Origin: Malacoraja senta
Lineage: Eukaryota
Assembly: GCA_038087875.1 (NCBI GenBank)
Contig: CM075991.1
Span: 1,426,001 to 1,490,000 of the forward strand
Length of the DNA: 64,000 bases
Reading direction: 5' to 3'
Shown in pieces: positions 1 through 64,000 of this stretch. Numbering within the stretch: position 1 is the first letter of the stretch; every line of letters starts with the position of its first letter. The notes below the pieces were generated by a model, which had not been told where the DNA came from, searched no databases, and worked only from the letters and a program-made list of their open reading frames with translations. The translations under genes were made by a program, and so were the position numbers.

Positions 1-2983
1 AATAATTCATAAAATTAGAACAGATACAGGAGAATTATTAAAAATGCCCAAGGATATAAACGAGAGATTTCTCCAATACTATCATAATCTTTATTCAACT
101 AAAACTGTAGTACAACCAGAAGGAATAGCAGATTTTTTACTAAAATGTAATTTAAAAGGTTTAGACTCAAACGATAGAGAATTATTAGAAAGGGAGATTA
201 CGATAAAGGATATAGAAGAGTCTATTGGCTCTTTAAAAAATGGTAAAGCAGTAGGACCAGATGGTTTAGGCTCTGAATTCTATTAAAAAAATTATGACTT
301 GCTCTCCCCACATTTACAAAGGCTGTATGAGCATATCTATACTCAACAGAAACTTCCAGATACTTTAAATGAATCTATAATAACACTTATTCCTAAAGTT
401 GATAAAGATCCGGAAGATCCGGGATCATATAGAGCAATTGCACTTTTAAATACAGATCAGAAAATATTAACTAAAATACTAGCGCATAGATTAAGTACAG
501 TGATGAATAAATTAATACACCCTGACCAAACAGGCTTTATTCAGAAACGGTACTCATATTATAATCTAAGAAGATTATTTAATATTATATATTCTAAGAG
601 AATTATTAATGAAGATCTAGCAATAATCTCACTTGACGCTGAAAAAGCTTTTGATCAGGTTGAATGGTCCTATTTATTTTCGGTGATGGAAAATATGCAG
701 CTAGGGGAGAAATTCTGCACATGGATAAAACTGTTATATACAAACCCTACGGCTAGAATATTAACAAACCAAAGGTTGTCATCTAAATTCAGCCTATCTA
801 GAGGTTGTAGACAAGGATGCCCGTTATCTCAATTATTATTTGCGCTTGCTATTGAGCCACTCGCAGAAAGAGTTAGGGGTCATCCGGAAATACATGGGTA
901 TAACACAAAGGATACAGTGAATAAAATTTCTCTATACGCAGATGATGTACTAATTTACATTACAAAACCAGAAATTAGTATTCCAAACTTATTAAAGCTA
1001 ATAACCCAATTTGGTTCACTCTCAGGATACAGAATAAATTGGAATAAAAGTGAAATTATGCCAATAAGGGAACACAACAAACAGATAATACAACAATTTC
1101 CATTTAAAATAGTAAACGAAAAATTCAAATACCTAGGCATTTACGTAACTAAGATATATACATCATTATTTAAAGCAAATTTTCCATTACTGAACAAACT
1201 ACATAAGAATATTCAATATTGGAAAACATTTCCTATCTCAATGGTTGGCAAAATTAATGCCATAAAAATGATTTTTTACCACAAATATTATACCTTTTTC
1301 AGACAATTCCGATATATTTGTCAAAAAGCTTTAAAAAAAAATTGGATTCCATTGTTAATGATTTTATCTGGGATTATAAGAATCATAGGATAAACAAAAG
1401 ACATTTGTGTAAATCAAAAATAAATGGAGGCTTGGTTTTACCAAACTTTCTGTTTTATTTTTGGGCAGTTAATATTAAAAATATGAATTTCTGGTTGGAA
1501 GAAATAGATCAACAACCAGATTGGTTAAAAATGGAAAAGGAAGATTGTTTACCTTTTGATATCGGCTCGATATTATTTGCTACGTCTAAATTAAACAAAA
1601 ATATTTATATGGAAAACCCTATAATATTTAGTGGGATACGAATTTGGAAACAATTAAAAAAGACATTAAAATTAGATAACATCACTTTTTCTTCCAATTG
1701 TGAATAACCCTTTGTTTAAACCCTCATGGTTGGACAGGGGTTTTACACAATGGAAGAATTATGGAATTAAAAATATGGGACAACTTTACAAGGAAGGCAC
1801 TTTTCTTACATTTCAGGAGTTGCAACAGACTTATGGACTTCGAGGAAATGATTTTTTCAGATATCTTCAACTCAGAGATTATGTAAAATCGAATACTCAA
1901 AATTTTCGAATTAGAAATTCAGAAATTCTTGATGAATGTTGGAATAAACATCCTAATACAGAAAAATTAATATCTTATATATATAATATTTTATTAGACA
2001 GTGACATTCCATCGACAGACTTACACAGACAAACATGGGAAAAAGAATTAAATCAAATAATAACGAAAGATACTTGGGAAGAAAGTTTACAACACATACA
2101 TCAATGTTCATTAAATGCCAGACATTCTTTAATACAATTTAAAGTAATACATAGGTTACATTATTCAAAAACAAAATTACATAAAATCTTTCAACATATC
2201 TCACCTATATGTGATAAATGTCAACATTTAGAAGCTAACTTATCTCATATGTTTGCAAACTGTATAAAAATTAAAAAATTCTGGGTAAATATTTTCAGTA
2301 TAATATCTAAAGTGACCAGCACACAAATTGGACCCGGATCCAAAATTAATAATACTCGGAACATTAGAATTAAATCAAACATTTACAACAACATAAAGAA
2401 ACTTTATTGATTATAGTATAATAACGGGAAAAAAATTAATTCTAAAATTTTGGAAAGGCCCTATAACCCTCACAATCAAAATGTGGATTATAGAAATGAC
2501 GGAGACCTTAAATGTGGAAAGAATCAGATTTTCCCTGTTGGACAAACAGGAATTATTCGTTGGAACATGGTCTCCCTTTATTGATTATTTAAAGGGTCAG
2601 AATGGTTCAGCACAGGAACCTGACTAACACTCGGGCTAAAGAATGGATGAAATGTTATACTTTGAAATGTACGAATATATCTCGAACGAAGTTTTTTATC
2701 TTAATAAATGTTTCCATTCTTCTTTAACTATCTTTTTCTTTTCTGTTTTCTTTTTTTTTTTTGTTGTTGTTTTGTTTTGTTTTTTTCTTTCTCTTTTCTT
2801 TCTTTACTTCATCTATCTTTTTAGTTCTATCTAGTTTAAAAAAAACAAAAAAAGGCAAAAGGTATTGGAGACAATGTAATAATAATTGACAATATTATCA
2901 ATTTAAAAATGTAAGACTGGTAATGATGATAATATGTTGTGTACTTATCTCCAATAAAAAATATTTTCAAAAAAAAAAAAAAA
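1..2983 (+). mobile_element. L1-clade LINE, 3' part (ORF2 RT + C-terminal CCHC, 3'UTR, poly-A), frameshifted
   Basis: ORFs 44-286, 299-1393, 1318-1707 and 1700-2410 give GKAVGPDG, SLDAEKAFD, GCRQGCPLS, SLYADD and CDKC..HMFANC; AATAAA 2953-2958; poly-A 2969-2983; the flank resumes as at the uninterrupted paralogous site ~27605. Confidence 0.93.
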
Positions 2984-4245
2984 GAAGTTAGCATCAATTG
3001 CAATATAGTTCTCAGTAATAAAGAGGGAAGAAGGTTAGACTTTATTGCCTTCCATCACAGTGAGGCATGTGGGGAATCCGGTGTGGTGGATGTTTATGTT
3101 AATTTCTATGTAGTTGTGTGTCTTTTTTTCAGTATGGCTATATGGTAATCGAGTTTCACTGTACCTTAATTGGTACACACATGACAATAAATGACCTTTG
3201 AGCATTAAACTTTGTGAAAGGTGTAAATTTTATGGAAACTGGTACCTACAAGATCTGTGTTTATTTCCGACTTTCCTGAATCCATTTTCGTTTGTCCTGA
3301 TACCCAATGGTTTACTTAAATTGTTAACTTAAATCTATCAAACATAGGAAGGTACAGCACAGAAACAATTCCTTCAGCCCACAATGTCCTTGTGGAACAT
3401 GAGAGATTTACATGTGATCCACATCTCTCCATTTCTTGCATATCCAAGCCCCCATCTAAAAACCTTTTAAATGCCCATCGAACCCACCCATAGCAGCGCG
3501 TATCAGGCACCCACCGCTTTGTGCAAACAATTTGCCCTGTATATCTCCTCTTATATAAAAGCTATTACCTCTGGTCTCTCAAAGTTTTATATACTTCCAA
3601 TCTTTGATCGAAAGATTGAATAATCGAAGGAATGGTTTTGAAGGTGAAAGGGGAAAATTACACAAGATGTGTACATACATTTTCCACAGGGTCGTGGGTG
3701 CCTGGAGCATGCTGCCAAGGTTGGTGGTTGAGATAGATACGATGGTGGCATTTAAGAAGCGTTTGGATATGCAGGGAATAGTGCAATATGGATTATGTTT
3801 AGGTATATAAGAGAAGGTATTGACATCATGTTTGCCACAAACATTGTGGGCAGAAGAATGCGTACTTGTGCTGTACGATTCGAGATTTTATATATATTCA
3901 TAATTGTCACCATGATTTCTTTTCCTCAATATACTTTTGCTTTTCGGCATACTTTGAAACACTTGCTACTCACATTCAATGTCAGCTTTTTTGCCACACT
4001 GACATTTTTAAAGATCTTGGCCAAGTGAGCAAGCAAGATCTCACAGATTAGGTATCCACAATGATTTAACAACACTATGGTTCTAATAACATCTTTGATG
4101 ATAATTACTCCCTTATATGAATGCAAAGCATTATTAAAATAAAAAAATGAAATTATTTACTCAATAATTGAGTAAATTGATAAAAGTCAGATATGAACTA
4201 ACCTTAACTCATGAAATAATCTGTATTTTTCATCCAACATATTTG

Positions 4246-4502
4246 GGTTTGTTGAGGCACTCTCACCTCCAAATCAGAAGAAAGTGGGTTCAAGTTCTAC
4301 ACCAATGATTTAGGCATAAAATCTCGGCTGGCACTCCAGTGCATGACTGAAGGAAGTCTGCACCGTCAGAGGTGCTGTGTTTCACATGAGATATTAGACT
4401 CAGGCCCCACCTGCTCTCTCAGGTGGATGAAAATGATCGCATAGCACTATTTTGAAGAGCAGAGAGTTGTCCCCGATTTCCTGACCAATATTCCTCAATC
4501 AA
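4246..4502 (+). mobile_element. DeuSINE (SacSINE1/AmnSINE-like), degenerate
   Basis: B-box-like GGGTTCAAGT followed by Deu-domain-like GAGGTGCTGTGTTTCACATGAGA...CAGGTGGATG...ATAGCACTATTTTGAAGAG...CCTGACCAATATT. Confidence 0.7.
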
Positions 4503-4906
4503 AATTATTATAGGTGGCAGAATATTACTCACAATTATTAGCCACAGTTCTTAAATGATAACGGTAGCTATAGTTCAAAAGTATGGAAATGAGTGTAAAA
4601 GATTTCAGCAAAGTGCAAAAGTAACCAGGGAAGGAAATTGACCAGAGTTCGTTTTTCTTTGTAAGAGGAGATGCAGCCAAGTTAAGTAATGAAGAGATAT
4701 ATAATGAAGAGCAATATATGCTGGTGGGATCCTGCTTGAGAAGGCAAAAGTTTCAAACTGACGAGGAAGAGGCGTTAAACGAGGGAAGGAAGGGTGACGG
4801 GCCTTCTGTAACCTGGCCTTAATGCAGCGGCTTGATGCCCCGTCCAGGACCGCTGAGCCCGTCGACCACCAGGCCAGGAATGCCTTGTGCGCCCACTGTC
4901 TCTTAC

Positions 4907-5200
4907 CTGGTCGATTGTGGCCCCAAAGCTCCACTTGACACAGAGCTGGGGCGTCGCTACACAGGCGCGGTTCACACCGCTGTGTGTGGGAAGCGCCGCC
5001 TGCCTATACTCACACCGCTGACCCGCAACAATGCCACCCCCTGTGACGCCACTGGCCGTCAAGCAGCTGGGGGATCCCGGGCAACTACCTGCAGGAGCGC
5101 CTGTGCCCTCACCTCGACGCGTCCGCAGCCCCGCTGTCATCGTCGGCTCCCCCACAGGATGAAAGTCAATGAATCCGCACCGACAGTGTCCCCGTTGTCC
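4907..5200 (-). promoter_or_regulatory. CpG-rich candidate promoter/non-coding first exon (copy A), presumably for an ITPRIP-like gene left of the window
   Basis: GC/CpG-rich non-TE block; minus-strand donor CAG|GTAAGA at 4907/4906; near-identical to 30132-30425. Confidence 0.4.
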
Positions 5201-5919
5201 CCGCAACTCTTCCAGCTTTCTCACCACCCCATACAATTTGTATGACGGATCCCGACCTGAAACATCCCCTTATCCCTGATCTCAACAGATGGTGTCTGAC
5301 CCGCTAACTTACTCCAGCAATTTGTGTCTTTTCTATATAAACCACCATTTGCAGTTCCTTGTATCTCCCCTTGGATTTCCCTGGCAGCCCATTCCGAAAC
5401 ATTGGGCGACCATAACGACATATTAATAATATATGTCAACTGGTTCTCAGCAAATCAGTAAGATTATATAAAGGAAACCTTTAAATGATCAATGGCGTCA
5501 TTTAACTGATGTGGGCCCCGGGCGCCAACACTGGCCCGCGCCGCCTGCCCGGACACCACCAGGCCGAGTCCCTCGACGCCATCTTTGCCACGAGGAGCAG
5601 CACCAGCTCTCACCGCCTCCCTGACCGACCTCAGGCCCGGACACCGAAGATGCCGCCGTCGCCGTCCTCCACCCACCCACCCACCAATGACGCCGATCCT
5701 CGCTGCTTCACCGGTAACTCTGACTCGACGAGTCCCCGCGCGCCTCCACCATTGACGCTCCCGACTCTCGCCACTCCACCGCCCTCCTGCAGGCCGCAGC
5801 CGTCGCCTTACCGGAGTCCCAGGCTCAGCACCGGGCCTGAAGTCTCCACGCTGCAGACTCTAACATCACGGGGTCTGACTGTGCTGGGTCCTAGTGCCCG
5901 TTCCCCTGACAATGGGAAT

Positions 5920-5955
5920 CAAAGATTATAGAGCGCAGCTCCTCTAGTATCTTTG
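5920..5955. mobile_element. 36-bp palindromic micro-MITE, copy 1
   Basis: CAAAGATTATAGAGCGCAGCTCCTCTAGTATCTTTG flanked by 8-bp TSD ATGGGAAT (5912-5919/5956-5963); absent from the paralogous PLE at ~38305. Confidence 0.85.
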
Positions 5956-6039
5956 ATGGGAATCTAAGTGGTTATCCCACTGGGTCTTCCCCTTCCCCCT
6001 TAAACCATGTGACCCACAGCTCCTCCCCACCCACACTAT

Positions 6040-6075
6040 CAAAGATTATATAGCGGAGCTCCTCTAGTATCTTTG
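6040..6075. mobile_element. 36-bp palindromic micro-MITE, copy 2
   Basis: CAAAGATTATATAGCGGAGCTCCTCTAGTATCTTTG flanked by 8-bp TSD CACACTAT (6032-6039/6076-6083); absent at ~38380. Confidence 0.85.
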
Positions 6076-6159
6076 CACACTATAGTCCTCATACCCCTCC
6101 TCCCTGACCACCCAGGACCCTCCTACCAGACATCGCCTCGGCCTCCGTCCACTCACATG

Positions 6160-6514
6160 CCTTCCTCCCCCCTTACCCCCACCCCCACCATCCCCCCTTA
6201 CCCTCATCACCCCCTACCCCCACCATTCCCCCCCTACACCGACCATTCCCCCCCCACCGCCCGCCTCCACCATCCCCCCACCCCCCCTATCCCCACCCAC
6301 CCCTACCCTCACACACACCCCTCTCCTCCCACATAACCCCATCTCCCCCCACACACACACACCCCGCCCGACACACCCCGCCTGAAGCCGTCCCCGTCCA
6401 CGGTTACAGAACGCTCCCGCCATTGGGTTGGGGGAACAGGTGAGCGGTGGAATATTGCGTTGGGGGACCAGGCCTATCGTGTGACTGGGACGCAACGGGT
6501 CCCACTTAGTCTAG
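6160..6514 (+). mobile_element. Helitron 3' terminal fragment (same 3' family as 30657-37176)
   Basis: Ends GGGACGCAACGGGTCCC (hairpin)-ACTTAGTCTAG|T at 6514, then PLE resumes; matches reverse complement of 30657-30730; left boundary approximate. Confidence 0.8.
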
Positions 6515-7091
6515 TTATCTCTAACACTATCACTGGCTTCATCACTTCCGGCTCCCTGCCCTCCCAAGTCTCCAACCTCATCGTTCACCAGCCCTGCATG
6601 GCCCGATTTTACCTTTACCCCAAAATCTGCAAACCTGACTGTCCTGGCAGACCCATTTTTTCTGCTTGTTCGTGTCCCACCAAACTTATTTCCACATATG
6701 TCGTCTCCATCCTATCCCCCCTGGTTAAATCCCTCCCTACCTATGTTCAAGATACCTCACACGCTCTTCGTTTCCTCCATGACTTCCGTTTTCCCGGCCC
6801 CCATTCCCTCATCTTCACCGTGGATGTCCAGTCACTCTACACCTCCATCCCCCACCAGGAGGGTCTTAAAGCCCTCCGTTTCTTCCTTGACCGCAGGACC
6901 AACCAATCCCCGTCCACCGATACTCTCCCCGCCTTTATCTCCCCCCTCGACTCCATTCAAGGACCCAAGCTGGTCTTTACCCATAACAACTTTTTGTTTG
7001 ACTCCTCCCATTTCCTCAAAATCCAAGCTATGCCTGCCTCTTTGTAGGGTACGTCGAACAATCCTTGTTCGAGGCATACCGTGGCCCTATC

Positions 7092-8126
7092 TGTAACAAT
7101 AGGATTGTTTATTTAAGTACTGTTGTACGGGGGACGGTTTTAGAGGTGACACCGGGGCTTGCGGCCCAGTTGAAATGATGGCTGCACAAAGACAATAAAG
7201 TTCAAGTAAGCAAGACTGCTTGAATCGTCCATTATGTATGGTCAAGATAGACCAAGAACATAATGAAACATGGTGGCAGCGGTGGACGTCGGAAATTGTT
7301 AGAATTAACTAGAAAAATGAAGAGTTTGAGGATGTGTTCACCGGAGATGGCTGCATGGAGGGTGAATATAGAATAGAGATAGATGACAGAGTACCGCCAG
7401 TGAAACTGCCAAAGCGCAGAGTGCCTGTAGCTATGATGACACCTCTACAAGAGGAACTCAAAGATCTAGAGAGAAGAGGGATAATCACACCAGTGGAACG
7501 CAGCACTGACTGGATCAGTAGCATGGTCGCAGTGAGAAAACCTAATGGGAAGCTGAGGATCTGTATAGACCCAAAACCTCTGAATCGGGCACTAAAAAGA
7601 AGTCACTATCCACTCCCAACTATAGAGGACATCCTGCCAGAGATGTCAAAGGCAAAAGTATTCACAGTCTGCGACGTGAAGCAAGGCTTCTGGCACGTCA
7701 AACTAGAGGAAGAGTCGAGCTTCCTTACCACATTCGCCACCCCATTTGGTCGCTTCCGTTGGCTCAGGATGCCGATGGGAATAAGCCCAGCACCTGAAGT
7801 GTTCCAAAGAAAGCTCATGCAGGCCCTGGAGGGCCTCCCAGGAGTCTCCGTCATAGCAGAAGATGTGTTAATCACGGGGGAAGGAGCAACACAAGAGGAG
7901 GCAGGAAAGGACCACGACGAGAAAGTCAGACGCTTTCTAACCAGGTGCAGAGAGCGCAACATCAAGCTGAACGCGGGCAAATTCAAGCTCAGAAAAAAAG
8001 AGGTACCCTACATAGGTCATCTGCTCACGGCTGAGGGACTGGGGGTTGACCCGGAGAAAGTACGGGCAATCAGAGAGATGCCAAGGCCAACGGACGTGAA
8101 AGGGGTACCAAGAACATAATGAAACA
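7092..8126 (+). mobile_element. Internally deleted Gypsy LTR retrotransposon (5' LTR 7092-7270, PBS 7271-7285, RT core, last 20 bp of 3' LTR)
   Basis: TG..CA LTR; PBS TGGTGGCAGCGGTGG; ORF 7334-8119 Gypsy RT (KLRICIDPKPLN, DVKQGFWHV, RMPMGI); 5-bp TSD CTATC 7087-7091/8127-8131. Confidence 0.92.
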
Positions 8127-9240
8127 CTATCCACGAACTCTACCTCCGGTACATTGACGACTGCATTGGTGCTACCTCCTGCACCCATGCAGAACTCACT
8201 AACTTCATCCATTTCACCACTAACTTCCATCCGGCACTCAAATACGCCTGGACCATTTCCGACATCTCCCTACCGTTTCTAGACCTCACTATCTCTATTG
8301 CAGGTGACAGACTACATGTCGACATCTACTTTAAACCCACTGACTCCCATGGTTATCTGGACTACACTTCTTCCCACCCACCTTCCTGTAAAGACTCCAT
8401 CCCCTACTCCCAACTCCCAACCAATCCCCGTCTACAGATACTCTCCTCCGTCTTACGGAGCTGGTCCTTACCCTTAATAACTTTTTGTTTGACTCCTCTC
8501 ATTTCCTCCAAATTCAAGGCGTAGCTATGGGCACGCGCATGGGCCCCAGCTATGCCTGCCTCTTTGTAGGGTACGTCGAACAATCCTTGTTCGAGATGTA
8601 CCAGGGCCCCATCCTCGACCTCTACCTCCGCTACATCGACGATTGCATTGGTGCTACCTCCTGCACCCACACACAACTGACTGACTTCATCCGCTTCACC
8701 ACTAACTTCCATCCGGCACTCAAATACACCTGGACCATTTCCGACACTTCCCTACCATTTCTTGACCTCACTATCTCCATCGCAGGTGATAGGCTTCTGA
8801 GCGACATCCACTATAAACCCACTGACTCACATGGCTATCTAGACTACACTTCTTCCCACCCTGCTTCCTGTAAGGACTCCATCCCCTACTCCCAATTCCT
8901 CCGTCTACGCCGCATCTGCTCCCAGGATGAGGTGTTCCACAGCAGGGCATCGGAAATGTCCTAATTCTTCAGGGAACGGGGGTTCCTCTCCCCTACTATA
9001 GATGAGGCTCTCACCAGGGTCTCTTCAATACCCCGTAACACTGATCTCTCTCCCCACCCCCCTCCCACTCGTAACAAGGACAGAGCCCCCCTAGTCCTCA
9101 CCTTTCCCCCCATTTTCGCCACCTCCAACATAACCCCACCACTCGCCACATCTTCCCATCCCCCCCTCTGTCTGCTTTCCGCAAAGACCGCTCCCTCAGT
9201 AACTCCCTGTTCAATTCTTCTCTTCCCTTCCCACCCGTAC

Positions 9241-10116
9241 GGAATTCGGTGGGCGGCGCGACTCTCGTTTGCAGCGCCCTCTGCAGTCCGTCTGTCTTTT
9301 TATTATTTTTGTCTCGTTTTTATGTAGTTTTTTTTTTTTTTTTGTCGGGGTATGTGTGTGGTGGGGGGGGGGGTGGTGGGGGCGGGGAAACTTTAAAATC
9401 TTTCCCCTGCACGGGAGACCCGACCTTTTCTTTGTCGGGTCTCCGTTGTCGTTGGGGCTGGGCAACGTGGAGCGGCCTCCAGCAGGAACGACCTGGGGCT
9501 CCAGTTGCGGAGCTGCGGACTACTCACCGTCGCGGGGTGCTGGCCGAGTCCGGAGCGGGTGGAGCTGTGGTGGAGACAATCGCTGCTGCTACCCGACCTC
9601 CGGAGATTCGGAGGCTACAACCGCGGGTCTGGCGGATGGCAACACCGGAAACCCGCGGGTCCCCTGGTGGGAGACCGCTTTTCGGGGCTTCCGCAGCGGC
9701 GACTTCTCCTGCCCAAGTTGTGGAGTTGAAGAGCACCTGGAGCGGGGCTTTATCCCCCCGTGCGGCTTGGAATGGCCGCCGGACTTTGGCTCTAACACCA
9801 AGACCCGGTGCGCGACCCTGCATTAACCGGCGTGGCTTTAATGGCCGCGGGATAATCACAATCGCCCGCCGGGGGCTTTGACTTTGACTCTGACATCGGG
9901 GGGGGGGGGGGAGTGCAGTGGAGAGATACGTTTTTTTGCCTTCCATCACAGCGCTGTGATGGATTTTTGTGTAAATTGTGTTGTGTCTCGGGTCTTCTTC
10001 GTTTTGTAATGTATGGCTGCAGAAACGACATTTCGTTTGGACCTCAACGGGGTCCAAATGACAAATTTGTCCAAAAGACAAATAAATAGTATTGTAAATT
10101 GTATTGTAATTGTATT
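9241..10116 (+). mobile_element. Non-coding non-autonomous retroposon (~880 bp) with (ATTGT)n tail
   Basis: Interrupts PLE at ACCCGTAC|CACCCC with GTAC duplicated; GC head, T tract, G run, AATAAA then ATTGT repeats. Confidence 0.75.
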
Positions 10117-10731
10117 GTACCACCCCCTCCCCGGGCACTTTCCCTTGCAACCGCAAGAGATGCTACACTTGTCGCTTTATCTCCCCCCTCGACTCCATTC
10201 AAGGACCCAAGCAGTCGTTACAGGTATGACAGAGGTTCACCTGCATCTCCTCCAACCTCATCTATTGCATCCGCTGCTCTAGATGTCAGCTGATCTACAT
10301 CGGTGAGACCAAGCGTAGGCTTGCCGATCGTTTCGCCGAACACCTCCGCTCATTAACCAACCTGATCTCCTTGTGGCTCAGCACTCCATCTACCCCTCCC
10401 ATTCCGAATCCGACCTTTCTGTCCTGGGCCTCCTCCATGGCCAGAGTGAGCACCACTGGAAATTGGAGGAGCAGCACCTCATATTCTGCTTGGGCAGTTT
10501 GCACCCTAGCGCCTTAAACATTGACCTGCAATTTCTGGTAGCCCTTGCTGTCTCCTCCCCTTCTCAGCTCTCCCACAGCCCTCTGGCTCCTCCTCTTCCT
10601 TTCTCCTTTCTTCTCCCCCCCCCCACCCTACATCAGTCTGAAGAAGGGTTTCGGCCCGAAACGTTGCCTAATTCCTTCGCTCCATAGATGCTGCTGCACC
10701 CGCTGAGTTTCTCCAGCACTTTTGTCTTCCT
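10117..10731 (+). mobile_element. Penelope-like 3' region (GIY-YIG remnants, hammerhead-like end)
   Basis: IYCIRCS..IYIGETKR remnants; LEEQHLIF; CTGAAGAAGGGTTTCGGCCCGAAACG. Confidence 0.85.
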
Positions 10732-13157
10732 CTGTCTACACCACATCTGCACCCAGGATGAGGTGTTCCAACCCAGGGCATCGGAGATGTCTTCATTCTT
10801 TAGGAACGGGGGTTTCCCTCTTCTACTATAGATGAGGCTCTCACCAGGGTCTCTTCTATACCCCATAACTCTGCTCTCACTCCCCATCCCCTCCCACTCA
10901 TAACAAGGGCAGAGTCCCCCCTTGTCCTCATCTTCCATCCCACCAGCCGTCACATGCAACAGATAATCTTCTGACATTTTCGCTACCTCCAACATGATCC
11001 CACCACTGGCCACATCTTCCCATCTCCCCTTTCGGCTTTCCGCAGAGACCGCTCCTCGTAACTCCCTGGTCAATTCGTCCCTTCCCACCAAAACCGCCCC
11101 TCTCCTGGTCATTTCCCTTGCAACTGCAGGAAATGCTACACCTGACGCTTTACCTCCCCCCTTGACTCTATCCAGAATTTAAGCAGTCTTTCCAGGTGCG
11201 GCAGAGGTTCCTCTGCACCTACTCCAACCTCATCTATTGCATCCGCTGCTCTATGGTTTCAGCTGCTCGACATCGGAGACCAAGCGTAGGCTTGGCGATC
11301 ACTTCGCCCAACACCTCCGTTCGGTTTGCAATAAGTCAAGTCAAGTCAAGTTTATTCGTCACATGCACATACGAGATGTGCAGTGAAATGAAAATTGGCA
11401 ATGCTCGCGAATTGTGCAAAAACAACAAACAAACTATAAACAGAATCACATATTCACATATTACATAATTGTGGGAGGGAGGGGAGAAAAAGGGAAAAAA
11501 ACAGCAATTTTAAAAAGACACCACACAACAGTAAAATGGTACAGTAAAGTTAGTCCCTGGAGAGATAGGAGTTTACAGTCCTAATGGCCTCTGGGAAGAA
11601 ACTCCTCATCCTCTCCGTTCTCACAGCATGGCAACGGAGGTGTTTGCCTGACCGGAGCAGCTGAAACAAGTCCGTTGCTGGGGTGGAAGAGGTCTCCCAT
11701 GATCTTATTGGCTCTGGAGTTGCACCTTCTGATGTATAGTTCCTGCAGAGGGGCGAGTGTAGTTCCCATAGTGCGTTCGGCCGAACGCACTACTCTCTGC
11801 AGAGCCTTCTTATCCTGGGCAGAGCAGTTCCCAAACCAAATCGTGATATTTCCGGACAAGATGCTTTCCACAGCCGCTGAGTAGAAGCACTGGAGGACCC
11901 TCAGAGACACTCTGAATTTCCTCAATTGCCTGAGGTGGTAAAGGCGCTGCCTTGCCTTACTCACGAGTGCTGCAGCGTGTGATGTCCATGTCATATCCTC
12001 AGAGATGTGGACTCCCAGGTATTTAAAACAGCTCACCCTATCCACAGTATCCCCATTTATCTTCAATGGTGTGTACGTCCTCGGATGATGTGCCCTCCTA
12101 AAGTCCACGATCAGCTCCCTAGTTTTTTTGATATTCAAGAGGAGGCTGTTGTCCTGACACCCGAGTGCCAGATCAGCCACCTCCTCCCGGTAGGCCTTCT
12201 CATCGTTATCTGAGATCAGGCCCACCACCACAGTGTCATGAGCAAACTTGATTATCGAGTTGGAGCTGAACCTGGCCACACAGTCATGTGTGTACAGGGA
12301 GTACAGTAGGGGGCTGAGGACGCAGCCCTGGGGGGATCCTGTGCTCGGGGTGAGGGATTTTGAGGTATTTCCCCCCATCTTGACTACCTGGGGTCTCGTG
12401 GTAAGAAAGTCCAGGACCCAGGCATACAGGGGGGTGTTGAGCCCCAATTCCAGCAGCTTCTCGGCCAGTCTGGTGGGGACTATGGTGTTGAAGGATGAAC
12501 TGTAGTCTATGAACAGCATCCTCACATAGCTCCCCTTCTGGCCGTCAAGATGAGAGAGAGCGGTGTGCAGAACATGGGAGACCGCACCGTCCGTGGATCT
12601 GTTCGGACGGTATGCGAATTGTAGCGGGTCCATGTTGCGAGGGAGGAAGGCGCAGATGTGTTTCTTGACCAGCCTCTCAAAGCATTTCATGACTACCGAG
12701 GGCCACCAGACGGTAGTTTTTCAGACAGACATTCAATAACCAATCTGACCTGCCGGTGACTCAGCACTTCAACTCACCCTCCCATTCCGAATCCGACCTT
12801 TCTGTCCTGGGCCTCCTCCATGGCCAAAGTGAGGACACCTGTAAATTGTGGAAGCAGCACCTCATATTTCGCTTGGGTAGCTTACACTCCAGCGGTATGA
12901 ACATTGACTTCTCCAATTTCAGGTAGTCCTTTCTTTCTCCCTCTTTCCCGCCCCCTTCCCAGCTCTCCCACAACCCACTGTCTCCGCCTCTACCTTTCTT
13001 CTTCCCGCCCCCCCCACCCTCACATCAGTCTGAAGAAGGGTCTTGACCCGAAACGTCGCCATTTTCCTTCGCTCCATAGATGCTGCCTCACCCGCTGAGT
13101 TTCTCCAGCATTTTTGTCTACCTTCAATTTTCCAGCATCTGCAGTTCCTTCTTAAAC
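10732..13157 (+). mobile_element. Further Penelope-like 3' fragment, interrupted by Rex1
   Basis: Repeats 8910-9240/10120-10730-type sequence; ORF 11196 NLIYCIRCS; terminal motif 13028-13060. Confidence 0.85.
11335..12733 (-). mobile_element. Rex1/Babar LINE, 5'-truncated
   Basis: ORF 11581-12690 ([40 protein letters not shown] with catalytic D>H); (CTTGA)n tail; TSD CAATAA 11329-11334/12734-12739. Confidence 0.92.
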
Positions 13158-13325
13158 ATCAAGTACCAAGACCTGGCTTTGTTGGTAGAGAGAAGGACAC
13201 CCGTACTAATCAATACTTTCACTATTCGGTATGTTTAACACTCATCATATGTTAAACAAATTATTTCTGGGACAAATCTTGTAAACCTACTCTGGACCCT
13301 CTCCAACATGAACATATCCTTCTTT

Positions 13326-16300
13326 AGATATAGAAAATAGGTGCAGGAGGAGGCCATTCGGCCCTTCGAGCCAGCACCGCCATTCATTGTGATCATGGCT
13401 GATCGTCCCCTATCAATAACCCGTGCCTGCCTTCTCCCCATATCCCTTGACTCCACTAGCCCCTAGAGCTCTATCTAACTCTCTCTTAAATCCATCCAGT
13501 GATTTGGCCTCCACTGCCCTCTGTGGCAGGGAATTCAATAAATTCACAACTCTCTCGGTGAACAATTTTTTTCTAACCTCAGTCTTAAATGACCTCCCCT
13601 TTATTCTAAGACTATGGCCACTGGTTCTGGACACCCAACATTGGGAACATTTTTCCTGCATCTAGCTTGTCCAGTCCTTTTATAATTTTATATGTTTCTA
13701 TAAGATATCCCCTCATCCTTCTAAACTCCAATGAATACAAGCCTAGTCTTTTCAATCTTTCCTCATATGACAGTCCCGCCATCCCAGGGATCAATCTTGT
13801 GAACCCACGCTGCACTGCCTCAATCACAAGGATGTCCTTCCTCAAATTAGACCATAACTGTACACAATACTCCAGAAGTGGTCTCACCAGAGCCCTATAC
13901 AATTGCAGAAGAACCTCTTTACTCCTATACTGAAACCCTCTTGTTATGAAGGCCAACATTCCATTAGCTTTCTTCACTGCCTGCTGTACCTGCACGCCAA
14001 CTTTCAGTGACCGGTGTACAAGGACACCCAGGTCTCGCTGTACCTCCCCCTTACCTAACCTAACCCCATTGAGATAATAATCTGCCCCCTTGTTTTTGCC
14101 GCCAAAGTGGATAACCTCACATTTATCTATATTATACTGCATCTGCCACGCATCTGCCCACTCACTCAGCTTGTCCATGTCACCCTGCAACCTCCTAACA
14201 TCCTCTTCACAGTTCACACTGCCACCCAACTTTGTGTCATCCGCAAGCTTGCTAGTGTTGTTCCTAATTTCCTCTTCCAAATCATTAATATATATGGTAA
14301 ACAGTTGTGGCCCCAACACCGAGCCTTGCGGCACTCCACTCGCCACTGCCTGCCATTCTGAAAAGGGCCCGTTCACTCCTACTCTTTGCTTCCGGTCTGC
14401 CAACCAATTTTCTATCCATGTCAACACCCTACCCCCAATACCATGTGCTCTAATTTTAGTCAATAGTCTCCCGTGCGGGACCTTATCAAAGGCTTTCTGA
14501 AAGTCTAGATACATTACATCCACTGGCACCCCTTCATCCATTTTACTTGTCACATCCTCAAAAAATTCCAGAAGATTAGTCAAGCATGATTTCCCTTTGA
14601 TAAATCCATGTTGACTTGGACTAATCCTTTTACTGCTATCCAAATGCCCCATTATTACCTCTTTAATAATTGACTCCAGCATCTTTCCAACCAATGAAGT
14701 CAGGCTAACTGGTCTGTAATTCCCCCTTTTCTCTCTTGCTCCTTTCTTGAAAAGTGGGATAACATTAGCTATCCTCCAATCCACAGGAACTGATCCTGAA
14801 TCTATTGAACATTGGAAAATGATCACCAATGCGTCCACTATTTCTAGAGCCACCTCCCTGAGGTCCCTGGGATGCAGACCATCAGGCCCAGGGGATTTAT
14901 TATCCTTCAGTCCCATTAGCCTACCCAATACTATTTCTCACCTAATGAAAATTGCTTTCAGTTCCTCTACCCCCTTAGATCCTCTGTCCTCCAGTACATC
15001 TGGGAGATTGTTTGTGTCTTCCTTAGTGAAGACAGATCCGAAGTACCTATTCAACTCTTCTGCCATTTCCTTGCTGCCCATAATAATTTCACCCGTGTCT
15101 GCCTTCAAGGGACCCACATTTGACTTTGCTACTCTTTTTCCCTTAACATATCTAAAGACGATTTTACTGTCCTTCTTTATATTCCTGGCCAGCTTCCCCT
15201 CGTACTTCATCTTTTCAGCCCGTATTGCCCGTTTTGTTTCCTTCTGTTGTCCTGTGAGCATTTCCCAATCCTCTGGCTTCTGGCTACTCTTTGCTCTGTT
15301 ATACATCTTTTCTTTTAGTTTTATTCTAGCCCTAACTTCTCTTGTCAGCCACGGTTGCCTCCTACTCCCCTTAGAATCTTTCTTCATTTTTGGAATGAAA
15401 TGATCCTGCGTCTTCCGGATTATGCCCAGAAATTCCTGCCATTGCTGTTCCACCGTCATTCCTGCTAGGATCCCTTTCCAGTCTACTTTGGCCAGCTCCC
15501 CTCCCATGCCTGCATAGTCCCCTTTGTTCAACTGCATCACTGCCACTTCCGATTTAACGTTCTCCTCAAATTGCAGATTAAAACTAATCATATTATGATC
15601 ACTACCTCCAAGCGGTTCCTTTACCTCACGTTCTCTTATCATATCTGGTTCATTGGACAACACTAAATGCAGAATTGCGTTTTCTCTGGTCGGCTCCATT
15701 ACAAGCTGCTCTAAGAATCCATCTCGGAGGCATTCTACAAACTCTCTTTCTTGGGGTCCTGAACCAACCTGATTTTCCCAGTCTACCTACATATTGAAAT
15801 CCCCCATCACCAACGTGGCATTACCTTTGTTACATGCCAGTTTTAACTCCTGCTGCAACTTACAACCTACATCCGGGCTACTATTTGGGGGTCTCTAAAT
15901 ATCACCAATTAGTGTCTTCTTGCCTTTACAATTCCTCAACTCAATCCACAGTGACTCTACCTCGTCAGTCCCTGTCTTCCCTCGCAAGGGACTGAATTCC
16001 CTCCCTCACCAGCAGAGCTACCCCCCCTCCTCTGCCCACCTGCCTGTCCTTTCTATAGGATGTATAACCCTGAATATTAAGTTCCCAGGCTGGATCCTCC
16101 TGGAGCCACGTCTCAGTGATCCGCACAATGTCATATCCACCAACCTCTAACTGAGCCTCAAGCTCATCTACTTTACTCCTTATACTTCGCGCATTCATAT
16201 ACAATACTTTTAATTCCTTACGCATCTCACCTTTCACATCGATCCCTATTACACTTGGCCATACTCTCCTATCCCTTTGTGAGCTTCCTTTCCCGTTAAT

Positions 16301-16715
16301 TCTGGGGTCATTAACCATCCCTTTACTCTCTTTCCCTTTAACTCAATTTTCGACTATCCCATTTGACACCCCCCCTCCCTTATTCAGTTTAAAACCACCC
16401 GTGTAGCAGTGGCAAACCTGGCTGCCAGAATGCTGGTCCCCCACCTGTTAAGATGCAATCCGTCCCTTTTGTACAGTTCCCCCTTACTCCAAAACAGATC
16501 CCAGTGATCTAAGAATCTAAATCCCTGCCCCCTGCACCAGTTCCTCAGCCACACATTCAGGTCCCGTATCTCCCTGTTCCTGCTCTCGCCAGCACGAGGA
16601 ACTGGAAGCAAACCGGAGATAACAACCCTGGAGGTCCTGCTTTTCAGCATGTTTCCGAGCTCTCTAAAGTCACGCTGCAGAATATTTATCCCCTTCTTTC
16701 CGACATCGTTTGCGC
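13326..16715 (-). mobile_element. CR1 LINE, near full-length ORF2 plus ORF1 SGNH-esterase 3' part, disabled
   Basis: ORF 13612-14928 RT ([25 protein letters not shown]); 14938-16318 APE endonuclease pieces; 16384-16650 SGNH-like (DGLHLN); CR1 3' tail. Confidence 0.93.
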
Positions 16716-16719
16716 GACA

Positions 16720-17205
16720 TGGGGCTCAAAATCGATCACAATACTCTAAATGCGGTCTGACCAGTGCATAATAAAATCTCAGCATTACGTACATCCGTTT
16801 TATATTCTAGTTCTCTCGAAACGAATGCAAGAATTGCTTTTGCCTTCCCTACCACCGATTCGACTTGCAAATTAGTTTTGGAAATCCTGTACCAGGACTC
16901 CCAAGTCTCTTTGCACTTCTGATTTCTGAATTCTCTCCCCGTTTAGAAAATAATCTATTATTATTTCTTTATTCCTACTGCCAAAATGCATGACTCCACA
17001 CTGTGTTACACTGTATTACCATCTGCCACTTATTTCACCACTCTTCCAACCTGTTCAAGTCCTTCTACAGTAGGTCCTATACTACCTGCCCCTGGACCAA
17101 TCTTCATATCAACTGCAAACTTGACCACAAAGCCTTCAATTCCTTCATTCCATCAACTAACTCACGGATATACAACGTGAAGAGTAACATCCCCAGCACC
17201 TACCA
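16720..17205 (-). mobile_element. Older CR1 RT fragment
   Basis: Degenerate reverse-complement RT motifs (tcatatcaactgcaaacttg, accaggactcccaagtctct). Confidence 0.6.
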
Positions 17206-17214
17206 CTGCTATAG

Positions 17215-18332
17215 ACAGGAGGCAGTGGTCCACCATTTTTCAGTGTAAATTTGCAAAGAGGGTCTGGAGAAGGATGAAAGGGTCATTCTAACAATTCAAA
17301 TAGCTGCGTAACAGAGCACTCTCTGCTTTACAGGCTGTTCCCAATGTCACATTGATGATCCCGGATGGATGTCGTATTGTTGGAAGACCATCAACTGCAT
17401 GAAAGATGCTCTTTGGTCTACCCAAACTGGTTGGCGCTCTGAAGCTTGACGCAGCTGATGCCAAGTCTGTGTGGGACGGGGAACACAGTCCAGGGTCCTT
17501 ATGCTGCCAAGCATTGATGGGCAGAGTCCGGTGGGACACTCATCAAACAAGGTGGGATGTAATGTTAAAATTGTACAAGGCATTGGTGAGGCCAATTCTG
17601 GAGTATGGAGTACAATTTTGGTCGCCTAATTATAGGAAGGATGTCAACAAAATAGAGAGAGTACAGAGGAGATTTACTAGAATGTTGTCTGGGTTTCAGC
17701 AACTAAGTTACAGAGAAAGGTTGATCAAACTAGGTCTTTATTCTTTTGAGCGCAGAACGTTAAGAGGGGACTTGATAGAGGTCTTTAAAATGATGAGCGG
17801 GTTAGACAGAGTTGACGTGGGTAAGCTTTTCCCATTGAGAGTAGGGAAGATTCAAACAAGGGGACATGACTTGAGAATTGAGGGACAGAAGTTTAGGGGT
17901 AACATTAGGGGGAACTTCTTTACTCAGAGTGGTAGCTGTGTGGAATGAGCTTCCAGTGGAAGTGGTGGAGGCAGGTTCGATTTTATCCTTTAAAAGTAGA
18001 TTGGATGGGTATATGGACGGGAAAGGAATGGAGGGTTATGGCCTGAGTGCAGGTAGATGGGACTAGGGGGAAGTAAAATAAAAAAAGTGTTCGGCACGGA
18101 TTTGAAGGGCCGAGATGGCCTGTTTCCGTGCTGTAATGGATATATGGTTATATGGTTATAAGGTGATATAATCCCAGGTGGCCACATGAGTAGCAACAGT
18201 GTTTTAAGAATAGGTGCAAATATTATTGAAAATGACACGAGTGCATGTGTAGACACCAAAAATATATGAAGAGTTTATGGAATTTTTTTGTATACATCTT
18301 TATTATGAACAAAGATTATTTTTGGAAAAATC
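17215..18332 (+). mobile_element. Degenerate L1/Tx1-like 3' end interrupted by a + strand CR1 fragment (~17530-18160)
   Basis: 17260-17530 and 18160-18330 match 43360-43920; inner ORF 17406-17948 CR1 C-terminus (LYKALVRPILEYG, GDLIEVFK); (TATGGTTA)n tail. Confidence 0.7.
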
Positions 18333-18501
18333 TATTAATTTTATTCTAAATGTAGTTTTAAATTTAAAACCTATTAATTTTATTTGTAACGATAATGTAA
18401 ATATTAGATAGCTTAAATAATTTTGCTCCCAATCTGGGAACAAAGGGTCATAAGCCAACATTTTCAGTTCCTTGAGTCTACTGGGAGCAAAGGCAATGTT
18501 T

Positions 18502-20115
18502 TCACTCAGCTGTTGTATTAGTCTTAATGCACTCACTCATCAGGGGTCCCATGTCTCTTAATATTTTCTGATATTCCATGAGTGCCCGACAGTAAGATTC
18601 ATTTCCTGTTACAAATGATGGGAAGAGATTTATAGGTTCTGCTTTCAGAAGAAATTCTGGAATTCCAATTTGTTGAGGAAATGTTTGATTTCCAATCATA
18701 AATCTGTGTAGGCATTTCTCATCCAAACATTTCCCAAGATACTTTAACACATCTCTGAGCCGATGTTCCAGGTGACATTCCTGCCAGTTTGAATACGGCT
18801 GACTTAATAGCAAATGCATCAGGACAGTCTTAAAGATATAGGAGCCAAGAACACATCGCTGGTCTGGTGAATGGCACACTCTTTCAGTCAGAACGATCAG
18901 TATTTGAAGGCACTTGAGGTGACAGGAGCTTTTGGGGATATTCTTGGTCATGATTTTGAGAAACCTGTACTCACAGACAGCACAGGAAATGTGCCAGTAG
19001 ATAGTGGGTACTGTACTTTTCTTGGGGAAATTGGAAAACGAGGTACAAGATGGACATCGGAACCCTTCAGCCTCACAGCAGGAATGATTTTGATGTGAAT
19101 AGTTCGTCCTGACTGATATTGTACTTTTAAACCACAGCAACCAGTAATATTACGGAAGGTAATTTCCAAATTCATTTTGATCACAAATTTTCTTCCATGA
19201 TTTGGATAATAAAACCCTGAACCATTTCACTACCTTCTTATAATCCAAATAACAATCGGAATCCATGATAGAAGCAAGACCATTGGAATGAACATCATGT
19301 TTGAATCCTTTGTTGTGAATAAGACAAAGAATGTCCCCTTCAGGTTCTTTGGTTTCACATTGGCTAGCCAGGTTAGCGTTGTTTGCTGTAACCATGAGAA
19401 TCCTGCTGAAACTCTGTTTCTCACGTGGGACGTCACAGGAACAGATTTCTGGTTTAAAACAATAACCATTCTGGAGAAAAATTGGAACCAAAATATAATA
19501 TACGGATGGTATCTTACAGCTCCAATTTTCAAACTGACTCCCAATGCCCACACAGTCATCGAGGATCAGCTCTGAGCTCCACGGACAAAGATTCCGACCA
19601 GCTTCTAAAAGACTGTCCACAAACATTTTACAAATTTACTGGTCTCAATTGGTCTTGGCTCCCATTTTGAATGCAGATGTTGTAGAACTGATCCAACACA
19701 TTTTGATCAGGGCTATTCAAAATATTGTTGTGATGAGGTCTTCGAGGAACTTCATCTTGCATTTCTTCCTGCTCTTCCTCATTATCATAGTCTTGGGATT
19801 ATTTGCAAAATGTCACCTCTTCAGTCCCAAGATCTGAATTATGACCAGTATGAGCGTAATATAGGTGTTCCAGTACTTTTTTGGTGAATCTTCCCTATCT
19901 GCAGATAAATGGATCTTTATATTAGTCTGATAGTTACTTTTTCCCTCCATTTTGTTCTGGAGCCATTCTATCTGCTGTTGGTACGGGTACTCATGTTCCT
20001 TAATTCTATTCTGGACCTCTTCTGTCTCCACTTCATCACTCAGGAGGCGGGGATGGTACAAGCTCCCTGTGATCATCAGAACACACACGTTGAAAAGCTT
20101 TATCGCAGTTGTCAT
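18502..20115 (-). pseudogene. ITPRIP/ITPRIPL-like (Mab-21 fold) copy 1, at least three frameshifts
   Basis: ORFs 19813-20115, 19150-19626, 18948-19184 and 18502-19140 are colinear with the 531-aa ORF; frame breaks at ~19825, ~19175 and ~19035; acceptor TTTATAG|GATG. Confidence 0.85.
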
Positions 20116-20422
20116 CCTATAAACAAGAAGCAGATAACAGATATTCAGAAGGTGTGTGTGTGTAGTTCAAATGGAACTACATTAGTACATCTATCAGAGA
20201 CTCTGCTGTTTTGAGATATTGCAACATTTCATCATCCATAATTATTTCATAATTTCTGTGCCTTCCTGGCCTACAATTGGCCTCAGATATCTTTCACCGA
20301 GTGGGCAGCTGGATGGCAATTAGTGAGGTCAGGAATCACATGATCATTATATGAATATGAATTACCAGTGAGGAGACTCATTAGAAATAGTTAGAAATCA
20401 TGGAAACATTCTCATCCATTAA

Positions 20423-20737
20423 GGGCGGCAAGCTGGTGTAGAGGTAGTTACTGCCTTACAGCGCCAGAGACCCGTGTTCGATCCTGACTATGGGTGCTGT
20501 CTGTATTGAGTTTGTACATTCTCCCCGTGACCTGCATGGGTTTTCTCTGAGATCTTCGGTTTCATCCCATACTCCAAACACCTGCAGGTTTGTAGGTTAA
20601 TTGGCTTGGTATAAATGTAAAATTGTCTCTAGTGTGTGTAAGGTTCTGTTAATGTGCGGGGATTGCTGGTCGGTGCAGATTCGGTGGGCCGAAGGGCCTG
20701 TTTCCGCGCTGTATCTCTACATTAAAACTAAAATTAA
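20423..20737 (+). mobile_element. HE1-type V-SINE (tRNA-derived, CR1 tail)
   Basis: B box GTTCGATCC; V-domain GAGTTTGTACATTCTCCCCGTG..GGGTTTTCTC..CGGTTTCATCCCA; tail GGGCCGAAGGGCCTGTTTCC..(CTAAA). Confidence 0.85.
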
Positions 20738-22204
20738 AAGTAATTAGAAATTTCTTGATGGTAGTGCAAGTTTTTAATGCTTTATGATTAGATAATGGTG
20801 AGCTCGGACTATTAAAATATACATTTACATGAGCAAAAAATATTAGACACTAAGGCCATTGTGGAAGCATTGTTAGTTTGCAAATGATCATAAGTCAGAA
20901 TAAAGTCACAGTAGCAATGAAATGAACTGAGTCCCTGAGACATCCATTTTTGCATTTTTCCACTGTATACATTTTTCAATCATCTGAGTGCTATGTGTAT
21001 TGAAGGTGAAAGGTCAGATAAAGAGAACAATTGAAGGTGAAGGTGAAATGTGGAACATTCCTCTATGATCCCACCATAGGCTATCAAAAGAAGTCGAGGA
21101 AGACAAGGACTGATAAACATTGCATATTCTTCTCACATGTGGTGAATTCCATCCTAGTTCAGTAATAGCCACAGCTAACTAGAAACATAGAAAATAGGTG
21201 CAGGAGGCCATTCGGCCCTTCGAGCCAGCACCGCCATTCATTGTGATCATGGCTGATCGTCCCAAATCAATAACCCGTGCCTTCCTTCTCCACATATCCC
21301 TTAGCTCCTTCTCCACATATTCCACTAGCCCCTAGAGCTGTATCTAACTCTCTCATAAATCCATCCAGTGATTTGGCCTCCACTGCCCTCTCTGGCAGGG
21401 AATTCCACAAATTCACAACTCTCTAGGTGAAAAAGTTTTTTCTCGGTCTTAAATGGCCTCCCCTTTATTCTAAGACTGTGGCCCCCTGGTTCTGGACTCG
21501 CCCAACACTGGGTACATTTTTCCTGCATCTAGCTTGTCCAGTCCTTTTATAATGTTATATGTTTCTATAAGACCCCCCCCTCATCCTTCTAAACTCCAGT
21601 GAATACAAGCCTAGTCTTTTCAAGCTTTCCTCATATGACAGTCCCGCCATCCCAGGGATCAATCTCGTGAACCTACGCTGCACTGCCTCAATCACAAGGA
21701 TGTCCTTCCTCAAATTAGGAGACTAAAATTGTACACAATACTGCAGATGTGGTCTTACCAGAGCCCTATACAACTGCAGAAGAACGTCTTTACTCCTATA
21801 CTGAAATCCTCTTGTTATGAAGGCCAACCTTCCATTAGCTTTCTTCACTGCCTGCTGTACCTGCACACCAACTTTCAGTGACTGGTGTACAAAGACACCC
21901 AGGTCTCGCTGCACCTCCCCCTTACCTAACCTAGCCCCAGAGATAATAATCTGCCCCCTTGTTTTTGCCATAAAAAACCCTCACATTTATCTATATTATA
22001 CTGCATCTGCCACGCATCTGCCCACTCACTCAACCTTCCTTGTTGCACATAATAATTTCACCCGTGTCTGCCTTCAAGGGACCCACATTTGACTTTGCTA
22101 CTCTTTTTCCCTTAACATATCTAAAGAAGCTTTTATTGTCCTTCTTTGTATTCCTGGCCAGCTTCCCTTCGTAATTCATCTTGCAGCCCGTATTGTCCGT
22201 TTTG

Positions 22205-24364
22205 CGAATCTGCAATTAGAGAAGGAGAACGTTAAATCGGAAGTGGCAGTGATGCAGTTGAACAAAGGGGACTATGAAGGCATGAGAGAGGAGCTGGCCA
22301 AAGTAGACTGGAAAGGGATCCTAGCAGGAATGACGGTGGAACAGCAATGGCAGGAATTTCTGGGCATAATCCGGAAGACGCAGGATCATTTCATTCCAAA
22401 AAGGAAGAAAGATTCTAAGGGGAGTAGGAGGCAACCGTGGCTGACAAGAGAAGTTAGGGATAGAATAAAACTAAAAGAAAAGATGTATAACACAGCAAAG
22501 AGTAGCCGGAAGCCAGAGGATTGAGAAACTTTCATAGGAAAAGAGAAGGTAACAAAACGGGCAATACGGGCTGAAAAGATGAAGTACGAGGGGAAGCTGG
22601 CCAGGAATATAAAGAAGAACAGTAAAAGCTTCTTTAGATATTTTAAGGGAAAAAGAGTAGCAAAGTCAAATGTGGGTCCCTTGAAGGCAGACACGGGTGA
22701 AATTATTATGGGCAACATGGAAATGGCAGATGTACAGGAGGACAGAGGATCTAAGGGGGTAGAGGAACTGAAAGAAATTTTCATTAGGTGAGAAATAGTA
22801 TTGGGTAGGCTAATGGGACTGAAGGATGATAAATCCCCTGGGCCTGATGGTCTGCATCCCAGGGTCCTCAGGGAGGTGGCTCTAGAAATAGTGGACGCAT
22901 TGGCGATCATTTTCCAATGTTCAATAGATTCAGGATCAGTTCCTTTGGATTGGAGGATAGCTAATGTTATCTCACTTTTCAGGAAAGGAGCAAGAGAGAA
23001 TACGGGGAATTACAGATCAGTTAGAAAGATGCTGGAGTCAATTATTAAAGAGGTAATAATGGGGCATTTGGATAGTAGTAAAAGGATTAGTCCAAGTCAA
23101 CATGGATTTATGAAAGGGAAATCATGCTTGACTAATCTTCTGGAATTTTTTGAGGATGTGACAAGTAAAATGGATGAAGGGGTGCCTGTGGATGTAGTGT
23201 ATCTAGACTTTCAGAAAGCCTTTGATAAGGTCCCGCACGGGCGACTGGTGACTAAAATTAGAGCACATGGTATTGGGGGTAGGGTGTTGACATGGATAGA
23301 AAATTGGTTGGCAGACAGGAAGCAAAGAGTAGGAGTGAACGGGTCCTTTTCAGAATGGCAGGCAGTGGCGAGTGGAGTACTGCAAGGCTCAGTGTTGGGG
23401 CCGCAACTGTTTACCATATAGATGAATGATTTGGAAGAGGGAATTAGGAGCAACACTAGCAAGTTTGCGGATGACACAAAGCTGGGTGGCAGTGTGACCT
23501 GTGAAGAGGATGTTAGGAGGTTGCAGGGTGACCTGGACAGGTTGAGTGAGTGGGCAAACGCGTGGCAGATGCAGTATAATATAGATAAATGTGAGATTAT
23601 CACTTTGGCAGCAAAAACAAGGGGGCAGATTATCTCAATGGGGTTAGGTTAGGTAAGGGGGAGGCACAGCGAGACCTGGGTATCCTTGTACACCGGTCAC
23701 TGAAAGTTGGCGTGCAGGTACAGCAGGCAGTGAAGAAAGCTAATGGAATGTTGGCCTTCATAACAAGAGGATTTCAGTATAGGAGTAAAGAGGTTCTTCT
23801 GCAGTTGTATAGGGCTCTGTGAGACCACATCTGGAGTATTGTGTACAGTTTTGGTCTCCTAATTTGAGGAAGGACATCCTTGTGATTGAGGCAGTGCAGC
23901 GTAGGTTCACGAGATTGATCCCTGGGATGGCGGGAATGTCATATGAGGAAAGATTGAAAAGACTAGGCTTGTATTCGCTGGAGTTTAGAAGGATGTGGGG
24001 GGATCTTACAGAAACATATAAAGTTATAAAAGGACTGGACAAGCTAGATGCAGGAAACATTTTCCCAATGTTGGGCAAGTCCAGAACCAGGGGTCACAGT
24101 CTTAGAATAAAGGGGAGGTCTTTTAAGACTGAGGTTAGAAAAAACTTTTGTCACCCAGAGAGTTGTGAATTTATGGAGTTTCCTGCCACAGAGGGCAGTG
24201 GAGGCCAAGTCATTGGGTGGATTTAAGAGAGAGTTAGATAGAGCTCTAGGGGCTAGTAGAGTCAAGGGATATGGGGAGAAGGCAGGCATGGGTTATTGAT
24301 AGGGGACGATCAGCCATGATCACAATGAATGGCCTCCTCCTGCACCTATTTTCTATGTTTCTAT
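22205..24364 (+). mobile_element. CR1 LINE, 5'-truncated, inserted antisense into a same-family CR1
   Basis: ORFs 22243-24226 RT; (CTATGTTT) tail; TSD GTTTTG 22199-22204/24365-24370. Confidence 0.9.
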
Positions 24365-25432
24365 GTTTTGTTTCCTTCTGTTGTCCTATGAACGTTTCCC
24401 AATCCTCTGGCTTCCGGCTACTCTTTGCTCTGTTATACATCTTTTCTTTTAATTTATTCTATCCCTAACCTCTTATCAGCCACGGATGCCTCCTATTCCC
24501 CTTAGAATCTTTCTTCCTTTGTAGAATGAAATGATCCTGCGTCTTCGGGTTATGCCCAGAAATTCCTGCCATTGCTGTTCCACCGTCATTCCTGCTAGGA
24601 TCCCTTTCCAGTCTACCTTGGCCAGCTCCTCTCTCATGCCTTCATAGTCCCCTTTGTTCAACTGCATCACTGCCACTTCTGATTTGACCTTCTCCTTCTC
24701 AAATTGCAGATTAAAACTAATCATATTATGATCACTACCTCCTTTACCTCGAGTACTCTTTATCAAATCTGGTTCATTAGACAACACTAAATCCAGAATT
24801 GCCTTTTTTCTGGTCGGCTCCATTACAAGCTCCTCTAAGAATCCATCTCGGAGGCACTCTACAAACTCTCTTTCTTGGGGTCCTGAACCAACCTGATTTT
24901 CTCAGTCTACCTGCACATTGAAATCCCCCATCACCACAGTGGCATTACCTTTGTTACATGCCAGTTTTAACTCCTGCTGAAACTTACACTCCACATCCGG
25001 GCTACTATTTGGGGGTCTGTAGAAAACACCAATTATTGTCTTCTTGCCTTTACAATTCCTCTACCTCGTGAGTCCCTATGTCTTCCTTCGCAAGGGACTG
25101 AATTCCACCCCTCACCAGCAGAGCTACCCCCCCACCTCTGCCCACCTGCCTGTCCTTTCTATAGGATGTATAACCCTGAATATTAAGTTCCCAGGCCCGA
25201 TCCTCCTGCAGCCACGTCTCAGTAATCCTTACAATGTCATATCTACCAACCTCTAACTGAGCCCCAAGCTCATCCACTTTACCTCTTACACTTCGCGCTT
25301 TCATATAGAATACTTTTAATTCCTTACGCATTTCACCTTTTACATCAACCCCTATTACACTTGGCCATACTCTATCCCTTTGTGAGCTTTCTTTCTTGTT
25401 AATTCTGGGGTCATTAACTATCCCTATCCCTA

Positions 25433-26060
25433 TTAACTATCGGGGATGGGGCCCTGGTACGCATTGAACAAGGATTGTTCTACGTACCCGACAAAGAGGA
25501 AGGCGTAGCGGGGGCCCATGCGTGTGCCCATAGCTACGCCTTGTATTTGGAGGAAATGGGAGGAGTCAAATGAGAAGTTATTGAGGGTAAGGAGGAGGGT
25601 GTCAGTGGCCGGGTATAGGTTGCTTCTACGGTCGAGGAAAAAACGGAGGGCTTCGAGACCATCCTGGTGGGGGATGGAGGTGTACAATGACTGGACGTCA
25701 TGGTGAAGATGAGGGGGTGAGGGCCTAGAGAGTGGAATGCGCGGAGACGACGGAGAGTGAGGTGTCTTGAACATAGGTAGGGAGGGATTTAACCAAGGGG
25801 ATAGGATGGAGTCGAGGTAGGTGGAGATGAGTTCGGTGGGGCACGAACAGGCAGAGACAATGGATCTACCGGGACAGTCAGGTTTGTGGATTTTGGGGAG
25901 AAGGTAAAAGCGGGCTGTGCGGGGCTGGGGAACGATGAGGTTGGAGGCTCGGTCGGGCAGGGCGTGGGAGTGGATGAAGTCGGTGATGGTGCTGGAGATG
26001 GTGGCCTGGTGCTCGTCAGTGGGGTCATGGTCCAGGGGTAAGTAGGAGGAGGTGTCTTGA
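25433..26060 (-). mobile_element. Penelope-like RT fragment nested in CR1
   Basis: ORF 25433-25774 DVQSLYTSIP..GVAMGTRMGP. Confidence 0.85.
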
Positions 26061-29000
26061 ATCCCATCTGTTGCCGCAGAAACCCGTCTGTACCTCTCAC
26101 AATGGAGTCTCCCACTACAATGGCGTTGCCTGACGTCGGCCTCTTTGGTTTTGGCTCAACAGCACTTTTTGCTTCTCAAGCTAGTCCGCCGCTCAGTGTG
26201 TTAACGTCTTCTGTCCTGACAGCTTCTAAGTGAGTGAACCTGTTCATAAGAGGTACAACACCCGGGGACCTTTGCATTCCATGTTTCCTTCCCTTTCTCA
26301 CCGTCACCCACCTTCTCTCTTCCAGTACCTTAGGTGTAACAATCTTACTGTAGGACTTGTCGAGGAACGACTGTTTCTTGGACGAACCTGAGGTCATCCA
26401 CTTGCTTCTCCAGTTCCCCAACACGGTCCTTCAGGAGCTCTACCTGGATGCACTTCTCACATTTGTAGCAGCCAGAGGCACCAGCGGTGTCCTTGACCTC
26501 CCACATCCTGCAAGCATCACACTGAATTAGCTTGCTTGACATCTCCTTCTTTCGTCTCTCCCCCTCCAGCGTTTGGTGTGGCGTCCTCCCTCAACCTCCT
26601 CGCCGAAGAATCGCAGCCGAAGACTCGCACTTTTCTCACAGGGCACTTCCCTCGACAGGGCCGCACCCCTTGAGCAAGTCTTGCTTATATCAGATGCTAA
26701 ATTGCCGAATTGCCCAATTTACCAATCTTCCAAACTAATTGTTCAGCCAATCCCCGCACTCACTCCTAATCTTCCTTCCTCTGATGAGCTTGGAAGTATG
26801 TGCTTTGTCCGACCTGCACTCAAAGACTTCTAAAGTGCCTTTTGCACCCTTTTATACCTGCTCTACCTGTGACTCACCAAGTCCAGCCAACGGTCGTGTC
26901 TGAAGAAGGGTTTCGGCCCGAAACGTTACCTATTTCCTTCGCTCCATAGATGCTGCTGCACCCGCTGAGTTTCTCCAGCATTTTTGTGTACCTTCGGTCG
27001 TTCTCACTGCTGCTTTGTCCGACCTGCTCTCAAACTCTTAGAATTATTTCCCAGGGAAAAATATACCTCACCATTTCTTCCACAGATGCTGCCTGACCGG
27101 CTGAGGTACTCCTGTACTTTGTGTTTTACTTAAGGTTCCAGCATCTGCAGTGCCTTGTGTCTCCATTCTACTACCTCGCCATCTAACATGGTTCTGATCT
27201 ATAAAGTTTAAAATGTGACCTTTTTCTCTCCAATCTCTCTGGCAGAAACAAATATTGGCAGAAACGTTATCTTTATCTTCGTAATCAAATCTCTCCTTAA
27301 CACTGAGCCTTAAGAAGGAAGAATGAAGAGAAGCACAAATAAATGGCATATGTGTAGTGAAATAAACCCATGAACCTATGTCTAAATGTTTAAGAAGGAA
27401 CTGCAGACACTGGAAAATCAAAGGGATCGAAAAATGCTGGAGAAACTCAGCGATGAGGCAGCATCTATGGAGCGAAGGAAATAGGCAACGTTTCGGGCCG
27501 AAACCCTTCTTCAGACAACGTATGTCTAAATATTTGTTTCAAAAAAGCTTTGGTAAATCTTAGTTTTTTTATCAGAGGAACAAAGTCCAAAAAATAGGTC
27601 ACAGTAAGAAGTTAGCCTCAATGTAGTTCTCAGCAATAAAGAGGTTAGACTTTATTGCCTTCCATCACAGTGAGGAATGTGGGGAATCCGCTGTGGTGGA
27701 TGTTTATGTTAATTTCTATGTAGTTGTGTGTCTTTTGTTGCTTTTTTTAGTATGGCTGTATGGTAATCGAGTTTCACTGTAGCTTAATTGGTACACACGT
27801 GACAATAAATGACATTTGAAACCTTTGAGCATTAAACTTTGTGAAAGGTGTAAATTCTATGGAAAATGGTACCTACAAGATCCGTGATTATTTCCGACTT
27901 TCCAGAATCCATTTTTGTTTGTCCTGATACCCAATGGTTTACTAAAATTGTTAACTTAAATCTATGAATCTATCTGTACAGCACAGAAACAGGTCCTTCT
28001 GCCCACAATGTCCGTGTGGAACATGAGAGATCTACATGTGATCCACATCTCTCCATTTCTTGCATGTCCAAGCCCCCATCTAAAAACCTTTTAAATGCCC
28101 ATCGAACCCACCCATAGCAGCGCGTATCAGGCACCCACCGCTTTGTGCAAACAATTTGCCCTGTATATCTCCACTTATATAAAGCTATTACCTCTGGTCT
28201 CTCAAAGTTTTATGTACTTCTAATCTTTGGTCGAAAGAATGAATAATCGAAGGAATGGTTTTGAAGGTGAAAGGGGAAAAGGGGAGAAGATGTGTACATA
28301 CATTTTCCAGGGGTGGTGGGTGCCTGGAGCGTGCTGCCAGGGTTGGTGTTGAGATAGATATGATGATGGCATTTAAGAGGCGTTTGGATAGGCAGGGAAT
28401 AGTGCAATATGGATTATGTGTATGTATATAAGAGAAAGTATTGACATCATATTTGCCACAAATATTGTGGGAAGAAGAATGCGTACTTGTGCTGTATGTT
28501 TCTAGGTTTTATCTATATTCATAATTGTCACCCCATGATTGTTTTTCCTCAATATACTTTGGACTTTTCGGCATACTTGGTCCTCCATACTTTGAAACAC
28601 TTGCTACTCACATCCAATGTCAGCTTTTTTGCCACTGACATTTTTAAAGATCTTGGCCAAGTGAGCAAGCAAGATCTCACAGATTAGGTATCCACAATGA
28701 TTTAACAACATTATGGTACTAATAACATCTTTGATGAGAATTACTCCCTTATTTGAATGCAAAGCATTATTAAAATTAAAAAATGAAATTATTTTCACTT
28801 TCTCAATAATTGAGTAAATTGATAAATGTCAGATATGAACTAACCTTAACTCATGAAACAATCTGCATTTTTCATCCAACATATTTAACATTAAGTTCAC
28901 AGGCCTGTCATTGATTCTAATATTCCTTTTTTGGCTTAATTCACCATGCTTTTCATCAATTACCCTCAACTACATTCTATCATGTTACAGATCATCTATT

Positions 29001-29436
29001 TTGTTCCTGCCCATCCACTACCCCACCACCTCACTTTCTCTGCACAGTAGGTTCTCTAACTTTTACACAATTCATATATTTCTTTAGTCATAGATGAGGC
29101 CAAATGTGTTTGTATGTCAGCAATTTTTCAATTTCAGATTTTTAACGAATGTTGTTTTGGAATTGGTGGGTAACACACGCTTAAAAGGTACATTGACGAA
29201 AAGATGTGTTCCAAAACATTTGGGAGGAACACATGCATATTATACGTAAATAATGTATTCTTGAAAATAAGAATGTAGGAGAGAAGCATGTCACGAGTAG
29301 GAAGAAACTGAGGAAAAGTAAATATTTAAAGAGGAAGAATTTGAGTGTCTGTAAGTACATTGATCACATTGCCAAGGATTGTGTGTTTTACCTTGGTTAA
29401 ATAATACATCTGCTTGGGTATATCCTGTATCGTTAG

Positions 29437-29720
29437 GGTTTGTTGAGGCACTCTCACCTCTAAATCAGAAGAAAGTGGGTTCAAGTTCTACACCAATGAT
29501 TTAGGCATAAAATCTCGGCTGGCACTCCAGTGCATGACTGAAGGAAGTCTGCACCGTCAGAGGTGCTGTGTTTCACATGAGATATTAGACGGAGGCCCCA
29601 CCTGCTCTCTCAGGTGGATGAAAAGGATCCCATAGCACTATTTTGAAGAGCAGAGAGTTGTCCCCGATTTCCTGACCAATATTTATTCCGCGATCAACAA
29701 TGTTAAAATTCCTCAATCAA
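29437..29720 (+). mobile_element. DeuSINE, duplicated copy of 4246-4502
   Basis: Same Deu-domain-like sequence (AAAGGATCCCATAGCACTATTTTGAAGAG). Confidence 0.7.
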
Positions 29721-30131
29721 AATTATTATACGTGGCAGAATATTACTCACAAATTAGTCGCGGTTCTTAAATGATAACAGTAACTATAGTTCAAAAGTAT
29801 GGAAATAAGTGTAAAAGATTTCAGCAAAGTGCAACAGTAACCCGGGAAGGAAATTGACCAGAGTTCGTTTTTCTTTGTAAGAGATGCAGCCAAGTTAAGT
29901 AATGAAGAGATATATAATGAAGAGCAATATATTTAATGAAACATGCTGGAGGGATCCTGATTGAGAAGGCAAAAGTTTCAAACTGACGAGGAAGAGGCGT
30001 TAAACGAGGGAAGGAAGGGTGACGGACCTTCTGTAACCTGGCCTTACTGCAGCGGCTTGATGCCGCGTCCAGGGCCGCTGAGCCCGTCGACCACCAGGCC
30101 AGGAATGCCTTGTGTGCCCACTGTCTCTTAC

Positions 30132-30425
30132 CTGGTCGATTGTGGCCCCAAAGCTCCACTTGACACAGAGCTGGGGCGTCGCTACACAGGCGCGGTTCAC
30201 ACCGCTGTGTGTGGGAAGCGCCGCCTGCCTATACTCACACCGCTGACCCGCAACAATGCTACCCCCTGTGACGCCACTGGCCGTCAAGCAGCTGGGGGAT
30301 CCCGGGCAACTACCTGCAGGAGCGCCTGTGCCCTCAACTCGACGCGTCCGCAGCCCCGCTGTCATCGTCGGCTCCCCCACAGGATGAAAGTCAATGAATC
30401 CGCACCGACAGTGTCCCCGTTGTCC
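30132..30425 (-). promoter_or_regulatory. CpG-rich candidate promoter/non-coding first exon (copy B) for ITPRIP-like copy 1
   Basis: Donor CAG|GTAAGA at 30132/30131; correct strand and side to splice to the acceptor at 20116. Confidence 0.42.
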
Positions 30426-30867
30426 CCGCAACTCTTCCAGCTTTCTCACCACCCCATACAATTTGTATGACGGATCCCGACCTGAAACATCCCCTTATCC
30501 CTGATCTCAAAAGATGGTGTCTGACCCGCTAACTTACTCCAGCAATTTGTGTCTTTTCCATATAAACCACCATTTGCAGTTCCTTGTATCTCCCCTTGGA
30601 TTTCCCTGGCAGCCCATTCCGAAACATTGGGCGACCATAAGGTCATATTAATAATACTAGACTAAGTGGGACCCGTTGGGTTCCAGCTTCACACGGGAGG
30701 GCTGGTCCCCAATGCAATATTCCACCTCTCCACCAATTCCAATATTACTGGCCAGTGAGGGGGGGGGGAGGATGGGGGTCTTTCTGGAGCGCTAGTATGT
30801 GTTGTGGGTCAAAGGGACTGGTTTCCAGAGGGCTAGTATACATTGTGGGCCGAATGGATTCTTGGGC

Positions 30868-31212
30868 TTGCAGCTCAGTCACTCAGGGCAGGCTGCTCAG
30901 TCACTCAGGCGAGGCAGCCCAGTCACTCAGGCCAGGCAGCTCAGTCACTCAGGCCAGGCAGCTCAGTCACTCAGGCTGTCGTGCGCTGAAGGGACTGGTT
31001 TCCAGAGGACTAGTATGGACATTGTGGACTGAATGGATTTTTAGACTTGCAGTTCAGTGAGTCATGGCTGGTGGGCTGGCAGTTCACTAAGTAATGGCTG
31101 GTGGGCTGGCACTTCAGTCACTTACAGCTGGTGGGCTGGCAGTTCACTTACTCATGGCTGGTGGGCTGGCAGCCCAGTCACTCACGGCTGGTGGTGGCAG
31201 TTCACTCAGTCA
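30868..31212. repeat. Short tandem arrays (22-bp and 30-bp units sharing GCAG.TCAGTCACTCA)
   Basis: GGCAGCTCAGTCACTCAGGCCA repeats ~30868-30976; GGCAGTTCACT..TCATGGCTGGTGGGCT repeats ~31048-31212. Confidence 0.85.
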
Positions 31213-31599
31213 CCCCTCCTCCCTTCACCCCCCCTCTGCTCCATGCCATTCCCTCCCCCGCACGCATTCAGTCCATCTCCCCTCAACCTCCCCCCCCCAT
31301 GCACTCTTAGTGGCTCTCCGACAGCGCAACCATTCCTGCCTATTAGACGCAGGCATGGCAAGTGGAAAAAGGATTTATTAAAGTTTAAAATGTAAATGAC
31401 TTAAAATATAACAACAATTTAAATCTTAAAGATGAGATTTATTAAGTTCTTTCTTGTGTCTCTTGCTGTGTTCTGCTGCTCATTCCCTCTTGGTAACACT
31501 TTGCTGTTGATATAAAAAAATATAAATTTTAATATAGAGAGATTAAGCGGTCACATTTTAACAAAGAAAATCTGAGAATTTACCTCAAAAGTCATCATG

Positions 31600-31872
31600 G
31601 AGTGCAGGCCGCAGGTCCAACCTCACAGCACTCCAAGCAGAGTGCAGGCCGCAAGTCCAACCTCACAGCACTCCAAGCAGAGTGCAGGCAGCAAGTCCAA
31701 CCTCACAGCACTCCAAGCAGAGTGCAGGCAGCAAGTCCCACCTCACAGCACTCCAAGCAGAGTGCAGGCAGCAAGTCCAACCTAACAGCACTCCAAGCAG
31801 AGTGCAGGCAGAAAGTCCGACGCACAGCACTCCAAGCCAGCAAATCCAATTTCACAGCATTTCAAGCAGAGT
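31600..31872. repeat. 40-bp minisatellite, ~6-7 copies
   Basis: GAGTGCAGGCAGCAAGTCCAACCTCACAGCACTCCAAGCA. Confidence 0.95.
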
Positions 31873-32360
31873 GCACACACATACAGACACACACACCCAA
31901 AGACACTCACACACATGCAGACAGAGAGACACACACAGACAGACACACACACAAAGACACACTCACACAGAAATACAAACAAACAGAAAGACACACACAC
32001 ACACATTCACAAACACGTACACACACTCACACAGACACTCACACTCACACAGATACCCAGAAACTCACGCAGATGCACACTCACAGACACACATACAGAC
32101 ACACAGACAGACACTCTTACCCAGAGACACAGTCAAACACTCACACACACATACACAGACACTCACACATACATACACACTCATACACAGACACACACAC
32201 ATACACAGACACTCACACTCATCCACAGGCACGCACACAGACACAGACACAGACACACATACACACGCACAGACACGCATGCACAGACACACACACAGAC
32301 ACACACACACAGACACACATACACTCACACACACACAAAGACACAGACACACACACTCAC
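31873..32360. repeat. Imperfect (CA)n microsatellite
   Basis: CA/CAGA-rich tract. Confidence 0.95.
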
Positions 32361-32594
32361 CATATATTTGGCAGTCAAATTTTTTGAATACTCAAACGGC
32401 TAAGCGCGGGCGTCTCCAATTTGGGCCTTCCGCAGCCTGCAACACTTCCGCATTCAGCATGACCTCTGTACTCACCGGAAATGACGCAATCAGCGTGACC
32501 TGTCCACTAAGCGGAAATCACGAAATGAGCGGGACTTTTGCAGTAAACACAGTCGGGCCTAATAAAGCATTTATTCCTTCCAGGGACAGCTGTT

Positions 32595-35500
32595 GCAAAA
32601 GGCACAGCTGTTGCAAAAGGCACATTTCAAAAGCCACCTTTATTTCAAAAGCCACATTTCACAAGCCACATTCATTTCAAAAGCCACATTTCAAAAGCTA
32701 CATTTATTTCAAAAGCCACGTTTCAAAAGCTACATTTATTTCAAAATCCACATTTCAAGTCACATTTCTTTCAAAAGCCACATTTCAAAAGCTACATTAT
32801 TAAAAGCCACATTTATTTCAAAAGCCAAACCTCGAAAGCCACATTTATTTCAAAAGCCGCATTTCTTTCAAAAGCCACATTTATCTCAAAAGCCACACCT
32901 CAAAAGCCACATTTATTTCAAGCCACATTTATTTCAAAAGCCACACCTCAAAAGCCACACCTCAAAAGCCACATCTTTCAAACGCCACATTTCTTTCAAA
33001 AGCCACATTTCTTTCAAAAGCCACATTTCAAAAGCCACATTTTAAAAGCTACATTTATTTCAAAAGCTACATTTCAAAAGCTACATTTATTTCAAAAGTC
33101 ACGTTTCAAAAGCTACATTTATTTCAAAAGCCACATTTCAAAAGCTACATTTATTTCAAAAGCCACATTTCAAAAGCTACATTTATTTCAAAAGCCACAT
33201 TGCAAAAGCTACATTTCCAAAGCCATATTTATTTCAAAAGCCACACCTCAAAAGCCACATTTATTTCAAGAGCCACATTAATTTCAAGAGCCACATTTAT
33301 TTCAAGAGCCACATTTATTTCAAAAGCCACACCTCAAAAGCCACATTTATTTCAAAGCCCACCTCAAAAGCCACATTTCTTTCAAAAGCCACATTTCAAA
33401 AGCCACATTCATTTCAAAAGCCACATTTCAAAAAGCACATTAATTTCAAATGCCACATTTCCAAAGCAACATTTCTTTCCAAAGCCACATTTCTTTCCAA
33501 AGCCACATTTCCTTCAAAAGCCACATTTCAAAAGCCACATTTATTTCAAAAGCCACTCCTCAAAAGTCATGTTTATTTCAAAAGCCACGTTTATTTCAAC
33601 AGCCACGTTTATTTCAACAGCCATGTTTATTTCAACAGCCACGTTTATTCCAACAGCCACGTTTATTTCAACAGCCACACCTGAAAAGCCACATTTCTTT
33701 CAAAAGCCACATTCAATCCAAAAGCCACATTCATTTCAAAAGCCATTCATTTCAAAAGCCACATTTATTTCAGCCACATTTACTTCAAAAGCACATTTCA
33801 AAAGCCACATTTATTTCAAAAACCACACCTCAAAAGCGACATTACAAAGCCACATTTCTTTCAAAAGCCACATTTCAAAAGCCACATTTATTTCAAAAGC
33901 CACACCTCAAAAGCCACATCTCAAAAGCAACACCTCAAAAACCACATTTCAATAGCCACATTTCTTTCAAAAGCCACATTTCTTTCAAAAGCCACATTCA
34001 TTTCAAATGCCACATCTCAAAAGCCACATTTCTTTCAAAAGCCACATTTCAAAAAGCACATTTGTTTCAAAAGCCACATTTCCAAAGCCACATTTCTTTC
34101 AAAAGCCACATTTCTTTCAAAAGCCACATTTATCCCATAAGCCACACCTCAAAGGCTACATTTATTTCAAGAGCCACATTTCCTTCAAAAGCCACATTTC
34201 AAAAGCCACACCTCAAAAGCCACACCTCAAAAGTCACATTTCTTTCGCCACGTTTATTTCAAAAGCCACATTTCAAAAGCCACATTTATGTCAAAAGCCA
34301 CACCTTAAAAGCCACGTTTATTTCAAAAGCCACGTTTATTTCAAAAGACGCGTTTTTTTCAAAAGCCACGTTTATTTCAAAAGCTACGTTTATTTCAATA
34401 GCCACGTTTATTTCAACAGCCACGTTTATTTCAACAACCACGTTTATTTCAACAGCCACGTTTATTTCAACAGCCACACCTCAAAAGCCACATTTCAAGC
34501 CACATTTCTTTCAGCCACATTCAGTCCAAAAGCCACATTCATTTCAAAAGCCATTCATTCAAAAGCCACATTTCTTTCAAAAGCCACACTTTAAAAGCCA
34601 CATTTCTTTCAAAAGCCACATTTCAAAAAGCACATTTATTTCCAAAGCCACATTTCCAAAGCCACATTTCTTTCAGAAGCCATATTTCTTTCAAAAGCCA
34701 CATTTATCCCAAAAGCCACACCTCAAAAGCCACATTTATTCCAAGAGCCACATTTTCTTTAAAAGCCACACCTCAAAAGCCACACCTCAAAAGCCACATT
34801 TCTTTCAAGCCACGTTTATTTCAACCGCCACACCTCAAAAGCCACATTTATTTCAAAAGCCACATTTCAAAAGCCACATTTCTTTCAAAAGCCACATTCA
34901 GTCCAAAAGCCACATTCAGTCCAAAAGCCTTTTATTTCGAAAGCCATTCTTCAAAAGCCACATTTATTTCAAAAGCCACATTTATTTCAAAAGCCACATT
35001 TATTTCAAAAGCCACACCTCAAAAGCCACATTTATTTCAAAAGCCACGCCTCACAAGCCACATTTATTTCAAAAGCCACATTCATTTCAAAAGCCGCATT
35101 TCAAAAGCCACATTTCAAAAGCTACATTTATTTCAAAAGCCACATTTCCAAAGCTACATTTATTTCAAAAGCCACATTTCAAGCTACATTTATTTCAAAA
35201 GCCATTTCAAAAGCCACATTTACTTCAAAAGCCACATTTCAAAAGCCACATTTCTTTCAAAAGCCACACCTCAAAAGCCACATTTCTTTCAAGAGCCACA
35301 TTTCTTTCAAGAGCCACATTTCTTTCAAAAACCACACCTCAAAAGCCACCTCAAAGCCACATTTATTTCAAAAGCCACACCTCAAAAGCCACATTTCTTT
35401 CCAAAGCCACATTTCAAAAAGCACATTAATTTCAAAAGCCACATTTCCAGTCACATTTCTTTCAAAAGCTACATTTCCTTCAAAAGCCACATTTCAAAAG

Positions 35501-35887
35501 CCACACCTCAAAAGCCACACCTCAAAAGCCATATTTATTTCAAAAGCCACATTTCAAAAGCCACATGTCTTTCAAAAGCCACATTTCTTTCAAAAGCTAC
35601 ATTCAGTCCAAAAGCCACATTCATTTCAAAAGCCATTCATTTCAAAAGCCATTCATTTCAAAAGCCACTCATTTATTTCAAAAGCCACATTTATTTCAAA
35701 AGCCACATTTATTTCAAAAGCCACACCACAAAAGCCACATTTATTTCAAAAGCCACATTTCAAAAAGCACATTTATTTCAAAAGCCACATTTCAACAGCC
35801 ACGTTTATTTCAACAGCCACACCTCAAAAGTCACATTCCTTTCAAAAGCCACATTCCTTTCAAAAGTCACATTCATTTCAAAAGCCA
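32595..35887. repeat. 3.3-kb minisatellite of mixed 18/14-bp units
   Basis: AAAAGCCACATTTATTTC / AAAAGCCACATTTC / AAAAGCCACACCTC. Confidence 0.97.
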
Positions 35888-36019
35888 GTGCCACTGAGCG
35901 GAAATGATGCACTCAGCGCCCCCTCTCCACTAAGCGGGTCACGGAATGAGCGGCCATTTTGCATTAAACAGTCCTGATTGAATAAAACGTTTATTCACGA
36001 TTATTCCTTCCGAAAACAG

Positions 36020-36824
36020 TTGCAAGCATTTTAGAACCAATAGAGACACTTTTTGCAAGCATTTTAGAACCAATAGAGACACGTTTTGCAAGCATTTTAG
36101 AACCAATAGACACTTTTTGCAACCATTTTAGAACCAATAGACACTTTTTGCAACCATTTTAGAACCAATAGACACTTTTTGCATTTTAGAACCAATAGAG
36201 ACACTTTTTGCAAGCATTTTAGAACCAATAGAGACACTTTTTGCAAGTATTTTAGAACCAATAGACACTTTTTGCAACCATTTTAGAACCAATAGACACT
36301 TTTTGCAACCATTTTAGAACCAATAGACACTTTTTGCAACCATTTTAGAACCAAAAAAGACACTTTTTGCAACCATTTTAGAACCAATAGACACTTTTTG
36401 CAAGCATTTTAGAACCAATAGAGACTTTTTGCAAGCATTTTAGAACCAATAGACACTTTTTGCAACCATTTTAGAACCAATAGAGACACGTTTTGCAAGC
36501 ATTTTAGAACCAATAGACACTTTTTGCAACCATTTTAGAACCAATAGACACTTTTTGCAACCATTTTAGAACCAATAGACACTTTTTGCATTTTAGAACC
36601 AATAGAGACACGTTTTGCAACCATTTTAGAACCAATAGACACTTTTTGCAACCATTTTAGAACCAAAAAAGACACTTTTTGCAACCATTTTAGAACCAAT
36701 AGACACTTTTTGCAACCATTTTAGAACCAAAAAAGACACTTTTTGCAAGCATTTTAGAACCAATAGACACTTTTTGCAACCATTTTAGAACCAATAGAAA
36801 CTTTTTGCAACCATTTTAGAACCA
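36020..36824. repeat. 31-bp minisatellite (~25 copies), most units with CCAAT
   Basis: TTTTAGAACCAATAGACACTTTTTGCAACCA and length variants. Confidence 0.97.
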
Positions 36825-37669
36825 CATTAAGGGCACTCACAGTTGAGTAGACATGTGTTCAGTGTTATTCACAGCTCAGAGAGACGTGACCCTCTTGCTT
36901 ATCCATCTTGCAAAGACTGACTGAGGCACAACACTTCCGGGTTTTATAGTCCCTCCCCCCTGCCGCCAGCGGGGGCAGCAGAGAGAATGGCGAAATTTTT
37001 AAAAACATTAATATCTCTCTGATTTTCCATCGATGGGAAAAATCCTCCAGTCCAGTCCGGAGGAGGGGGATCTGAGCGAGGTGGCCAAACATGACGGCCG
37101 TAAGTGGCGGCGTTCTCTCAGAAATCACAAAACAGTAAGTCAGATCCGGTCAAGATCTTAGTTTTAGTAATGTAGATATGTCAAATGGTTTTCAGCAAAC
37201 GCAGTAAGATTATTTAAAGGAAACCTTTAAATGATCAATGGCGTAATTTAACTGATGTGGGCAAATTCTGCTGATGAGGAGCGGAAACTAAAGAGGACAT
37301 CAAAGACACATGGCCCTCTAGGAGAACCATTTCTCCTTATCTTTGTTAGCAACCGTGTTTAATTAGTGACCCTCCACTTCTCCATTGCCTCACAAGAGAA
37401 TCACCCTCTCCTCAGCAACGCAATGGCCCTTCTGGATCAAGTCCATTCCGCTTCTGCCGATCCTGTACTCAACCCGGATGAGATGGGATGGGCCCAGTTA
37501 AGGTATTTGACAAAATACTGAATGCATACAAGATGGATATCCCCGCCCCCCTAGGTTGTTCTTTGTGAAAGGTTGAGAATTTGGAAACAATTGTTCTTCA
37601 TAAACTTCAATATCAAAGTCTAATAAATGGGTTGGAAATAGAAGGCTTACCTCGGTTCGACTATCCCGA

Positions 37670-40600
37670 ATCTTCGGGCCTCACTCACCCAGCTCTACTT
37701 CATCCAACGGCAGATCCGCACCTTCAATCAACGATTCCTGGCAGACTTGGACTCCACCATGGACCTTAAACTTGCCCACCTCCAGGCCGCTCCTGCCACC
37801 GACACTCTGCGACTCGACCGCCTGTAGGCCCCAGGCCCTAACACCTGCCCTAACGCCTGCCCGGACACCACCAGGCCGAGTCCCGCGATGCCATATTTGC
37901 ATCGAGGAGCAGCACCAGCACTCACTGCCTCCCTGACCGACCTCAGGCCAGGACACCGAAGATGCCGCCATCGCCGATCTTTACCCACCCACCAATGACG
38001 CCGATCCTTGCTACCTCCTCGGCTCCTCCGACTATCGGCACCAAAACGGGCCCGTTGAACCTCGCCGCCTCACTGGCCATCCGCTGACCGAAACCTCCTA
38101 CGCTTCGCCCGCTGACCCCGGACTCCACTCCCCGGGAGCCTTTACCATTGACTCTACCGACCCTCGCCACTACGCCCTCCAGCAGGCCGCAGCCGTCGCC
38201 TTACCTGAGTCCCAGGTTCAGCACCGGGCCTGAAGTCTCCACGCTGCAGACTAACATCACGGGGTCTGACTGCGCTGGGTCCTAGTGCTCGTCCCCCTGA
38301 CACAGGGAACCTCAGTGGTTATTCCACTGGGTTTTCCCCTTCCCCCTTAAACCATGTGACCTCAACTCCTCCCCACCCACACTATAGTCCTCATACCCTC
38401 TCCTCCCTGACCACCCACCACACCCCCTACCAGACATCGCCTCAGCCTCCGTCCACTCACCTGCCTCCCCCCGGCCCCAACCCCCATCGTTGCCGTGTGT
38501 TCACCATCCCCCCTGACCTCCCCCTCTCTGATACCGAACAGTCTGTTTTCAGCAGAGGCCTCACCTTTGTTCCCCTCCATCCCCACCTCAATGAGTTCCG
38601 CGTCCGCCACGATGTGGAGCTCTTCTATCGCCTCCGCCTCAAAGTGTTCTTCCATGGGAAGGAGTCCTCAACCCCCAGTGATAACCCCTTCTTCAGTCTC
38701 CAACGGATCCTCGCTTATTGGACACCCCCTCATGGCCATCTACCGGCTTTAGACCATTTTATTTTAAACTGCCAGGGGCAGCAACCCAGACTGGGTGATC
38801 AATCCTGCCGACAAGGGAGGTGCCGTGGTAGTCGGCCGCACTGATCTCTACAAGTCTGAGGCCATGCGCTAACTCTCAGACACCTCCTCCTACTTATCCT
38901 TGGACCATGAACCCACAGACGAGCACAGGCCATTATCTTTAACTCACTGGCTTCATCACTTCCGGCTCCCTGCCCTCCCAAGCCTCCAAACTCATCATTC
39001 CACAGCCCCGCATGGCTCGATTTTACCTTCTCCCGAAAATCCACAAACCTGACTATCCTGGCAGACCCATTGGTTCTGCTTGTTCGTGTCCCATTGAACT
39101 TATTTCCACATACCACGACTCCATCCTATCCCCCCTGGTTAAATCCTTCCCTACCTATGTTCAAGACACCTCACACGCTCTTCGTCTCCTCCATTTCCAG
39201 GCCCCCATTCCCTCATCTTCACCATGGATGTCCAGTCACTCTACACCTCCATCCCCCACCAGGAGGGTCTTAAGGCCCTCCATTTCTTCTTCGACCGCAG
39301 AACCATCCAATCCCCGTCTACCGATACTCTCCTCCGCCTAGTCCTTCCCCTTAACAACTTTTCATTTGACTCCTCCCATTTCCTCCAAATCAAAGGCGTA
39401 GCTATGGGCACGTGCATGGGCCCAAGCTATGGGCCCTGCCTCTTTGTAGGATACGTCGAACAATCCTTGTTCGAGGCGTAACGTGGCTTTATCCCCGAAC
39501 TCTACATCCGCTACATCGACAACTGCATTGGTGCTACCTCCTGCACCCATGCAGAACTCACTAACTTCATCCATTTCACCACTAACTTCCATCCGGCACT
39601 CAAATGCACCTGGACCATTTCCGACAACTCCCTACTGTTTCTAGACATAGAAACATAGACATAGAAAATAGGTGCAGCAGGAGGCCATTCGGCCCCTCGA
39701 GCCAGTACCGCCATTCATTGTGATCATGGCTGATCGTCCCCTATCAATAACCCGTGCCTGCCTTCTCCCCATATCCCTTGACTCCACTAGCCCCTAGAGC
39801 TATAGAAACATAGAAAATAGACCTCACTACATCGCAGGTAACAGACTACTGACCGATATCTACTATAAACCCATTGACTCCCATGGCTATCTGGACAACA
39901 CTTCTTCCCACCCTGCTTCCTGTAACAACTCCATTCCCTACTCTCAATGCCTCCGTCTATGCCGCATCTGCACCCACGATGAGGTGTTCCAAACCAGGGC
40001 ATCTGAGATGTCCTCATTCTTTAGGGAACGGGGGTTCCCCTCTTCTACTATAGGTGAGGTTCTCACCGGGGTCTCTTCTATACCCGGTAACTCTGCTCTC
40101 ACTCCCCATCCCCCCACTTGTAACAAGGGCAGAGTCCCCCTTGTCCTCACTTTCCACCCTACCAACCGTCACATACAACAGATAATCCTCCGACATTTTC
40201 GCTACCTCCAACAGGATCCCACCACTGGCCACATCTTCCCATCTTCTCCCCTTTCAGCTTTCCGCAGAGACTGCTCCCTCCGTAACTCCCTGGACAATTC
40301 GTCCCTTCCCACCCAATCCATCCACTTTCCTGGTACTTTCCATTGCAACTGCAGGAAAGCTACACTTGTTGCTTTACCTCCCCCCTTGACTCCATCCAAG
40401 GACCTAAGCAGTCTTTCCGGGTGCGGCAGAGGTTCACCTGCACCTCTTCCAACCTCATCTATAGCATCCGCTGCTCTGGGTGTCAGCTGCTCTACATCGG
40501 TGAGACCAAGCGTAGGCTTGGCGATCGCTTCGCCCAACACCTCCGCTCGGTTCGTAATAACCAACCTGATCTCCCGGTGGCTCAGCAGTTCAACTTCCAC

Positions 40601-40940
40601 CCCCATTTCGACTCTGACCTTTCTGTCTTGGGCGTTCTCCATGGCCAGAGTGAGGATCACTGTAAATTGGAGGAGCAGCACCTCATATTTCGCTTGAGTA
40701 GTTTACACCCCAGCGTTAAGAACATTGACCTCCAATTTCAGGTAGTCCCTGCTTTCTCCCTCTTTCCCCTCCCTTTCCCAGCTCTCCCACAGCCCACTCT
40801 CTGCCTCTTCCTTTCTTCTTCTCGCCCCCCCCCCACCCCCACATCAGTCTGAAGAAGGGTCTCGACCCAAAACGTCGCCTTTTTCCTTCTCTCCATAGAT
40901 GCTGCCTCACCCGCTGAGTTTCTCCAGCATTTTTGTCTAC
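37670..40940 (+). mobile_element. Penelope-like element, near-complete but degenerate (RT + GIY-YIG), with short CR1 tail insertion ~39646-39817
   Basis: ORFs 38356-39481 RT; 40343-40852 IYSIRCSGCQLLYIGETKRRLGDRFAQH (GIY-YIG). Confidence 0.92.
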
Positions 40941-40999
40941 TATCATATTTGGAGTAAGGCAAGCTTTCCCACTCCTTTTGCTTGTGTATGTTGAATATT

Positions 41000-43918
41000 T
41001 CATCGACCCATCAAGAAGGATACGGGCATAGAGAGACGGTGATGACAAGTAGCAGGGTTCTGTGGTTGAAGCTTCCCTGAACATGAAAGATATCGCTAAC
41101 TTCTGCTCAGACTCAACGTCACAGTATATTTATCAGCTCCTGTGTCCAGCTTTAACAAGCCTTGGGAGCCAGAGTCAACCACAGCAAGAATGAGGGCATT
41201 ATCTTTGACACCTGGTCCAACCAATCCGTGGATCCCTTCACTGTTAAGACTGGCCACCTGAAGGGGTTCTGAATCTGGTTGGGAGGGCTGGACATGTGGC
41301 AAGAATTGGCTGGAGCAGATACCCAAGCTGCAACAAAAATTGGGAATTTGGGAGTAGCACTTCCTCTCGATGATGGATGTTAACCAGGTGCTCTTAGTGT
41401 TGTTGTACATGGGACAACAGGAATGAATGGGATATAAATAATACATATATATAGTAAATGTCAATCTGCTGACCCCAGAGAACGTCAAGGAACTAAAGAG
41501 GGACAATGCAGGTTAGAGAAGCACAACGTTCTGTTTTGACTCCCCGATATATTGATGGGAAGCATATTAGGAATACATTAAGGTTTTTCTTCTCCAACAG
41601 TGTTTAGAATGCAGGGCAGTGTCAGAGGGTGGCTACCTCTGGGTACCTTTGAAGCTTTGAGGGAATTGTGCCAACTCCAGATAGACTTCAGCAACTCTTC
41701 CTTCTGCAGACGAAGGGTGTAGATGTGAGGAAGGAACTTCGAGAAGTGTAGGGCCGATATACTACGCTCTGTGCCTCAGAATCCTCCAAGATCTTCTTCT
41801 GATCAAGAGTCTGCTCCATCGAGCAGGATGAGACGTGCTTGTGATCCTTCTTCCGAGCAAGTCTTAAAGAGCTCGGTAACATCCTTGTAGATTGACATAC
41901 TCAGGATCTGCGGATCCTTCTATGACAGAAATAGAGTATGACAGTACAACCTCTTAAAATTTCTATCCGCTATAATGAGGTCTTGTAGGAGCGCAAGCGG
42001 GAATGTCCGTGCCCACTACTGACAGTGGAGGAGCTGACTGGCCCCATCCGCTCTTTTGCCTTGAATAAAGCTCACGGAAGCAATGGCTTACTAGTGAGGT
42101 TATCCTTGGCTCTGTGGGACTGGGTGGAACTGGACCTGCTGGAAATGTACAATGCACTGCTAGCTCGAAGGGCTGAAAGGACTCCTCCTGCACCTATATT
42201 CTATGTTTCTATTCTGGCTGGCGGCATGTCAGACTCCATGAGCAAGGGCATCATGACCCTTATCGACAAACAAAAGGGGAAGAAGGATGACCTCAGGTAT
42301 TGGAGACCCATCTCACTGCTAAACATGAATAATGTTAATAAGATCCTCTGAAAGGCCATTGCCAACTGTGTCAATTCTGCTTTGGCACAGGTGATCCAAA
42401 CCTGTGGTCTACCGGGCAGAAAAACCTCAGCCTTATGCTGCTCAGGGATCCCATAGCTTACGTGCATGAGGGAGAGGGGTGGACACCTGCCTGAACATCT
42501 TGAATTAGCAGAAGGCCTTTGATAGTAAATTGCACACGCACATCATGGACATGCTCGCGAAAATGAATTTAGAATGGTGAATTAGGTGGTGAATTTAGAA
42601 TGGATCCAATGTTTCAGGCAGGGTTGCCCACTCTAACCCTTCTTGTTTGTATGCTTTGCAGAACTCTTTGCTGAATCAATCAGGGAGGGCAAGAGCATGA
42701 GGTGTGACATTACAGAGTCCCTGTATTTGAGCAACATCACCAGTTGTGAGGTGCTGTCAGAGCTGCTGTACTTGGCGCAGGTGTGTCCTCTCCCCAGCTT
42801 CTCTGCTTTGGCTAACACCAGTGCCGTCATCTGTGGATGAAAGATGGACTGGGACCGACCGGTCACATGTCCGCAGACAAAAGTGTCAAAAGGTTACCAA
42901 GCATCACCCTCATCCCGATGGTCACCTTTGGGTGTGGCTGCACCAGGTTATATATAGCGCCAAAGCACATGGGCACCAACGTCATCACCTGCTGACATTC
43001 TACCTGTCCCCATTGTTGCAAAGGCTGAGCCTGGCATTGCTGCCATGTGCCATTCAGCTGAACACTTTTGTACAACTTGACCTTTGTGATAAAGTTCTTC
43101 CAACATCTATGACCACAAGAGCATTGGGCAGTGGCCAGCATGGAACATCCTGCTGACACTGCAGAACATGACATTTAATCCTGTGATATAGTTCCCTGAG
43201 CAGGCTGCCTAGTTTGTCTGGTGAAATGTATCTTTGTCAAACTCACTAAGAAGCACCATGACCTCGGTAGTGACTCAGATCCAGATCCTTTCTGCACCAT
43301 CAGCGTCTTTCTAACAATGCAGGTTGCTGTCGGACAGTTGCTAAGGGTATGAGACAGTTGTCCACCTCTTCACCGAGTGTGGATTTGCCTGGAGAATAAT
43401 GAAAGTGTTATCCTGACGGTTCTTCCCAGACAGCATCGTAAGAATGGACACTCTTTGAGAGGCTGTTCTCCAGGATACATTGATGTTTCCAGATGGACAT
43501 CAGGTGTTGTTGGAAGACCATTGACTAGTTTAAAAAACCTCTTTGGTCTGTCCAAAACTTGTTGGTCTCTCAGCACAGCGAGATCAGGGAATGTTGCCAC
43601 CTGGCCCTTTCCAGACTGCAGGAGTGAAAACTGAGGGACGCACTGAAGCTCGGTGCAGCTGATGCCGAGTGTCCGTGGGAGGTGGACCATAGTCAAGGCT
43701 CCTTCCGCTGTCGGACATTGAGGACAGTGTCCGGTGAAGACACCGCTTAAAGAATGGAAGGGATATAATCCTAGCCAAACATATGAGTTGCACGTGCGAT
43801 TTGTTTAAGGATAGGTGTGAACACTACTGAGTATGACACAAGTGCATGTATATACACAAAGAATATATGTAGAATTTTGCCAGCTTTTTTGTATATACTT
43901 TATTAAGAACAAAGATTA
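41000..43918 (+). mobile_element. Degenerate L1/Tx1-like LINE fragments
   Basis: ORF 42025-42351 (NKAHGSNGL..GIMTLIDKQKG..YWRPISLLN); CAGAAGGCCTTTGA and TCAGGCAGGGTTGCCC RT motifs; 3' tail abuts the ITPRIP-like 3' end. Confidence 0.75.
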
Positions 43919-44016
43919 CTAATTAACTTAAATAATTCTGCTTCCAACCTAAGAGCAAACGTCCCTGAGTCAACATCTGCATTTCCTTGTATGCACTGGG
44001 ACCAAAGGCAGTGTTT

Positions 44017-45612
44017 TCAGTCAGCTGCTGTATTATTTTTAAAACACTCCATCATCAGCGGTCCCATGTCCGTTAAGATTTTCTGATATTCCATGAGTGC
44101 CTGACAGTAAGAGTCAGGTTCTGTTACGAAAGACTGGAAGAGGTTTATAGGTTCTGCTTTTAGAAGCAATTCTGGAATTCCAATTTGCTGAGGAAAAGTT
44201 TGATTTCCAATCATAAATCTGTGGAGTCTTTTCTCGTCCAAGCATTTCCCAAGATATTTTAACACATCTCTGAACCGATGTTCCAGGTGACATTCATGCC
44301 AGTTTGAATATGGCTGATTTAAGAGCAGATGCATCAGGACAGTCTTAAAGGGATAGGAGCCAAGAACACATCGCTGGTCTGGAGAACTACACAGTTTTTC
44401 AGTGAGAACGGTCAGTATTTGAAGACACTTGAGGTGACAGGAGTTTTGGGGGATATTTTTTGTCATGATTTTGAGAAACCTGTACTCACAGACAGCACAG
44501 GAAATGAGCCAGTAGGTGGTGGGCACTGTACTATTCTTGGGGTAATCTGAAAAACGAGGTACAAGATGGACATCGGAACCCTTCAGCCTCACAGCTGGAA
44601 AGACTTTGATGTGAATAGTTCGTCCTGACTGATATTGTACTTTTAAACCACAGCAACCAGTAATATTACGGAAGGTAATTTCAAAATCATATTGATGACA
44701 AATTTTCTTCCAAGATTTGGTTAATAAAATCCTGAACCATTTCACTACCTTCTTATAATCTAAATACCACTCGGAATACACAATAGAATCAAAACCATTG
44801 GTTTCAAATCCTTTGCTGTGAATCAGACAAAGAATATCCCCTTCAGATTCCCCGGATCTGGGAAGGTCAGCATTGTGTGGTGTAACCATGAGAATCCTGC
44901 CATAACTCTGTGTTTCAGGTAGGACGTCACAGGAACACATCTCTGGCTTAAAACAATATCCATCCTGGAGAAAAATAGGAACGAAAATATCATATACAGA
45001 TGGTATCTTGCAGCCCCATTTTTCAAACTGACTCCCAATGCCCACACAGTCTTCAAGGATCATCTCATAGCTCCACGGACAAAAATTCCGACTGCCTTCC
45101 AAAAGATTATCCACAAAACATCGTACAAATTCACACGTCTCAACTGGCTCTTGGCGCACATTTTGAATGCAGATGTTGTAGAACTTATCCAGCAAAGTTT
45201 GATCAGGGGTATTCAAAATGTTGTTGTGAGTTCTTCGAGGAAATTCATCTTGCTTTTCTTCCTCCTCTTCCTCACTGTTATAGTCCTGGGGATTCCGTTG
45301 CAAAATGTCACCTCTCCAGAGCCCAAAGATCTGAATTGTCACCAGTATGACTGTAATATAGATGTTCCAATTCATTTTTGGTGAATGTTCCGTATCTGCA
45401 GATAAATGGGTCTTTTTATTAGGCTGATGGTTACTTTTTCCCTCCGTTTTGCTGTGGAGCCATTCTATCTGCTGTTGGTACTGGTACTCATGTTCCTTAA
45501 TTCTATTCTGGACCTCTTCTGTCTCCACTTCATCACTCAGGAGGCGGGGATGGTACAAGCTCCCTGTGATCATCAGAACACACATTTTGAAAAGGTTTAA
45601 CGCTGCTGTCAT
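44017..45612 (-). CDS. ITPRIP/ITPRIPL-like protein, 531 aa (hydrophobic N-terminus, coiled coil, TM, acidic patch, Mab-21/cGAS-like NTase fold)
   Basis: Intact single-exon ORF; TM NIYITVILVTIQIFGLW; EDCVGIGSQFEKW..YDIFVP; SCHLKCLQIL; LGSYPFKTVLMHLL; CLDEKRLHRFMIGN; AEPINLF; acceptor TTTTGATAG|GATG. Confidence 0.9.
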   Translation of the reverse strand: MTAALNLFKMCVLMITGSLYHPRLLSDEVETEEVQNRIKEHEYQYQQQIEWLHSKTEGKSNHQPNKKTHLSADTEHSPKMNWNIYITVILVTIQIFGLWRGDILQRNPQDYNSEEEEEEKQDEFPRRTHNNILNTPDQTLLDKFYNICIQNVRQEPVETCEFVRCFVDNLLEGSRNFCPWSYEMILEDCVGIGSQFEKWGCKIPSVYDIFVPIFLQDGYCFKPEMCSCDVLPETQSYGRILMVTPHNADLPRSGESEGDILCLIHSKGFETNGFDSIVYSEWYLDYKKVVKWFRILLTKSWKKICHQYDFEITFRNITGCCGLKVQYQSGRTIHIKVFPAVRLKGSDVHLVPRFSDYPKNSTVPTTYWLISCAVCEYRFLKIMTKNIPQNSCHLKCLQILTVLTEKLCSSPDQRCVLGSYPFKTVLMHLLLNQPYSNWHECHLEHRFRDVLKYLGKCLDEKRLHRFMIGNQTFPQQIGIPELLLKAEPINLFQSFVTEPDSYCQALMEYQKILTDMGPLMMECFKNNTAAD

Positions 45613-45799
45613 CCTATCAAAAAAGAAGATAGCAGGATATTTATAAAGTGCTGATGCAATTCAGGTCAAAACTACATTAATACATCAGAGACTCTGTTTT
45701 GATACCTTGCAATATTATAATCATCCATTATTATTTAGTCAGTGAAAAGCTGATGTTGCGCGTTATCCAGTCAACTGAAAGATAATACATGATTACAAT

Positions 45800-48700
45800 C
45801 ATAGCAACATAGAAAATAAGTGCAGGAGTAGGCCATTCGGTCCTTCGAGCCTGCACCGCCATTCAATATGATCATGGCTGATCATCCAACTCAGTATCCC
45901 GTGCCTGCTTTCTCTCCATACCCCCTGATCCCTTTAGCCACAAGGGCCACATCTAACTCCCTCTTAAATATAGCCAATGAACTGGCCTCAACTACATTCT
46001 GTGGCAGAGAATTCCAGAGATTCACCACTCTGTGTAAAAAATGTTTTTCTCATCTCAGTCCTAAAAGATTTCCCCTTTATCCTTAAACTGTGACCCCTTG
46101 TTCTGGACTTCCCCAACATCGGGAACAATCTTCCTGCATCTAGCCTGTCCAACCCCTTAAGAATTTTGTAAGTTTCTATAAGATCCCCCCTCAATCTTCT
46201 AAATTCTAGCGAGTACAAGCTGAGTCTATCCAGTCTTTCTTCATATGAAAGTCCTGACATCCCAGGAATCAGTCTGGTGAACCTTCTCTGTACTCCCTCT
46301 CTGGCAAGAATGTCATTCCTCAGATTAGGAGACCAAAACTGTATGCAATACTCCAGGTGTGGTCTCACCAAGACCCTGTACAACTGCAGTAGAACCTCCC
46401 TGCTTCTATACTCAAATCCTTTTGCTATGAATGCTAACATACCATTCGCTTTCTTCACTGCCTGCTGCACCTGCATGCCTACTTTCAATGACTGGTGTAC
46501 CATGACACACAGGTCTCGTTGCATCTCCCATTTTCCTAATCGGCCACCATTCAGATAATAGTCTACTTTCCTGTTTTTGCCACCAAAGTGGATAACCTCA
46601 CATTTATCCACATTATACTGCATCTGCCCACTCACCCAACCTATCCAAGTCACCTTGCAGCCTCCTAGCATCCTCCTCACAGCTAACACTGCCCCCCAGC
46701 TTTGTGTCATCCGCAAACTTGGAGATGTTGCATTCGATTCCCTCGTCCAAATCATTAATATATATTGTAAATAGCTGGGGTCCCAACACTGAGCCTTGCA
46801 GTACCCCACTAGTCACTGCCTGGCATTCTGAAAAGGACCCGTTTACTCCTACTCTTTGCTTCCTGTCTGCCAGCCAGTTCTCTATCCACATCAATACTGA
46901 ACCCCCAATACCGTGTGCTTTAAGTTTGTATACTAATCTCTTATGTGGGACCTTGTCGAAAGCCTTCTGAAAGTCCAGATATAACACATCCACTGGTTCT
47001 CCCTTATCTACTCTACTAGTTACATCCTCGAAAAATTCTATAAGATTCGTCAGACATGATTTACCTTTCATAAATCCATGCTGACTTTGTCCAATGATTT
47101 CACCACTTTCCAAATGTGCTGCTATCCCATCTTTAATAACTAGCAGTTTTCCCACTACCGATGTTAGACTAACTGGTCTGTAATTCCCCATTTTCTCTCT
47201 CCCTCCCTTTTTAAAAAGTGGGGTTACATTAGCTACCCTCCAATCCTCAGGAACTACTCCAGAATCTAAAGAGTTTTGAAAAATTATCACTAATGAATCC
47301 ACTATTTCTGGGGCTACTTTCTTAAGTACTCTGGGATGCAACCTATCTGGCCCTGGGGATTTATCGGCCTTTAATCCATTCAATTTACCTAACACCACTT
47401 CCCGGCTAACCTGGATTTCACTCAGTTCCTCCATCTCATTTGACCCCCGGTCCCCTGCTATTTCCGGCAGATTATTTATGTCTTCCTCAGTGAAGACAGA
47501 ACCAAAGTAGTTATTCAATTGGTCTGCCATGTCCTTGTTCCCCATGGTCAATTCACCCGTTTCTGACTGCAAGGGACCTACATTTGTTTTAACTAATCTT
47601 TTTCTCTTCACATATCTATAAAAACTTTTGCAGTCAGTTTTTATGTTCCCTGCCAGTTTTCTTTCATAATCTATTTTCCCTTTCCTAATTAAGCCCTTTG
47701 TCCTCCTCTGCTGGACTCTGAATTTCTCCCTGTCCTCTGGTAGGCTGCTTTTTCTGGCTAATTTGTATGCTTCATCTTTTGTTTTGATACTATCCCTAAT
47801 TTCCCTTGTTATCCACGGATGCACTACCTTCCCTGATTTATTCTTTTGCCAAACTGGGATGAACAATTGTTGTAGTTCATCCATGCAGTCTTTAAATGCC
47901 TTCCATTGTTTTACCGGAGGAGGCGCTGGCCTGTCCTGCAGCTGTCCGTTTTTTCCCCTTCTTTTTTATTATTTTTAGTACGTTGAGGGTGCAGTCAGGG
48001 GGCCTAATTTTTTTATGTGTGGGGGGTGGTGGGGGGGAAGGGGGAAACTGCTTTTCGTGTCCCTACCTGGTCGGAGGGGTTGCCTTCCTCCGAGCAGCGC
48101 GTTCGACCTGTCCTTGCAGCCTACCAGCGGGTCGTGGAGCGACGTTTCCCTGAGGGGACCTGGCCAGAACATCGGCTTTGGCGGCGGCGCAGATCATCGG
48201 CTTTGGCGGCGGTGCAGCGCTGTCGTGGAGCGGCAATTCCTTTCCTGGGCCGCCGCGCTCGAACTCCAGTATGCTGGGACCGCCGATGAGAACATCGTGG
48301 AGCCGCGGTTCTGTGGAGCGGCCAGCTGCGACGCTGAACGTTACATCCCAGAGCCTGGGATCTCGCGCTGAGATCGCCAGTGTGTGGGGCTCCGTCCGTC
48401 TGTTGGCTTGGAAGCCGCAGTTTCCGGTGGGAAGACGGCCGTTCCTGGCACCCCAAGCCGCTGGGGGTTCCCCCGACGCCGGAGCACCATCACCCGGCGA
48501 GAACATCGGGCGCCGTGGCGGCGACTGTGGAGGCCTCAATAGGCCCGACTCTGGGTGGACAAGCGGATGGGGACTGGACTTTGTGCCCTCTTGTGACAAG
48601 AGGATGTTTTTGTGTTTTGGTGTTGAACTTCTTTTTGAATACTATGTTGTATTTTTATTAGTGTGCTGCAAGGACATCTGAATTTCCCCTGAATAAGGGG

Positions 48701-49735
48701 ATTAATAAAGTAAAAATCTAATCTAATCTAATCTAAATCTAATCATTGAATATCCACCGTCAACCCTTTAAGAATCAATTGCCAGTCTATCTTGGCCAAT
48801 TCACGTCTCATACCCTCAAAGTTACCTTTCTTTAAGTTCAGAACCCTTGTTTCTGAATTAATTATGTCACTCTCTATCCTAACGAAGAACTCAACTATGG
48901 TCACTCTTGCCCAAGGGGGCACGCACAACAAGACTGCTAACTATCCCTTCGTCATTACTCAATACCCAGTCTAGAATAGCCTGCTCTCTCGTTGGTTCCT
49001 CTACATGTTGGTTTAGAAAACTATCCCGCATACATTCCAAGAAATCCTCTTCCTCAACACCCCTGACAATTTGATTCACCCAATCGATATGTAGATTGAA
49101 GTCACCCATTATAACTGTTTTACCTTTGTTGCACGCATTTCTAATTTCCTGTTTGATGCCATCCCCAACTACTACTATTAGGTGGCCAGTACACAACTCC
49201 CACTAGCATTTTCTGCCCCTTAGTGTTTCGCAGCTCTACCCATATCGATTCCACATCCTCCAAGCTAATGTCCTTCCTTTCTATTGCGTTAATCTCCTCT
49301 CTAACCAGCAACGCTACCCAAGCTCCTTTTCCTTTCTGTCTATCCCTCCTGAATATTGAATATCCCTGGATGTTCAGCTCCCACCCTTGGTCACCCTGTA
49401 GCCATGTCTCCGTGATCCCAACTATATCATAGTCATTAATAACTATCTGCACATTCAACTCATCCACCTTATTACGAATGCTCCTTGCATTGAGACACAA
49501 AGCCTTCAGGCTGGTTTTTACAACACTCTTACCCCTTATACAATTATGTTGAAAAGTGGCCCCTTTTTGATTTTTTGCCCTGGATTTGTTTGCCTGCCAC
49601 TTTTACTTTTCACCTTGCTACCTATTGCTTCTACCCTCATTTTACACCCCTCTGTCTCTCTGCTCACACATTTAAGACACCCACCACCTCTTATTCTCTG
49701 TTTATTATATTTTTCTTCTTTCTCCCCTACATGTT
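45800..49735 (-). mobile_element. CR1 LINE (second subfamily), ORF2 EN+RT, disabled
   Basis: ORFs 45988-47884 RT, 48743-49500 endonuclease (CLNARSIRNK, GITETWL, MGDFN). Confidence 0.92.
47909..48743 (+). mobile_element. Non-coding non-autonomous retroposon (~835 bp) with (ATCTA)n tail
   Basis: TSD CATTG 47904-47908/48744-48748 within CR1; same architecture as 9241-10116. Confidence 0.8.
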
Positions 49736-51124
49736 GGGTCTGAGTGCTTCCCTTCTCTGCCTCCTGCCTCACACACCAGGGCTGCCAACATTGGGTGAGA
49801 GTTGGGAGTGAGAAATTGCGAGAGACCAAGCCCGAGGGAGCATAGCGGTGGGGGGGGGGGGGGGGTGGGGGGGTGGCAGTGGGAGGAGGTTGCACTCGCT
49901 ACAATATGATGCATACTGTAGCGAGTCTTTTAACTTACACTTGAATGCAATATATATGCTTTCAATTGGATTAGCTATGAATAAGGTTAGACTAAATTAC
50001 ATTCCTAATTACATTCCACAGTGCAGCACATGACTGATCTTAGTATATTCATGTATGGAAATCAGATTATAATCAAACACGGCCCATGTTGACCAACCTG
50101 GGTCTCACTGCACACCAACCCTGACTATTCCTGACCCTGACTCCAGTTGCATACCTTCTCTCATTCCTGACCCTGACATTCTCTCAATCCTGTCCCTGAG
50201 TCCAGCCTTACACCTGCCCCCCCCCCTATTCTACCCTGATCATAGCTGCTTACCTGCTTAGGTTCCCAGTGCTGACCACTCCCCTGGTCGCAGCTTTGAC
50301 TGCACACCTGGTACTATTCCAGACCTTGACTCTGGATGCACACTTGGCCTTGCTCCTAGCCCCTCTGCACTGACAATATATCTGGCCCTCACATATAGCC
50401 CCATATCTGACCCCCTGGACTTAACCTATTACGTTCAAGTCCACAGGTGCTTATCTAATGCAGTTATCTTTTATGGGGCACTTCACAGAACAAATTATCT
50501 ATAACAAAATTTGCTACATCCATTGGCTTCCTTGTTATCTAACATGCTAGTTACTTTGTCAAAGAAGTCATCAATTGGTTGAACACAATTTCTCATCCAT
50601 AAAATTATACCCACTCAGCTGTATAAGTATTCTGTTACCATTTATTTCATTTTCCTAACAAACTGTCCTGAAGTCATTTTCACCCCCAATATTTTCAATA
50701 TTTTGTTGTCTTCCTTTCAGCTGGGACTTTTCCAAAATGCAGTCCAATAACTATATACTTAAGCAATATTATTCTATTACATGTGATCTTGAGAGTACAT
50801 CATATTTTCTGTGGTATTCATAACACAACAATGATAAAAAGATCTTTGTTTTGATTGCACCTACCAACATGCATACATTATTATATTACAGTTAATATGT
50901 ACCGAGGGCAAATTTTTATTCCAATGCTCCCCATTCCCAATTATTTTTACATTGAAGTGATTTAAATCCAAGTGAAGTTTAAATGGCATCATAAAAGTCA
51001 AACCTCCGGAATGGATGATATTCATTGTGGTCAGTATCCGTACAATTACTATATTAAACTTTAAATCTTCAGATGTCCTGGTTCAAGCTGAAACTAAAGA
51101 AAATAATAACCTCCTCACACATTC

Positions 51125-51849
51125 AGGAGTAGGATGGGGACCCACAGTCCCGTTTATATCAACGGGTCGATGGTTGAAAGGGTCAAGAGCTTCAAATTCC
51201 TGGGCGTGCACATCTCTGAAGATCTTTCCTGGTCCGAGAACAATGATGCCATTATTAAGAAAGCACATCAGTGCCTCTACTTCCTGAGAAGATTACGGAG
51301 AGTCGGTTTGTCAAGGAGGACTCTCTCTAACTTCTACAGGTGCACAGTAGAGAGCATGCTGACCGGTTGCATCGTGGCTTGGTTCGGCAACTTGAGTGCC
51401 CTGGAGAGGAAAAGACTACAAAAAGTGGTAAACACTGCCCCCAGTCCATCATCGGCTCTGACCTCCCTTCCATCGAGGGGATCTACCACAGTCGCTGCCT
51501 CAAAAAGGCTGGCAGCATCATCAAGGACCCACACCATCCTGGCCACACACTCATCTCCCTACTACCTTCAGGTAGAAGGTACAGGAGCCTGAAGACTGCA
51601 ATGACCAGGTTCAGGAACAGCTACTTCCCCACAGCCATCAGGCTATTAAACCTGGCTCGGACATAACACTGAACTTTACTAGCCAATACTGTTATTTGCA
51701 CGTTATCAGTATATTGACCATTGTGTATATATTTATAGAATGCCTTGTAGTAAATGCCTACTATGTTCTGTTGTGCTCAAGCAAAGCAAGAATTTCATTG
51801 TCCTACCAGGGACACATGACAATAAACTCACTTGACTTGACTTGACTTG
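51125..51849 (+). mobile_element. Rex1/Babar LINE 3' fragment
   Basis: [21 protein letters not shown]; (CTTGA)n tail; TSD ACATTC; empty site at ~61645. Confidence 0.92.
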
Positions 51850-52833
51850 ACATTCCCCTGCAAGTATCTCCGTCACTCCTTTAAAATATTCCCCTTCTTT
51901 GAACAAGCTCTTAAATATCGCATCTGAATCAGTTTCCATCTGATTACACTCCTTGAGGATGTTCATCTACGTGTTGAATTAATAAAACAACGAGATTGGG
52001 GACATTTCTATTCAACCTGTCAAAGGAATTTAGGGGGGGGGGGGGGTTAGAAATAGTCAGTGAGGTAAACAAACATAATAGTTGAGTGGCAAATGACAAT
52101 AGTGCTACCTTCCCAATATTTAACTGAAGGAAATAATGGGTTAACGGGGCTGTATGTTGTGACAGACAGCCTGACACCTTGCATGTCATTTTAATATTAC
52201 ACTTATCCCATCCCCCTGGATATTCCAGATTCATAAATTAAGGTTTTGTCCACAATTACAAATCAGGATAATTACAAATCAATAACATTAGCCGAGTCCG
52301 AAACATGAAGCGCTGAGCATTGGGATCCAGACATCATGGACAACTGGCATCAGTTCCCCGCTCACATCTGGCAGTGTTCTCCATCTGAACCAGGGACCGC
52401 GGAGCGTTTTTGAAAGTGGGGAGGCTGAGCGATCACTGATCACTGGCTTTGGGGGTACCCGGTGAGGGAGTGGAGCAACCGAGTGGGGAGAGGGTGTGGA
52501 AGTGTGGTAACCAGGGTAGGGACTTTTTGAAATTTGATGTATTAAAATCATGTTTTAGTGCAATGTAGAAGTATGATTTCAATGTTTTTTGTATGAATTA
52601 TTTTTAAGAGGTAACTTTTTAAGGGGTAACTTATTCCACACAAAGGGTGGTGGGTTATGGAACAAGCTGCCAGAGGAGGTAGTTGAGGCAGGGACCATCC
52701 CAACATTTAAGAAACAGTTAGACTGATACATGGATAGGGCAGGTTTGGAGGTATGGACCAAAAGCAGGTAGCGTAGCTGGGACATGTTGGTGGGTGTGGG
52801 CAAGTTGGGCCGAAGGGCCTGTTTTCACATTGT

Positions 52834-53079
52834 ATAATAATAATATTTGTATTTATATAGCACTTTTCAATCAAATCACTTGAAACCAAAGTGCTTCACA
52901 GAGAATTATCCATATCCATATGTTGATATCAACATATCAACATTCACACGCAGGCAAAGGTGGGTGAAGTGTCTTGCCCAAGGACACAACGACAGTATGC
53001 ACTCCAAGCGGGATTCGAACCGGCTACCTTCCGGTTGCCAGCCGAACACTTAGCCCATTGCGCCATCTGTCGTCCCACT
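52834..53079 (-). mobile_element. tRNA-derived SINE with CORE-like middle and (TAT)n tail
   Basis: Minus strand A box TGGCGCAATGG, B box GGTTCGAATCC, then TCCTTGGGCAAGACACTTCACC; absent at ~62638. Confidence 0.85.
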
Positions 53080-53327
53080 CTACGTCCCACTCTGTATCAC
53101 TCTACATTATACCTCCACCATGCATGAATGCTTCAAAATCAAGTGATTGAGTTTTATTGCCATATACTCAAGCATAGAAACATAGAAAATAGGTGCAGGA
53201 ATAGGCCATTCGGTCCTTCGAGCCAGCACTGCCATTCAATATGATCATGGCTATTCATCTAAAATCAGTACCTCTTTCCGGGTTTTTTCCCCATAACCCT
53301 TGATTTCATTGGCCCCAAGAACTAAAT

Positions 53328-54494
53328 ATAAGAACAAAAACTCATATGTCAGGCTGTTATTCATCGATTACACCTTGGCATTTAATACAATCATCCCCTC
53401 CAAGCTGGTTACCAAACTCGCAGAACTGGGTCTCTGCGCATCCCTCTGCAATTGGATCCTCGACTTCCTCACTCTCAGACCACAGTCTGTTCGTATTGGT
53501 GGAAATGTGTCAGACTCGATAACAATTAGCACGGGAGCACCTCAAGGCTGCGTGCTCAGCCCCCTGCTGTACTCACTCTATACTCATGACTGCGTAGCCT
53601 GTCATAGTGCGAACTCCATCATCAAGTTCGCTGACGACACCACTGTTGTGGGACTTATCATTGATGGGGATGAGTCAGAGTATAGAAGAGAGATTGAGCA
53701 ACTGTCCATATGGTGCCAGCACAATAACTTGGCCCTCAACACCAGCAAAACCAAGGAACTGATTGTGGACTTTGGAAGGAGTAGGATGGGGACCCACAGT
53801 CCCGTTTATATCAACGTGTCGATGGTTGAAAGGGTCAAGTGCTTCAAATTCGTGGGCGTGCACATCTCTGAAGATCTTTCCTGGTCCGAGAACACTGATG
53901 CAATTATTAAGAAAGCACATCAGCGCCTCTACTTCCTGAGAAGATTACAGAGAGTCGGTTTGTCTAACTTCTACAGGTGCACAGTAGAGAGCATGCTGAC
54001 CGGTTGCATCGTGGCTTGGTTCGGCAACTTGAGCACCCTGGAGAAGAAAAGACTACAAAAAGTAGTAAACACTGCCCAGTCCATCATCGGCTCTGCCTCC
54101 CTTCCATCGAGGGGATCTATCGCAGTCGTTGCCTCAAAAAGGCTGGCAGTATCATCAAGGACCCACATCATCCTGGCCACACACTCATCTCCCAACTACC
54201 TTCAGGTAGAAGGTACAGGAGCCTGAAGATTGCAACGACCAGGTTCAGGAATAGCTACTTCCCCACAGCCATCAGGCTATTAAACTTGGCTCGGACAAAA
54301 TTTTAATTATAGCCCATTAACTGTTATTTGCACTTTATCAGTTTATTTATTCATGTGTGTATATATTTATAGAATGGTAGATGGACACACTGATCTGTTT
54401 TGTAGTCAATGCCTACTATGTTCTATTGTGCTGAAGCAAAGCAAGAATTTCATTGTCCGATCAGGGACACATGACAATAAACTCACTTGACTTG
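53328..54494 (+). mobile_element. Rex1/Babar LINE, 5'-truncated, nested in a CR1 3' fragment (~53175-54688, minus)
   Basis: ORF 53300-54226 ([24 protein letters not shown]); CTTGA tail; TSD AAAT; empty site ~62862. Confidence 0.92.
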
Positions 54495-54792
54495 AAATGT
54501 AACTCTCTCTTAAAAACATCCAGTGAATTGGCCTGCACTGCCTTCTGTGGCAGAGAATTCCACAGATTCACAACTCTCTGCGTGAAGAAAGTTTGTCCTC
54601 ATCTCAGTCCTAACTGGCCTACCCTTTATTCTTAAACTGTGACCCCTGGTTTTGAACTCCGCCAACATTGGGAACATTTTTCCTGCAGTTCCAGTAAGTG
54701 AAAATCTAGGAGGCAAGCAGGATGCTTTCTCCAACCACTCCCATTTGAAGTCCACTATCTTCCACCGTTTCTACCCAGTGCTTGGTACTTAC

Positions 54793-54948
54793 TTCCAGCA
54801 GCCATTGGTTGTCCTCCAGGATGCACCGAGCCGCAGCCTGATCCATGCTGGTCACCTGGGCGAATTTGGCACAGAGACTCTCATGGCCGCGGCGCAACGC
54901 TTCCAACGCCTCCGACGGCCCGGGACTCTTGCACTGAGGCTGCTCCAT
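54793..54948 (-). CDS. TDP2-like exon 1 (52 codons, UBA-like N-terminus); no downstream TDP2 exons seen
   Basis: GCCATGG start; ESLCAKFAQVTSMDQAAARCILEDNQWLLE resembles TDP2 LCVEFASVASCDAAVAQCFLAENDWEME; phase-0 donor GAA|GTAAGT; CpG-rich. Confidence 0.6.
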
Positions 54949-55059
54949 GGCCGGAGTTACAGTGAGTGACTCGCCAGCCCAGCAAACACTCGCCATCCCC
55001 GCTCCCCGTCCGCATCTGTCCCCGCCGCTGCTTCCGCTTCCAACTCCCGTGGCCCATGC

Positions 55060-55951
55060 AGTTGATATTAGTTTTGAAATTTTCGATGATCACAGAATTT
55101 CTCACGACAGAGCGTGAGAAATTTGTGATCAGCGTGAGAATTTGGCAAAATGCGTGATTCTCATGCTCAATGCATGGGAGATGGCAGCCCTGCCTCTATA
55201 TCCCCCTATCTCCCCCTCTCTCTCACTTCTCTCTCTCCCCTCTCCCCCTTCTCTGCTCCGATCTCTCCCCCATTTCTCCCTCCCACCTCACTCTCCCCCC
55301 CTTGCTCTCCCCTCTCTTTCTCCTCTGTCTCTATCTCCTCTTTCTCTTTGCCCTCCTCTCTCCCTCTTTCCCCCTTTTCTCTTCCCCCTCTCTCTCCCTT
55401 TCTCTCGTCCCCTCTCTCCTCCCTCTCCACCCCCTCTCTCTCCCCTCTCCCCTCTCTCTTCCTTGGGCCCAATTGGTCCATACTGATCAAGTTGCCATTC
55501 TGCATGCCCAGGGACTGGCCGCAGTTCTCAGGTCGGCTCGCCTGCCCCGACCCCGCGAAAATGAATTGAAAAAAAACACACGGTTTTTCGGGTTACGGGC
55601 CGTGTGCCCGTAGTCCGAACCCTGTCCTAGATGTTTGGCCTAATTGTGGTCGTTGTCGTTTCCCCCCCCCATGTTTTACAACTGATTCACCTGGTTAGTT
55701 CCATCTCCGGCTGCTTCATGTTGTCGGCAGCTGCACATTCGACCAAAAGAGAAGAGAAGAGTTGTGACGTCACTCACAGCCGTCAACCGACGCGCTTCCC
55801 CAGACCGCACAGATCGCGCTGGCATGTGGCACAAAGGGACAAACTGCGCAGGGACTGAACTCAGCGTGAGAACTCTGTCATCAGCGCGAGGGCGTGATAA
55901 TTTGCTCCAAGGCGTGATTCTCACGCTGAAAGCGTGAGAGTTGCCAGCCCT
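55060..55951. mobile_element. Non-autonomous DNA transposon pieces with two right ends (..GAG(T/A)TG(G/C)CAGCCCTG at ~55192 and 55951) and a CT-rich tract 55200-55462
   Basis: Repeated GCGTGAGA/TCTCACGC subterminal motifs; complementary left end CAGGGCTGCCAAC seen at ~49777. Confidence 0.5.
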
Positions 55952-57249
55952 GATTACACAGAGGAACATATACCAAGTGAGTCATCATTACGGAAAAATT
56001 ATGTTGACAGCAACTTCAACATTGTTGTGCAGTAAATTAGAGATGAAGTTGCATGCAACAAAATATGGATCTCAATGGACGAGACAACCGATGCTGTGTT
56101 GCCAATGTGGTCATCGGTACACTGGAGGCAAGTCAACCATCAAAGGAGTATTTGTTGACATGGGAAGTATTGGAGAAGTCAAACAGCTCAACTATTGCTC
56201 AAATGTTTACATCTTCACTTGCAGTACATTGGCCAGAAGGTATAAAACACGAGAATGTTCTTCTGTTTGTGACTGATGCAGCTCCGTATATGAAAAAAGC
56301 TGCTCGTGCTCTTAAAGTTTTATTCTGCAAAATGTTGCATTTGACATGCTTAGCTCAAGAACTTCATACAATTGCCAAGCACACACGTAGCTTGTTTCCA
56401 AATGTCAATCGCCTAGTTTCCAATGTCAAGAAAATCTTCCTCAATGCACCGTCACATGTGCAGTTGTTCAAGGAAAAAGCACCTGAAATTCTGCTACCTC
56501 CTCAGCCCATTTTGACTAGGTGGGGTACATGGGTCTCTGCTGTACTCTACTATACTGCAAATTTTGAAAATATAAAAGAAAGTATCAACTGTTTTGAAGA
56601 AGGAGAATCTGCTGCAGTCAGGATCGTCAGTGAAATCATGCAGAAAAAGTCCCTCCACCGTGATCTTGTGTTTATTGCTTCCAATTTTGCAAACTTCCCA
56701 CAAGCTATCACTTCCCTTGAGAAACATGGCGAAACAGTAGTGAATAACTTGTAGGTTTTCAACAAAGTAGCTGACAATATTCGTATAATTCCTGGCGATG
56801 TAGGTAAAGACATACAAGGAACATGTGAGAGAGTGACTTTAGCTAACAAAGATCTTGAAGAAATACAAAACATAGCTAAAGTTCTCAAAGGTGGTTGTAA
56901 TGCACAAGATATCAATATGAATATAGTCCGTATCTTGTTTCGGATATGCACCAGTAATCTCAGCTGAGGTAGAAATAAGTTTTTCACAACTGAAGCATAT
57001 TCTGTCTGACAGACGCCATAGTTTAACACCAGATAATTTGAAAAAAAAATTCTAATAATTATGTGTAAGCAGGCAACGTTGGTCATTTAATGTAGTATAT
57101 ATTATCATTTTTAACTATATTTAGGTGGTGGAAATACATGCCTTTTTATACCTTTTTTGTCACAAAATGCCTTTTTCGTGCCTTTTGTAATTTTATTAAG
57201 CCTTTTTGCCTATTTCACAGTTTTTTAGTGCCTAAACATCCTGGCTCTA
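55952..57249 (+). mobile_element. hAT-superfamily (hAT19/CGGBP1-like) transposase remnant with right terminus
   Basis: ORF 56053-56754 VTDAAPYM..HLTCLA..ILTRWGTW; upstream MDETTD; downstream SAEVE..FSQLKHILSDRR; ends GCCTAAACATCCTGGCTCTA. Confidence 0.8.
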
Positions 57250-57712
57250 CTAATTACATTCCACAGTAGAGCCAGGCTCTGATCAACAGGTGCAGCACAT
57301 GAATGATCTTAGTATATATTCATGTATGGAGATCAGATTATAATCAAGCACTTGGTCCATGATGACCAACCTGGGTCTCACTGCACACCTGGTACTACTC
57401 CTGACCCTGACTCCAGTTGCATACCTTCTCTCATTCCTGACCCTGAGTGCAGCCTTACACCTGGCCCCCTATTCTACCCTGATCATAGCTGCTTACCTGC
57501 TTAGGTTCCCAGTGCTGAACCATTGTCCCAGCTTTGACTGCACACCTAGTACTATCCCAGACCTTGATTCTGGATGCACACTTGGCCTTGCTCCTAGCTC
57601 CTCTGCATTGACAATATATCTGGCCCACACATAAAGCTCCATATCTGACCCCCTGGACTTAACCTATTACATTCAAGTCCACAGGTACTTATCTAATGCG
57701 GTAATCTTTTAT

Positions 57713-60700
57713 AGAAACATAGAAACATAGAAAATAGGTGCAGGAGGAGGTCATTCGGCCCTTCGAGCCAGCACCGTCATTCATTGTGATCATGGCTGAT
57801 CGTCCCCTATCAATAACCCGTGCCTGCCTTCTCCCCATATCCCTTGACTCCACTAGCTCCTAGAGCTCTATCTAACTCTCTCTTAAATCCACCCAATGAC
57901 TTGGCCTCCACTGCCCTCTGTGGCAGGAAACTCCATAAATTCACAACTCTCTGGGTGACAAAAGTTTTTTCTAACCTCAGTCTTAAATGACCTCCCCTTT
58001 ATTCTAAGACTGTGACCCCTGGTTCTGGACTCGCCCAACATTGGGGAAAAAATTCCTGCATCTAGCTTGTCTAGTCCTTTTATAACCTTATATGTTTCTG
58101 TAAGATCCCCCCACATCCTTCTAAACTCCAGTGAATACAAGCCTAGTCTTTTCAATCTTTCCTCATATGACATTCCCGCCATCCCAGGGATCAATCTCGT
58201 GAACCTACGCTGCACTGCCTTAATCACAAGGATGTCCTTCCTCAAATTAGGAGACCAAAACTGTACACAATACTCCAGATGTGGTCTCACCAGAGCCCTA
58301 TACAACTGCAGAAGAACCTCTTTACTCCTATACTGAAATCCTCTTGTTATGAAGGCCAACATTCCATTAGCTTTCTTCACTGCCTGCTGTACCTGCACGC
58401 CACCTTTCAGTGACCGGTGTACAAGGACACCCAGGTCTCGCTGCATCTCCCCCTTACCTAACCCTAACCCCATTGAGATAATAATCTGCCCCCTTGTTTT
58501 TGCCGCCAAATTGAATAACCTCACATTTATCTATATTATACTGCATCTGCCACGCATCTGCCCACTCACTCAACCTGTCCAGGTCACCCTGCAACCTCCT
58601 AACATCCTCTTCACAGTTCACACTGCCACCCAGCTTTGTGTCATCCGTAAACTTGCTAGTGTTGCTCCTAATTCCCTCTTCCAAATCATTAATATATATG
58701 GTAAACAGTTGCGGCCCCAACACCGAGCCTTATGGCACTCCACTCGCCACTGCCTGCCATTCTGAAAAGGACCCGTTCACTCCTACTCTTTGCTTCCAGT
58801 CTGCCAACCAACTTTCTATCCATGTCAACACCCTACCCCCAATACCATGTGCTCTAATTTTAGTCACCAGTCTCCTGTGCGGGACCTTATCAAAGGCTTT
58901 CTGAAAGTCTAGATACACTACATCCACTGGCACCCCTTCATCCATTTTACTTGTCACATCCTCAAAAAATTCCAGAAGATTAATCAAGCATGATTTCCTT
59001 TTCATAAATCTATGTTGACTTGGACTAATCCTTTTGCTACTATCCAAATGCAACATTATTACATCTTTAATAATTGACTCCAGCATCTTTCCCACCACCG
59101 AAGTCAGGCTAATTGGTCTATAATTCCCCGTTTTCTCTCTCGCTCCTTTCTTGCAATACCAATCACCATTAAGGGCACTGAGGTGGAGGTGGTCGCTAAC
59201 CACATGTACCTTGATGTGCAGCTTGACAGGGAGCTGGACTGGAAGTGTCATATGGAGGCGGTGTACAGGAAGGGACAAAGCCGACTGTATTTTTTAAGGA
59301 GGCTGAGGGCATTTAACATCTGCCAACCCCTACTGTGCAGTGTCTACCATTCAGTGGTGGCCAGTGCTCTGTTTTTTGCGGTGGCCTGTTGGGGAGATGG
59401 CGCTCGCATAGCGGACAAAAACAGACTGGACAAACTGATCAGGAAGGCCGGCTCAGTGGTCGGGGCTGAGCAACGAACGGTCCAGCAGGTGGCAGAGGCC
59501 AGATCTCTGAAAAAACTGGGTTCTATAATGACCAACCCCACTCACCCACTCCATGCCCTGAAGGTGATCAAGAGCAGCAGCTTCAGTCAGAGACTGATTG
59601 CACCAATGTGCAAAACGGAGAGACATAGGAAGTCCTGTTTACCAGCTGCGATAAGATTATACAATGCGCATAAATAACTGCACTTTTTTAAAATTAATTG
59701 TATTTTAACTTGTATTTTAACTTGTATTTTAACTTGTTAAGTATGGAAGCTATTTGTGGTGTTATGTATGTCTTGAAGCTGTCGTGGCATTGTAATTTCC
59801 TGCAAAGGATTATTAAAGGTATATCTTATCTTATCTTATCTTATCTTGAAAAGTGGGATAACATTAGCTATCCTCCAATCCACAGGAACTGATCCTGAAT
59901 CTATTGAACATTGGAAAATGATCACCAATGCGTCCACTATTTCTGGAGCTACCTCCCTGAGGACCCTGGGATGCAGACCATCAGGCCCAGGGGATTTATC
60001 ATCCTTCAGTCCCATTAGCCTACCCAATACTATTTCTTGCCTAATGAAAATTTCTTTCAGTTCCTCTACCCCCTCTGTCCTCCAGTACATCTGGGAGATT
60101 GTTTGTGTCTTCCTAAGTGAAGACAGATCCGAAGTACCTATTCAACTCTTCTGCCATTTCCTTGTTGCCCATAATAATTTCACCCATGTCTGCCTTCAAG
60201 GGACCCACATTTGACTTTGCTACTCTTTTTCCCTTAACATATCTAAAAAAGCTTTTACTGTCCTTCTTTTATATTCCTGGCCAGCTTCCCCTCGTACTTC
60301 ATCTTTTCAGCCCGTATTGCCCGTTTTGTTTCCTTCTGTTGTCCTATGAAAGTTTTCCAATCCTCTGGCTTCCGGCTACTCTTTGCTGTGTTATACATCT
60401 TTTCTTTTAGTTTTATTCTATCCCTAACTTCTCTTGTCAGCCACGGTTGCCTCCTACTCCCCTTAGAATCTTTCTTCCTTTTTGGAATGATATGATCCTG
60501 CGTCTCCCGGATTATGCCCAGGAATTCCTGCCATTGCAGTTCCACCGTCATTCCTGCTAGGATCCCTTTCCAGTCTACTTCGGCCAGCTCCCCTCTCATG
60601 CCTTCATATTCCCCTTTGTTCAACTGCATCACTGACACTTCCAATTTAACGTTCTCCTTCTCAAATTGCAGATTAAAACTAATCATATTATGAGCACTAC

Positions 60701-60979
60701 CTCCAAGCGGTTCCTTTACCTCGAGTTCTCTTATCATATCTGGTTCATTGGACAACACTAAATGCAGAATTGCCTTTTCTTTGGTCGGCTCCATTACAAG
60801 CTGCTCTAAGAATCCATCTCGGAGGCATTCTACAAACTCTCTTTCTTGGGGTCCTGAACCAACCTGATTTTCCCAGTCTACCTGCATATTGAAATCCCCC
60901 ATCACCACAGTGGCATTACCTTTGTTACATGCCAGTTTTAACTCCTGCTGCAACTTACACCCTACATCCTACATCTGCA
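57713..60979 (-). mobile_element. CR1 LINE, 5'-truncated
   Basis: ORFs 57883-60953 RT/EN; tail; TSD TTTAT 57708-57712/60980-60984; empty site ~50470. Confidence 0.93.
59154..59843 (+). mobile_element. Rex1/Babar LINE 3' fragment nested in CR1
   Basis: ORF 59183-59677 ([24 protein letters not shown]); (TATCT)n tail; TSD TCTTG. Confidence 0.9.
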
Positions 60980-63205
60980 TTTATGGGGCACTTCACGGAC
61001 CAAATTTTGTGTAACAAAATTTGCTACATCCATTGGCTCACTTGTCATCTGACATGCTAATTACTTTGTCAAAGAAGTAATCAATTGGTTGAACACAATT
61101 TCTCATCCATAAAATTATACTCACTCAGCAGTATGTATTCTGTTACCATTTCCTTTGTTTTCCTAACAAACTCTGAAGTAATTTTCACCCCCAATATTTT
61201 CAGTATTTTGCAGTCTTCCTCTCAGCTGGGACTTTTCCGAAATGCAAAGTCCAATAACTATATATTTAAGCAATATTATTCTATTAAATGTGATCTTAAG
61301 CATACATAATATTTTCTGTGGTATTCATAACACAACAATGATAAAAACATCTTTGTTTTGATTGTACCTACCAACATGCATTCATTATTATATTACAGTT
61401 AATATGTACCGAGGGCAAATTTTTGTTCCAATGCTCCCCATTCCCAATTACTTTTACATTGAAGTGATTGAAATCTAAGTGAAGTTTAAATGGCATCAGA
61501 AAAATAAAACCTCCGGAATGGTTGATATTCATTACGTGGTTGGTTGGAGTCAGTATCAGCACAATTACTATATTAAATTACTATATTAATCTTCAGATGT
61601 CCTGGTTCAAGCTAAAACTAAAGACAAATAATAACCTCCTCACACATTCCCCTGCAGGTATCTCTGTCACTCCTTTAAAATATGCCCCTTCTTTGAACAA
61701 GCCCTTAAACATCGCATCTGAATCAGTTTCCATCTGATTACACTCCTTGAGGATGTTCATCTACGTGTTCAATTAATAAAACAACGAGATTGGGGACATT
61801 TCTATTCAACCTGTCAAAAGAATTTTGGAGGGTGAGGGGTTTAGAAATAGTCAGTGAGGTAAACAAACATAATAGTTGAGTGGATAATGACAATAGTGCT
61901 ACCTTCCCAATATTTAACTGAAGGAAATAATGGGTTATCGGGGCTGTATGTTGTGACAGACAGTCTACACCTTGCATGTCATTTTAATATTACACTTATC
62001 CCACCCCCCTGGATATTCCGGATTAATTAATTAAGGTTTTGTCAACTAATTACAAATCAGACTAATTACAAATCAATAACATTAGCCAACTCCAAAACAC
62101 GAAGCGCTGAGCATTGGGATCCAGACATCACAAACAACTGGCTTCAGTTCCCCGCTCACATCTGGCAGTGCTCGCCGTCTGAACCAGGGGCCACGGAGCT
62201 TTTTTGAAAGTGGGGCGGGGCTGAGCGATCACTGATCACTCGCCTTGGGGGTACCCGGCAAGGGAGTGGAGCAACCGAGTGGGGGGAGGGTGTGAGAGAA
62301 GGGTGTGTCCCCTCCCACGGTAGGGACATTTTGAAATTTGATGTTTAAAATCATGTTTTAGTGCATTGTAGAAGTATGATTTCAATGTTTTTTGTTTTAG
62401 GTATTTTTAAGAGGTAACTTTTTAAGGGGTAGCTTTTTCCACACAAAGGGTGGTGGGTGTATGGAACAAGCTGCCAGAGGAGGTAGTTATGGCAGGGACT
62501 ATGCCAACATTTAAGAAACAGTTAGGCTGATACATGGATAGGACAGGTTTGGAGGGATATGGACCAAAAGCAGGTAGTGTAGCTGGGACCTGTTGGCGGG
62601 TGTGGGCAAGTTGCGCCGAAGGGCCTGTTTTCACATTGTATCACTATGACTACATTATACCTCCGCCATGCATGAATGCTTCAAAATCAAGTGGTCGAGT
62701 TTTATTGCCATATACTCAAGCATAGAAACATAGAAAATAGGTGCAGGAGTAGGCCATTCGGCCCTTCGAGCCAGCACTGCCATTCAATATGATCATGGCT
62801 TTTAATCTAAAATCAGTACCTCTTTCCTGTTTTTTCCTGATTTCGCGAGCCCCAAGAGCTAAATGTAACTCTCTTGAAAACATCCAGTGAATTGGCTTCC
62901 ACTGCCTTCTGTGGCAGAGAATTCCACAGATTCACAACTCTCTGGGTGAAGAAAGAATGTCATCATCTCAGTCCTAACTGGCCTACCCTTTATTCTTAAA
63001 CTGTGACCCCTGGTTCTGAACTCCCCCAACATCGGGAACATTTTTCCTGCAGTTACAGCAAGTGAAAATCTAGCAGGCAAGCAGGATGCTTTTTCCAACC
63101 ACCCCCATTTGAAGGCCACTATCTTCCACCGATTCTACCCAGTGCTTCGTACCTACTTCCAGCAGCCACTAGTTGTCCTCCAGGATGCACTGAGTCATAG
63201 CCTGA

Positions 63206-63370
63206 AGGGCCTGTCCCGCTTAGGCGATCTTTTGGGCGACTACAAGCGACAGTGGCAACAATTTTTGCTGTCGCAGGTTGTCATACGTTGTCGCGAGGTG
63301 TCGTAGGTGAATGCTAATAAAACGAGTCCCTGACAGTCGCCTAAAGAGTCGCCTCAATGGGACAGGCCCA
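63206..63370. mobile_element. PIF/Harbinger-type MITE
   Basis: TIR GGGCCTGTCCC...GGGACAGGCCC; flanks TGA/TAA; internal GGCGAC/GTCGCC symmetry. Confidence 0.75.
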
Positions 63371-64000
63371 TAAGTGCATGGGAATAGCGTAGATCAGGGG
63401 AGCCGTGACCAGCTGCGTCAGTCGTTGTCCAGCCCACGACACAAAAAGCCGGAGTAACATCCAATTTCCTCTCTGTGTCTGTGGACCGACTCCAAGCACC
63501 AGAGGTTGCAGAGTAGTTGAATGGCATTTACTGCATAATTCCTGAGGTTATTCTTTGTAAAGTGAAGGAATAAGTTAATCTCTACAAGTTTCATTGCTTC
63601 TCGAGGCGCTGCTGGTGTGGTTACTTGTGCACCCTGGGATGCTGCTGGCGTGGCGACTGGGGGGGGGAAGCGGAGAGAGGCCTGGGGAGGGGAGAGGGGG
63701 GGAGATGAGGGGGAGAGGGGGCGGTGAGAGGAGGGGGAGAGAGGAGGGGGGAGAGGGGGGGGAGAGGGGGAAGAGGAGGGGGGCAGAGGAGGGGGGGAGA
63801 GGAGGGAGGGGGTAGCAGCAGGCAGAAGGGAGCGGGCAGTGGGGAGCGGGCATCAATCAGAGGAGGGCAAGATGGGGGGGGGTGACGAGACTCGCAGCAT
63901 GAGCAAGATGGCGCAGACTTCAAAGTTTGTCAGAGTTTTGAAGATTTTCATTAATAACGAGAAATAAAGCATGAAATTTGCAAATAAGGCGCTTTGGACT

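Follow-up and report, generated by a model that had tools for sequence, protein, structure and literature searches.

Two 36-nt inserts with 8-nt target-site duplications in a Penelope-like element of a cartilaginous fish: probable excision footprints of a P-type transposon

The transposase of the Drosophila P element cuts each element end with a 17-nt stagger, and after excision the donor site retains 17-nt tails of the element ends (PMC7776569, PMC10983969). The enzyme contacts the 31-bp terminal inverted repeat (TIR) in its inner half, and 10-bp sites located further in (PMC7776569). Repaired donor sites from Rad51-mutant flies are listed in Table 1 of PMC2895639; these 66 sites are built of duplication, tail, filler, tail and duplication, and their joints include 17+2+16 (three isolates) and 16+2+17 (one isolate). 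A recount of this table yields 28 of 66 joints with 30-37 nt between intact duplications, 30 of 66 with at least 14 nt of both tails and one with exactly 36 nt; two random draws would give the same joint in about 10% of cases. Local hopping of the fly element spans 50-150 kb (PMC7776569). P-type elements with 8-bp duplications also exist in fish (PMC10983969, PMC2820524), and the zebrafish section of PMC10983969 reports larger flanking deletions and not 17-nt tails.

Among the fish elements, Izanagi from medaka is a non-autonomous element of 1,316 bp; its TIRs measure 27 bp and its duplications 8 bp, and it carries THAP exons (PMC2820524). It is termed a P element in PMC6825717 as well. At the small end of the size scale, MITEs range from 80 to 500 bp (PMC2642840), and the smallest mobile ones described have 78-80 bp (PMC2642840, PMC5224488). 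DNA bending is costly below 90 bp (PMC2642840, PMC5224488); it has also been argued that transposase-induced bending removes the size limit (PMC2642840). MITEs of the P superfamily from Anopheles have 8-bp duplications, measure 205 bp or more if their names are taken as lengths, and retain about 100 nt from either end of the parent element (PMC1562414).

In a window of 64 kb, which is the whole stretch of DNA analysed here, two 36-nt inserts with 8-nt duplications were found within a decayed Penelope-like retroelement. The inserts and their target sites are as follows.

5912..5919, plus strand: left copy of target-site duplication 1, ATGGGAAT; the duplicate unit (~38303-38310) has one copy of this site with 3 of 8 letters different
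5920..5955, no strand assigned: insert 1, 36 nt, with left arm 5920-5936, central AG 5937-5938 and right arm 5939-5955; probably an excision footprint
5956..5963, plus strand: right copy of target-site duplication 1, ATGGGAAT, in agreement with the left copy
6032..6039, plus strand: left copy of target-site duplication 2, CACACTAT; the duplicate unit has one identical copy
6040..6075, no strand assigned: insert 2, 36 nt, with orientation and junction as in insert 1, from which it differs at positions 12 and 17
6076..6083, plus strand: right copy of target-site duplication 2, CACACTAT

The inserts are identical at 34 of 36 positions (G/T at position 12, C/G at position 17), have their starts 120 nt apart and agree in orientation, length and junction. 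Each is surrounded by a perfect 8-nt direct repeat and carries perfectly inverted ends of 7 nt, which were reached by chance in only 23 and 16 of 200,000 shuffles, respectively. A scan of the 64 kb for perfect 8-nt repeats around inserts of 20-70 nt with inverted ends of at least 7 nt returned only these two, and the same scan returned nothing in 40 locally shuffled windows. A relaxed version gave five hits outside 31400-37200, compared to 2.6 expected in whole shuffled windows, and the three extra hits look like chance. For insert 1 alone, the boundary can also be read as 9+35; it was set at 8+36 because of the symmetry of the ends and because of copy 2. The two arms align as one imperfect repeat, and in copy 2 both reach GAGCT at the centre when compared by eye; positions 18-21 of the 36-mer are the self-complementary AGCT. 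Hairpin folding is modest, with z at -2.95 in copy 1 and at -0.75 in copy 2. The remaining 63.8 kb of the window contain no third copy of the 36-mer, which points to a local event and not to a dense background. Both copies, with their duplications, lie within 172 nt, and the chance of two random points falling within 120 nt in 64 kb is about 0.4%.

When the window was compared with itself, a tandem duplication emerged whose collinear blocks extend from 2982 to ~22000 (unit A; 22011) and from 27606 to ~47800 (unit B; 47822). In each unit, the Penelope-like element begins at the same flank.

5510..10727, plus strand: host of the inserts, the decayed Penelope-like retroelement of unit A, with reverse transcriptase-like pieces followed by a GIY-YIG endonuclease (10230-10514); later insertions interrupt it, and its ends are approximate
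37823..40938, plus strand: the same Penelope-like insertion in unit B, with both empty target sites (~38300-38390) and the GIY-YIG endonuclease at 40286-40849

When unit A is aligned with 38240-38450, each insert appears as a clean gap of 44 nt (36+8), and unit B has a single copy of each target site. With the inserts taken out, the nearby sequences of the units agree at 321 of 355 positions. Unit B represents a true pre-insertion allele, because the same Penelope-like insertion sits in the second tandem unit, and the absence of both inserts from unit B indicates that they were gained in unit A after the tandem duplication. Thus, unit A received two insertions with these ends after the duplication, at sites 76 nt apart, and 8 nt were duplicated each time. 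The low divergence of the inserts (2/36) and the identity of their duplications at 16 of 16 positions fit such an age. As both unit-A copies of target site 1 agree, the three changes relative to unit B either predate the insertion or arose in unit B. An earlier note on this DNA had described two near-identical 36-mers with 2 differences, each with its own perfect 8-bp duplication, and had stated that both are absent from a paralogous Penelope copy at ~38300-38390. The coordinates and the window scan bear out the former, and the two 44-nt gaps the latter, with the qualification that the empty copy is the same insertion in a second tandem unit and not merely a paralogue. A DNA-transposon origin in two separate insertion events and a local link between the inserts, both proposed in that note, are likewise supported, the local link by the ~0.4% chance of such closeness. 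The term palindromic is correct for the outer 7 nt and overstated beyond them, as seen from the z values.

Outside the inserts, the flanks of the units (2982-5516 and 27606-37262) are 94-98% identical, and the Penelope-like and ITPRIP-like parts 86-90%. This contrast may reflect gene conversion or a faster decay of GC-rich DNA. The ITPRIP-like (Mab-21) gene of the duplicated unit is open over 547 aa in one copy (44017-45660, minus strand) and split by a stop in the other (18502-19635, minus strand); the best relatives of the 547-aa frame come from a skate (78%), followed by a catshark (69%) and a ray (66%), which identifies the host as a cartilaginous fish. An insertion of 6.5 kb at 30656-37176 is found in unit B only and consists mostly of tandem arrays with periods of 40, 8-10, 32/18 and 31 nt.

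The assignment of the inserts to a transposon family depends on their ends. Duplications of 8 nt and CA...TG termini follow the pattern of the P superfamily; hAT elements have both, too. The 8-bp duplication with a YARNG terminus also follows the hAT pattern, and YARNG termini are assigned to P in PMC2820524 and, together with 8-bp duplications, to hAT in PMC3014272. As YARNG is given for each of them, five terminal letters cannot separate P from hAT. The P-family descriptions in PMC4168063 and PMC3698922, in the parts available, give target duplications of 7-9 bp and do not mention footprints. The target sites do not decide between the families either: the T at position 2 or the A at position 7 of the duplication is found in 3 of 4 checks, and the target consensus sequences of Ac, hobo and P all contain this T and A (PMC2577343). 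The 14-bp palindromic target motif of Drosophila P is matched at 6/14 and 5/14 positions, values that are reached by 22% and 42% of 348 local sites, for a weak motif and n=2.

The ends of Izanagi are more informative. The right arm of the inserts, read inward, and the 27-nt Izanagi TIR have an exact block of 10 nt, ACTAGAGGAG, in common, a match reached in 216 and 268 of 200,000 shuffles (~0.1%). This block is located at 5939-5948 in insert 1 and at 6059-6068 in insert 2, which are the only exact 10-mers of this TIR in the window. An end-anchored score against Izanagi was reached by 1 (left arm of copy 2) and 7 (right arm) of the 2,454 CAA-starting 19-mers of the window, a set that includes the arms of the inserts themselves; the left arm of copy 1 fits only moderately, with a score reached by 72 of the 2,454. 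This was a comparison after the fact, and Izanagi is one of three published P-type ends available for it. The inserts resemble Izanagi in their 8-bp duplications, their CAA-starting ends and the shared block. They differ from it in size, in the other letters of the first 14 and in the position of the block, which occupies positions 8-17 in the inserts and positions 15-24 in Izanagi and is thus 7 nt nearer to the end here. Because the test was post hoc and the block is shifted by 7 nt, the support from Izanagi is only fair; in addition, the P label of Izanagi rests on its THAP exons and not on a transposase. A P-type source of the inserts is therefore a fair, not a firm, assignment from the sequence. 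The earlier note had derived a P-type source from the CAAAG ends, which on their own do not discriminate; the preference for P over hAT stands on account of the Izanagi-like ends. In zebrafish, Pdre2/THAP9 belongs to the P superfamily and has 8-bp duplications, and the TIRs of Pdre2 are short (13 bp) and start with CA, but their letters differ from those of the inserts (PMC10983969).

Taken together, the inserts are probably the footprints of two excisions of a longer P-type element with Izanagi-like ends, left behind after a local hop, a reading to which we assign a probability of roughly 0.6. They resemble the Drosophila end-joining products of PMC2895639 in having an 8-nt duplication on both sides and, presumably, two element ends of about 17 nt each that meet head to head. 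The Drosophila products were induced in repair-mutant flies and have varied junctions, whereas the inserts are natural, occur in a cartilaginous fish, show the same joint twice and have imperfect arms and no known parent. The intact 8-nt duplications flank the inserts, the empty allele lacks them, and their length is about twice that of a cleavage tail, within the 30-37-nt class. The footprint reading is favoured because size and build match the donor-site joints of Drosophila P and because the ends are Izanagi-like. It is further favoured because a 36-nt unit would, after two 17-nt staggered cuts, be reduced to a duplex of 2 bp and offers the transposase no space to bind, the 36-mer having neither the inner half of the TIR nor the internal 10-bp sites bound by the Drosophila enzyme, and because the smallest mobile MITEs in the papers cited above have 78-80 bp and bending is costly below 90 bp. 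The absence of a third copy from the window and the existence of P-type elements with 8-bp duplications in fish also speak for it. The inserts are a real feature and most likely a natural example of a known by-product.

The insertions are read directly from the alignment with unit B; the cut, the repair and the hop we infer by analogy to Drosophila. According to this chemistry, long-stagger cuts would leave the donor chromosome with 3' tails, each made of about 17-21 nt from one terminus, and the two tails would be sealed by end joining. Three readings of the 36 nt are open to this model: 17+AG+17, 19+19 with annealing through AG/CT, and 21+19 with annealing through the AGCT of positions 18-21; in the last case, annealing would make one joint dominant. 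A local hop between the two sites, followed by a second exit, would produce two scars, and the second joint may be a copy of the first that was made during gap repair. Such scars are predicted to be immobile and functionless.

Several observations weigh against footprints. Length and junction are the same twice, for which the fly table suggests a chance of about 10% and which a mobile unit would predict outright, although microhomology or copying from the neighbour might account for it. The 17-nt stagger is demonstrated for Drosophila, and the zebrafish section mentioned above describes no such tails. Fly P hops over 50-150 kb compared to 76 nt here, and the target sites match the Drosophila P motif no better than the local background. 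The left arm of copy 1 fits Izanagi only moderately in a post hoc comparison, and neither a parent nor a P-type transposase was found in the window or the collections searched. Finally, if the Izanagi block marks the inner part of the TIR, the 36-mer would consist of two whole short TIRs and resemble a minimal MITE.

This last point would add weight to the view of the earlier note that the 36-mer is itself a cut-and-paste unit. In that case it would be composed of two short TIRs that abut and belong to a P family with Izanagi-like ends; a transposase with a shorter stagger would mobilize it in trans, and it would have been copied, or would have hopped, locally. That both copies agree in length, junction and orientation would follow directly, and the block in common with Izanagi stops at the junction, as though an entire TIR made up each arm. 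The 36-mer also has the MITE traits of being short and non-coding, with TIRs and a target duplication. MITEs that consist of TIRs only exist: MADE1 is composed of two 36-37-bp repeats with a 6-bp spacer (PMC5224488), and MADE1/MiHsmar1 resemble the inserts in having two terminal repeats and almost no interior (PMC5224488, PMC2642840). However, these elements are more than twice as long (78-80 bp), belong to the mariner family, use a TA target and have near-perfect repeats and thousands of copies. With 36 nt, the inserts have less than half the length of the smallest mobile MITEs described, are below the 80-500-bp range that leaves room for transposase binding, and have no further copy in 64 kb; the Anopheles P-MITEs retain far longer ends, and the size of the inserts coincides with the known class of scars. 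The size limit could be lifted by transposase-induced bending, as argued in PMC2642840. On balance, mobility of the 36-mer is unlikely and this claim of the earlier note is probably wrong, since the match is to P donor-site scars and Drosophila-type chemistry would not excise a duplex. Were it nevertheless correct, the 36-mer would be the smallest eukaryotic cut-and-paste unit so far, requiring a vertebrate P-type transposase with stagger and end recognition different from those of Drosophila, and it might be a scar that stayed mobile; we regard this as a doubtful prospect.

Ranking after mobility, and unlikely as well, is an origin of the inserts as extreme internal-deletion relics of a hAT element, or of another element with 8-bp duplications, formed when gap repair was aborted at two insertions close to each other and without long cleavage tails. 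Excision of hAT elements produces hairpins on the flank and leaves no element ends, so that only coincidence would account for two identical relics of 36 nt. The duplications and YARNG termini described above would suit a hAT element, and the T and A of the target sites agree with Ac and hobo, but they are equally part of the P consensus, and the resemblance of the ends is to an element with THAP exons. A hAT-type relic with DUF659 is present in the window (55950-57260; DUF659 at 56047-56754); it was rejected as a parent, as its ends are different and match neither arm. By far the least probable is an origin without any transposon, whether through an artefact of sequencing or assembly, through a hairpin RNA that was retroposed, or through slippage. 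It could be invoked since the data come from a single assembled sequence and the host region is rich in retroelements. The copies differ at two positions, however, both duplications have exactly 8 nt, and the ends are fixed and inverted; a BLAST search of 72,556 plasmids and 50,697 phages, collections with little vertebrate DNA, gave no match to the insert, and neither an Rfam match nor a local template in the window was found.

The search for a parent element covered the window and several sequence collections. Within the window, with up to four mismatches allowed, neither arm occurs again as a plausible end. Of the 57 long and 149 shorter open reading frames, 35 and 111, respectively, were scanned and gave no hit to a P-type protein family, and a scan of 393 open reading frames gave no THAP-like pattern. 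The joined two-arm pattern had no match in viral, metagenome and prokaryote genome contigs, and the 19-nt left arm had none in the viral contigs, all of which contain little vertebrate DNA. The 17-nt right arm had 40 metagenome and 5 viral matches; these are attributed to chance, because none of the 45 has the left arm upstream together with a matching duplication.

If the inserts are scars, they would be a fossil read-out of transposase chemistry, in which the retained end length would point to a vertebrate P-type enzyme with a Drosophila-like long stagger, and a P-type element would have moved in a cartilaginous fish after the tandem duplication. They would also call for caution, since 'micro-MITEs' of 30-40 nt with 8-nt duplications can be scars. 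If the unit were mobile instead, the smallest size known among cut-and-paste elements would fall by half. A limited literature search found no report of natural P footprints in vertebrates, which is weak evidence of novelty.

The Penelope-like host is itself part of a region with further mobile elements. Its stretch 6515-7093 has a match (79%, covering 29% of the query) in P0057, a skate protein that contains RVT_1, and a search with part of the Penelope frame of unit B returned no relatives. An RT-bearing fragment (RVT_1) at 7092-8128, inserted in the unit-A element, is presumably Gypsy-like, judging by its motifs. On the 5' side of the unit-B element, the letters at ~37265-37295 are similar to what we take to be a minimal hammerhead ribozyme core; this stretch is missing from unit A and, like the rest of the window, gave no Rfam match at gathering scores. 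A LINE at 13330-17000 contains a GDSL-esterase-like frame (16387-16725), an endonuclease and an RT, and several more copies of it are present in the window.

Follow-up and report, generated by a model that had tools for sequence, protein, structure and literature searches.

The segment 30657-37176 of the window, which is the whole stretch of 64,000 nucleotides analysed here, is a non-autonomous canonical Helitron (HLE1) lying on the minus strand. We consider it highly probable that this copy is a decayed member of an abundant batoid (skate) group of HLE1 Helitrons, which moved in trans and bred its tandem arrays internally. The element, its ends, its target and its locus are the following.

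30657..37176, minus strand: non-autonomous canonical Helitron (HLE1), 6520 bp, 78% tandem arrays
36825..37176, minus strand: 5' unique segment (left terminal sequence), beginning with TC after the target A (junction sequence)
30657..30660, minus strand: 3' terminal CTAG, followed by the target T (30656 on the minus strand; junction and contigs elsewhere)
30668..30684, minus strand: 3' hairpin with a 7-bp stem and a 3-nt loop, starting 11 nt from the end
5431..5432, unstranded: empty A|T site in the paralogous unit (sequence ...AATAATA|TATGTC)
6433..6514, plus strand: second, related Helitron 3' end with hairpin and CTAG|T, 85% identical
44017..45612, minus strand: intact ITPRIP-like gene (Mab-21_C), anchoring the duplicated unit with the element
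18505..20115, minus strand: broken ITPRIP-like paralogue (87-88% DNA identity), anchoring the unit with the empty site

Ends, target site and coding capacity

On the plus strand the left junction reads ...AATAATA|CTAG (30656|30657) and the right one ...GTAGA|TATGTC (37176|37177). From these sequences the Helitron is oriented on the minus strand, where it reads A|TC...hairpin...CTAG|T with the target not duplicated. The 5' TC (37176-37175 on the minus strand) is set by the breakpoint of the paralogue, and all 6520 bp fill a single empty site. With both orientations allowed, alignment-defined ends would show TC and CTRR in an A|T target by chance with a probability of about 1.7e-4, and a comparable GC-rich hairpin stands at just 5 of the 449 CTRR|T sites in the window.

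The arms of the hairpin (30668-30674 and 30678-30684) pair at 6 of 7 positions in the present copy, and because of the single mismatch, at 30682, the 44-nt 3' end folds no better than shuffled sequences (z -0.6). In contigs of other organisms the pairing base occupies 97-98% of the depth in all four runs, giving a perfect 7/7 hairpin. Concerning the second 3' end in the window (6433..6514), its interior is different and C-rich, and no 5' end was found for it.

Two other classes of transposon were considered and rejected. Tc1/mariner-type transposons are recognized by terminal inverted repeats and a duplicated TA, whereas here the two ends do not form inverted repeats, and the flanks of the filled site contain no letters beyond those of the empty one. 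An HLE2 element (Helitron2/Helentron/HINE) requires a T|T target, while the target here is A|T; moreover, no terminal or subterminal inverted repeats were seen at the junctions or among the longest pairs shown, the two ends being scanned separately. The element is assigned to HLE1 because its termini and empty site match the HLE1 definition in the accessible text of PMC11417382: the 5' TC, the 3' CTRR, the short hairpin (typically some 10-12 nt before the 3' end, here 11 nt) and the insertion into A|T without target-site duplication are all present, and dispersed copies with unrelated flanks were found for the 3' end and the 3' kilobase only.

Open reading frames of at least 100 aa within the element either derive from repeats or are short frames of low complexity. 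Judged by eye, there is no RepHel among the ORFs of the window and no helicase-like text in the six frames of the non-array segments, and a Pfam search with one internal ORF (413 aa) gave 0 matches; nor was any autonomous element linked to the present ends. The long ORFs running across the arrays, as candidate genes, were dismissed as repeat read-through.

A preliminary description of this DNA had proposed a non-autonomous Helitron of exactly this extent, its strand not given, with a 5' TC, a 3' hairpin and CTAG, insertion at A|T without duplication, an exact empty site at 5431|5432 and no RepHel ORF. All of this is upheld: the alignment of the paralogues breaks exactly at 30657 and 37176, the flank alignments and junctions agree with the empty site and the terminal features, and the ORF listing, the six-frame reading and the Pfam search agree with non-autonomy.

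Tandem arrays and their kinship

The interior consists mainly of tandem arrays separated by spacers.

30812..30869, minus strand: spacer M-A, duplicate of M-B (87%; alignment)
30870..30976, unstranded: 22-bp array, about 4.9 copies, a minority variant in the family and apparent sister of the 30-mer (TRF)
30989..31048, minus strand: spacer M-B (alignment with M-A)
31049..31212, unstranded: 30-bp array, about 5.5 copies, apparently the family-typical unit after spacer M (TRF)
31213..31599, minus strand: non-repetitive linker, occurring in other organisms (contig depth)
31600..31837, unstranded: 40-bp array, 6 copies (TRF; tandem in 4/4 other organisms)
31874..32360, unstranded: degenerate CA-rich tract (TRF)
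32449..32581, unstranded: spacer S1, with a decayed 36-bp repeat, homologous to S2 (77%; TRF and alignment)
32582..35887, unstranded: 3.3-kb array of about 200 units, with 18- and 14-bp lengths interleaved (TRF)
35893..36019, unstranded: spacer S2, homologous to S1 (alignment)
36020..36824, unstranded: array of about 26 units of 31/33 bp (mean period 31.4 bp), the T-tracts roughly in helical phase (TRF)

TRF recovers the 22-, 30-, 40-, 18/14- and 31-bp arrays and the CA tract where they had been described, together with an extra 36-bp repeat (2.4 copies) previously missed. The element had been said to be made "almost wholly" of "different" arrays. It does consist mostly of arrays, but the six main ones account for 5107 of the 6520 bp (78%), which is not near-total. 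Nor are they all unrelated: they form homologous pairs of spacer and array, not independent cargo. For the 40-mer, no homology to any other unit was found (p 0.058 or higher). The linker carries two sense-strand AATAAA motifs (31443, 31379).

The two spacer pairs align at scores of 151 and 114; shuffled sequences reached no more than 34 and 39, respectively. The 22- and 30-mers are sister units behind duplicated spacers, the units themselves being more alike than shuffled ones (p=0.002). Homologous spacers also precede the 18/14 and the 31-bp arrays; here spacers and start points are clearly homologous but the units are not clearly so, their likeness being weak (p 0.02-0.11 over six comparisons, uncorrected). 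In other organisms, the joint 30799-30977 was seen in 4/4 runs and the joint 30885-31118 in 3/4, and loose ends at 30885 continue into a 30-mer-like unit in 60, 42 and 31 contigs. From the joints and loose ends displayed, the usual form of the family seems to have one spacer only, followed by the 30-mer.

Copies in other organisms

Four runs, from four other organisms, were compared with the element. The comparison covers 989 of its 6520 bases, in the 3' kilobase only; contig depth is given relative to the flank and as an order of magnitude only, and the longest contigs fall short of even a 1.2-kb stretch. Within this coverage no other copy was seen of the 5' end, the CA tract, the 18/14 array or the 31-mer array. 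The flank is also present in all four runs, so that their source organisms point to close relatives. Among 21 listed runs, 20 (seven organisms, nine studies) share 0.22-0.32 of the element's words and none reaches half; 16 of these 20 were used for presence only.

The hairpin has a depth of 1.0-3.5 x 10^4 times that of the flank in the four runs. In contigs elsewhere, unrelated flanks begin exactly at 30656: 125 contigs in one run (X1) and 141 in another (X6) have loose ends there, and these sequences are AT-rich, end in A and agree at 0.4. Relative depth is 8-92x for the 22-bp array, 474-857x at 31093 in the 30-bp array and 66-3468x in the linker. The tandem joint of the 40-mer, which goes back 40 positions, was found in 15, 12, 11 and 6 contigs of the four organisms, and other contigs connect the linker with the 30-mer on one side or with the 40-mer on the other. 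Multiple copies thus exist in other organisms of the 3' end, spacer M, the 30-mer, the linker and the 40-mer, and the dispersal of minisatellites suggested earlier is supported for the 30- and 40-bp arrays, at hundreds to thousands of times flank depth in four organisms. Depth varies 10- to 100-fold along the 3' kilobase, the 40-mer being deeper than parts of the adjoining linker; the interior is therefore a mosaic whose pieces different subfamilies share to different extents. Scans for the terminal motif among viral, prokaryote and metagenome contigs found 0 matches in each collection.

These depth steps, the different interior of the second 3' end and the word share of at most 0.32 per run would also be expected of a one-off composite, in which a common Helitron 3' part was joined to locally gathered pieces and the 6.5-kb unit never moved as a family member. 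The pieces could derive from nested insertions or from genomic minisatellites captured by end bypass, and end bypass with transduction is established for Helraiser in the part of PMC4778049 consulted. However, the whole 6520 bp, bounded by TC and CTAG at its opposite ends, occupies one empty site, the bridging contigs join three of its parts elsewhere, and neither an internal CTAG|T with a terminal-type hairpin nor terminal inverted repeats were seen. We regard such a composite as rather unlikely, and favor a member of a mobile group with internally grown arrays.

Locus and timing of the insertion

The best matches of the gene neighboring the element are at 77-78% to Rhinoraja, a skate. The host is a batoid, probably a skate, in agreement with the elasmobranch supposed from the outset. 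The left flanks of the two units (4242-5431 and 29433-30656) are 94% identical and the right flanks (5431-5516 and 37176-37262) 93%, with 7 mismatches in the approximately 100 bp bracketing the empty site. The insertion was accordingly placed after the divergence of the flanks, as the preliminary description had it in stating that the element mobilised after the duplication.

An insertion older than the duplication, and erased from the first unit later when an empty allele or a third paralogue served as donor in gene conversion, is very unlikely. The paralogues do appear to exchange sequence, since the tract 4891-5415 differs at 4 of 525 bp while the level elsewhere is 4.8% (2 of 20,000 permutations), but this tract stops 16 bp short of the insertion site, and the 7 mismatches around the site are at the older level. 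Furthermore, in one contig organism B has the flank up to exactly 30656, after which 154 letters or more fail to match the element. An assembly error that inflated or joined the arrays, which had been named earlier as a point to check, is extremely improbable: the element includes 3.3 kb of short-period repeat and no read or contig was seen to span it as a whole, but the longest exact internal repeats are 66 bp in the 3.3-kb array and 145 bp in the 31-mer array, the units drift gradually along the arrays, and the flanks join exactly at the empty site of the paralogue.

Among the 40 of 139 rows displayed, 38 lie in the element, and at 29 of these the majority letter differs from the present copy in each of the four runs (at least 2.9% of 989 bp). 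This figure is drawn from other organisms, so that differences between species and between subfamilies are combined in it. The pairwise divergence of the paralogue flanks, about 5%, is in line with it. Because it departs from the majority letters by at least 2.9% and its hairpin is broken, the present copy looks old and decayed, not recently mobile.

Proposed mechanism

By analogy with the biochemistry of Helraiser, in the portion of PMC4778049 available, a RepHel supplied in trans would nick at the 5' TC and displace one strand; displacement would stop at the hairpin and CTAG, and the copy would be joined into an A|T site without duplication. Since only the ends are needed for transposition, the interior would be free to grow, and its anatomy suggests expansion by slippage or unequal exchange within arrays. 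A spacer with its first repeat units may have been duplicated, changed in unit length and re-amplified at least once (22/30), and probably a second time for the 18-14/31 pair; the element would therefore both carry minisatellites and breed new ones. The present copy would have arrived in the second ITPRIP-like unit once the flank of that unit had diverged from that of the first, and would have decayed since.

Comparison with known systems

The following comparisons rest on the accessible parts of the cited sources. Helraiser and HelibatN1-N3 are canonical Helitrons (PMC4778049, PMC11417382) which share with the skate element the 5' TC, the A|T target without duplication and a non-coding interior mobilised in trans, and the Helraiser hairpin lies about 11 nt from the CTAG end, as here (PMC4778049). 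The skate element differs from them in being 78% minisatellite, with six or seven arrays and no captured gene identified.

In the same host group, Helitron-1_AmRa and Helitron-2_AmRa (Amblyraja) appear as Repbase-style names in HELIANO Table S1, skate HLE1 RepHel entries are known by name only, and Table S10 counts 11,154 HLE1 in Leucoraja (PMC11417382). These are of the same class as the present element, in a comparison made without terminal sequences, and the Leucoraja count matches in order of magnitude the 10^4-fold depth of the 3' end. The terminal motif had 0 matches in the supplement of that paper. The literature searched, to which Repbase, Dfam and subscription papers do not belong, gave no description of the present family in skates, rays or elasmobranchs, and "Helitron" has 0 mentions in the main text of the little-skate genome paper. 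The family may already be in Repbase or Dfam.

Non-autonomous vertebrate Helitrons dominated by minisatellite are also known: Xenopus Heli2Xen/Helitron-N2_XT and zebrafish Helitron-N1_DR, a system with an autonomous parent bounded by the same arrays (PMC12001565). Heli2Xen, however, is a Helitron2 with one 166-bp unit, while the skate element has HLE1 ends and several short units. Central tandem arrays are likewise spread by rolling-circle elements in oyster (Cg_HINE Helentrons) and Drosophila (DINE-TR1) (PMC7492417, PMC9659126), but these elements belong to HLE2, have subterminal inverted repeats and hold a single array or, as an exception, two, which in some Cg_HINE may be related or unrelated to each other (PMC7492417), whereas the skate element has six or seven in duplicated modules of spacer and array.

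Skate HLE1s and minisatellite-laden Helitrons are therefore already in print, and the present element is of a well-known kind. It offers a clean textbook insertion with an empty-site control, in a lineage whose Helitrons are counted in a supplementary table and structurally undescribed in the literature searched. A modest added value lies in the visible genealogy of the arrays, with a 22-mer apparently derived from the 30-mer behind a duplicated spacer and a simpler form in other copies, which makes skate Helitrons tractable for studying the birth of minisatellite units. The locus may also tell something of the way in which a large insertion stops gene conversion between paralogues in tandem.

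Helical periodicity and a putative promoter

The 31-mer array has an AA/TT power peak at 10.4 bp, and its tract vector of 8.2 exceeds the highest background value in the window, 6.4, but is not significant when the units are shuffled (p=0.078); helical periodicity is absent as the leading peak in the 18/14, 30- and 40-bp arrays. In the 5' unique segment we noted one further feature.

36914..36948, minus strand: putative TATA box (36948) with an initiator-like motif some 30 nt downstream, both directed towards the interior of the element

Both motifs are presumed from consensus sequences, and such a pair arises on the sense strand in 13 of 5000 dinucleotide shuffles. It is tempting, though quite doubtful, to join these observations into one reading, in which the skate group would be at once a minisatellite nursery, a working transcription unit and a PATC-like insulator counterpart. 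If so, modules would duplicate in the element, change unit length and spread as new units genome-wide, and a retained 5' TATA/initiator promoter would transcribe through a phased A-tract array of 31.4 bp, three helical turns. Dispersed in hundreds to thousands of copies, the group could then be a vertebrate equivalent of the PATC insulators that Helitrons gave rise to in C. elegans. There the HelitronY1/Y1A minisatellites are the source of 10-bp periodic PATCs (bioRxiv 10.64898/2026.08.08.743475, accessible part), and both systems have a Helitron-borne minisatellite with roughly 10.4-bp AA/TT periodicity; but in C. elegans the periodicity was acquired after insertion and its function tested, while in the skate it belongs to the unit itself and does not reach significance.

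Rfam, at E up to 1, gave one match only, of 17 bits inside the CA tract, which was rejected as chance. A sigma-70 promoter scan, a bacterial model irrelevant to a vertebrate host, found none, and its single terminator-like hairpin was given no interpretation.

Insertion and termini

Self-comparison of the window revealed a pair of collinear units lying some 25 kb from each other. The paralogous match of 4242-5431 with 29433-30656 (94% identity) breaks at 30656 and resumes at 37176 (5431-5516 versus 37176-37262, 93%), which makes 30657-37176 an insertion of 6520 bp into the second unit. Its junctions are AATAATA/CTAG and GTAGA/TATGTC, while the empty site in the first unit is AATAATA/TATGTC. 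Read on the minus strand, the element is A/TC ... CTAG/T with no duplicated target, and its 3' hairpin, starting 11 nt from the 3' end, has a 7-bp stem, a 3-nt loop and one mismatch at 30682. The probability that independently defined ends show these TC/CTRR-type letters by chance is about 1.7e-4, and a similar hairpin occurs at 5 of the 449 CTRR/T sites of the whole window. Following the criteria for canonical Helitrons (HLE1) in an excerpt of PMC11417382, we found the termini, the hairpin, the target and a multicopy 3' end; an HLE2 reading did not fit.

The preliminary description was right to name 30657-37176 a Helitron from its TC/CTAG ends, hairpin, A/T target without duplication and exact empty site, and the element is a member of a kind already described, its family probably being present in repeat databases. 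As also claimed, it has no RepHel: none was found in its ORFs, in a Pfam search with one internal ORF or in a six-frame view of the non-array segments. The array positions agree as well, arrays covering 78% of the element.

Internal organization

From the 3' to the 5' end, the element contains 22-, 30- and 40-bp arrays, a CA tract, and 18/14- and 31-bp arrays, with these segments among them (minus-strand element):
30812-30869, spacer forming module A with the 22-bp array
30989-31048, spacer preceding the 30-bp array
31213-31599, linker
32470-32576, spacer preceding the 18/14 array
35893-35996, spacer preceding the 31-bp array

Although the preliminary description listed the arrays as different, segments between them recur. 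The first two spacers are 87% identical and the last two 77% (alignment scores 151 and 114, versus shuffle maxima of 34 and 39). The 22-mer and 30-mer are alignable with an 8-bp gap per unit (p=0.002). The 18/14 and 31-bp arrays begin at the same point behind their homologous spacers, with weak unit similarity (p 0.02-0.11, uncorrected), and the same unit comparison related the 40-mer to no other unit. The large array consists of interleaved 18-mers (88) and 14-mers (61) among 180 parsed pieces. The last two spacers, S1 and S2, both retain a small AATAAA...TTTATT hairpin (32561-32575 and 35981-35995) shortly before the array start.

Among the 15 joints listed of 424 in other copies, one skipping module A was present in 4/4 runs and joints that connect 30885 with the 30-mer array in 3/4; loose ends at 30885 also continue into a 30-mer-like unit. 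Other copies thus show a simpler state than the duplicated spacer plus array of this element.

Copies in other organisms and known Helitrons

No match to the element was found in prokaryotic, viral and metagenomic collections. In 20 of the 21 sequencing runs listed (7 coded organisms, 9 studies) 0.22-0.32 of its words were found, half being reached in none. Contigs of four runs, one per organism, were compared with 30450-31645, a stretch that covers 989 of the element's 6520 bases. Flank depth at 30620 was 16-143; relative to it, the hairpin reached 10,084-35,342x, the 40-mer 704-6993x, the 30-mer 474-857x, the linker 66-3468x and the 22-mer only 8-92x, values to be read as orders of magnitude only, since contig depth is no copy number. 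At the stem mismatch 30682, the base that restores pairing makes up 97-98% of depth in each of the four runs. Among the 24 loose ends listed of 2329, 125 contigs of run X1 and 141 of run X6 have, directly before 30657, unrelated sequence that is AT-rich and has A as its last base. One 725-bp contig of organism B, whose source could be either paralogue, has the flank up to 30656 and then at least 154 letters not fitting the element. Of the 38 differences listed inside the element (a further 99 rows of the comparison lie outside the listing), 29 by our count are positions where every one of the four runs favours another letter. The distance of this copy from the majority is thus 2.9% or more, a figure that also contains differences between species and subfamilies.

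Concerning known Helitrons, the PMC11417382 supplement names Helitron-1_AmRa and Helitron-2_AmRa and counts 11,154 HLE1 copies in Leucoraja, 4818 in Mobula and 1651 in Hypanus; three terminal motifs had no match in its text. Minisatellite-filled Helitrons are reported from Xenopus, zebrafish, Drosophila, bivalves and bats (PMC12001565, in part), also in a review (PMC9659126, in part), and oyster Helitrons carry double arrays (PMC7492417, in part). Six batoid or shark names had no match in five supplement files of PMC12001565, and the literature searched yielded no structural description of skate Helitrons. What is new here is only the paired spacer-plus-array modules and the adjacent conversion boundary.

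Origin of the insertion

For Helraiser, the left end is essential and the hairpin is the main 3' signal; on insertion, the 5' TC comes to lie next to A and CTAG next to T, and non-autonomous elements are mobilised in trans (PMC4778049, in part). By analogy, a skate RepHel very probably copied the element into an A/T site; as only the ends matter for copying, the interior could have accumulated arrays, and module duplication with a change of unit length would have produced sister arrays. A locus-specific composite, partly compatible with this reading, is unlikely.

Loss of the element from the paralogue by conversion is very improbable. Mean divergence of the paralogous flanks is 4.8%, but 4891-5415 has 4 mismatches in 525 bp with the stretch ending near 30640 (99% identity versus about 95% elsewhere; 2 of 20,000 permutations). 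This conversion-like tract stops 16 bp from the Helitron site. Some 100 bp bracketing the site still differ at 7 positions, and the empty site is outside this recently homogenised tract, so that insertion after divergence, as the preliminary description proposed in placing mobilisation after the duplication, is favoured. We infer that the insertion itself may have halted the tract. An assembly artefact is hardly credible, since the large array has no exact repeat above 66 bp.

Promoter-like motifs and helical periodicity

The 5' segment of the element has a TATA box and, about 30 nt further downstream, an initiator-like motif, the pair facing inward; 13 of 5000 shuffles have such a pair, which was spotted by eye before the shuffle test. 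Together with two sense-strand AATAAA in the linker, the pair may be a remnant of a parental transcription unit, a reading weakened by the dozens of AATAAA in the 18-mer array. The strongest AA/TT period of the 31-mer array (mean unit 31.4 bp) is 10.4 bp, and the array exceeds every background window tested; 7.8% of shuffled units do equally well, and therefore the periodicity is only a lead. Helical periodicity is described for Helitron minisatellites of C. elegans (bioRxiv 10.64898/2026.08.08.743475, in part). A bolder reading, of the element as a minisatellite nursery that also has a promoter and an array in helical phase, is quite doubtful.

Flanking genes and other repeats

Each unit ends with an ITPRIP-like gene (87-88% DNA identity), a tandem pair of the Mab-21_C type:
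44017-45612, intact, with the element about 6.8 kb downstream
18505-20115, broken

Among 47 matches of the protein, two from Rhinoraja rank first (77-78%), ahead of further named cartilaginous fishes (54-69%) and bony vertebrates (at most 36%), which makes a batoid the most likely host, probably a skate. The two Rhinoraja proteins are 77% identical to each other, on contigs of equal listed size. One intact and one broken gene here and two such proteins in Rhinoraja suggest a batoid gene cluster with turnover.

About 547 bp of the second unit (28887-29432) have no counterpart in the first, where the match breaks near 4244. Another Helitron 3' end, with 85% identity to that of the element over 85 bp, lies within 6202-6514 behind a degenerate C-rich 16-20-bp array, in place of about 415 bp of retroelement relic present in the paralogue; no 5' end for it was found in the window. 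Relics are dense (37823-40950, 5510-9227, 7313-8119, 287-2410, 13330-16322 and others), presumably of Penelope, Gypsy, L1 and CR1 types judging from ORF translations; two short Penelope-like fragments had no Pfam match. A 36-bp palindromic mini-element with ends CAAAGAT...ATCTTTG occurs at 5920-5955 and 6040-6075, each copy bracketed by a direct repeat of 8 bp (ATGGGAAT and CACACTAT, different for the two), and the paralogous unit has neither; an 8-bp duplication points to a hAT type, which would be an unusually small one.
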